Shown piece by piece: positions 1-36,390 of a stretch of DNA of 36,390 nucleotides; the first letter of the stretch is position 1, and each line of letters starts with the position of its first letter. The stretch lies in the NCBI GenBank assembly GCA_046085865.1, contig JBJSWM010000138.1, positions 1 to 36,390 on the forward strand, written 5' to 3'. The position numbers were made by a program, and so were the translations under genes. Below the pieces are notes generated by a model. The model was not told the DNA's origin, did no database searches, and saw only the letters and a list, made by a program, of their open reading frames with translations. The stretch is from Pirellulaceae bacterium (lineage in GTDB: Bacteria; Planctomycetota; Planctomycetia; Pirellulales; Pirellulaceae).

Positions 1-350
1 CCGGTTCTTGCCAGCGCGATTCCTGGTACCAACAACCCACAAAAGAACCCGGCCGCTAGCGCGGTCCGGGCTAAAACCAACACGCAACAGCGTGTCGATG
101 AAAAAATCACTTCCGATCGTCGTGTGGCAAACCGCTTCGCCATTGCTTCGGCCTTCATGACGCTGACCAAAGGCACCGGGGCAAAGATTTGATCATTCGA
201 CCGAAGCACTTGCGAAGCGGTTTGCCACACGACGATCGGCAGTGATTTTTTCATCTACACGCTGTTGCGTGTTGGTTTTAGCCGGACCGCGCTAGCGGCC
301 GGGTTCTTTTGTGGGTTGTTGGTACCAGGAATCGCGCTGGCAAGAACCGG
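1..350. repeat. Large near-perfect palindrome (foldback). Arm 1-151 pairs with arm 201-350 around a 49-nt spacer (152-200). It is probably cut by the left window edge.
   Basis: Read directly: 1-60 is the exact reverse complement of 291-350. 61-151 versus 201-290 differ by about 4 substitutions and one 1-nt indel. The spacer is not self-complementary. No ORF with coding character lies here. Confidence 0.9.
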
Positions 351-510
351 CGGCTAGCGCCTCGCCGCTAGGATTTTCTATCGCCATCGTTTTGGGTGCG
401 GCGCAGTCTTAGCCGGACCGCGCTGGCGGCCGGGTTCTTCGCGGAGTTGTTGGTGCTAGGTGGAAAGACCAGAAGAACCGGCGGCTAGCGCCTCGCCGCT
501 AAGGTTCTCC
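278..510. repeat. Two direct copies (278-378 and 409-510, 131-bp period) of a ~100-bp hairpin-forming unit. A third, inverted copy forms the outer part of the left palindrome arm (1-73).
   Basis: 278-308 versus 409-439 differ at 1 position. 343-371 versus 474-502 are identical. The unit centres have diverged. Within a unit, gcgctagcggccgggttctt and aagaaccggcggctagcgc are nearly complementary, giving a ~19-bp imperfect stem and a ~34-nt loop. Confidence 0.85.
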
Positions 511-579
511 GCAGTGAATCACTCACGCGCGACGCATGGGATGGAAAGATGAAGCTTGGCAGCTTCTCATAGCTTCCGA

Positions 580-1263
580 TCAAGCATCCGGACGCTTGCG
601 ATACTTGGCGATCACTCCCCGCAACTCCCCGACCGTAATCGTGCCGCGCCACGCCTCCCGGACAATCCCCTCGGGATCGATCACAAAGGTCGAAGGATAG
701 GCAAACCCACCGCTGCCCAGGCGATTGGCTAGCTGGACGCGAGTGAATGCCGTCGCATCGCAGTAGATGGGGAATCGATTGCCGATCTGGCTCTCCTGGA
801 AAAAATGCTCGGTCGCCGAACGCAGTTCCTTCAAATCCTTTTCGATACCGGGCGAGCAGGAAACGTTGAGAAACAAAATGTCCGAGTCCTCGAGGTACTC
901 TTCCATGCAGCGACTGACTTCGGGATACTCCATGCGGCATGGGGGACACCAGGTTCCCCAGAAATGCAGGATCACCAGTTTCCCTTGCAGCGATGCTGGA
1001 TCTAGCCTGCTTCCTTCGGAGACAGGCCCGTTTGCAATCAGAGCCTGGAGGTCATAATCCTGAAAATGGCTCCCCAGGATCGTCGCTCGATCCCGCCCCA
1101 GCCAGACCAGAAAAAGAACACCAAACAGCATTGGGATCGCAAAACCCAGCAGGGGGCCCAGCGACAGCAGTTTTCGCGATCCACTCGGTTCCCGCCAACC
1201 GTCGGGAGAAGGCTCTTGTGGCTGCTTCGCAATTCCTGTTGCAGTCGTTTCGCCGGTTTCCAC
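580..1263 (-). CDS. TlpA/ResA-like thiol-disulfide oxidoreductase (thioredoxin fold, membrane-anchored)
   Basis: 227-aa ORF with a WCPPC active site in HFWGTWCPPCRMEYPE. It has an N-terminal hydrophobic anchor (LLSLGPLLGFAIPMLFGVLFLVWL) and a GTG start at 1263. Confidence 0.85.
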   Translation of the reverse strand: METGETTATGIAKQPQEPSPDGWREPSGSRKLLSLGPLLGFAIPMLFGVLFLVWLGRDRATILGSHFQDYDLQALIANGPVSEGSRLDPASLQGKLVILHFWGTWCPPCRMEYPEVSRCMEEYLEDSDILFLNVSCSPGIEKDLKELRSATEHFFQESQIGNRFPIYCDATAFTRVQLANRLGSGGFAYPSTFVIDPEGIVREAWRGTITVGELRGVIAKYRKRPDA

Positions 1264-1308
1264 GATTGTCTCTACCTGTTACTGCCTGCCAAGAAAGATG
1301 CGACCATC

Positions 1309-1908
1309 ATGAGCCACTCACCCGATTCATCCTATCCGCATTCGAGCTGTTGGGAAGTCGAGCAGAAGTATGCGGTCGATGGGACGGAGCGGTGGATGGA
1401 GCGACTGAGGGGACTGGATGCGACGGAGCTAGCGGTGCAAAGGCAGGTCGATACCTACTGGCGCCATCCGTGCCGCGACTTCCGGGCGACGGACGAGGCG
1501 TTTCGCATTCGCCAGATCGACCAAGCTGCCGTCGTCACCTACAAAGGGGCTCGGTTGCCAGGAGGGATGAAGACCCGGCCTGAGGTGGAACTGCCGCTGG
1601 CGCCGGGCACGGTCGAGGGATGGCAGACGATTCTGCAGTCCCTTGGCTTTGAGGTTGCCAGACAAGTCAGCAAAACACGAAGAACATGGCAGGTGATGCA
1701 CCACAGGCAGACCTTCACGCTGGCGCGGGACCAGGTCGACCAGTTGGGTTGCTTTGTGGAGATCGAACTGCTGGTCCACTCCCTGGATGATCGCCCGCTG
1801 GCCGAACAGCAGATCGCTTCCCTGGCCACTTGGCTGGGTCTAGATCAACCGGTCACACGCAGCTACCTGGGGATGCTGCTGGATCGCGATGCCCAAGCGG
1901 GTCGTTAA
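1309..1908 (+). CDS. CYTH-domain protein / class IV (CyaB-like) adenylate cyclase
   Basis: I moved the start to the in-frame ATG at 1309, because the upstream part of the 1066 ORF lies largely antisense to the divergent redoxin gene. The protein has the EVEQKY (ExExK) CYTH signature. FRIRQ, TYKG and GCFVEIE blocks are typical of CyaB/CYTH proteins. Confidence 0.75.
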   Translation: MSHSPDSSYPHSSCWEVEQKYAVDGTERWMERLRGLDATELAVQRQVDTYWRHPCRDFRATDEAFRIRQIDQAAVVTYKGARLPGGMKTRPEVELPLAPGTVEGWQTILQSLGFEVARQVSKTRRTWQVMHHRQTFTLARDQVDQLGCFVEIELLVHSLDDRPLAEQQIASLATWLGLDQPVTRSYLGMLLDRDAQAGR

Positions 1909-1935
1909 CCCAACAGGCCCAGTGCGACCGCCCGC

Positions 1936-2535
1936 TCAGCCCTCCGGCGATTGCAGAAGATCGTTTGGGTTTTTGTCGGCAGGCCGATGCTGGAGATAGG
2001 CGACGACCACGCCAGCCACCGCCCCCAGAAGATGCCCTTCCCAGGAGACGTGCGACCGAAGGGAGGGGATCATTCCAAAGAGCAGGGTGCCACCGTAGAG
2101 AAACAGCACCAGCAGGCTGACGGCCATCAGCAGAAGCTTGCGTTCCAGAAACCCCGAGACAATCAGGTAGGAGATCAGCCCGTAGACCAGAAGACTGGCG
2201 CCGATATGAGTCGAGGGGCGTCCAAAAAGCCATAGGAGAACTCCCCCCAGCAATGCGATGGCGACCGCCGTCACTTCGCCATGAGAACGAGACCCGGCCA
2301 AGAGCACCAGCAACACCGCCAGCGGGATCGTGTTGCTGATCAGATGCAAGATTCCTTCGTGCAGGAATGGGGAAAGCAGAATCCCGGGTAGTCCACCGAT
2401 CGTCCTTGGGGTAATGCCCCAGTTGTTGAAGCTGCCTGGCAGCAGCAAGTCGGCTAGCCAGACACCCCAAAGGCAGGCGATGAACCCGAGGATGACAGAG
2501 ATTTCTTTTTTCAGGGGAGTGTTCGACATGGTCAC
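1936..2535 (-). CDS. Rhomboid-family intramembrane serine protease
   Basis: 199-aa polytopic membrane protein. It has HEGILHLISN (H-x4-H-x3-N), GASLLVYG (GxSx catalytic Ser region) and GHLLGAVAG (catalytic His region). The start is GTG 2535 or ATG 2529. Confidence 0.8.
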   Translation of the reverse strand: MTMSNTPLKKEISVILGFIACLWGVWLADLLLPGSFNNWGITPRTIGGLPGILLSPFLHEGILHLISNTIPLAVLLVLLAGSRSHGEVTAVAIALLGGVLLWLFGRPSTHIGASLLVYGLISYLIVSGFLERKLLLMAVSLLVLFLYGGTLLFGMIPSLRSHVSWEGHLLGAVAGVVVAYLQHRPADKNPNDLLQSPEG

Positions 2536-2986
2536 CTGCGTCGGTGGTAGATCTCAGAGCGGTTCCATCGATCCATGGGGGATCACCGCGACCGATCGGG
2601 CCATCCCGAGCGTTGGCTCGTGATGACGTTCTGAGTGTATCAACGCCAGCACCCTGTGGGGACCAATCTTGCGAGAAATCGTCTCCCGCAGGGCTCTTCC
2701 CAACCCAGCCAACCGCCCGATTGGGGCCAATCCCCTTCGCTTTCTGGTTCGATCGATTCCTTGGCATCGGACCATTTTTCGCGGGGGTGCGACGGCTGCG
2801 GCCATCGATGCGTTGGTTAGAATTGCGTGAGGGATCTTTCAACGTGCTTCGTGATCCGGAGACGAATCGAGAGACGCGAACGGAGAGGGGATCCCCCGAT
2901 CCAAAAATGTCCACGACTTCATCATCGATGGGGATGGTGACCTAACGTTCCATGACGGTACGACGAACGAATCTGGCAGAGAAGCG

Positions 2987-5068
2987 ATGAAGCAGAATTT
3001 GCGCAGTGTCTGCGCGCTCGATTGCCCAGACACCTGCTCGCTGAAGATCACCGTCGAACAGGGGAGGGTGGTTGATCTCCAGGGGGATCCCGAGCATCCC
3101 ATGACGCGAGGCTTCGCCTGCGTCAAGACGGCTCGCTATCCGGAGCGTCAGGAGCATCCCGACCGCTTGCTGGTTCCGATGCGGAGATCGGGGCGCAAGG
3201 GAGAGGGGCGTTTCGTTCCCTCCACCTGGGAGGAAGCGCTCGATGCGATCGCCGATCGGACTGGGCAGATCCTCGATCGCCATGGTGGCCAGTCGATTCT
3301 TCCCTATCATTACGCTGGCACGATGGGGTTGCTGGAGGGATCCTATCCTCTTGTCTTTTTTCGCGGGATCGGTGCCCTGGAGCTTGATCAGACGATCTGT
3401 GCATCGACGGGTGGGGCCGCCTGGGAAGCCAATTATGGCCCGGCCAAGGTCGGTCCTCCGCCGGAGGATCTGGTGGAGGCTAGGTGCATCATCTTGTGGG
3501 GGATTCATCTGCTTCGCAGCAACTCCCATCTGGCGCCGATCCTCAAAGAAGCGCGCCGACGCGGGGCTCGAATCCTCCACATCGACCCCTATCGGAACGA
3601 AACCAGTCGCTTTGCCGATGAGCATTGGTCGGTGCGGGTAGGAACCGATGCCGCCCTGGCGCTCGGGTGGGCTAATGCCCTGATCGAACAAGGTCTGGTC
3701 GACCAAGCCTACATCGATCGCTTCGCAGAAGGCTGGGAGGAATTCCGCGAAGCCTGCCGCGCCTGGCCGCTGGAACGAACCGCTGGCTACTGCAATGTCC
3801 CGATCGATTCGCTTCAGCGCTGGATCGAACTCTATGGGAATTCCGACTGCAGCTTCATCAAAGTCGGCTATGGCATGACTCGCAACGAAGGAGGGGGCAA
3901 CGCGCTGCGAGCGATCACCCTGCTGCCGGCGATCACCGGCGCCTGGAAGAAGCGGGGAGGTGGTGCCGTGCTATCGACCAGTGGCGCCTTCATGCTCCAT
4001 CGCCACGAAGCGACTGGCCTCCATTTGCGTCGCCCTCAAGTGCGGCACGTCAACATGAATTGCTTGGCCAGTGAATTGCTGGCCGATCCGGTGACCATCC
4101 ATGGCCTGTTCGTCTTCAACAGCAACCCCGCCGCTGTCGCGCCCGATTCCTCCCGTGTCCGCCAGGGACTGGCACGCGAGGATCTCTTCACGGTGGTGCT
4201 TGAGCATTTTCAAACCGATTCGGCCGACTACGCCGACTGGCTGCTGCCAGCGACGACATTCCTCGAGCATCCCGACCTCTACACGTCGTATGGGCACTAC
4301 CATCTACAATGGGCTGATCCGGTCGTCCCAGCTCGTGGCCAAGCCCGCCCCAACAGTTGGTTCTTTCAGCAGTTGGCGCAGCGTCTTGGGCTGACCGATC
4401 CCGTCCATTCCTGGACTCCCCGACAGATCGCCGAAAGTTTTCTCGCCAGCGATCACCCGTTTCTCGAGGGGATCACTTTGGAGCGGCTGGAGCGGGAGGG
4501 AAGCGTCAGGCTAAATCTGCCCGATCCGTATCTGCCCTACGCCGAGGGAAGCCACTACCCCGACCGAAAGATCCGCTTCGCTCCGCCACCGAAGCAGTTG
4601 GATTTCGAGGTTCAGCCGGATGCCACCTACCCGCTGCGTTTGATTTCGCCTCCGGGGGACTTCCTGGTCAATACGACGATGGGCAACGTCGAAAGCATTC
4701 TTCGGATGGCTGGCGGCCAACCGCGCGTCCTGCTCCATCCCGACGACGCCCGGCCGCTGGGGGTGGAGCATCTGCAGATGGTCGAGATTCGATCGCCGCA
4801 TGGAAGCATTCTTCGGCAGGCGCTGGTGCAGCCAGAAGGTCAGCCTGGAACCTTGATCGCGCTGGGGCAGTGGTGGCCGAAACTGGCACCGGATCGAAAG
4901 AGCCTCAATGAACTGACCAGTGAGCGGCTGACGGACCTGGGGGGAGGCAGCACCTTCGGAAATCCCGTCGTTTCGGTCCGGCCCGCGACAGACGCTATGA
5001 TGAAGCGTTTGCAGATGGTGGCCGGGAGCCGTTTGGGTGCCCAGCAGTCTTCGGGTACTGGCGACTGA
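2987..5068 (+). CDS. Molybdopterin (bis-MGD) oxidoreductase family protein, substrate unknown, apparently cytoplasmic
   Basis: 693 aa with an N-terminal Fe-S Cys cluster, CALDCPDTCSLK...GFAC (C-x3-C-x3-C...C). Length and layout fit the Mo/W bis-MGD dehydrogenase family. There is no twin-arginine signal. Confidence 0.85.
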   Translation: MKQNLRSVCALDCPDTCSLKITVEQGRVVDLQGDPEHPMTRGFACVKTARYPERQEHPDRLLVPMRRSGRKGEGRFVPSTWEEALDAIADRTGQILDRHGGQSILPYHYAGTMGLLEGSYPLVFFRGIGALELDQTICASTGGAAWEANYGPAKVGPPPEDLVEARCIILWGIHLLRSNSHLAPILKEARRRGARILHIDPYRNETSRFADEHWSVRVGTDAALALGWANALIEQGLVDQAYIDRFAEGWEEFREACRAWPLERTAGYCNVPIDSLQRWIELYGNSDCSFIKVGYGMTRNEGGGNALRAITLLPAITGAWKKRGGGAVLSTSGAFMLHRHEATGLHLRRPQVRHVNMNCLASELLADPVTIHGLFVFNSNPAAVAPDSSRVRQGLAREDLFTVVLEHFQTDSADYADWLLPATTFLEHPDLYTSYGHYHLQWADPVVPARGQARPNSWFFQQLAQRLGLTDPVHSWTPRQIAESFLASDHPFLEGITLERLEREGSVRLNLPDPYLPYAEGSHYPDRKIRFAPPPKQLDFEVQPDATYPLRLISPPGDFLVNTTMGNVESILRMAGGQPRVLLHPDDARPLGVEHLQMVEIRSPHGSILRQALVQPEGQPGTLIALGQWWPKLAPDRKSLNELTSERLTDLGGGSTFGNPVVSVRPATDAMMKRLQMVAGSRLGAQQSSGTGD

Positions 5069-5130
5069 TCTGGGCTGCGCTCTCCTAGAAGCCGATCGTT
5101 TCTTTTGTCTTTCATGAAGGAAGCCAATCG

Positions 5131-7344
5131 ATGGTTCGAAGATACCTTCATCCCCTTCAGGCCAGCGCGATGCCGGCCATCGCATCGGCGGTGATCGGCT
5201 GGATCCTCGCCGAAGGCTTGCCGGCTCAACAGCCCTCCCTACCCGAATCCCTCCCAACCCGTTCCACCCCTCGATGGATCACCACGGTGCGCGATAACCC
5301 ATTCCTTAAGCCCAGTGCTCTTCCTTTGGAAACCCCCGATTTCGCCAATGTTCTCCCCGAAGATTATCTGCCGGCCTTCGAGGCGGGGATGGCAGAGCAG
5401 TTGGAGCAGATGGAGGCGATCGCGAATGATCCGGCGGAGCCGACGATGGACAACACGCTGGTGGCGATGGAGAAATCGGGGGCGATCCTCAAGCGCGTCG
5501 CCGCCGTCTTTTTCAATCTCACCTCTTCGAACACCGATCCCAAACTGCAGGAGATCGAGCAACAGATCGCGCCACGTCTGGCAGCTCATTCCGACAACAT
5601 TTTGCTCGATCGCAAACTTTTTGATCGGGTCCGCAGGCTGTGGGAAGCCCGCGAGGAGCTCGATCTAGCCGAAGAACCCGCCCGGCTGCTGAAGGAGCAG
5701 TACGAAGCGTTTGTGCGCGCTGGAGCACCGCTGGATGAAGCGGCCCAGAAGAAGATCCGCGCGATCAACGAGGAGCTCTCGTCGCTGGCCACGGAGTTTC
5801 AGAACAAACTGCTGGCACTGACCAAAGAACGTTCGGTGGTTGTCGACAGCCTGGACCAACTGCAGGGGCTTGGGGAAGGGGAGATCGCTGCCGCCAAAGC
5901 CGCTGCCCAAGAACGGGGGCTCAGCGACAAGTACCTGCTGGCGATCACCAACACCACCCGGCAACCGGTCTTGATCTCTCTGAAGAATCGAGCATTGCGG
6001 CAGCGCGTTTGGGAAGCCTCTGCCCGACGCGGGATGGGGGAACAGGGAGGGATCGATACTCAGCCACTGGTGCTCAAGATGGCCGCTCTTCGGGCACAGC
6101 GAGCCCAACTGCTTGGCTATCCCAGCCATGCCGCCTACGCGCTGGAAAATCAGATGGCCAAGAAGCCGGACGCTGCCTTTCAGATGCTCCGCGATCTAGT
6201 GCCTCAGGTGGTTGCCAAAGCAAAGCAGGAGGCTTCTGAGATCGAAGCGGTGATGCGAGAGGAAGGGGCCGACCATCCCCTGATGCCCTGGGACTGGGAG
6301 CACTACGCAGAAAAAGTCCGACAGAAGAAGTACCAGGTCGACGACAACCAGCTGAAAGCCTACTTCGAACTCAATCGCGTGCTCATCGATGGCGTCTTCT
6401 CCACCATGCAGCGACTGTATGGCGTCACCTTCCGTGAGCGCACCGATCTGCCAGTCTATCACCCGACGGTGCGCGTCTTCGATGTGCTCGATGCCGACAG
6501 CCATCCGATCGGACTGTTCTATGCCGACTACCTGCAGCGTGATTCCAAGCGAGGCGGCGCCTGGATGGATTCGTTTGTTCCCCAGTCCCGACTGCTCGAC
6601 CAAAAACCAGTCGTCGTCAACGTGATGAATATCCCACGACCAGCCCCTGGTCAGCCGACCCTTCTAAGCCTGGATCATGTGACCACCATGTTTCATGAAC
6701 TGGGTCATGGCGTTCATGGACTGTTCTCTCAAGTCGAGTACCCCACCTTGTCTGGGACCAGCGTGCCGAGAGACTATGTCGAATTTCCTTCGACCTTCCA
6801 CGAGGACTGGGCCATCGACCCCACGGTGCTGCAGCGCTATGCGAAGCACTATCAGACCGGGGAGCCGATTCCTGGGGAACTGCTGGACAAGGCGATCCAG
6901 GCCAATCAGTTCAACAAGGGGTTTGATACGCTAGAGTATCTGTCGGCAGCGCTTCTGGATCTCGCCTGGCACTCGCTGGCTCCCGACCAGATTCCCACCG
7001 ATGTCGAAGCGTTTGAAAAGAAGGTGCTGGCGGAGTACGGAGTCGACTTCGCACCGGTGCCACCGCGCTACCGAAGTCCCTACTTCGCGCATGTCTGGTC
7101 CGGTGGTTATTCGGCCGGCTACTACGCCTATCTCTGGAGTGAAGTGCTGGCCGCGGATGCCTTCGCCTACATGGGGCAGCGCGGCGGGCTGACTCGCGAA
7201 AATGGCGACGCATTCCGACGGCTGATCCTGTCGCGCGGTGGGTCGCGAGAGGTGATGGATCAGTACATCGACTTCCGCAACCAAAAGCCAACCGTCGATG
7301 CCCTGCTGATCCGACGCGGCTTGAAGGAAAAGCCCAGCCGCTAA
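5131..7344 (+). CDS. dcp: M3-family zinc metallopeptidase, peptidyl-dipeptidase Dcp-like, with an N-terminal signal-like segment
   Basis: 737 aa with an HELGHGVH (HExxH) zinc site in an M3A-type context (FHELGHGVHGLFS). GAAGGAAG lies 7 nt upstream of the ATG. Confidence 0.85.
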   Translation: MVRRYLHPLQASAMPAIASAVIGWILAEGLPAQQPSLPESLPTRSTPRWITTVRDNPFLKPSALPLETPDFANVLPEDYLPAFEAGMAEQLEQMEAIANDPAEPTMDNTLVAMEKSGAILKRVAAVFFNLTSSNTDPKLQEIEQQIAPRLAAHSDNILLDRKLFDRVRRLWEAREELDLAEEPARLLKEQYEAFVRAGAPLDEAAQKKIRAINEELSSLATEFQNKLLALTKERSVVVDSLDQLQGLGEGEIAAAKAAAQERGLSDKYLLAITNTTRQPVLISLKNRALRQRVWEASARRGMGEQGGIDTQPLVLKMAALRAQRAQLLGYPSHAAYALENQMAKKPDAAFQMLRDLVPQVVAKAKQEASEIEAVMREEGADHPLMPWDWEHYAEKVRQKKYQVDDNQLKAYFELNRVLIDGVFSTMQRLYGVTFRERTDLPVYHPTVRVFDVLDADSHPIGLFYADYLQRDSKRGGAWMDSFVPQSRLLDQKPVVVNVMNIPRPAPGQPTLLSLDHVTTMFHELGHGVHGLFSQVEYPTLSGTSVPRDYVEFPSTFHEDWAIDPTVLQRYAKHYQTGEPIPGELLDKAIQANQFNKGFDTLEYLSAALLDLAWHSLAPDQIPTDVEAFEKKVLAEYGVDFAPVPPRYRSPYFAHVWSGGYSAGYYAYLWSEVLAADAFAYMGQRGGLTRENGDAFRRLILSRGGSREVMDQYIDFRNQKPTVDALLIRRGLKEKPSR

Positions 7345-7395
7345 GTGAGGGAATCTCTACGGCTTTGTTTCAATCCCTATAGGAAACCCGCCCCG

Positions 7396-9894
7396 ATGAT
7401 GTCCAGGACTGCGATGCAGCTTTGGTCGGGATCGATCCCTCTGGCGATCGTCCTTTTCAGCTTTCTCGACACCAGCGTCTGGTCCCAGCGGCCTCCCAAC
7501 GTGGTGCTGATCCTGGCCGACGACCTGGGAGTTGGGGAGCTTGGGTGTTACGGGCAGGAGATCATCCGCACTCCGAGGATCGATCAGCTAGCGCGCGAAG
7601 GATTGCAGATGATGCAGTTCTATGCGGGGCACAATGTCTGCGCCCCCAGCCGCTGCGCACTGATGACCGGATACTCGTCAGGCCATGGTGCGATCCGTGA
7701 CAATCGCAACCCCATCCCCGAGAAAGTCGCAGATCTCCGGGACCAGTTCGGTTGGGAATTTCCGGGGCAGATCCCGATCCCCGATGCCACCTTCACCCTG
7801 GCGGAATTCCTGAAGGAGCGGGGGTATGCCACCGCAGCCTTCGGCAAATGGGGGCTGGGGCATGTTGGAACCAGCGGCGATCCGAGGAATCAGGGATTCG
7901 ATCTTTTTTATGGCTACTACTGCCAGGTCCATGCGCACAACCATTTCCCGAAGTTCCTCTGGCGCAATCGCGACAAGGAGCCACTGGAAGGAAATCGAGC
8001 GGAAGCAACTGGGAAGGTCTACTCACAAGATCGCTTCATCCAGGAGGCGATGGAGTTCATCAAGCAGCATCGGGAGGAGCCTTTCTTCGTCTATCTGCCG
8101 CTGACCGTGCCCCATCTATCGATCCAGGTTCCGGAGGAGGAACTGGAGGAGTATGCGGATCTGCAGGAGGCACCGTACGAACACAAGGGGTATCTCCAAC
8201 ACCCCAGGCCCAGGGCAGGGTATGCCGGCATGGTCAGCCGGATGGATCGCGGCATCGGAATGATCGTCGACCTGCTGGAAGAAATGAAGCTCTCGGAAAA
8301 CACCTTGATCCTGTTCACCAGCGACAATGGACCGACCTACGATCGACTGGGAGGAGCCGATTCCGACTTCTTCAACTCGGCCGCCGGGCTTCGCGGGCGC
8401 AAAGGGAGCATGTACGAGGGAGGCATCCGCGCTCCCTGCATCGTGCGTTGGAAAGGGGTGATCCCCGAAGGCAGGCAGTCCGACTTCATCGGTGCATCGT
8501 GGGATCTCTTTCCGACGATCGCCGAAGCGATTGGCCAGCCGATCCAACTTCCCATCGATGGACAAAGCTTCTGGAAAGAGTGCCTTGGCAACCGCGCCGG
8601 CACGCCACAACGGACGCTGTACTGGGAGTCGACCGGATACGGCGGCCAGCAGGCACTGCGCCAGGGGCGATGGAAGGCGGTGCGTACCCAATTGCAGCCG
8701 TTGCATCGCAAAGGCGAAGTCGCACCGATCGAACTCTACGATCTTCAGGAGGATCCGAACGAGCAGCACGATGTGGCTAGCCAGCATCCCGAGGTGGTCG
8801 AACCGATGCGCCGGCTGTTGGCTGACTCCCGCTGCATCAGCGTTTCGTTTCCCTTCCCAGCACTCGATGCACCGCAAGATGCACCGCCGTCCCAGTTGAT
8901 GGTCGGCGCCGGCAAGGATCGCTCGGCCAACCGCCTGGATCAGTATCAGTCGATCGAGCCTTTTTCGATTGCCATCGATTCGCGCGGAGTGCAATATGTA
9001 GCCGAGATGACGCAGCATCGCGTCGTAGCGATCGACCCACTAGGAAGTGTCCGCGTGGTGGTCGGTACCGGGGAGAAAGGATTCTCGGGTGATGGCGGCC
9101 CCGGCGAAAACGCTACGCTTAATGGCCCCCACCATATCCTACTGGATGCCCAGGAGCGGCTGCTGATCGCCGACACGTTCAACGGAGCCGTTCGGCGCTG
9201 GGATCCGAAGACAGGGAGGATCGAAACGATTGCTGGAACCGGTAAGCTAGGGGATGGTGGCGATGAAGGAATAGCCAACCAGACGGCGATGGCAGGAGCC
9301 TATTCTCTGGCCCTGACGCCCGACAGGAAATCGCTCTGGGTGGTCGATCTGGAGAATCGCAAGGTGCGATCGATCGATCTGACCAGCGGCAATCTGAAGA
9401 CGGTGGCCGGGAACGGTCAGAAAGGGATACCGGTCGATGGACAGCCAGCGATCGAACAGCCGCTGGTTGATCCACGAGCCATCGCGATCGGCGCCGATGG
9501 GATTGCGTATCTGATCGAACGCGGTGGCCATGCCGTGCGGCGGATCGATCGCGAAGGGAGGATCACCACGGTGGCAGGAAGCGGAAAACAAGGATTTTCC
9601 GGAGACGGCAAAGATCCGCTGGCCGCAACCTTCAATGGTCCCAAACACGCCGAAGTCGACGCACAGAATCGACTGCTGGTAGTCGATACCGAAAACCATG
9701 CCGTGCGCCGTATCGATTGGAAAGAGAATCGGATCGAGACCGTAGCAGGAACAGGTCGCAAAGGTACCCAGGGGATCGGCGGCCCAGCCAACCAGTTGGA
9801 ACTGAACCGACCCCATGGAGTCTGGGTCGATCCCAGTGGATGGCTGTGGATCAGCGACAGTTCCAACAACCGCGTCGTGCGGGTGCGTCCATGA
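7396..9894 (+). CDS. Formylglycine-type sulfatase (aa ~48-495 of the ORF) fused to a C-terminal NHL-repeat beta-propeller (aa ~535-849)
   Basis: It has a signal peptide and the sulfatase signature VCAPSRCALMTG (C-x-P-x-R at nt 7639-7653), plus LILFTSDNGP. The C-terminal half has about 6 repeats of the type ...VRRID...G.I.TVAG.G..G..GDGG.A....LN.P. I prefer ATG 7396 (AGGAAA upstream) over GTG 7345. Confidence 0.85.
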   Translation: MMSRTAMQLWSGSIPLAIVLFSFLDTSVWSQRPPNVVLILADDLGVGELGCYGQEIIRTPRIDQLAREGLQMMQFYAGHNVCAPSRCALMTGYSSGHGAIRDNRNPIPEKVADLRDQFGWEFPGQIPIPDATFTLAEFLKERGYATAAFGKWGLGHVGTSGDPRNQGFDLFYGYYCQVHAHNHFPKFLWRNRDKEPLEGNRAEATGKVYSQDRFIQEAMEFIKQHREEPFFVYLPLTVPHLSIQVPEEELEEYADLQEAPYEHKGYLQHPRPRAGYAGMVSRMDRGIGMIVDLLEEMKLSENTLILFTSDNGPTYDRLGGADSDFFNSAAGLRGRKGSMYEGGIRAPCIVRWKGVIPEGRQSDFIGASWDLFPTIAEAIGQPIQLPIDGQSFWKECLGNRAGTPQRTLYWESTGYGGQQALRQGRWKAVRTQLQPLHRKGEVAPIELYDLQEDPNEQHDVASQHPEVVEPMRRLLADSRCISVSFPFPALDAPQDAPPSQLMVGAGKDRSANRLDQYQSIEPFSIAIDSRGVQYVAEMTQHRVVAIDPLGSVRVVVGTGEKGFSGDGGPGENATLNGPHHILLDAQERLLIADTFNGAVRRWDPKTGRIETIAGTGKLGDGGDEGIANQTAMAGAYSLALTPDRKSLWVVDLENRKVRSIDLTSGNLKTVAGNGQKGIPVDGQPAIEQPLVDPRAIAIGADGIAYLIERGGHAVRRIDREGRITTVAGSGKQGFSGDGKDPLAATFNGPKHAEVDAQNRLLVVDTENHAVRRIDWKENRIETVAGTGRKGTQGIGGPANQLELNRPHGVWVDPSGWLWISDSSNNRVVRVRP

Positions 9895-10403
9895 GCCATT
9901 CGAAGGGGAGCCATCCAACGCGACGGCTGATGCTGATGCGGCACGCCAAGAGCGATTGGAATGACCCTTCGCTCTCAGACTTCCAGCGGCCACTGAACCG
10001 GCGCGGACAACAAGCCATTCCCGTCATGGCCAAGTGGCTAGAGCAGCAAGGGGAGAAGGTCGATGCGATCCTGGCCAGCGAAGCGACCCGCGCTAGACAA
10101 ACTGTCGAAGGGATGATCGAAAATCTTGACTGGAGGGGTGCGGTATTTTGGCGCCAGGAACTTTACTTGGCACCACCCGCGACACTGATCGCAGAGATCA
10201 TCCAGATCCCTAACTCTGTCCAATCCCTTCTCCTGGTTGCCCATAACCCCGGATTGGAACAAATGGTGGCCCATTGGAGTGGGAATTGGCAGCCCTTCCC
10301 GACAGCCGCCATCGCCATCTTCGAATTTCAGGGGGACTCATGGGAGGAGGCGATCGGTAGAATGCCGCTGTGCGTGGCGATCGGCAAACCAAAAGAACTG
10401 TAG
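9891..10403 (+). CDS. sixA: SixA-type histidine phosphatase family protein
   Basis: ATG 9891 overlaps the sulfatase stop codon (ATGA, 9891-9894). The LMRHAKS, SEATRARQT and LLVAHNPG blocks fit the histidine-phosphatase/SixA family. About 170 aa. Confidence 0.7.
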   Translation: MSHSKGSHPTRRLMLMRHAKSDWNDPSLSDFQRPLNRRGQQAIPVMAKWLEQQGEKVDAILASEATRARQTVEGMIENLDWRGAVFWRQELYLAPPATLIAEIIQIPNSVQSLLLVAHNPGLEQMVAHWSGNWQPFPTAAIAIFEFQGDSWEEAIGRMPLCVAIGKPKEL

Positions 10404-10420
10404 ATGTCTCGGGCGCAACC

Positions 10421-13045
10421 ATGCGAACCTTCTTCGGCACCAGACGATGGACTACTTGGCAAGGCACTCCGCATGGTCGATCCAACTCGCGGAATGCGAC
10501 TTTAGGAATCGAATCACTCGAATCGCGAAGGCTTCTGACAGCGGAGGGAAGCCCCTGGCCAATCGATCAATCGCTCGATGTTTCCGCCCTGATCGGCACC
10601 CCCTCGGCGATTGCCAAATGGGGCGATGGAACCCAAAGCAGCCTTTCGATCGCTTCTCAGCCTGCATCCGGCTCGATTCGAATACGCTTCGATTACAGCT
10701 ACGATACCGGTAACTTTTTCAATACGCAGCTCAAGAAAGATCTCCTGCAGTTGGCCGCTGACCTCCTGGTCACTCGCTTTTCCGATTCGCTTTCCGCCAT
10801 CACTCCTTCTGGTTCCAACTCCTGGACTCTTTCGTTCACCCATCCGGCGACGGGCAATCTGCAGTCGATCACCAACGCATCGATCGCTGCCAATGAACTG
10901 CTGGTCTTTGTCGGTTCCCGCGACCTGCCGGCGCCTGGGATCGCCGAAGGAGGGTTCGGTGGGTACGCAAGTTCAGGGAGCCCCTCGTGGCTGCAGACCG
11001 TTCAGGCTCGTGGCCAAAGCGGTGCTCTGGCCAGTCCGCCGACCGATTTCGGTCCCTGGGGGGGTAACTTGACCTTTGACCCAACCGTCCCATGGCACTT
11101 TGGCGCAACCACCGAGGGGCTCGAAACAACCGAAAACGACTTCCTCTCGGTCGCCGCTCACGAGATCGCTCATCTCTTGGGATTTGGTGTCGCCAGCAGC
11201 TGGCAAACCTATGTTTCAGGGGCGACGTTCATCGGGCCGCAGTCGATCTTGGCTCATGATGCAGGTGGTGCGATCCCGCTGGCCGCCAGCGGGGCTCACT
11301 GGGTCAACGGAACCACCGATGCCGGGAAAGAGACATTGATGGACCCAAGCCTGACCAAGGGTACGCGGAAGTTGCCGACGCGGCTGGACCTCGCCGGACT
11401 GGATGATCTGGGCTGGCAGGTGATCGAACCAACCGTGCGCGTTCAGGGGACGCACATCTATGGCGACAACGGGACGTTTCCGGTGGAGATTGAACTGACA
11501 GGCAGTCGCATTGGACTGGAGAAAGGCAATGCATCCGCGGCGATCACCAATGCCCCACCTGTTTTCTCTGCCCGCAGCCCGCTCAGTGGGACAGCGCAGG
11601 TACCACTGAATGTGGTGAATTTGGGATCATTCACCGATGCGGGGTTCGGTATCGCATCGCTGCAGCCTCCACGGACCGAGACGTTCGGGTACCGGATCGA
11701 CTGGGGTGATGGTTCCTCGATCGATCAAGGAGATGCAACGATCGATCGTCTGGGGAGCGCCGGGGTGCTGACGGCTGGTTCCTTCGACGGCAACCACACC
11801 TACCTCAATCCTGGCAGCTACACGATGACTCTGACCGTCACCGATGACGACGGAGGCACAGCCACGCAGACGGTTCCAGTAGAAATCAGCGGTGTCCCCA
11901 AACTGATCCTTCGGCTGACGCCGACCTCGATCTCCGAGAATGCCGGCAATGGAGCCGTTCAGTTGACGATTGAGCGATCGGGGTTCCCGGTGGCGCAAAG
12001 CCTCACCGTGCAACTTTCCTCCAGCGATACCAGCGAACTGGTTGTCCCTGCGACCGTCATCATCCCAGCCAACCAGACTCAGGTGGTCGTGCCGCTGGAT
12101 GTGATCGACGACACCTTGCTGGATGGAACCCAGTCGGTCATCGTCTCCGCCCAAGCAGGCAGCGTCATCGCACCCACTGTGACGCTGCAGGTGATCGATC
12201 ATGAAACGCTTTCGGTGACCATCGCACCCTCAAGCATCCGCGAGAATGCGGGACCAGGAGCGGCGCTAGTGACCGTGACCCGATCGAATACCGATCGAAC
12301 CCAAGCGTTGATGGTGACACTCAGCAGTAGCGACATCAGCGAAGCAGCGGTGCCGACGACCTTGATCCTCCCAGCCTTCGCCGCGTCCGCTTCCACGCTG
12401 GTGGATGCTGTCGACGATGATCTGCTGGATGGAACACAGAACGTGTTGCTACAGGCAGACGCATCCGGCTACGTTTCAGGTGGGGCGTCGCTGGCGGTGG
12501 AGGACTTCGAAGCGATCCGCCTGGAAATCACCCCCGGCAATTACTCCGAAGCTCCAGGTGCCAATCAGGGTTCGATCACTCTGAGCGTTCCATTCCTGGT
12601 GCCATCAGGCGGGATGGTGATCCAACTGTCCACCTCCCCCGCAACGCAGATTCAGCTCCCCGGCCAAGTCACCATTCCTGCAGGAAGTCGGTCGGTGCTT
12701 TTCCCATTCCAGATCGTCCAAGACTACGTTGTCGAAGGCACTCAATCGGTTCGCATCCAGGCGCAGGCCACTGGATTGCAGTCGGCTGCCGTCGATCTGG
12801 TCTTCGCTGACGATGACCTTCCGATCTGGCAGAATCCACTCCTACCGACCGATATCGACGGCGACGGCCGTGTCACCCCACGCGATGCCCTCCTGGTGAT
12901 CAATCAGTTGAACCTGCGCGGCCAGGGCCCTTTGGTTCCAGGAGTCGACCCGATAGCGCCTCCCTACCTGGATGCCAGTGGCAATGGCCTGCTAGAACCG
13001 CTCGATGCCCTCCTCGTGATCAATTACTTGAACCTTCAGGGATAG
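10421..13045 (+). CDS. Large secreted multidomain protein: HExxH metalloprotease-like domain, PKD domain, three Calx-beta-like repeats, C-terminal dockerin-type repeats
   Basis: HEIAHLLGFG supplies the HExxH motif. YRIDWGDGS...GNHTYLNPGSYTMTLTVTDDDGG is a PKD domain. There are three ~100-aa repeats with ISENAG...LSSSD...DD.LLDGTQ. DIDGDGRVTPRDALLVINQLN and DASGNGLLEPLDALLVINYLN are dockerin-like. The N-terminal LESLESRRLLTA motif is common in large planctomycete exoproteins. Start taken at ATG 10421. Confidence 0.85.
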   Translation: MRTFFGTRRWTTWQGTPHGRSNSRNATLGIESLESRRLLTAEGSPWPIDQSLDVSALIGTPSAIAKWGDGTQSSLSIASQPASGSIRIRFDYSYDTGNFFNTQLKKDLLQLAADLLVTRFSDSLSAITPSGSNSWTLSFTHPATGNLQSITNASIAANELLVFVGSRDLPAPGIAEGGFGGYASSGSPSWLQTVQARGQSGALASPPTDFGPWGGNLTFDPTVPWHFGATTEGLETTENDFLSVAAHEIAHLLGFGVASSWQTYVSGATFIGPQSILAHDAGGAIPLAASGAHWVNGTTDAGKETLMDPSLTKGTRKLPTRLDLAGLDDLGWQVIEPTVRVQGTHIYGDNGTFPVEIELTGSRIGLEKGNASAAITNAPPVFSARSPLSGTAQVPLNVVNLGSFTDAGFGIASLQPPRTETFGYRIDWGDGSSIDQGDATIDRLGSAGVLTAGSFDGNHTYLNPGSYTMTLTVTDDDGGTATQTVPVEISGVPKLILRLTPTSISENAGNGAVQLTIERSGFPVAQSLTVQLSSSDTSELVVPATVIIPANQTQVVVPLDVIDDTLLDGTQSVIVSAQAGSVIAPTVTLQVIDHETLSVTIAPSSIRENAGPGAALVTVTRSNTDRTQALMVTLSSSDISEAAVPTTLILPAFAASASTLVDAVDDDLLDGTQNVLLQADASGYVSGGASLAVEDFEAIRLEITPGNYSEAPGANQGSITLSVPFLVPSGGMVIQLSTSPATQIQLPGQVTIPAGSRSVLFPFQIVQDYVVEGTQSVRIQAQATGLQSAAVDLVFADDDLPIWQNPLLPTDIDGDGRVTPRDALLVINQLNLRGQGPLVPGVDPIAPPYLDASGNGLLEPLDALLVINYLNLQG

Positions 13046-13411
13046 CCAGCTCTTGGCGAACCCCCGGTCGTGGCCGGATAGAACCGACGCGATCCAAAAA
13101 TGAAGGGAAACCCCTTATCTTTCCGATCGCCACGCGGCATTACGAGGAAGCCCTGCTAGACTGCCAGTCGTCAGAACACCCCGATCCAAACTGCCAACCA
13201 CACCCCCCGAAATAGAGATGTAGCAAGAAATTCTCTTGCGACTGGTGTAGAATTGTGGCATCAATTGCGGGTGACCTTCTACGCAAGCTAAGTCATCGGG
13301 GCGATTTTTGTCCCCTTGAGTTGAGTTGCGGACATGGTTCCGTGCCGATCCGAATCGAGCACCGCAGTTGCCTGCCTGATTCCCACCCACCTCGACGACG
13401 GGAACGACGCA

Positions 13412-14752
13412 ATGCTTTCGATCTTCGGGCAAAACAGTCGCCTTTGTGGCGGTCTATCACGCCGACAGTTTTTGACGATTGGCGGGCTGTCGTTCGGTGC
13501 TGGTGGTTTTGGACTGGCGGATCTTCTACGTGCTGAGGCCACTAGCGGGAAAAGCACCCACAAGGGGCTGATCAATATTTTCCTTGGTGGTGGTCCACCC
13601 CACCAGGACATGTGGGAGATCAAGACCGAAGCGCCCAGTGAGATTCGTGGTGAGTTTCGACCCATCGCCACCAATGTCCCGGGGATTCAGATCTGCGAAG
13701 TCTTTCCAGAGTTAGCCAAGCGGATGGACAAGTCGGTGGTGATCCGTTCGGTGGTCGGTTGCAAGGATCGCCATGAGGCGTATCAGTGCATGACTGGATG
13801 GTTTCCCGATGACCTGCGGGCAGTGGGGGGCAGGCCTTCGATCGGATCGGCGGTTTCCCGACTCTATGGGCCGACCGATCCATCGGTGCCACCTTATGTG
13901 GGACTGGCCAATCGAACTCAGCATGTCCCCTGGTCGGATCCTGGAAATCCGGGATTCCTGGGTGCGGCGTTTACCCCATTCAAACCGGATGGTCCTGGAA
14001 TGGAGAACATGAAGCTCCAAGGGATCGGCTTGGACCGGCTTCAGGACCGCAAGGCTTTACTTGGCCAGCTAGACAATCTTCGACGGGAGATCGACCAATC
14101 CGGCTCGATGACTGGGATGGATGCATTCAGCCAGCGGGCGCTGGATGTATTGACCAGCAGCCGCCTGCTGGACGCACTCGACCTCTCCAAAGAGGACCCG
14201 AAGGTAGTCGCCCGCTACGGGGATGGCAAGCCATACCAATACCAGTACGACGGAGCCCCCACCTGCAATGACCACTTGCTTCTGGCCCGTCGGCTGATCG
14301 AAGCTGGGGTGCGTGTGGTGAGCCTCAGCTACGGTCGATGGGACAGTCATGGCGACAATTTCAAGCTGGTGCGCGACCACGGATCGAAGCTCGATCAGTG
14401 CCTGAGCGCCCTGATGGATGATCTCGAACAGCGGGGCATGCTGCAGGATGTCAGTGTGGTGGTGTGGGGTGAATTTGGACGCACGCCGAAGATCAACAAC
14501 GGCGCAGGTCGCGACCACTGGGCGCAGGTCAGCTGCGCCTGGATGGCGGGTGGTGGAATTCGCGCCGGTCAGGCCATCGGGGCTACCAACCGGCTTGGAG
14601 AATACGCCACCGAACGACCGGTGCACATGCAAGAAATCATCGCGACGCTGTATCACAACCTAGGAGTCGATGTTTCGTCGACCACCTTGGCCGATCCAAC
14701 CGGCCGTCCCCAGTTCCTCGTAGATCATGGTCCCATCCAGGAATTGATCTGA
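13412..14752 (+). CDS. DUF1501 family protein (sulfatase/alkaline-phosphatase-like fold) with a twin-arginine signal
   Basis: SRRQFLTIGG is a Tat motif. The GGPPHQDMWE, WDSHGDNF, WGEFGRTPKIN and GRDHW blocks are characteristic of DUF1501. Start moved to ATG 13412. Confidence 0.9.
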   Translation: MLSIFGQNSRLCGGLSRRQFLTIGGLSFGAGGFGLADLLRAEATSGKSTHKGLINIFLGGGPPHQDMWEIKTEAPSEIRGEFRPIATNVPGIQICEVFPELAKRMDKSVVIRSVVGCKDRHEAYQCMTGWFPDDLRAVGGRPSIGSAVSRLYGPTDPSVPPYVGLANRTQHVPWSDPGNPGFLGAAFTPFKPDGPGMENMKLQGIGLDRLQDRKALLGQLDNLRREIDQSGSMTGMDAFSQRALDVLTSSRLLDALDLSKEDPKVVARYGDGKPYQYQYDGAPTCNDHLLLARRLIEAGVRVVSLSYGRWDSHGDNFKLVRDHGSKLDQCLSALMDDLEQRGMLQDVSVVVWGEFGRTPKINNGAGRDHWAQVSCAWMAGGGIRAGQAIGATNRLGEYATERPVHMQEIIATLYHNLGVDVSSTTLADPTGRPQFLVDHGPIQELI

Positions 14753-14958
14753 TCGGCAGGCACTGTTCGGACGGAAAGTCCCTTTCACCTAACCAGCCAG
14801 CTCCCTCCCATCCCTTTCGCCTGCCTTCCATGCTTTCAACCGAACGCCGACCAAGGCCGTTTGGACTAGAATCGAAGGGAATCGTCCGGCTGGGGAACTG
14901 ATCTCCCCTTCCGGTCCCGCAAACTGCTTGATCCCGTCCCACTCGCGAGTGTTGCCCC

Positions 14959-17526
14959 ATGCGTCTTCGAATTCGACGATCTGAAGCGTTCGCCGGGTCC
15001 AGCAACCACGAACCCCTTATGGCGATTGCCAGACTGCTGATATGCCTCGCCTGGACAGGTTCGATCGGATCGATTGCAGCGGTATCGGCTGACGATTCGG
15101 TCGCGACTTGTCTGTCGCAGGAGGGGGAGATTGCGGAAGGGACCAGCTTTCGCTTTCTGGAGCGGCAGCTGGAGGGTAAGCCGGTGGGCAACCAGCTTCG
15201 CGGTCGCGACAGCCGTTGGCAACTGCAGGTGGTCGGTCAGTTGCCATCGGGCAAGTCGTTTGACGCGACCCATCGCTTGACCTATCAGGTGCAGCCTCCC
15301 ACGGTGGCTCGCGTCGATGCCATCGGCGTCATCGAGCCGCTATCCAACGGAACAGCGACCGTCGAGGCCCTTTGGAAGGGTTCGGTTGTTGCCAGCGCGT
15401 CGCTGGAGGTTGTTGGTTTTGATTCTTTGCAGCCGGTCGATTTCGGCCAGCAGGTAGTTCCGCTATTCACCAAGTTCGGGTGCAACGGAGGAGGCTGCCA
15501 CGGCAAGCTGTCAGGGCAGAATGGCTTCAAGCTTTCGCTGCTGGGCTTTGACTCTGGGGAAGATTACGAGCATCTGGTGAAGGAAGGACGAGGCCGTCGC
15601 CTGTTTCCTTCAGCGCCCGACCGGAGTCTTTTGTTGATGAAGGCAGTCAACGCTTCACCCCATGGTGGTGGACAGCGGATGGAGGTCGATTCGCACGAGT
15701 ATCGATTGATGCGTCGCTGGATCGAACAGGCGATGCCGCGTGGGTCGGCCAACCCGCCCCAGCTGGTTGCGATTGAAGTCTATCCCAACGCTCTGAAGAT
15801 GCTTCGCAAAGGCTCCCAACAGCTTTCGGTCCTGGCTCGCTACTCCGATGGACTGATCGAAGACATCACGCAAACCGCGCAGTACGATTCGAACAATCTC
15901 GACATGGCCGAGGTCGATCCCAAGGGACGCGTGCGAACGCATGAACTGGCAGGCGATGTCGCCATCATGGCCAGGTACCAGGGGAAAGTGGGCGTCTTTC
16001 GCGCCAGCATCCCGCTGTCCGATCAGCCCCCCAGCTATCCCGAAGCGACCAATCCGATCGACTTGGCGGTCTTTGCCAAACTCAAATCGCTCGGGATTCC
16101 CGCTGCAGCTCCCTGCGATGACAGCACCTTCCTCCGCCGTGTCACGCTGGATATCGCAGGCCGCCTTCCGACCGTTGCAGAGACCCAGTCGTTCCTGTCC
16201 GATAGCGATCCACAGAAGCGATCCCGCTGGATCGATCAGCTGCTGACCAGTAGCGATTACGCCGACTACTTTGCGTCCAAATGGAGCGCCATCCTGCGGA
16301 ATCGCCGAGCCGGTGTCGAAACGCAGTACGGCTCTTACGCCTTCCACGAGTGGATCCGACAGTCGCTTTACGAAAACACCCCGTACGATCGCTGGGTGCG
16401 CCAGTTGATGACCGCCTCCGGTGCCGTTGAAGCCAATCCGGCGGTGGTGTGGTGGCGCGAGGTGAACAATACCGAGTCGCGGGTGGAAGATGCGGCGCAG
16501 CTGTTTTTGGGTCAGCGAATCCAGTGCGCGCGATGCCACCATCATCCTTTTGAGAAGTGGAGTCAGGACGACTACTACCAGCTGTCCGCTTTCTTCTCGA
16601 CGGTCGAACGCAAGGAAGGTCGGTTGCCGCAGGAGCCGATGTTTGTGTCGCGCGTCGGCAAGGCAGAGGCAAGGCATCCGAAGACGGGCAAGCCATTGAA
16701 CGCCGCCGGCTTGGAAGCCAACGCGATCGACCTGGATCCGACGATCGATCCACGCACCGCACTAGCCGACTGGATGGTGGCCCCCAGCAACCCCTTCTTC
16801 GCCAAATCGCTCGCCAACCGCTATTGGAAGCACTTCTTCGGGCGCGGCCTAGTCGATCCCGAGGATGACATGCGCGCCACCAACCCACCGACCAACCCGG
16901 AATTGCTCGATGCGCTCGCCCAGGGCCTCGTCGACTCGGGCTACGATCTGAAGCAGTTGGTTCGGTCGATCTGCAATTCGCAGGTCTATCAGTTCTCGGC
17001 TCAGGCCGAAGGCGAGGTGCTGAAGGACACCACCAGTCATGCTCGGTTCTATCCGCGGCGGATGACGGCCGAAGTGCTGCTGGATGCCATCGATGTGGTC
17101 TGCCAGACCAAGACAGGATTCGATGGCATGCCGGCTGGAACACGCGCAGTCAGCTTGCCGGACACCCAGTTCAACTCCTATTTCCTGACCGTTTTTGGCC
17201 GGCCCGAATCGTCGACCGCCTGCGAATGCGAACGAGCCCAGGGGGCCAATCTGGCGCAAAGCCTCCATCTGCTCAATTCGAAAGACATCCAGGCGAAACT
17301 CTCGGCAGATCAGGGACTGGCTGCGGTGATGGCGTCCGATACCACCCATGGCAACGATCAGAAAATCAATGAACTTTACCTTCGAGCATTCTCCAGGCAG
17401 CCCAATCCGCAGGAAATCAAGACCGCTCTCGACTATCTTGAAAAGAAGAAGGATCAACCCCGAGAGGCGATGGAAGACCTCATCTGGGCAATCCTCAACA
17501 GCAAGGAGTTCCTCTTCAATCATTGA
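14959..17526 (+). CDS. DUF1549/DUF1553 (PSCyt2 + PSD1) protein with an N-terminal Big_2-like Ig domain
   Basis: FTKFGCNGGGCHGKLSGQNGFKLSLLG and CARCHHHPFEKWSQDDYY match DUF1549/PSCyt2. FGRPESSTACECER and the terminal NSKEFLFNH match DUF1553/PSD1. A signal peptide is present. ATG 15019 is an alternative start. Confidence 0.9.
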   Translation: MRLRIRRSEAFAGSSNHEPLMAIARLLICLAWTGSIGSIAAVSADDSVATCLSQEGEIAEGTSFRFLERQLEGKPVGNQLRGRDSRWQLQVVGQLPSGKSFDATHRLTYQVQPPTVARVDAIGVIEPLSNGTATVEALWKGSVVASASLEVVGFDSLQPVDFGQQVVPLFTKFGCNGGGCHGKLSGQNGFKLSLLGFDSGEDYEHLVKEGRGRRLFPSAPDRSLLLMKAVNASPHGGGQRMEVDSHEYRLMRRWIEQAMPRGSANPPQLVAIEVYPNALKMLRKGSQQLSVLARYSDGLIEDITQTAQYDSNNLDMAEVDPKGRVRTHELAGDVAIMARYQGKVGVFRASIPLSDQPPSYPEATNPIDLAVFAKLKSLGIPAAAPCDDSTFLRRVTLDIAGRLPTVAETQSFLSDSDPQKRSRWIDQLLTSSDYADYFASKWSAILRNRRAGVETQYGSYAFHEWIRQSLYENTPYDRWVRQLMTASGAVEANPAVVWWREVNNTESRVEDAAQLFLGQRIQCARCHHHPFEKWSQDDYYQLSAFFSTVERKEGRLPQEPMFVSRVGKAEARHPKTGKPLNAAGLEANAIDLDPTIDPRTALADWMVAPSNPFFAKSLANRYWKHFFGRGLVDPEDDMRATNPPTNPELLDALAQGLVDSGYDLKQLVRSICNSQVYQFSAQAEGEVLKDTTSHARFYPRRMTAEVLLDAIDVVCQTKTGFDGMPAGTRAVSLPDTQFNSYFLTVFGRPESSTACECERAQGANLAQSLHLLNSKDIQAKLSADQGLAAVMASDTTHGNDQKINELYLRAFSRQPNPQEIKTALDYLEKKKDQPREAMEDLIWAILNSKEFLFNH

Positions 17527-17568
17527 GGAGGCTCCTCCCACCGAACCTACCTCGCCGATTGAGTTGCC

Positions 17569-19719
17569 ATGAGCCTGCGTGCTTTATCGTTTGCGCTGGC
17601 CCTGCTGCTGGCCCGTCCAGTTGCTGGCCAGCTTCCGGTCATCGAACTACGTTCTCTGGTCCCCATGGTGGTGCAGTCTGGAGCGACGATCCCGATGCGA
17701 GCCGACGCGGCGTCGGGGGAAGAGATCGATCGTCTCGTGTTCTCTCAAGCGGGCATCCAGGCGACGCTAGTGACCAGCGCCCCGCGTCCTCTGACCGATC
17801 AGCGTGTTGCTCAGCATGGCCAGTTCCAGGTTGCTTTTCCCGCCGAACTGCCGATGGGCTTGGTGGAGGCCCGCGCCGTTGGCCGTTTTGGCATCTCCAA
17901 TCCCCGGCCTCTGTTGGTCACGCCCCTGCCCGTTCAGGAAGCGCCTGCCGATCGAGGCACCCTCGAGGCTCCAGTGGAACTGCCTCCCAACGTTTGGTGG
18001 CACACTCAGGCCGGTGGCGCTCAGAAGTCCTATCTCAAACTGATCGCTCCCGCAGGACAGCTCTGCTCCCTCTCGATTTTCGCTCCCCCCAATCACACGC
18101 GCGCCATTCCTGCCGTGGTCATTCGCGATGCGGCAGGAAGAGAGATTCTGCGAAGCCGAGTGCTGGGAGGGGCTCCCTGGAGCTGGTCGCAGACGCCCGA
18201 TTCGGACACGCAGTACATCGTCGAGCTTCGTGATTTTCTCTATCGCGGCGGGGAGGAGATGCGGTACTGCATCCTGCATGGGCAGGGACAGTTGCCGTGG
18301 CAGTCGCTGGAACCCCTTCCTGAATCTTTGGCAGCTTTCTCCCCCTCCAGCCTCGGTTATGCTCGCTGGTTCGATCCTGCGATCCCCGTGACCACACTGG
18401 CCGAGACCCCAGAATCCAAACCGCTTTCGGTGGCGGTCCCGGCGCTGGTAGAGGGAGCGATCGAAGCCGACTTCGATCGCGATGCGATTGAGTTTCCGGT
18501 TGCCGCCAATCGCCCCGTGGTCATCGAAGTTCTCTCCGATCGCATGGCGCAGTGGACCGATCTCCGGCTGGTGCTCGACAAGGTCGACCGATCGCCAGAG
18601 GGAGTCGAGAAGCTGGAGAGGATCGCCGTGATCGATGACCTGGGAGCGGTGGGGGCCCCGGCGATGTCGCTTGGCACTCGCGATCCGGCCCATCTTTTGA
18701 ACCTGCCGGCCGATAGCACGGTCCGAGCGACCTGGATGGATCTTCAGACCGGCCGGCGCGTTCCAAGATCGGCCTATCGATGCCTGATTCGCGAAGCCAA
18801 ACCCGATCTGGAAGCGATCGCATACTGGCCATTTCCTACCAACAATGCCGCGACCGGAAGACCTGCGGGTGTCCATCTGCTTCGCGGAGGCAACCAGTCG
18901 CTGCGCGTGGTGGTGCGAAGGCTGGATGGATGGAACGGCCCGGTGCGGCTGAAGATCGATCCACTACCACCTGGAATTCAATCCCCGGAAATTGTTCTTT
19001 CACCGGAACAAAATGAAGGGGAGCTGGTCCTCAGCGCCGCAGAGGATGCCCCCGCCTTCCTTGGGCCGGTGCAGGTCGTTGCATCGGCGAGGATTGGAGA
19101 GGCCGACGTCGTCAAGCAGTCCGCCTACGGCACACTCGCACAACCAGCAACCGGAGATCGTGGTGCCATCCAATCGAGGCAGTGTGACAGCCTGTGGCTG
19201 GCCGTTAGCGATCGCGACCTCCATCCTTTGCAGGTGCGCGCTGGAGCCGATCCGGTCCCGGAGATTGTGCAAGGTGCCAAATGGGCGATCCCCATCCAGG
19301 TCGCTAGACGCCCAGGCGGGGACCAGAACTGCGTGCTTCGACCGCAAAATCTACCCCCCAAGGCAGGGCTGGGCGAACTGACCATCGAAGCCGCCAAGGC
19401 GGATGCGGCTCCCGAAATCCAGATCGCCGCCGATACGCCGCCCGGGGACTATACCTTCTGGTTCCAGGTCGAATCGAAAGTGAAGATGAAGACCAATCCT
19501 CAGGCGTTGGAGCGAGAGCGAGCCGCGAGGATGCACTGGCAAGCGATCGTTGACGACCCCAATCGCGCGGGGGATCACGAAGCGGCCAAAAAGGAGCTGG
19601 CGGCATGCGACCAGCGCATCGAACAGCTCAAACCGCACGAGAGCGACCGCGAATTCACTGTTTTCTTTCCTTCGACTCCTGTGCGAATCAAGGTGATCGC
19701 TCCACCCCCCGCTTCGTGA
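17569..19719 (+). CDS. Secreted hypothetical protein, 716 aa, no family recognised
   Basis: It has a Sec-type signal (MSLRALSFALALLLARPVAGQ) and coding-like composition. It sits 42 bp after the PSD1 gene on the same strand. Segments such as GAIEADFDRDAIEFPVAANRPVVIEV resemble pre-peptidase C-terminal (PPC) type beta-sandwich domains. The C-terminus is a charged helix. Confidence 0.7.
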   Translation: MSLRALSFALALLLARPVAGQLPVIELRSLVPMVVQSGATIPMRADAASGEEIDRLVFSQAGIQATLVTSAPRPLTDQRVAQHGQFQVAFPAELPMGLVEARAVGRFGISNPRPLLVTPLPVQEAPADRGTLEAPVELPPNVWWHTQAGGAQKSYLKLIAPAGQLCSLSIFAPPNHTRAIPAVVIRDAAGREILRSRVLGGAPWSWSQTPDSDTQYIVELRDFLYRGGEEMRYCILHGQGQLPWQSLEPLPESLAAFSPSSLGYARWFDPAIPVTTLAETPESKPLSVAVPALVEGAIEADFDRDAIEFPVAANRPVVIEVLSDRMAQWTDLRLVLDKVDRSPEGVEKLERIAVIDDLGAVGAPAMSLGTRDPAHLLNLPADSTVRATWMDLQTGRRVPRSAYRCLIREAKPDLEAIAYWPFPTNNAATGRPAGVHLLRGGNQSLRVVVRRLDGWNGPVRLKIDPLPPGIQSPEIVLSPEQNEGELVLSAAEDAPAFLGPVQVVASARIGEADVVKQSAYGTLAQPATGDRGAIQSRQCDSLWLAVSDRDLHPLQVRAGADPVPEIVQGAKWAIPIQVARRPGGDQNCVLRPQNLPPKAGLGELTIEAAKADAAPEIQIAADTPPGDYTFWFQVESKVKMKTNPQALERERAARMHWQAIVDDPNRAGDHEAAKKELAACDQRIEQLKPHESDREFTVFFPSTPVRIKVIAPPPAS

Positions 19720-19797
19720 TCAAGCGAATCGGAACTCAACGAATCTCCAATGGCTGGTAGTGAAACGATGAGCAACATTTCGATCGAGAAACGTCCT

Positions 19798-22644
19798 ATG
19801 AATTGCAATCATCGGTTGTTCTTTGGCACGCTGACCGGATGGCTTGCCTGCTCCTTGATGTGCGTCGCGGCAGCGGCTGCGCAGGGAGCCGAGCCGGTGG
19901 ATTTCACCAAACAGATCTTGCCGCTGCTTCGCAAACACTGTGTCGCATGCCACAACACCAAGACCGCCGAAGGTGGATTGATCTTGGAAAACCATGAGGC
20001 ATTGATGCGCGGTGGCGACAGTGGCGCCACGATCAGCACCGATGCGGCGACCACCAGTTTGCTGGTCGATCGGATCACCGGGGCGATCGAGCCGATCATG
20101 CCGCCCGAAGGGAATTCGGTTGGCGCCAAGCCATGGACAGCCGACGAGGTGCAGCTTCTTAAACAGTGGATCGCCGAAGGTGCCCATCCTGGAAGCGGTG
20201 AGGCAAGCGCGTCGTGGAATTGGCAGCCGCTACCCGGACAATTGCAGCCGATCTACGCAGCAGCGGCGACTGCCGATGGGCAATATGCAGCGGTAGGCCG
20301 TGGCAATCGCCTGACGATCTATCGCTGGCCTGCGATCCATGGAGCCGAAGGGGCTCAGGCATTGATCGATCCGGCAGTCAAACAGCAACTCGGAGATCAG
20401 GCTCCCGATGCATCGCACCTCGATCTGATCCAGTCGATCGCCTTCAGCCCAGATGGTCAGTGGCTGGCATCCGGAGGATTCCGAGAAGTCAAACTTTGGA
20501 AGCGCAAGGTAGAACCTTTGGCAACCTCTCCCTGGCGCATCGAAGGCGCCGCCACGCTAGCCGCCACACCCGATGGCAGCCGCATCGCACTGGCCCTGGC
20601 CGATCACAGCGTGGTGCTTGGCAAAGGGGAAACCCGACTGGCCCTTCTTGCCGCTCGATCGGCGGCCGTCCAGCATTTGGCGATCTCCCCCTCCGGACAG
20701 CGACTGCTGATCGGCTTGGCCGATGGTCGATGGGAGTGGTGGAATCTGGATGGAATCCCCGACGATGGTAGCGCCGCCGCTCAGCCCCTGAGCGACGAAC
20801 GCCGCTTGGGAGAGAAAGCCGATGGTGGCTCGATGAAGCAGATGATCCTGCTGGACAACGATCGACTAGCGACTTTGGACGAAGCGAACGCGGTTGGGCT
20901 ATGGGAGATCGCACCCCCTGCCGATCCCGCACCCCCTGCCGATCCCACTGCGCCCGCGCCTGGGGCTCCCAGCATCATCGCCACGGCGATCGCGGCGCCG
21001 CTGGCACCGGCCAATGCGATCGCTAGGCTGGAGTCCCCTGCAGCAGCGCCCTATCCCTCACCCCGCATCGCCTTGGCGGCTGAAGATGGTTCGGTGCGGA
21101 TCGCGGAACTGCCGACAGGCAACGTGCTGGCCACTCTGGCCCACGGGGCTCCCGTGCGATCCGTTGCTTCCTCTCCCGATGGCCAGTTGATCGCCACCGC
21201 GGCCACCGATGCCAGCATCAAATTCTGGAAAGTGGCCGATGGACAGATGGCCTCGGAGGTGCGCGGCACGCAGAATTCGCAGCGGCTGCTACGCCAAACC
21301 CAGCGACAGCTGGCGCGACAGAACGGGCGCATCGAACGCCTGGCAGCTCGCATCCCCGAAATGGAAAAAGGAGTCGCCGCCGAAACGGAGGCTCGCACCA
21401 AGCAGCAGGCAGTGCGCGATAAAGCGGCCGAGATGGTCGCTGCAAAGGTCAAGGAGATGGAGACCGCGACCGCCGCCATGACCGCCGCCCAGCAGGCCGT
21501 CGAGCAGGCGATGAAGGACCTGGAAGCCAAGAAACAGGAGGTCGCCAAGGCGGAGACAGCGAAGAAGCAGGCAGAGACGGAACTGGCCACTCAGGATCAG
21601 ACTCTCAAGGCCGCCGACGAGGCGATTGAGCGAGCCAAGCAGGCGATTCCGACCCAGCAGATGCTGATTGAGAAAGAAAAACAAATCCTGGCTCAGCATC
21701 AGCAGGCAGTCGACCAGGCAACCGCCGCCGGAACCCAGATCGCGCCGATTCGTCAGGTCACCTTCTCGGCCGATGGCCGTTCGGCCATCGCCCTGCACGA
21801 CGACCAGACGTTGCAGGTGATCCGTGTCGATCGCGCTAAACCCGAAGCTCTCCTCGCTCAGGCACCCGCCGAAATCCGCCGACTGGTCTGCAGCCAGTCT
21901 GGACAATTGCTAGCGGCTCATCCCGGCGGAACTACCCTTTGGGATTTGCGCCTGCCATGGGAACTGGTCCGAAGTGTCGGCAATCACCAGCAGTCTCCCA
22001 TCAGCGATCGCGTCACAGCGCTCGACTTTCATCCCAACGGCCAGCTGCTGGCGGTGGGATCAGGCCCGGCAAGCCGCGTTGGGCAGATTGCCATCCTTTC
22101 GCTAGCCGATGGCTCAGTCGTCAAGGACATGCCCGAAGTCCACAGCGACAGCGTCGTCTCCCTTCGCTTCTCTCCCGATGGAACGCTGCTGGCCAGTGGT
22201 GGCGCCGACAAGATCATCCGCCTTTTTGACACCGCCTCATGGCAGTTCCTGAGGACGATGGAAGGGCACACCCACCATGTGTTGGGATTGGCCTGGCAGG
22301 ATGACGGGCAAACGCTAGCTTCCGCGAGTGCCGACAACACCATCAAGATCTGGGACTCCTCCAGCGGCCAACAGCTGCGCACCATCGGAGGCTTTGGCAA
22401 GGAGGTAACCGCTTTGGGGTACCTCGGACAGACCCAGCAACTCTACAGCGCCTCAGCAGACCAGCAGGCGCGTCTGCACGAAGGGAGCAATGGGCAGGGA
22501 ATTCGGTCCTTTGGGGGAGCCGCTGATGCTCTTTACGCTGCGGCAGTGGCGGAGGATGGGCCATGGATCCTGGCAGGCGGTCAGGATGGAAAACTCTGGA
22601 TTTGGCAACTCGACAATGGCCAGGCATTGCAGCAGATCCAGTGA
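19798..22644 (+). CDS. PSCyt1 (planctomycete cytochrome c) domain protein with two WD40 propeller regions separated by a long coiled coil
   Basis: A CVACH heme-c site lies in FTKQILPLLRKHCVACHN (nt 19939-19953). WD40 blades include IQSIAFSPDGQWLASGG, VVSLRFSPDGTLLASGGADKIIRLFD and HVLGLAWQDDGQTLASASADNTIKIWD. A signal peptide follows MNCNH. In-frame alternative starts are at 19750 and 19768. Confidence 0.85.
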   Translation: MNCNHRLFFGTLTGWLACSLMCVAAAAAQGAEPVDFTKQILPLLRKHCVACHNTKTAEGGLILENHEALMRGGDSGATISTDAATTSLLVDRITGAIEPIMPPEGNSVGAKPWTADEVQLLKQWIAEGAHPGSGEASASWNWQPLPGQLQPIYAAAATADGQYAAVGRGNRLTIYRWPAIHGAEGAQALIDPAVKQQLGDQAPDASHLDLIQSIAFSPDGQWLASGGFREVKLWKRKVEPLATSPWRIEGAATLAATPDGSRIALALADHSVVLGKGETRLALLAARSAAVQHLAISPSGQRLLIGLADGRWEWWNLDGIPDDGSAAAQPLSDERRLGEKADGGSMKQMILLDNDRLATLDEANAVGLWEIAPPADPAPPADPTAPAPGAPSIIATAIAAPLAPANAIARLESPAAAPYPSPRIALAAEDGSVRIAELPTGNVLATLAHGAPVRSVASSPDGQLIATAATDASIKFWKVADGQMASEVRGTQNSQRLLRQTQRQLARQNGRIERLAARIPEMEKGVAAETEARTKQQAVRDKAAEMVAAKVKEMETATAAMTAAQQAVEQAMKDLEAKKQEVAKAETAKKQAETELATQDQTLKAADEAIERAKQAIPTQQMLIEKEKQILAQHQQAVDQATAAGTQIAPIRQVTFSADGRSAIALHDDQTLQVIRVDRAKPEALLAQAPAEIRRLVCSQSGQLLAAHPGGTTLWDLRLPWELVRSVGNHQQSPISDRVTALDFHPNGQLLAVGSGPASRVGQIAILSLADGSVVKDMPEVHSDSVVSLRFSPDGTLLASGGADKIIRLFDTASWQFLRTMEGHTHHVLGLAWQDDGQTLASASADNTIKIWDSSSGQQLRTIGGFGKEVTALGYLGQTQQLYSASADQQARLHEGSNGQGIRSFGGAADALYAAAVAEDGPWILAGGQDGKLWIWQLDNGQALQQIQ
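20911..20946 (+). repeat. Perfect 18-bp tandem duplication inside the WD40 gene (gcaccccctgccgatccc x2), encoding APPADP x2
   Basis: Read directly from the sequence. It is in frame within a Pro/Ala-rich linker. Confidence 0.9.
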
Positions 22645-22796
22645 ACAGGTCTGCCGGACCTGATCGAATCCCTAATTTTTTGGTCCAACTCTTCCACTGG
22701 GTGTGAACGCGCCCCAGGGGAGGATCGTCCAAGCCATGGGTCTGGATCCAAGACTCTGGCTTTCTTTTTCCCCTTAGCTCCGCCTAATGGGCGAAA

Positions 22797-22825
22797 TTGA
22801 CCCGCGGGGATCTGGCCGCTATTCT
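22797..22825 (+). promoter_or_regulatory. Candidate sigma-70-type promoter for the DUF1559 gene (TTGACC-N17-TATTCT)
   Basis: The -35 element TTGACC is at 22797-22802, followed by a 17-nt spacer and the -10 element TATTCT at 22820-22825. It lies 79 nt upstream of ATG 22904. This is sequence resemblance only, and planctomycete promoter rules are poorly defined. Confidence 0.3.
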
Positions 22826-22903
22826 AAAACGGGGTTTTCGTTCGCACCTCGCTTGGCCCGACGGGGTGTGTATTCATCAAGGGTCACACTGGAGGCAAGG
22901 ATC

Positions 22904-23917
22904 ATGAAACGAGGGAAGCGGGGTGCATTTACCCTGGTGGAGCTGTTGGTGGTGATCGCCATCATCGGAGTCCTGGTCGGTTTGCTTTTGCCGGCGGTCC
23001 AGGCGGCACGCGAAGCGGCTCGACGCATGCAATGCTCGAACAATCTCAAGCAGATTGGTTTGGCGTTCATGAATTACGAATCGACGTACAAGACGTTCCC
23101 GGCTGCCTATTACATCGGGTTGGCGACGCCTAGCACCTACAACATCCAGCCTTTGGGTCCAGCGCTGTTGCCATTTCTGGAGCAGACCAACTTGGCCAAT
23201 GGCTACGATTCGCGCGTGACACCTGCAGACCAGTTTGGACCGATCGGCCAGGCCAACGTCGCGATCATCTCGACCCCGCTGGCGATGTTCACCTGTCCTT
23301 CGGCACCTGGTTCGGCCACCGAACGGATTTATACCGGTGTCATCCCCGCCGGGACGCTTCCTGGTCTTCCGAATCTCACCTACAAAGCAGCACCTTCGGA
23401 CTACTGCGTCACCACCGGCGTGCTCGGATTTTACGCCAACCTAGCCTATGCCAACCAAGGTGGCGCCGGTGGAGATCGCCACGGTGCCCTTCGTGTGGCC
23501 ACCTTCCAGGGGCCGGAGCGCAACCGAATTGCCGATATCCTCGACGGCACCACCAACACCTTCCTGATGGGTGAGAAGACCGGCGGAAATACTTTCTACT
23601 CGGGGATTCGGAAGATTCCTGGAATTCCGGCTCCCTTCAATGGGCTCAATGGCGGTGGCTGGGGCGACCCGCTCAACGGCGAGCATTGGCTGGGGGGTTC
23701 GGTACGCAATCCATCGTTCCCTGCCGCTCAGGGGCCATGCGCCATCAATTGCACGAACATCCGTGGTGCTGGATTCCACTCGCTGCACGCGGGTGGAAGT
23801 CAGTTTGTGATGTGCGATGGTTCGGTGCAGTTCGTCGGGTCGGGAGTCGATCCCTTCTCGATGGCAGCCCGCATCACTCGTCAGAAGGCGGAAGTGGCTC
23901 CCACCGACGATCTGTGA
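22904..23917 (+). CDS. DUF1559 protein with a prepilin-type N-terminal cleavage/methylation domain and an H-X9-DG motif
   Basis: The N-terminus is MKRGKRGAFTLVELLVVIAIIGVLVGLLLPAVQAAREAARRMQCSNNLKQIGLA. LHAGGSQFVMCDGSVQFV supplies H-X9-DG. GGAGG lies 8 nt upstream of ATG 22904. Confidence 0.9.
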   Translation: MKRGKRGAFTLVELLVVIAIIGVLVGLLLPAVQAAREAARRMQCSNNLKQIGLAFMNYESTYKTFPAAYYIGLATPSTYNIQPLGPALLPFLEQTNLANGYDSRVTPADQFGPIGQANVAIISTPLAMFTCPSAPGSATERIYTGVIPAGTLPGLPNLTYKAAPSDYCVTTGVLGFYANLAYANQGGAGGDRHGALRVATFQGPERNRIADILDGTTNTFLMGEKTGGNTFYSGIRKIPGIPAPFNGLNGGGWGDPLNGEHWLGGSVRNPSFPAAQGPCAINCTNIRGAGFHSLHAGGSQFVMCDGSVQFVGSGVDPFSMAARITRQKAEVAPTDDL

Positions 23918-23952
23918 TCGCCTGATCGATCGCAGGTATTGGCAGAAGGCTC

Positions 23953-23983
23953 AGGGAACTTGCCGATTGCAAGTTCCCTTTTT
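23953..23983 (+). terminator. Rho-independent terminator after the DUF1559 gene
   Basis: An 11-bp perfect stem (agggaacttgc / gcaagttccct) with a 5-nt loop (cgatt) is followed by a T run. It lies 36 nt after the stop codon. Confidence 0.7.
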
Positions 23984-24111
23984 CATTTGCGGTTGGCACT
24001 GGATCTATCCGCAACGAAGTAGCGATCGACCGATACAATAAAAGAATGCAGGGGATGCTCAGGATTCCCCTTTTTGCTACGACCAACGCCAAAGCCCAAC
24101 TGGAGGAATTC

Positions 24112-24552
24112 ATGATGCAATTACGATCGTCGTTGATCGCCCTCAGCGCGATTCTGCTGACTTCGGTAGTCGGTTGTGGACCTGCCAAATTCTCCGGCGA
24201 GAAGGATGCTCGTCCTGTCAAAGGCATTGTCAAGGTGGATGGCCAACCGGCCAACGCCCTGCAAGTCACCATGCACCCGCTCAACCCTGATCCCAGCAAT
24301 CCAACGATCTCCACCGCGTTGTGTGGAGCCGATGGTGCTTTTGCTGTGTCGACCTATGAGTCGGGGGATGGGGCGCCCGATGGAGAGTACGTGCTGACGT
24401 TTCTTTGGGGATCGATCAACCCGATGACGATGGCCTATGGCGATCCCGACAAGCTCAATGGACGCTACACCGATCCAAAGAAATCGACTCAGAAGGTAAC
24501 GATCGCTGGCAAGCCTGTCGATTTGGGTACGATCGAACTGAGTTCCAAGTAA
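24112..24552 (+). CDS. Small lipoprotein, of the carboxypeptidase-regulatory-like beta-sandwich type often found next to DUF1559 genes
   Basis: The signal MMQLRSSLIALSAILLTSVVGC has a lipobox Cys. GGAGG lies 5 nt upstream of the start. VKGIVKVDGQPANALQVTMHP is a typical first strand pair. Start moved to ATG 24112. Confidence 0.7.
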   Translation: MMQLRSSLIALSAILLTSVVGCGPAKFSGEKDARPVKGIVKVDGQPANALQVTMHPLNPDPSNPTISTALCGADGAFAVSTYESGDGAPDGEYVLTFLWGSINPMTMAYGDPDKLNGRYTDPKKSTQKVTIAGKPVDLGTIELSSK

Positions 24553-24597
24553 GCACTTCTTCCGAATGACATGAGAACCGGGGAACAGGGGAATCGG

Positions 24598-25977
24598 ATG
24601 GATCGGCGCCAAGCATGTTCGACGATGGTTGGGGCGGCCGGAGCGTTGCTGGCAGGGAATTCCTGGTCGCAGCTTCTCGGCCAGGATCAGGTTCCCTTCG
24701 CATCGAGCGCTCTTCGCGATTACGTCGCCGCCGATGACGCCAGCTACCACTCGATCTGCAAGCAATCGGGAAAAATCGACTCCGTATCGTGGTCGCGACT
24801 GCACGTTGTCTCGCAGACGTGGCGTGCCGTCCCTTGGCGGCATGTGGTCTGGATCTTTCTCCCCGATGGCTCGACCGGACCAGCCTCCCAGCGTGCCATG
24901 CTGCATATCAGTGGAGGGGTTTGGGAACCGGAGTGGCCTGAAGACGGTCCAGCCGATCTGGCACCTGGACCTTCCGCAGCGCGCTGGATCAACTTGGCCA
25001 AGGCGACGGGCAGCCCCGTGGTGGTCGCCGAACAAATACCTTTCCAGCCGATGTTCGACGGCTTGGTGGAAGACCAGATCATCTCGATGACCTTCCTTCA
25101 GTTTGTCAAAACTGGGGATCGATCGTGGCCTCTTCTGTTTCCGATGGTCAAGGCAGCGGTGCGGGCGATGGATGCTGCGCAAGCGCACTGCCAGCAACAC
25201 CACCACTGGAAGCTCGATCATTTCACCGCCTTCGGAAGTTCGAAACGCGGATGGACGACGTGGCTGGTGGGAGCTGTCGATCGACGCATCGATGCGATGG
25301 CACCGACGGTGATCGATGTGCTCAACATGGAAGCGCAGATGGTCCATCAGAAGAAGACCTGGGGAAAGTACTCCGAGCAGATTGCCGACTACAGCGACAA
25401 AGGGCTTCCCGATCTGGTCGCCACACCCAAGGGGAAAGAACTGGTGCAGATGGTCGACCCGTTTGCATTCCGCCATGCGATCTCGCAGCCCAAGCTGCTG
25501 ATTTTTGGAACCAACGATCGGTACTGGCCGGTCGATGCCTGCTCCCTTTATTGGGACCAGTTGGTCGGAGACAAATACCTGCTCTACACCCCAAATCAGG
25601 GCCATGGGATCCGCGATCTCCAGCGCATCGATGGCAGCCTTGCGGCGCTGCACCGAAGCCGTTGTGGCGGCCCGCCATTGCCGACACTTCAGTGGCAATT
25701 CGAGGACTCGCAGACCCGTTCGATCGAGCTGTCGATGCATTGCGAACCTGCGCCCAAAAAGCTTCAGGCATGGGTCGCCCGATCGGAAACCCGCGACTTT
25801 CGCGACGCGAAGTGGGAAGCGATGCCAGTGGCAGCAAGCGATCGGAAGGTGGGGCGATTTCAGATCGACCGCGAGGACAGCTTCGTCGCCGTCTTCGGCG
25901 AATACATTTTCGATCAAGACCCCATCGATGCCTATTTCTCGACCAACCTGCAGATCTATGAACCACTTCGCCCATGA
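24598..25977 (+). CDS. PhoPQ-activated pathogenicity-related (PqaA-type) family protein, alpha/beta-hydrolase-like
   Basis: FGSSKRGWTTWLVGAVDRRIDAMAPTVIDVLNM and LIFGTNDRYWPVD match the PhoPQ-related family as I remember it. A signal-like N-terminus is present. ATG 24571 is an alternative start. Confidence 0.75.
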   Translation: MDRRQACSTMVGAAGALLAGNSWSQLLGQDQVPFASSALRDYVAADDASYHSICKQSGKIDSVSWSRLHVVSQTWRAVPWRHVVWIFLPDGSTGPASQRAMLHISGGVWEPEWPEDGPADLAPGPSAARWINLAKATGSPVVVAEQIPFQPMFDGLVEDQIISMTFLQFVKTGDRSWPLLFPMVKAAVRAMDAAQAHCQQHHHWKLDHFTAFGSSKRGWTTWLVGAVDRRIDAMAPTVIDVLNMEAQMVHQKKTWGKYSEQIADYSDKGLPDLVATPKGKELVQMVDPFAFRHAISQPKLLIFGTNDRYWPVDACSLYWDQLVGDKYLLYTPNQGHGIRDLQRIDGSLAALHRSRCGGPPLPTLQWQFEDSQTRSIELSMHCEPAPKKLQAWVARSETRDFRDAKWEAMPVAASDRKVGRFQIDREDSFVAVFGEYIFDQDPIDAYFSTNLQIYEPLRP

Positions 25978-26087
25978 CGCCAGTTGGTGATTCCCGACAG
26001 ATACAGCAAGGCTTCCCGGAGCGACTGCAGGTTTAGCAAACGATTCTTTTTCTTGCTCTTGGACCAGATCTTGGGAGACACCCATCG

Positions 26088-27182
26088 ATGGCACACGAAG
26101 TCACTTTGATCCTTGGCGATGGAACCGGACCCGAACTGGCGGAAGCCGCTCGCTTCTGCATCGATGCGACGGGAGTCAAGATCCACTGGGACGTTCAAGA
26201 AGCAGGAGTCGACGTGATGGCGCGTCTGGGCACTCCCATCCCGGACAGCACGCTGGCCAGTATCCGCCGGACCCGCTGCGCGCTGAAAGCGCCGATCACC
26301 ACACCCGTCGGAACAGGCTTTCGCAGCATCAACGTCTACCTCCGACAGGAACTGGGGCTTTACGCTTGCATCCGCCCCTGCAAGCTCTATCCGGGCGTGC
26401 GGTCCTTCTTCAAGGATGTCGGTGTCGATCTGGTGATCGTCCGGGAGAATACCGAAGACCTCTATGCAGGAGTGGAATTCGAAGCGGGCAAGCCGGAGAC
26501 CAGCGCCCTGATCGATCACATCAACAGCCTTCCCAGCGATAAGAAGATCAAGACCAAGGGGAATGAAACCGGTATTTCGATCAAGCCGATCAGCGTTACC
26601 GGAACGCAGAATATCGTCCGCTGCGCCTTCGATTACGCTCGAAAACACCGCCGACGCAAGGTGACTGCCGTCCATAAAGCCAACATCATGAAGTTCAGTG
26701 ATGGGCTTTTTCTGAAAACCGCTGCCGACTTAGCCAAGGACTATCCAGAGATTGAGTTTGAGGAACGGATCGTCGACAACATGTGCATGCAACTGACGCA
26801 GAAACCAGAGCTGTATGATGTTTTGGTGCTGCCGAATCTGTATGGCGATATCGTCAGCGATCTAGGGGCGGGACTGATCGGCGGACTGGGGATGGCACCG
26901 GGAGCCAACATCGGTCCTGGAGGCGCTGTGTTCGAGGCGACCCACGGCAGCGCACCGAAGTACAAGGGACTCAACAAAGTCAATCCAACCGCCCTGATCC
27001 TTTCGGGGATGTTGATGCTGGAGCATCTGGGAGAGACCGATGCCGCGAGGCGACTGGAACATGCCGTCGCCTCCGTCATCGCCGAAGGTCAAGCCGTCAC
27101 CTATGATCTCAAGGCCGATCGCAACGATCCGACTGCCGTAGGCACCCGAGAAATGGCAAAGGCCATCTGCGATCGACTTTGA
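26088..27182 (+). CDS. icd: Isocitrate dehydrogenase (isocitrate/isopropylmalate dehydrogenase family)
   Basis: Supporting motifs are [63 protein letters not shown] and [13 protein letters not shown]. Cofactor specificity cannot be assigned by eye. Confidence 0.8.
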
Positions 27183-27246
27183 CCAGCCAACCGCCCCGCT
27201 CAAGAATTACCAGGCCCTGTCCATGGATGGGCGAGGAACCGGCAAG

Positions 27247-28350
27247 ATGCATCGATTGCTGAAAATCCTTCGAGGAGAAACAAACGGCCTGCTAGCCAGC
27301 CTGCTGCGCGGCTTGCTGTGGCTTGCCAGTTTTCCCTATGCCTTAGCCATGCGCCTGCGAAACCTCGCCTACGACCGTGGCTGGAAGAACTCCTGGAAGG
27401 CACCCTGTCCTGTGATCTCCGTCGGCAACCTCACTGCCGGTGGCACAGGAAAGACCCCCACGGTCGCGATGCTGGCTCACTGGTTTCGCGATCAGGGAAT
27501 CCGCGTTGCCATCGTCAGCCGAGGGTATCGAGCCGGGGAGGATGGAAGGAACGACGAGGCGCGGGAATGGGAAAATCGTTTGCCGGACGTGCCGCACGTC
27601 CAGCATGCCGACCGGCGCGTAGGGATCCGCATCTGCCGTGAAGAACTCGATTGCCAGTTGATCCTTCTGGACGATGCCTTCCAGCACCGCCAAGTCGCAC
27701 GCGATCTGGAAATCGTCCTCATCGATTCGCTCGATCCCTTCGGAGGCGGTTATCTTCTTCCACGCGGCTTGTTGCGGGAAGGTCTTCGATCGCTGCGGCG
27801 AGCCGATGTGATTGTGGCAACTCGCACCGATCTGGTCTCGGCTAGCCGACTGGCGGAAATCCGAACGACGATCCTGCGCTGGGCACCCAAAGCCGCTTGG
27901 GTGGAAAGCGCCCATGCACCCATCGGCATCCGCAATGCCTCCGGTCAGACACTCCCTCTCCACCATCTGGATCACCAGCGCTGGCTCCCCTTCTGCGGCC
28001 TAGGCAACCCAGAAGGGTTCCTCCAAACGTTGAAACAACTGCCGATAGGATTGGCAGAGCCGAGGTGGTTTGCCGATCACCACCACTATACCGCTGACGA
28101 CCTGCAGTCGCTGATCCATCAGGCAAAGCCGAAGGACCCCAATCAGCCGCCAGTCGATGGTTTTCTCTGCACCGGAAAAGATCTCCCCAAGATCGGCGTC
28201 GACTCCCTGGGGGGCCTTCCCCTCTGGGCGGTTGAGATTGAACTGGCGGTCCGCAGTGGTTGGGAAGGACTTGAGGATCGCCTTCAACCTCTAGCGAAAG
28301 CCGCCCTGGAAATCGATCCGCAGGATCCTCCAGCGCTGGAAGACGACTGA
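27247..28350 (+). CDS. lpxK: Tetraacyldisaccharide 4'-kinase
   Basis: VISVGNLTAGGTGKTP is the P-loop in LpxK context, with IVSRGYR and LLDDAFQH also present. An N-terminal membrane helix is present. I prefer ATG 27247 (GAGGA upstream) over 27223. Confidence 0.85.
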   Translation: MHRLLKILRGETNGLLASLLRGLLWLASFPYALAMRLRNLAYDRGWKNSWKAPCPVISVGNLTAGGTGKTPTVAMLAHWFRDQGIRVAIVSRGYRAGEDGRNDEAREWENRLPDVPHVQHADRRVGIRICREELDCQLILLDDAFQHRQVARDLEIVLIDSLDPFGGGYLLPRGLLREGLRSLRRADVIVATRTDLVSASRLAEIRTTILRWAPKAAWVESAHAPIGIRNASGQTLPLHHLDHQRWLPFCGLGNPEGFLQTLKQLPIGLAEPRWFADHHHYTADDLQSLIHQAKPKDPNQPPVDGFLCTGKDLPKIGVDSLGGLPLWAVEIELAVRSGWEGLEDRLQPLAKAALEIDPQDPPALEDD

Positions 28351-28479
28351 TCGGCCGCCTGGACCGAGACAACTTGCCGGACTGGCGGTTTTGTCCTAGC
28401 CTGAAAGGGAGGAAGAGCCGCGATCGCTAGCCTATCCAGTCCTCCTTGCCTCCCCTCGCCCGCACCTCAGGAGCCCTAT

Positions 28480-29172
28480 ATGCCTCGCGATGTTTTCGGC
28501 CGCTGCCCCAGGACGGCCTCGATCGCCATGGCCATTGTGTTTGCCATCGCTTCCCTGGCCACCAGCCTTTCCCAGGTCGCTTCCCGACTACTGGCTGAGC
28601 CGCCACCTGCCAAGGAGGCACCTGCCAAGGGGGCACCTGCCAAGGAGGCACCGAGTCGCGAGGAGGGATTGCGCGGTGGTGCCAAAGCCGAGTCAAAAAA
28701 ACCGGAGGAATCCAAGAGCCCTGCGGAACAGAAAGAAGCGCAGCGCAAAGAAGCAGAGGAAAAAGCTCAGCGAGATGCTGCGCGCAAACGAGGCGAATAC
28801 ACCTTTGACGATTTGAAATTCGAGATTGAGCGGGGGGGAGCTTTCCAAGAAGAAATGCTGACCGACGCGATCCGGTCGCTCAACAAAAAGACGATGCGCA
28901 TTCGTGGCTACATCCTCCCAACCTCCGTTTTTCAGCAGAAAGGAATCAAGCAGTTTGTTCTGGTGCGAGACAACCAGGAATGCTGCTTCGGCCCGGGGGC
29001 AATGATCTACGATTGCATCATCGTCGAAATGCAGGAGGGCAGAACGGCCGATTTTGCCACACGCCCGGTGACGGTGCAGGGCCGCTTTGAGATCGATCCC
29101 AATAGCTACCGATACTCACCCGATGGGGACCACTACGCGATCTTCCGCATCAAGGCCACCGAGGTCAAATAG
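28480..29172 (+). CDS. Secreted protein, DUF3299-like C-terminal domain (tentative)
   Basis: It has a signal peptide and AGGAG lies 7 nt upstream of the ATG. A low-complexity PAKEAPAKGAPAKEAP and KE-rich linker follows. The C-terminal MRIRGYILP...KQFVLVRDNQECCFGPG pattern resembles DUF3299. Confidence 0.6.
   Translation: MPRDVFGRCPRTASIAMAIVFAIASLATSLSQVASRLLAEPPPAKEAPAKGAPAKEAPSREEGLRGGAKAESKKPEESKSPAEQKEAQRKEAEEKAQRDAARKRGEYTFDDLKFEIERGGAFQEEMLTDAIRSLNKKTMRIRGYILPTSVFQQKGIKQFVLVRDNQECCFGPGAMIYDCIIVEMQEGRTADFATRPVTVQGRFEIDPNSYRYSPDGDHYAIFRIKATEVK
28604..28648 (+). repeat. Three tandem 15-bp repeats (cacctgccaagg[a/g]gg) inside the CDS, encoding (P)AKEAPAKGAPAKEAP
   Basis: Read directly: units are at 28604-28618, 28619-28633 and 28634-28648, with one substitution in the middle unit. 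Confidence 0.9.
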
Positions 29173-29193
29173 CATCCTCCTTCGCTACCCGAC

Positions 29194-29910
29194 TCATCGA
29201 CTCGAAGATCGATCTCGCGATCTTAGAAACATCAGGACGTAATAGCCCAGCGTCAAAATCGCCTGAAGTGTCGCAGCGACGTAGGTGAGGGCCGCGGCAT
29301 TGAGCACCTTGCTAACCGAACGCAACTGCCGCGGGTCGATAATGCCCTGTTCCACCAACTGTCGTTTGGCGCGGTTGGACGCGTCGAACTCCACTGGCAA
29401 ATTGACCAATTGAAAGAAAACGGTCCCCGCGAAACCAATAATCCCTGCGAGGAACAGATTGCTGGCCAGGGCATTGTTGGCGGAACCCATCAGCATCAGG
29501 CCACCCAGCATCAACCAGGAGCCGATGTTGGAACCCATGTTGGCCACAGGGACAGCCAGATTGCGGATCAGCATCGGGGTGTATTGATCGGCATCCTGGA
29601 TGGCATGCCCTGCCTCATGGGCTGCAATGCCGACCGCGGCCATCGACGTTCCGCGATACACTTCCGAACTCAATCGCAGCACCTTCGACCGCGGGTCGTA
29701 ATGATCGCTCAGACGTCCTGGAACCTGTTCGACCTGGACGTCGTGAAGCCCCGAAGCGTCCAGAAGTTGCCTGGCCGCCTGCGCCCCGCTGATGCCAGCA
29801 GGTACCTGAGACATTTCAGCATACGACTGACTGACCCGCCACTGCGCAAAAAATGCCAAGAGAAGGGCAGGGGAGAGCATCAGCAAAAATACCGGATCGT
29901 AGATAAACAT
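29194..29910 (-). CDS. Membrane zinc metallopeptidase (YugP / Zn_peptidase_2-like)
   Basis: 238 aa with an HEAGHAIQD (HExxH) site, an N-terminal TM helix and C-terminal TM helices. The layout is typical of the putative neutral zinc metallopeptidase family. Confidence 0.8.
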   Translation of the reverse strand: MFIYDPVFLLMLSPALLLAFFAQWRVSQSYAEMSQVPAGISGAQAARQLLDASGLHDVQVEQVPGRLSDHYDPRSKVLRLSSEVYRGTSMAAVGIAAHEAGHAIQDADQYTPMLIRNLAVPVANMGSNIGSWLMLGGLMLMGSANNALASNLFLAGIIGFAGTVFFQLVNLPVEFDASNRAKRQLVEQGIIDPRQLRSVSKVLNAAALTYVAATLQAILTLGYYVLMFLRSRDRSSSR

Positions 29911-30096
29911 GCTCTCGCCAGCCCTTGTTGCTTTAGTTCACTCGGTCGATCTGCCACTTGCCTCCGCGGCAGCACCTCTGAAATCCACTCGACATTGTAT
30001 CCAGCCGACCTAGCAGCCTCTCGGATTTCACTTGCTGCCGTTCCTTTTCCAACGACCCGGCGCCTGTCCGATCATCCAGGGTGCAATCATCATGCC

Positions 30097-30116
30097 AAAA
30101 AAATGGCAGCCGCTGC
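30097..30116 (-). terminator. Weak candidate intrinsic terminator after the 30131 ORF
   Basis: The minus strand reads gcagc-g-gctgc, then ca, then TTTTTTT. It lies 15 nt after the stop codon. The stem is short, hence the low confidence. Confidence 0.25.
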
Positions 30117-30130
30117 GATCCAACAATCCC

Positions 30131-31117
30131 TCACCACCCGGAAGGCGGTCGCCAACCAGGCGAGGGTTCGGCCATCATCGCTTGGCAACAGGGGATCCAG
30201 CCCCCTGGTCCCTGGCGGTCCCAGAATTTTCGCACCAATTCGGCCAGTCGACCGATGGCAAGTTCTCGCGATCGATCGCCCGAATGAAACGGCTCCTCCC
30301 ATGCGGGCGGCCACCAAGCCGCCAGTGCCGGCTCCAGCAATTCTCCGGCGGGCCCTGAGAGTTCCAGCGATTCGCCCGCCTCCAGCACCATAGGCACCAT
30401 AGCGGCGGCCGCCAGAAGAAGCCAATCGCGGGTCAGGCGCACGTCGTGAAGGGTCTGCGTGTGGCGGACGCATGGCAACCCCTGACGCCAAAGGGATGGC
30501 TGAATCCCTAGCCACAGCAGCCTCAGCAACTCCGGAAGCTTCGGGTTGGAATTGGTCAGCATCGCTTCCCAGGCAATCCGGTCGGCCAGATGGGTCTGAT
30601 CGATGCGGGTCCAATGGGGCACCATCGAAGCCCAGCCTCCACCGCCGGTGTGGGGCATCAGCAACCAGACTTGCACCGGTCGATCCCCGACGGAGCACCC
30701 CGCCCCCCTTTCCACTCGGCGCACCAGAGCACGGCCATATCCATCCCACAATTCCCGGATCGGCCGGGATCGCAACTCCAATGGACGCTCAGTCGCCTCG
30801 CCACCCTTTCGAGCCCCATTCTGTTCGATTCGGTCGATCAGCGACTGGGAGTCGATGGAGGGATGGATCCACCTGGACCAAGAAACATAGGACGAGGAAG
30901 CGGGGGAGAATTCGGCCGCCGTCCGCGACGCCCCTTCGGCGATCCAGTCGCTCCACCATGCCTCACGGGCTTCCTGTGGCAGCAAGCGATCGATTTCCTC
31001 GAAACCGATCCGATCCTCCTGCGCCACCTGGTCCTGGAGAAGAGACCTGCCGCGCGTTACCTGCCAGGCGCCATACCACCGGGTTGGTTCGGACGAGACC
31101 TCCCAAATCCACTGCAT
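30131..31117 (-). CDS. Hypothetical protein, Trp-rich (24 W over the 334 codons counted from TTG 31135), no family recognised
   Basis: This is the only frame here with protein-like composition; the overlapping + and - ORFs are Arg/Pro/Ser-rich shadows. ATG 31117 is preceded by GAGG 5 nt upstream. TTG 31135 is the ORF-track start. It lies 33-50 bp downstream of aroH on the same strand. Confidence 0.5.
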   Translation of the reverse strand: MQWIWEVSSEPTRWYGAWQVTRGRSLLQDQVAQEDRIGFEEIDRLLPQEAREAWWSDWIAEGASRTAAEFSPASSSYVSWSRWIHPSIDSQSLIDRIEQNGARKGGEATERPLELRSRPIRELWDGYGRALVRRVERGAGCSVGDRPVQVWLLMPHTGGGGWASMVPHWTRIDQTHLADRIAWEAMLTNSNPKLPELLRLLWLGIQPSLWRQGLPCVRHTQTLHDVRLTRDWLLLAAAAMVPMVLEAGESLELSGPAGELLEPALAAWWPPAWEEPFHSGDRSRELAIGRLAELVRKFWDRQGPGGWIPCCQAMMAEPSPGWRPPSGW

Positions 31118-31167
31118 CGCTGCCTCGGTATCCAATCAGAAAATGGCTCAATCGATCGGACGGGTCT

Positions 31168-31617
31168 CTAGCGTCGCGGTTGCATCTGCTCACCAATCCA
31201 CGCTTCCAGTTCCTCCCAGTCGACCGGGGGCAATTTGGAGAGGTCGGGCCGGAGCGACATTGCGTCATGGATGTAGACATGATGGATGGCATGCTGAGGC
31301 AGCGTCGTGTTCCAGTGGACCAGGATCCGCACACACCGCGGCAACGAACCAGGGACCTCCAGTTCGTAGCCGCAAAGGAGCGGCACTTCCAGCCACCCCA
31401 TCTGCCTGGCTGCGAGCGCCGGAAACTCGGCATTGAGATCTTTTGTCAGCGTGAAGATCGCGCTGCAGACATCCTCCGATCGGATTTCATTGCGGCGGAT
31501 CATCAAGGCCAAAAGCTGCCGGGTTGCCTTAAGAATCGACTCTTTGGAATTCTCTTCTACCGTGGTCGCGCCTCGAACCCCTCGGCAAACCGTAGTCATG
31601 ATGCTCGCGTCTTTCAT
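31168..31617 (-). CDS. aroH: Chorismate mutase, AroH class
   Basis: [51 protein letters not shown] and [15 protein letters not shown] match the monofunctional AroH fold. The start is ATG 31617 or 31599. The upstream part of the 31782 ORF is non-coding repeat DNA. Confidence 0.8.
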
Positions 31618-31784
31618 CCTGAGTCTTTTTTGGTGCTGAATCCCGCAGACGGCTAAGCTGCCGGAAGCCCCGCCTCGACCCCTCGGAGACTCCCTGCCCG
31701 ATGGACTATCATAACAACTATTGAGGGATCCGATCACGTCATCATCGGTCCGGAGCGACGGATCGATCGGGGACCTCTGCAATC

Positions 31785-31844
31785 AATCGTCTGGCAGAAA
31801 ATCGTCTGGCAGAAAATCGCTTGGCACGAAATCGCTTGGTACTG
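31785..31844. repeat. Four tandem 15-bp repeats (aatcgtctggcagaa x2, aatcgcttggcacga, aatcgcttggtactg) directly abutting the SD of the response-regulator gene
   Basis: Read directly: units are at 31785-31799, 31800-31814, 31815-31829 and 31830-31844. They are followed by GGAGG (31845-31849) and ATG 31856. Confidence 0.9.
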
Positions 31845-31855
31845 GGAGGCAATCG

Positions 31856-33355
31856 ATGAGCGAAGGGGACAAATCCAGCTCGTCCGATCTGGCAGATGCA
31901 AAAAACTATTCCCTGCTGATTGTCGACAACGACCCGGCGCACGCCCGCGCGATGACCGAGAGCTTGGAACGCGTGGGGTATCGCTGCACGGTGGCCACCA
32001 GCGGACCGGAAGGCAAGCAACGACTCGATCAGAACGCCTACGATATCCTGATCACCGACCTAGTGATGAACGATGTCGACGGCATGCAGATGCTCGACCA
32101 CTGCCGAAGGCTGCTCCCTGAATGCGAAGTGATCATGGTCACAGGACATGCCACCGTCCCCAAGGCGGTGGAGGCGATGCAGCAGGGAGCTTTTACTTTC
32201 CTCGAAAAGCCGATCACACCCAATCGGCTGCGCGCGGTGGTGGCTAAGGCGATCGAGGCAGTGCGGCTGAAACAGACCAATACCGAGCTGCGCCAACGGC
32301 TCGATGAGAAATTCGGCTACGAAGGGATCATCTTCCAAAGCCAGAGCATGCAGACGGTGATCGACCGGATCAAACGCATCGCTCCGACCGATGCCACCGT
32401 GCTGATCACCGGCGAGAGCGGCACTGGAAAAGAATTGATCGCTCGAGCCATTCACCAGAATTCGCCACGCAAGGCGAAGCGCCTGGTCGCACTAAATGTC
32501 CGAGCTGTCTCGGAAAATCTAGTCGAAAGCGAATTGTTCGGGCACGTCCGAGGCGCCTACACCGATGCGATCCATGATCGTGAAGGGGCCTTCGAATATG
32601 CCAACGGAGGGACACTGTTCCTTGATGAAGTCGGCGATATGCCGATGAGCACCCAGATCAAACTGCTTCGCGTCCTGGAGGAGCATAAGATCACTCGTGT
32701 CGGCGACAACAAGTCGGTCAAGGTCAACGTCCGACTGCTTTCCGCCACCAATCGGCCCCTGGAAGAGATGATCGCCAGCGGCCAATTCCGAAACGACCTC
32801 TTCTATCGGCTCAAGGTGGTCACCGTCCACCTCCCACCGCTGCGGGAACGTCGCGATGACATCATTCCGTTGATGGAACATTTCCGCAAAATGTTCGTGC
32901 GACGCCATGGCAAACCAGCCGGCTCCTTCTCCCAGGCGGTCACTCGGCTGTTCTACGCCTATCCGTGGCCCGGCAATATTCGTCAGTTGAGAAATTTCGT
33001 GGAAACCATGGTGGTGCTCGATGCCGACAGCCTGCTGGATATCGACGATCTACCCCCGGAGCTGATTGAACTGGGAACCCAATCGGGTGAAATGCCAGCA
33101 ATCCCCTCGCCCCCACCACAGCGATCTCAGGAAGGTCCCGAATCGCTCATCGGACAGCCCCTAGACGCCATCGAACGATGGGCCATCCTCGAGACGCTCA
33201 AACGGACCAACGACAACCGCGAAGAAGCAGCTCGCGTCCTCGGTATTGGAGCCCGGACCCTCTATCGAAAGCTCGATCGCTACCGTCAGGAAGGCTCCAC
33301 CGACGGACTGCCCATCCCAGACAGCTCCCTGGATGCAGACGATCCGAACGACTGA
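31856..33355 (+). CDS. Sigma-54-dependent (NtrC-family) response regulator: REC + AAA+ + Fis-type HTH
   Basis: The REC domain is LLIVDNDPAHARAM...DILITDLVMNDVDG. Walker A is GESGTGKELIARAIH, with GGTLFLDEVG also present. The HTH is AARVLGIGARTLYRKL. Start taken at ATG 31856 with GGGAGG upstream. Confidence 0.9.
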   Translation: MSEGDKSSSSDLADAKNYSLLIVDNDPAHARAMTESLERVGYRCTVATSGPEGKQRLDQNAYDILITDLVMNDVDGMQMLDHCRRLLPECEVIMVTGHATVPKAVEAMQQGAFTFLEKPITPNRLRAVVAKAIEAVRLKQTNTELRQRLDEKFGYEGIIFQSQSMQTVIDRIKRIAPTDATVLITGESGTGKELIARAIHQNSPRKAKRLVALNVRAVSENLVESELFGHVRGAYTDAIHDREGAFEYANGGTLFLDEVGDMPMSTQIKLLRVLEEHKITRVGDNKSVKVNVRLLSATNRPLEEMIASGQFRNDLFYRLKVVTVHLPPLRERRDDIIPLMEHFRKMFVRRHGKPAGSFSQAVTRLFYAYPWPGNIRQLRNFVETMVVLDADSLLDIDDLPPELIELGTQSGEMPAIPSPPPQRSQEGPESLIGQPLDAIERWAILETLKRTNDNREEAARVLGIGARTLYRKLDRYRQEGSTDGLPIPDSSLDADDPND

Positions 33356-33457
33356 TGCGAGGGCTCACGGGTTGCCTAACGCGACCAACGGGCGACAATT
33401 CCTGATTCCTCTCCTGGCGAGGTTCCTGACCGATCGAGTCAACCTGAGAACTGCTCC

Positions 33458-35539
33458 ATGCCCACCATCCAGCGGCTGCCACATAGCCTGATCAACAAGA
33501 TCGCGGCCGGCGAGGTGATCGAAAGACCCGCCAGTGTCGTCAAGGAGCTCCTGGAGAACTGCATCGATGCCGGGGCGACACGGATTGAATTGACGCTGGA
33601 GCAGGGGGGGCTGGAGCTGATTCGGATCACCGACGATGGCTGTGGAATCGCCACCGACCAGCTGCCACTGGCCATCGCGCCACACGCCACCAGCAAACTG
33701 CTGTCGGCCGATGACCTCTTTGATGTCCGGACGCTGGGGTTTCGCGGGGAGGCGCTGGCGTCGATCGCCGAAATCAGCCACCTGCTGATTCGTAGCCGGA
33801 CGGCCGAGCAAGCGGAAGGATCGGAACTGACCGTACGAGGCGGGGAGTGCGAACCGATCCGCCCCTGCGCTGCACCGGTCGGAACGACGATGGAAGTGCG
33901 GCACCTGTTCTTCAATACGCCCGTGCGAAGGAAGTTTCTCAAAAGCAGCGGAACCGAAACCAGCCACATCACCGAAGCCTTCACCCGCATGGCGCTCGCC
34001 TATCCAACGATCCACTGGCGACTAGTTTCCTCGGGAAGAAACCTCTTCGACCTCCCACAGTCCCAGCGCTGGTCTGAACGGATCCGGATCTTCTTTGGCG
34101 ATGAAGTCGCCGACAGCCTGATCCCGATCGACCATCAAGAAGGAGAGTTCCACTGGCGAGGCTATGTCTGCGATCCCAGCGTCTCCCGCAGCAACAACCG
34201 CCTGCAGTACCTATTCCTCAACGGCCGCCCCATCCGCGACCGCTCCCTGCAGCATGCGTTGAGCGAAGCGTATCGTGGGCTGCTGATGGTCGGCCGCTTT
34301 CCTTGCTGCTTCCTGAGACTTCAGATGCCGGCCACCGAAGTCGACGTGAATGTCCATCCGACAAAGGCCGAAGTGCGGTTTCTCGATGGTGGCAAACTCT
34401 ATAGCCAACTGCTTCATGCCATTCGCCAAAAATTCCTCAGCTCCGACCTGACCGCTCGAGGGAGCGCCACCGAGGCGTCATCGAACGACGCGATGGGAGC
34501 TGCAAGAAGTTCGGCAGAGCCTTCCAGTGGCCAGGCGGCATCCGCAACTGGCGTGCGGTCGGCGCCCTGGCCCAACCCCGCCGTTCCACAGCAGACAGGC
34601 GCTTTCCCAGCCGCCTCCGGGGCCCAAGTCCATCTCCCGCCAGCTCCCACAACTCCAGGATCCTGGTCCAGCCCGCCCTGGCCATCCAGTCCCGCGTGGC
34701 CCTCCAGCCATGCAACAAGTGGATCTCCAGTTACCGACCCGCCATTCCGCCCATTCCCCGACGCGTTCTCCCCGACGCATCCGGCCCACAGCCCACCAAC
34801 CCAGGGTCATCCCGCGCAGGGTCATCCAGCGAACGACCAACCAGCTCTTCGACTCGTAAGAACCGGCTCCTGGACCTCGCCTTCCATGCCCCTTCCGGGA
34901 AATGCGATTCCATGGAGTCCTGAGGGAGTGACCGGGGAGCCTGAAGCATCGCAGCTCCCACCAACGATTCGACCTCGCGGATTTCAGATCCACCAACGCT
35001 ACATCGTCACCCAGGACGACCGCGGCATGATCGTGATCGATCAGCATGCCCTGCACGAACGCATCCTCTACCAGCAACTCCGCTCGCGTGTCGACTCCGG
35101 ACGACTCGATCGACAAAAACTGCTGGTCCCTCTTCCGGTCACCCTCACGGCAGCCGAAGCGACCCTGGCCTGCGAGTCGAAGGAGGTGCTGGCCGAGGTG
35201 GGATTGGAGATCGAGTCGATCGGGAGCCAGACGGTGCTGGTTTCGGCTTACCCTGCCATGCTGACCCGCGTCAGCCCCGCCGAGGCGTTGCGGTTGGCGT
35301 TAGAGCCGCTGGTTGCCGGTGGCCGAGCTCCGTCGCCGCGCGATCTTTTGGATGCCATGCTACATCAATGGGCATGCAAAGCCGCCATCAAGGCTGGCGA
35401 CCCGCTGACCGATGAAGAGGTCTCCGATCTGCTGGCCCAGCAACACGCCTATCAGGACACCCACCACTGCCCCCATGGACGCCCGACGGCCCTGGTCTTC
35501 TCCTGCGACCAAATCGACCGCATGTTCAAGCGAACGTAG
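33458..35539 (+). CDS. mutL: DNA mismatch repair protein MutL (endonuclease-type)
   Basis: The N-terminus is LINKIAAGEVIERPASVVKELLENCIDAGA, with GFRGEALASI following. The C-terminal domain has IDQHALHERILYQQL (DQHAxxExxxxE), ACKAAIKAGD and HCPHGRP. Confidence 0.95.
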   Translation: MPTIQRLPHSLINKIAAGEVIERPASVVKELLENCIDAGATRIELTLEQGGLELIRITDDGCGIATDQLPLAIAPHATSKLLSADDLFDVRTLGFRGEALASIAEISHLLIRSRTAEQAEGSELTVRGGECEPIRPCAAPVGTTMEVRHLFFNTPVRRKFLKSSGTETSHITEAFTRMALAYPTIHWRLVSSGRNLFDLPQSQRWSERIRIFFGDEVADSLIPIDHQEGEFHWRGYVCDPSVSRSNNRLQYLFLNGRPIRDRSLQHALSEAYRGLLMVGRFPCCFLRLQMPATEVDVNVHPTKAEVRFLDGGKLYSQLLHAIRQKFLSSDLTARGSATEASSNDAMGAARSSAEPSSGQAASATGVRSAPWPNPAVPQQTGAFPAASGAQVHLPPAPTTPGSWSSPPWPSSPAWPSSHATSGSPVTDPPFRPFPDAFSPTHPAHSPPTQGHPAQGHPANDQPALRLVRTGSWTSPSMPLPGNAIPWSPEGVTGEPEASQLPPTIRPRGFQIHQRYIVTQDDRGMIVIDQHALHERILYQQLRSRVDSGRLDRQKLLVPLPVTLTAAEATLACESKEVLAEVGLEIESIGSQTVLVSAYPAMLTRVSPAEALRLALEPLVAGGRAPSPRDLLDAMLHQWACKAAIKAGDPLTDEEVSDLLAQQHAYQDTHHCPHGRPTALVFSCDQIDRMFKRT

Positions 35540-35561
35540 ATCGCGAATCCATCCCGTCCGC

Positions 35562-36134
35562 TCAAGCGGAGGGCGAGTGGCCTAGCCCCAGGGCGCCGGC
35601 GATTGGCCGAAGCGATTCGATGCAGGTGGCGATATGCTCCTCTAGCGCTACCCCGAACTCCTCCGCCCCGCGCACGATATCGTCGCGATTGACCGCCGCT
35701 GCGAATCCTTTGGTCTTCATTTTCTTCAGCACACCTGCCACCTGCATCCCCTCCAGTCGCTCCGGCCGCACCCAGGCGCAAGCAACCAGAAACCCGCACA
35801 GCTCATCGCAGGCATAAAGGCCGCGGTCCAGAAGCGATCGTCGTGGATAGCGATCGGCAAGATAATCGGCATGCGACAGGATCGCGTAGATCACTTCCTC
35901 CGGATAGCCACGATCTCGCAGGATCGCACTGCCTTGCAGCGGGTGATCAGGAGCCGTCGGCCAACGCTCGTAGTCGAAATCATGCAGCAGACCAACCTGC
36001 CCCCATCGCTCGACATCCTCCCCCAGCTTCTGCGCGTAGCAGCGCATCGCCTGCTCCACCGCCAGCATGTGGCGACGAAGCGACACATTCTCCACCATCG
36101 ACTCCATCAAAGCCAAATCCTCGGTGCGCCCCAC
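35562..36134 (-). CDS. HD/HDIG-domain metal-dependent phosphohydrolase
   Basis: Supporting motifs are LRRHMLAVEQAMRCYA, GLLHDFDYERW and ILSHADY. GTG 36134 is preceded by AAGGAG 9 nt upstream, and ATG 36107 is an alternative start. The longer 36368 ORF start is rejected. Confidence 0.8.
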   Translation of the reverse strand: MGRTEDLALMESMVENVSLRRHMLAVEQAMRCYAQKLGEDVERWGQVGLLHDFDYERWPTAPDHPLQGSAILRDRGYPEEVIYAILSHADYLADRYPRRSLLDRGLYACDELCGFLVACAWVRPERLEGMQVAGVLKKMKTKGFAAAVNRDDIVRGAEEFGVALEEHIATCIESLRPIAGALGLGHSPSA

Positions 36135-36214
36135 CTGAACGATCTCCTTCCCAGCCCCTGCTGAACTTCGGCTTTCTGAACTCCTACCCTGGTGGTATCG
36201 CCAACTGGCGGCGA

Positions 36215-36390
36215 CTAAGTTCCGAGCGCCGGTCCAGGCAAGCGCAATCGAATCGGCCCCTTGGCCGTCTCCACATCCACCAACTCCCCGCGCTGCGTCG
36301 CCTCCAATTCCCCGTCGATCACCATCTGAGCGACCACCGATCGGATCAACTCCATCTTCTCCCGCCAACGAGGAAAAAGCTCCCGAGCTG
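36215..36390 (-). CDS. C-terminal fragment of a DUF3253-like protein; the gene continues beyond the right edge
   Basis: The minus-strand frame starting at 36388 reads ARELFPRWREKMELIRSVVAQMVIDGELEATQRGELVDVETAKGPIRLRLPGPALGT, with its stop at 36215-36217. The W-R..M...G.L..TQ.G..VD....KGPIRL pattern matches my memory of DUF3253. Confidence 0.5.
   Translation of the reverse strand, partial: ARELFPRWREKMELIRSVVAQMVIDGELEATQRGELVDVETAKGPIRLRLPGPALGT

Follow-up and report, generated by a model that had tools for sequence, protein, structure and literature searches.

The products of four neighbouring genes on a contig of a Pirellulaceae bacterium (JBJSWM010000138.1) combine enzyme-like, cytochrome-like and putative scaffold domains, which raises the question of whether these genes form a functional unit and, if so, what this unit might do. 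In the window, i.e. the whole stretch of 36,390 nucleotides that we analysed, the four genes are intact, co-directional and located on the + strand at 13412-22644. In order, they encode a DUF1501 protein (gene 1), a Big_2-PSCyt2-PSD1 protein (gene 2), a 716-aa protein (gene 3) and a PSCyt1-WD40-coiled-coil-WD40 protein (gene 4):

13412-14752, +, gene 1, DUF1501 protein with a Tat signal, 446 aa when started at M27 (the reading frame opens at 13334)
13457-13474, +, twin-arginine motif SRRQFL of gene 1, located in the sequence
14753-15018, +, spacer from gene 1 to gene 2, 206 bp if gene 2 starts at the ATG of 14959, 266 bp if it starts at that of 15019
14959-17526, +, gene 2, 855 aa, or 835 aa from 15019
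15436-15744, +, gene 2, PSCyt1-like domain (E=3e-9 in BLASTP with the gene 4 PSCyt1 domain)
15478-15504, +, CX4CH motif GCNGGGCHG of gene 2, in place of CxxCH
15658-15672, +, PHGGG motif of gene 2, in place of MPP
16525-16545, +, CARCHHH motif of gene 2, within PSCyt2 (orthologue alignment)
17569-19719, +, gene 3, 716 aa, member of a large family without a Pfam model
19750-22644, +, gene 4, 964 aa, start likely at 19798
19939-19953, +, CVACH (CxxCH) in the PSCyt1 domain of gene 4
20098-20106, +, MPP in the PSCyt1 domain of gene 4
about 20197-21264, +, divergent N-terminal WD40 propeller of gene 4 (domain search)
about 21262-21729, +, coiled coil of gene 4 (weak SMC-type matches, aa 505-659)
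about 21727-22641, +, well-conserved C-terminal WD40 propeller of gene 4 (Pfam; PDB WD40 matches)

Gene layout and export signals

The reading frames agree with the same-strand cluster described in an initial annotation, including its gaps of 206 (or 266), 42 and 30 (or 78) bp, and the motifs named there (GCNGGGCHG, CARCHHH and CxxCH) were all located in the window, as was SRRQFL for Tat export. Gene 1 likely starts at 13412, because its DUF1501 orthologues are all about 447 aa long and align from M27. On a MAG contig that is nearly identical, NCBI has gene 2 starting at the equivalent of 15019 (835 aa) and gene 4 at that of 19798. The spacer between genes 1 and 2 is the sole long junction of the cluster; it yielded no match in an Rfam search, and promoter- or terminator-like sites within it were not above background. 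None of the four proteins matched the PADLOC models of defence proteins.

All four products look exported, as judged from the sequence alone, without a predictor. The twin arginine of gene 1 is invariant in 83 of 83 aligned relatives, and the products of genes 2-4 begin with hydrophobic N-termini followed by alanine-rich, cleavage-like sites, consistent with the Tat signal and the three Sec-like signals that had been assigned to them.

Domain content and predicted folds

The gene 1 product matches DUF1501 (1.6e-84) and no other family in Pfam, and it has more than 120 orthologue clusters with 74-83% identity. The sulfatase/phosphatase fold previously suggested for it is in line with its AF2 model (pLDDT 77; about 19% of the model below pLDDT 50), for which Foldseek found 19 matches at E<=1e-3. 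Among the matches listed are S1 sulfatases, LtaS, YejM, a phosphonate monoester hydrolase and 3lxq, annotated as a member of the alkaline phosphatase superfamily; with TM-scores of 0.33-0.40 and about 10% identity to the sulfatase-type structures, this is a remote likeness. Gene 1 thus models as a remote alkaline-phosphatase/sulfatase-superfamily fold. Invariant residues are H64, D66, H121, T/S128, D311, H313, D368 and H369, and we infer from the model that the conserved Asp and His residues would be placed after core strands, as in the alkaline phosphatase superfamily; the putative active site is proposed from conservation and strand order.

We also considered a formylglycine-dependent S1 sulfatase. 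The formylglycine motif [CS]xPxR is absent from gene 1 and occurs in only 9 of 83 and 2 of 32 relatives, so that it is not a conserved feature. The protein does not match the Pfam Sulfatase family, and a profile search against the PDB gave no significant match to any solved structure (best sulfatase E=0.37). Gene 1 thus lacks both sequence features of such an enzyme.

In gene 2, a signal peptide is followed by an Ig-like domain, a divergent PSCyt1-like domain, Big_2 (3.2e-7), PSCyt2 (DUF1549; 2.1e-48) and PSD1 (DUF1553; 8.1e-48), and the protein is 50-62% identical to its orthologues. The PSCyt1-like domain is overlooked by the Pfam PSCyt1 model because of its CX4CH motif, which is kept in 5 of 5 full-length orthologues and found at 120 or more genome loci. 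In the CARCHHH motif, residues C523, C526, H527, H528 and H529 are invariant across the orthologue alignment. No solved homologue was found for the PSCyt2/PSD1 part.

Gene 3 has no match in Pfam or NCBIfam, and a word index retrieved 16 homologues. Its designation as an orphan was mistaken, as searching with its profile yields 5,263 representatives at E<=1e-30 and 12,072 at E<=1e-10; homologues of gene 3 carry PF04151, faintly or weakly. A signal peptide precedes a chain of PPC/Ig-like beta-sandwiches (aa 27-640), and aa 644-691 form a helical hairpin ahead of the terminal strands. With its AF2 model (pLDDT 81, pTM 0.78), Foldseek retrieved only multi-beta-sandwich proteins and PPC/collagen-binding domains (5sv5, TMt 0.76) and no enzyme fold, so the model shows a non-enzymatic beta-sandwich build.

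The gene 4 product consists of a signal peptide, a PSCyt1 domain of the monohaem type (1e-12), a divergent WD40 propeller, a coiled coil and a C-terminal WD40 propeller (WD40, 2.9e-54). Here, too, the earlier domain assignment was largely reproduced: the N-terminal region was confirmed as divergent WD40, and the middle part of about 150 aa matched coiled-coil families only, weakly and of the SMC type. In seven orthologues, C48, C51, H52 and M101-P102-P103 (alignment numbering) are invariant, i.e. both the CxxCH motif and the putative axial Met, in agreement with the predicted haem-c-type domain. The coiled coil varies in length among these orthologues, and the C-terminal propeller is their best-conserved part.

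Conservation of the cluster

A check set beforehand was whether synteny extends beyond the DUF1501/PSD1 pair, and it does so in two phyla. The quartet occurs in the order 1-2-3-4 on one strand in Stieleria maiorica Mal15 (L001) and at ten or more other diverged loci of Planctomycetota and Verrucomicrobiota (L003, L005, L006, L011, L047, L048, L062, L095, L097 and L127). Its flanks differ or are unrelated between loci, and its junctions are short or overlapping; in L001 and L003, overlaps within the quartet include the junction of genes 1 and 2, unlike in the window. This recurrence across many diverged genomes puts the linkage of the quartet far beyond chance.

This linkage persists at considerable sequence divergence. 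The gene 3 copies of 16 syntenic loci in a multiple alignment are 20-33% identical to that of the window, and of the 36 loci that extend 3 kb or more past the downstream end of gene 2, 25 have a gene 3 relative on the same strand. The same partners stay together in permuted orders (2-1-3, 3-2-1 and 4-2-1-3), and paralogous clusters retain genes 1-3, likewise permuted (2-1-3, 3-2-1). The pairwise identity matrices of genes 2, 3 and 4 are correlated (r=0.66-0.82), as expected for co-inheritance; for gene 1, the correlation with the other three matrices is weaker (r=0.33-0.55). Of the four genes, gene 1 has the loosest linkage: it is missing from the neighbourhood of the other genes in L002, L026, L030 and L083, and in L005 it is a distant paralogue with 27% identity. 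At L007, only genes 3 and 4 are found. Overall, these observations support the four genes as a conserved unit that comprises more than the DUF1501/PSD1 pair.

Possible functions

We give a probability of roughly 55% to the reading that the cluster is an operon-like unit, whose four exported products cooperate in the periplasm or cell envelope as an enzyme-partner pair with two scaffolds. Next to the domain content, export-type N-termini, folds and linkage described above, the chemistry of this module is what we infer. DUF1501 would be the catalytic subunit and act on phospho- or sulfo-esters as a metal-dependent hydrolase or transferase, with Thr/Ser as the nucleophile and His/Asp residues binding the metal, rather than with formylglycine. 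The gene 2 product, comparable to its counterparts in the many two-gene DUF1501/PSD1 pairs, would be its dedicated partner, binding the substrate and offering Cys/His sites for haem or metal. The beta-sandwich array of gene 3 and the haem-c domain, propellers and coiled coil of gene 4 would be non-catalytic scaffolds or tethers that hold the enzyme pair, or the macromolecule it acts on, in place. Counted against this reading were the gap of 206-266 bp between genes 1 and 2 in the window, the looser linkage of gene 1 together with the locus that has genes 3 and 4 only, the remoteness of the sulfatase likeness and the low-confidence fifth (about 19%) of the gene 1 model.

That the four genes lie together merely through the abundance of their families would fit the many DUF1501, PSD1 and WD40 genes of planctomycete genomes (PMC3542564, PMC5587647) and the long gap after gene 1, but the recurrence of these four orthologues in identical order, across many genomes from two phyla and between unrelated flanks, refutes this idea and leaves it a negligible probability. 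Less easily dismissed, though still unlikely, is a periplasmic or membrane-associated electron-transfer chain, as proposed by Kamneva et al. (2012; PMC3542564), in which the haem c of gene 4 and the haem or metal sites of gene 2 would exchange electrons with a bound substrate, and DUF1501 would be an accessory or cofactor-bearing enzyme. The invariant CxxCH and axial Met (MPP) of gene 4, the CX4CH and conserved PHGGG of gene 2 within a domain homologous to PSCyt1, and the invariant CxxCHHH of PSCyt2 all point in this direction, and Tat export is compatible with cofactor loading in the cytoplasm; these three conserved Cys-His motifs may suggest that redox chemistry is central rather than accessory. 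On the other hand, the products, of about 3,000 residues altogether, include a single canonical haem motif with predicted haem attachment, no quinol-oxidising or membrane-integral partner is encoded in the cluster, whose flanks are variable, and the sole enzyme-like fold is of a hydrolase or transferase type, not that of an oxidoreductase. We think it distinctly improbable that the module is a haem-c-coupled complex around a non-formylglycine enzyme of the alkaline phosphatase superfamily with a chemistry new to this superfamily. Such a complex could, for example, catalyse redox-linked cleavage or modification of esters in a macromolecule that the beta-sandwich and propeller scaffolds would hold as its substrate, and, once solved, would provide the first function for hundreds of planctomycete and verrucomicrobial DUF1501/PSD1 pairs.

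Alternatively, the module might build or organise PVC cell structure, with propellers, coiled coil and beta-sandwich arrays as structural elements instead of scaffolds for enzymes: repeat and scaffold domains make up about 1,700 residues out of roughly 3,000, and the variable length of the gene 4 coiled coil is typical of spacers. However, planctomycete 'compartments' are now interpreted as invaginations of a Gram-negative envelope, the cluster is also present in Verrucomicrobiota of varied cell plans, and conservation is highest in the enzyme-like DUF1501 protein (74-83% identity in more than 120 clusters), which argues for catalysis; we regard an architectural role as very improbable. Speaking for such a role, Kamneva et al. 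(2012; PMC3542564) linked the cluster to 'intracellular membranes' and reported a correlation of 0.852 between it and compartmentalised PVC species, but this correlation is confounded by phylogeny.

Relation to known systems

The cluster had initially been taken for an undescribed system. This is incorrect, since exactly this four-gene architecture was reported across PVC bacteria by genome comparison (Kamneva et al. 2012, Genome Biol Evol 4:1375, PMC3542564), comprising a DUF1501 protein with a Tat motif, a protein with a signal peptide and weak PPC domains, a PSCyt1/Big_2/PSCyt2/PSD1 protein and a PSCyt1/WD40 protein. All four architectures and their adjacency, conserved in Planctomycetes and Verrucomicrobia, are found in the window, which thus carries one copy of the known PVC four-gene DUF1501 module. 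Nothing essential differs; particular to the window are the CX4CH motif that hides the PSCyt1 domain of gene 2 from Pfam and the spacer of 206-266 bp.

Related arrangements are known as well. The association of DUF1501 with PSCyt/PSD1 proteins was reported in the same study, and a Tat-exported DUF1501 protein beside a large exported partner is found both in two-gene pairs of Planctomycetes and Verrucomicrobia (PMC3542564) and, as DUF1800 with DUF1501, in Proteobacteria (PMC5122149). Such a plain DUF1501/PSD1 pair is also present in L003 (17405-22190). The window shares with the DUF1501 + PSCyt1/PSCyt2/PSD1 pairs the enzyme-like DUF1501 and its neighbour, but it adds genes 3 and 4, and its gene 2 has Big_2 and the CX4CH variant instead of a canonical N-terminal PSCyt1.

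At the level of single proteins, the gene 1 model comes closest in structure to S1 sulfatases, phosphonate monoester hydrolase, LtaS and YejM; it differs from S1 sulfatases in the missing C/S-x-P-x-R motif, the lack of a significant sequence match and the low TM-scores given above. PSCyt proteins can carry carbohydrate-binding modules (PMC5615132). With its invariant CxxCH and downstream Met-Pro-Pro, the gene 4 domain resembles class I c-type cytochromes by sequence, but it shares one polypeptide with two WD40 propellers and a coiled coil, and its counterpart in gene 2 has CX4CH and no Met.

Gene arrangement and export signals

The longest open reading frames of the four genes (G+C content of the window, 58–63%) and their Pfam matches are as follows.

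Open reading frames of the quartet and their Pfam matches
13334–14752, +, gene 1: DUF1501 (1.6e-84)
14959–17526, +, gene 2: PSCyt2 (2.1e-48), PSD1 (8.1e-48), Big_2 (3.2e-7)
17569–19719, +, gene 3: no match
19750–22644, +, gene 4: PSCyt1 (1e-12), plus many WD40/beta-propeller models

These matches bear out the domain list of the initial annotation on all four genes, and every Cys–His or other motif that it quoted was found in the sequence. In these frames, genes 1–2, 2–3 and 3–4 are separated by 206, 42 and 30 bp; with starts at 15019 and 19798, to which the NCBI gene starts in a near-identical Pirellulaceae MAG contig (GCA_046089925.1) are equivalent, the distances become 266, 42 and 78 bp. 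For gene 1, the start assumed initially, 13412, is the likely one, since its orthologues are all about 447 residues long and align from M27 onwards. Export signals were assessed from the sequence alone: the Tat twin arginine of gene 1 is unchanged in 83 of 83 relatives, and genes 2–4 each encode an N-terminal hydrophobic stretch followed by an Ala-rich site. A promoter and terminator scan of the cluster returned background level only and is uninformative on operon structure. Rfam yielded no family within the window, NCBIfam none for genes 1–3, and PADLOC no match for the four proteins.

The surroundings of the quartet contain the following features.

Features flanking the quartet
7345–9894: 849-aa protein, a true Sulfatase domain (9.6e-56) joined to NHL/teneurin-type beta-propeller repeats
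10370–13045: 891-aa protein with PKD domains, a weak match to Matrixin, a dockerin type I domain at the C-terminus and a faint 'Planctomycete extracellular' motif
22738–22756: weak terminator-like hairpin between gene 4 and the DUF1559 gene
22787–23917: DUF1559/N-terminal-methylation (pseudopilin-like) gene, directly after gene 4
24121–26094, −: 657-aa ORF antisense to the PhoPQ-related gene, without Pfam match and probably spurious (high GC)
24571–25977: PhoPQ-activated pathogenicity-related (PF10142) gene, no more than about 2 kb downstream of gene 4

We rejected the DUF1559, PhoPQ-related, sulfatase–NHL and dockerin genes as parts of the module, as they show no consistent linkage to the cluster elsewhere. 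The quartet of Stieleria maiorica Mal15 has a DUF1559 gene downstream as well, on the opposite strand. In locus L006, a PF10142 gene (15817–17205) immediately follows the quartet, likewise on the opposite strand; none was seen in the remaining loci of sufficient downstream length.

Conservation of the cluster

The contigs of gene 3 homologues were fetched and their gene content compared. The quartet recurs, in the same order and on one strand, in Stieleria maiorica Mal15 (CP036264; L001), in two unrelated metagenome contigs and in two more distant contigs. In these five loci, gene 3 is 25–33% identical to that of the window by pairwise alignment, and the flanks differ entirely from the window's; stop and start codons overlap at junctions in L001 and in L003, another comparison locus. 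That synteny reaches beyond the DUF1501/PSD1 pair, the point on which the initial annotation had made its proposal depend, holds, and the quartet is confirmed as a real conserved unit. In one locus, DUF1501 is absent and gene 2 shortened. Another, L007, is reduced to a minimal pair (3054–7070), an 872-aa gene 3 relative followed by a short gene for a 460-aa protein with PSCyt1 and a single WD40 propeller; neither a DUF1501 nor a PSD1 gene was found within the 3 kb upstream and the roughly 8.6 kb downstream.

For a broader view, a genome collection was scanned for GCN.GGCHGK, a gene 2 motif, by means of a degenerate DNA pattern, which returned fixed 8-kb blocks on which the four families were placed by profile searches. 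The scan is a sample, not exhaustive, and its synteny counts are lower bounds; it yielded at least 120 loci, and those listed span Pirellulales, Gemmatales, Planctomycetales, Isosphaerales, Phycisphaerae and several Verrucomicrobiota orders. Among the listed loci, the order 1-2-3-4 is found in L011, L047, L048, L062, L095, L097 and L127, and 2-3-4 in L036, L039, L083 and L112; paralogous clusters show the orders 2-1-3, 3-2-1, 4-2-1-3 and 2-1-4. Linked genes share one strand in all these orders, and a gene 3 relative lies downstream of gene 2 in 25 of the 36 listed loci with at least 3 kb there. The order 2-1-3 was seen in L016, L017, L022, L028, L066–L068, L100, L107, L115 and L121, and 3-2 or 3-2-1 in L023, L031, L032, L052, L078, L099 and L101. 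The permuted paralogous clusters unite PSD1, DUF1501 and gene-3-type genes and mostly lack the WD40 gene, so that this three-gene set may be the more general unit. Seven MAG records (L009, L019, L023, L029, L033, L040 and L107) have titles that include Kuenenia stuttgartiensis, Akkermansia muciniphila, Alcaligenaceae, Chitinophaga and Klebsiella, yet carry planctomycete-type clusters; they look like mislabelled or contaminated bins and were excluded from taxonomic claims.

Across 17 loci, genes 2, 3 and 4 have pairwise-identity matrices that correlate with one another at r = 0.66–0.82, and the matrix of gene 1 correlates with theirs at r = 0.33–0.55, both being descriptive values from pairs that are not independent. 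By this measure, genes 2–4 appear to be co-inherited more tightly than gene 1. In locus L005, an otherwise orthologous quartet, the DUF1501 gene (5074–6603) is a distant paralogue with 27% identity to the window's, compared to 52–86% in other quartets, which suggests that the enzyme partner can be swapped.

The individual proteins

In the four-gene form, DUF1501 is 74–83% identical among close orthologues across more than 120 sequence clusters. Sequence and profile searches of solved structures found no relative of this family. An AlphaFold2 model of gene 1 from 83 relatives (pLDDT 77, pTM 0.78) is best matched in the PDB by S1 sulfatases, a protein annotated as a member of the alkaline phosphatase superfamily, LtaS, YejM and a phosphonate monoester hydrolase, with TM-scores of just 0.33–0.40 and about 10% identity. 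Unlike the sulfatases, gene 1 has no C/S-x-P-x-R formylglycine signature. When conservation was scored over 83 close and 32 diverse relatives, H64, D66, H121, T/S128, D311, H313, D368 and H369 (numbered from M27) proved invariant or nearly so. Together with the strand order, this points to a putative Asp/His metal site and a Thr/Ser nucleophile, and the predicted site would be closer to phosphodiesterase- or phosphotransferase-type members than to sulfatases. In the common DUF1501 motif 'GGPSH', the Ser was rejected as the nucleophile, as its position is occupied by S, P, A or T.

Gene 2 orthologues are 50–62% identical, and the CARCHHH motif of their PSCyt2 domain is invariant. Residues 160–262 and the gene 4 PSCyt1 domain are homologues (BLASTP E = 3e-9), although the Pfam PSCyt1 model fails to detect the former; this gene 2 domain (15436–15744) features C-x4-CH in place of the CxxCH of gene 4, and a conserved PHGGG in place of its MPP. 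The variant, which has no axial Met, marks a large Big_2/PSCyt2/PSD1 subfamily in at least 120 genomes (L008–L127). Among solved structures, sequence searches found no homologue of the PSCyt2/PSD1 region and nothing useful for gene 3; beyond generic WD40 matches, they returned just the Big_2 repeats of teneurin-like proteins.

Gene 3 had been regarded as an orphan, which is wrong: a profile of 14 family members, searched against 1.84 billion representative proteins, matched 23,539 at E ≤ 1e-3, 12,072 at E ≤ 1e-10 and 5,263 at E ≤ 1e-30. The best 150 of the 23,539 matches are 660–1,985 aa long, mostly 700–1,100 aa. No Pfam or NCBIfam model covers the family, which may warrant a new definition. 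In the family alignment, the motif FGISNPR (17887–17907) and several Gly, Asp and Pro positions are nearly invariant; the member in Stieleria maiorica Mal15 is Mal15_12480. The gene 3 model (pLDDT 81, pTM 0.78) consists of a signal helix, a chain of beta-sandwiches, a helical hairpin and two terminal strands, and Foldseek matched it solely to multi-sandwich proteins and PPC/collagen-binding domains, with no enzyme among the matches.

In gene 4, CxxCH and MPP are invariant among orthologues. The conserved core is the C-terminal propeller, in which GHT.HV is invariant (GHTHHVL in the window) and which is also the part retained in the short form of L007. The first propeller, a more divergent WD40 region at residues 150–505, shows low conservation, and the roughly 150 residues between the propellers match coiled-coil families only, and weakly. 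The coiled coil differs widely in length, with no simple relation, by eye, to the length of the gene 3 hairpin. A membrane-coat-like architecture was dropped, as the helices form a coiled coil of variable length that separates the two propellers, and not a C-terminal solenoid. In L128, the near-identical MAG contig, gene 4 (5315–8143, compared to 19798–22644 in the window) is 18 nt shorter beside an identical gene 3 protein, which indicates that its length varies at the strain level.

Proposed function

Identity declines from gene 1 (74–83%, close orthologues) through gene 2 (about 50–60%) and gene 4 (about 30–37%) to gene 3 (about 20–33%), a gradient in keeping with a single catalytic subunit that has a dedicated partner, alongside two binding or scaffold proteins that evolve faster. 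We favour, with a probability of roughly 0.55, a periplasmic or envelope assembly of the four products. Within it, the Tat-exported DUF1501 protein would be a metalloenzyme with a phospho- or sulfo-ester as its target, partnered by the PSD1 protein, which would bind the substrate and carry the Cys/His sites, and a macromolecular substrate would be tethered or presented by the products of genes 3 and 4; in this specific chemistry we have less confidence than in the general picture.

The main competing explanation is the redox role envisaged by Kamneva et al. (2012), who suggested targeting to the membrane and a part in electron transport without committing to a function (PMC3542564). Three conserved Cys–His motifs speak for it, but the cluster has no other redox partners and its sole enzyme-like member has a hydrolase-type fold, and we consider it rather improbable. 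A purely structural role for a quartet with such an enzyme-like member is unlikely, as is a chance adjacency of four genes that recur together between different flanks.

Relation to described systems

The cluster is not an undescribed system, for which the initial annotation had held it to be the best candidate in the window. In their survey of DUF1501 gene neighbourhoods in PVC genomes, Kamneva et al. (2012; PMC3542564) reported a module of a DUF1501 protein that in some cases bears a twin-arginine signal peptide, a protein with a signal peptide and weak PPC domains, a PSCyt1/Big_2/PSCyt2/PSD1 protein and a PSCyt1/WD40 protein. Planctomycete WD40 genes are often neighboured by DUF1501 (PMC5587647), and these later papers restate the function as not known (PMC5615132, PMC4452313, PMC5587647). 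DUF1501 and PSCyt/PSD1 are among the most expanded families of Planctomycetota and Verrucomicrobiota, none of them functionally tested (PMC3542564, PMC5615132); no experimental study turned up in full-text literature searches by the names of the DUFs and Pfam families.

Conservation of the four-gene variant is very strong, and the similarity of its DUF1501 protein over more than 120 clusters makes it a sensible experimental entry point, with the quartet of the cultured Stieleria maiorica Mal15 as a well-defined target. The window contributes no new kind of system; its quartet is a further member of the module described by comparative genomics in 2012, to which we add a huge gene 3 family without a Pfam model, a CX4CH variant of PSCyt1 that marks a gene 2 subfamily, a DUF1501 protein predicted to lack sulfatase chemistry, and an apparently tighter inheritance of genes 2–4 than of gene 1.
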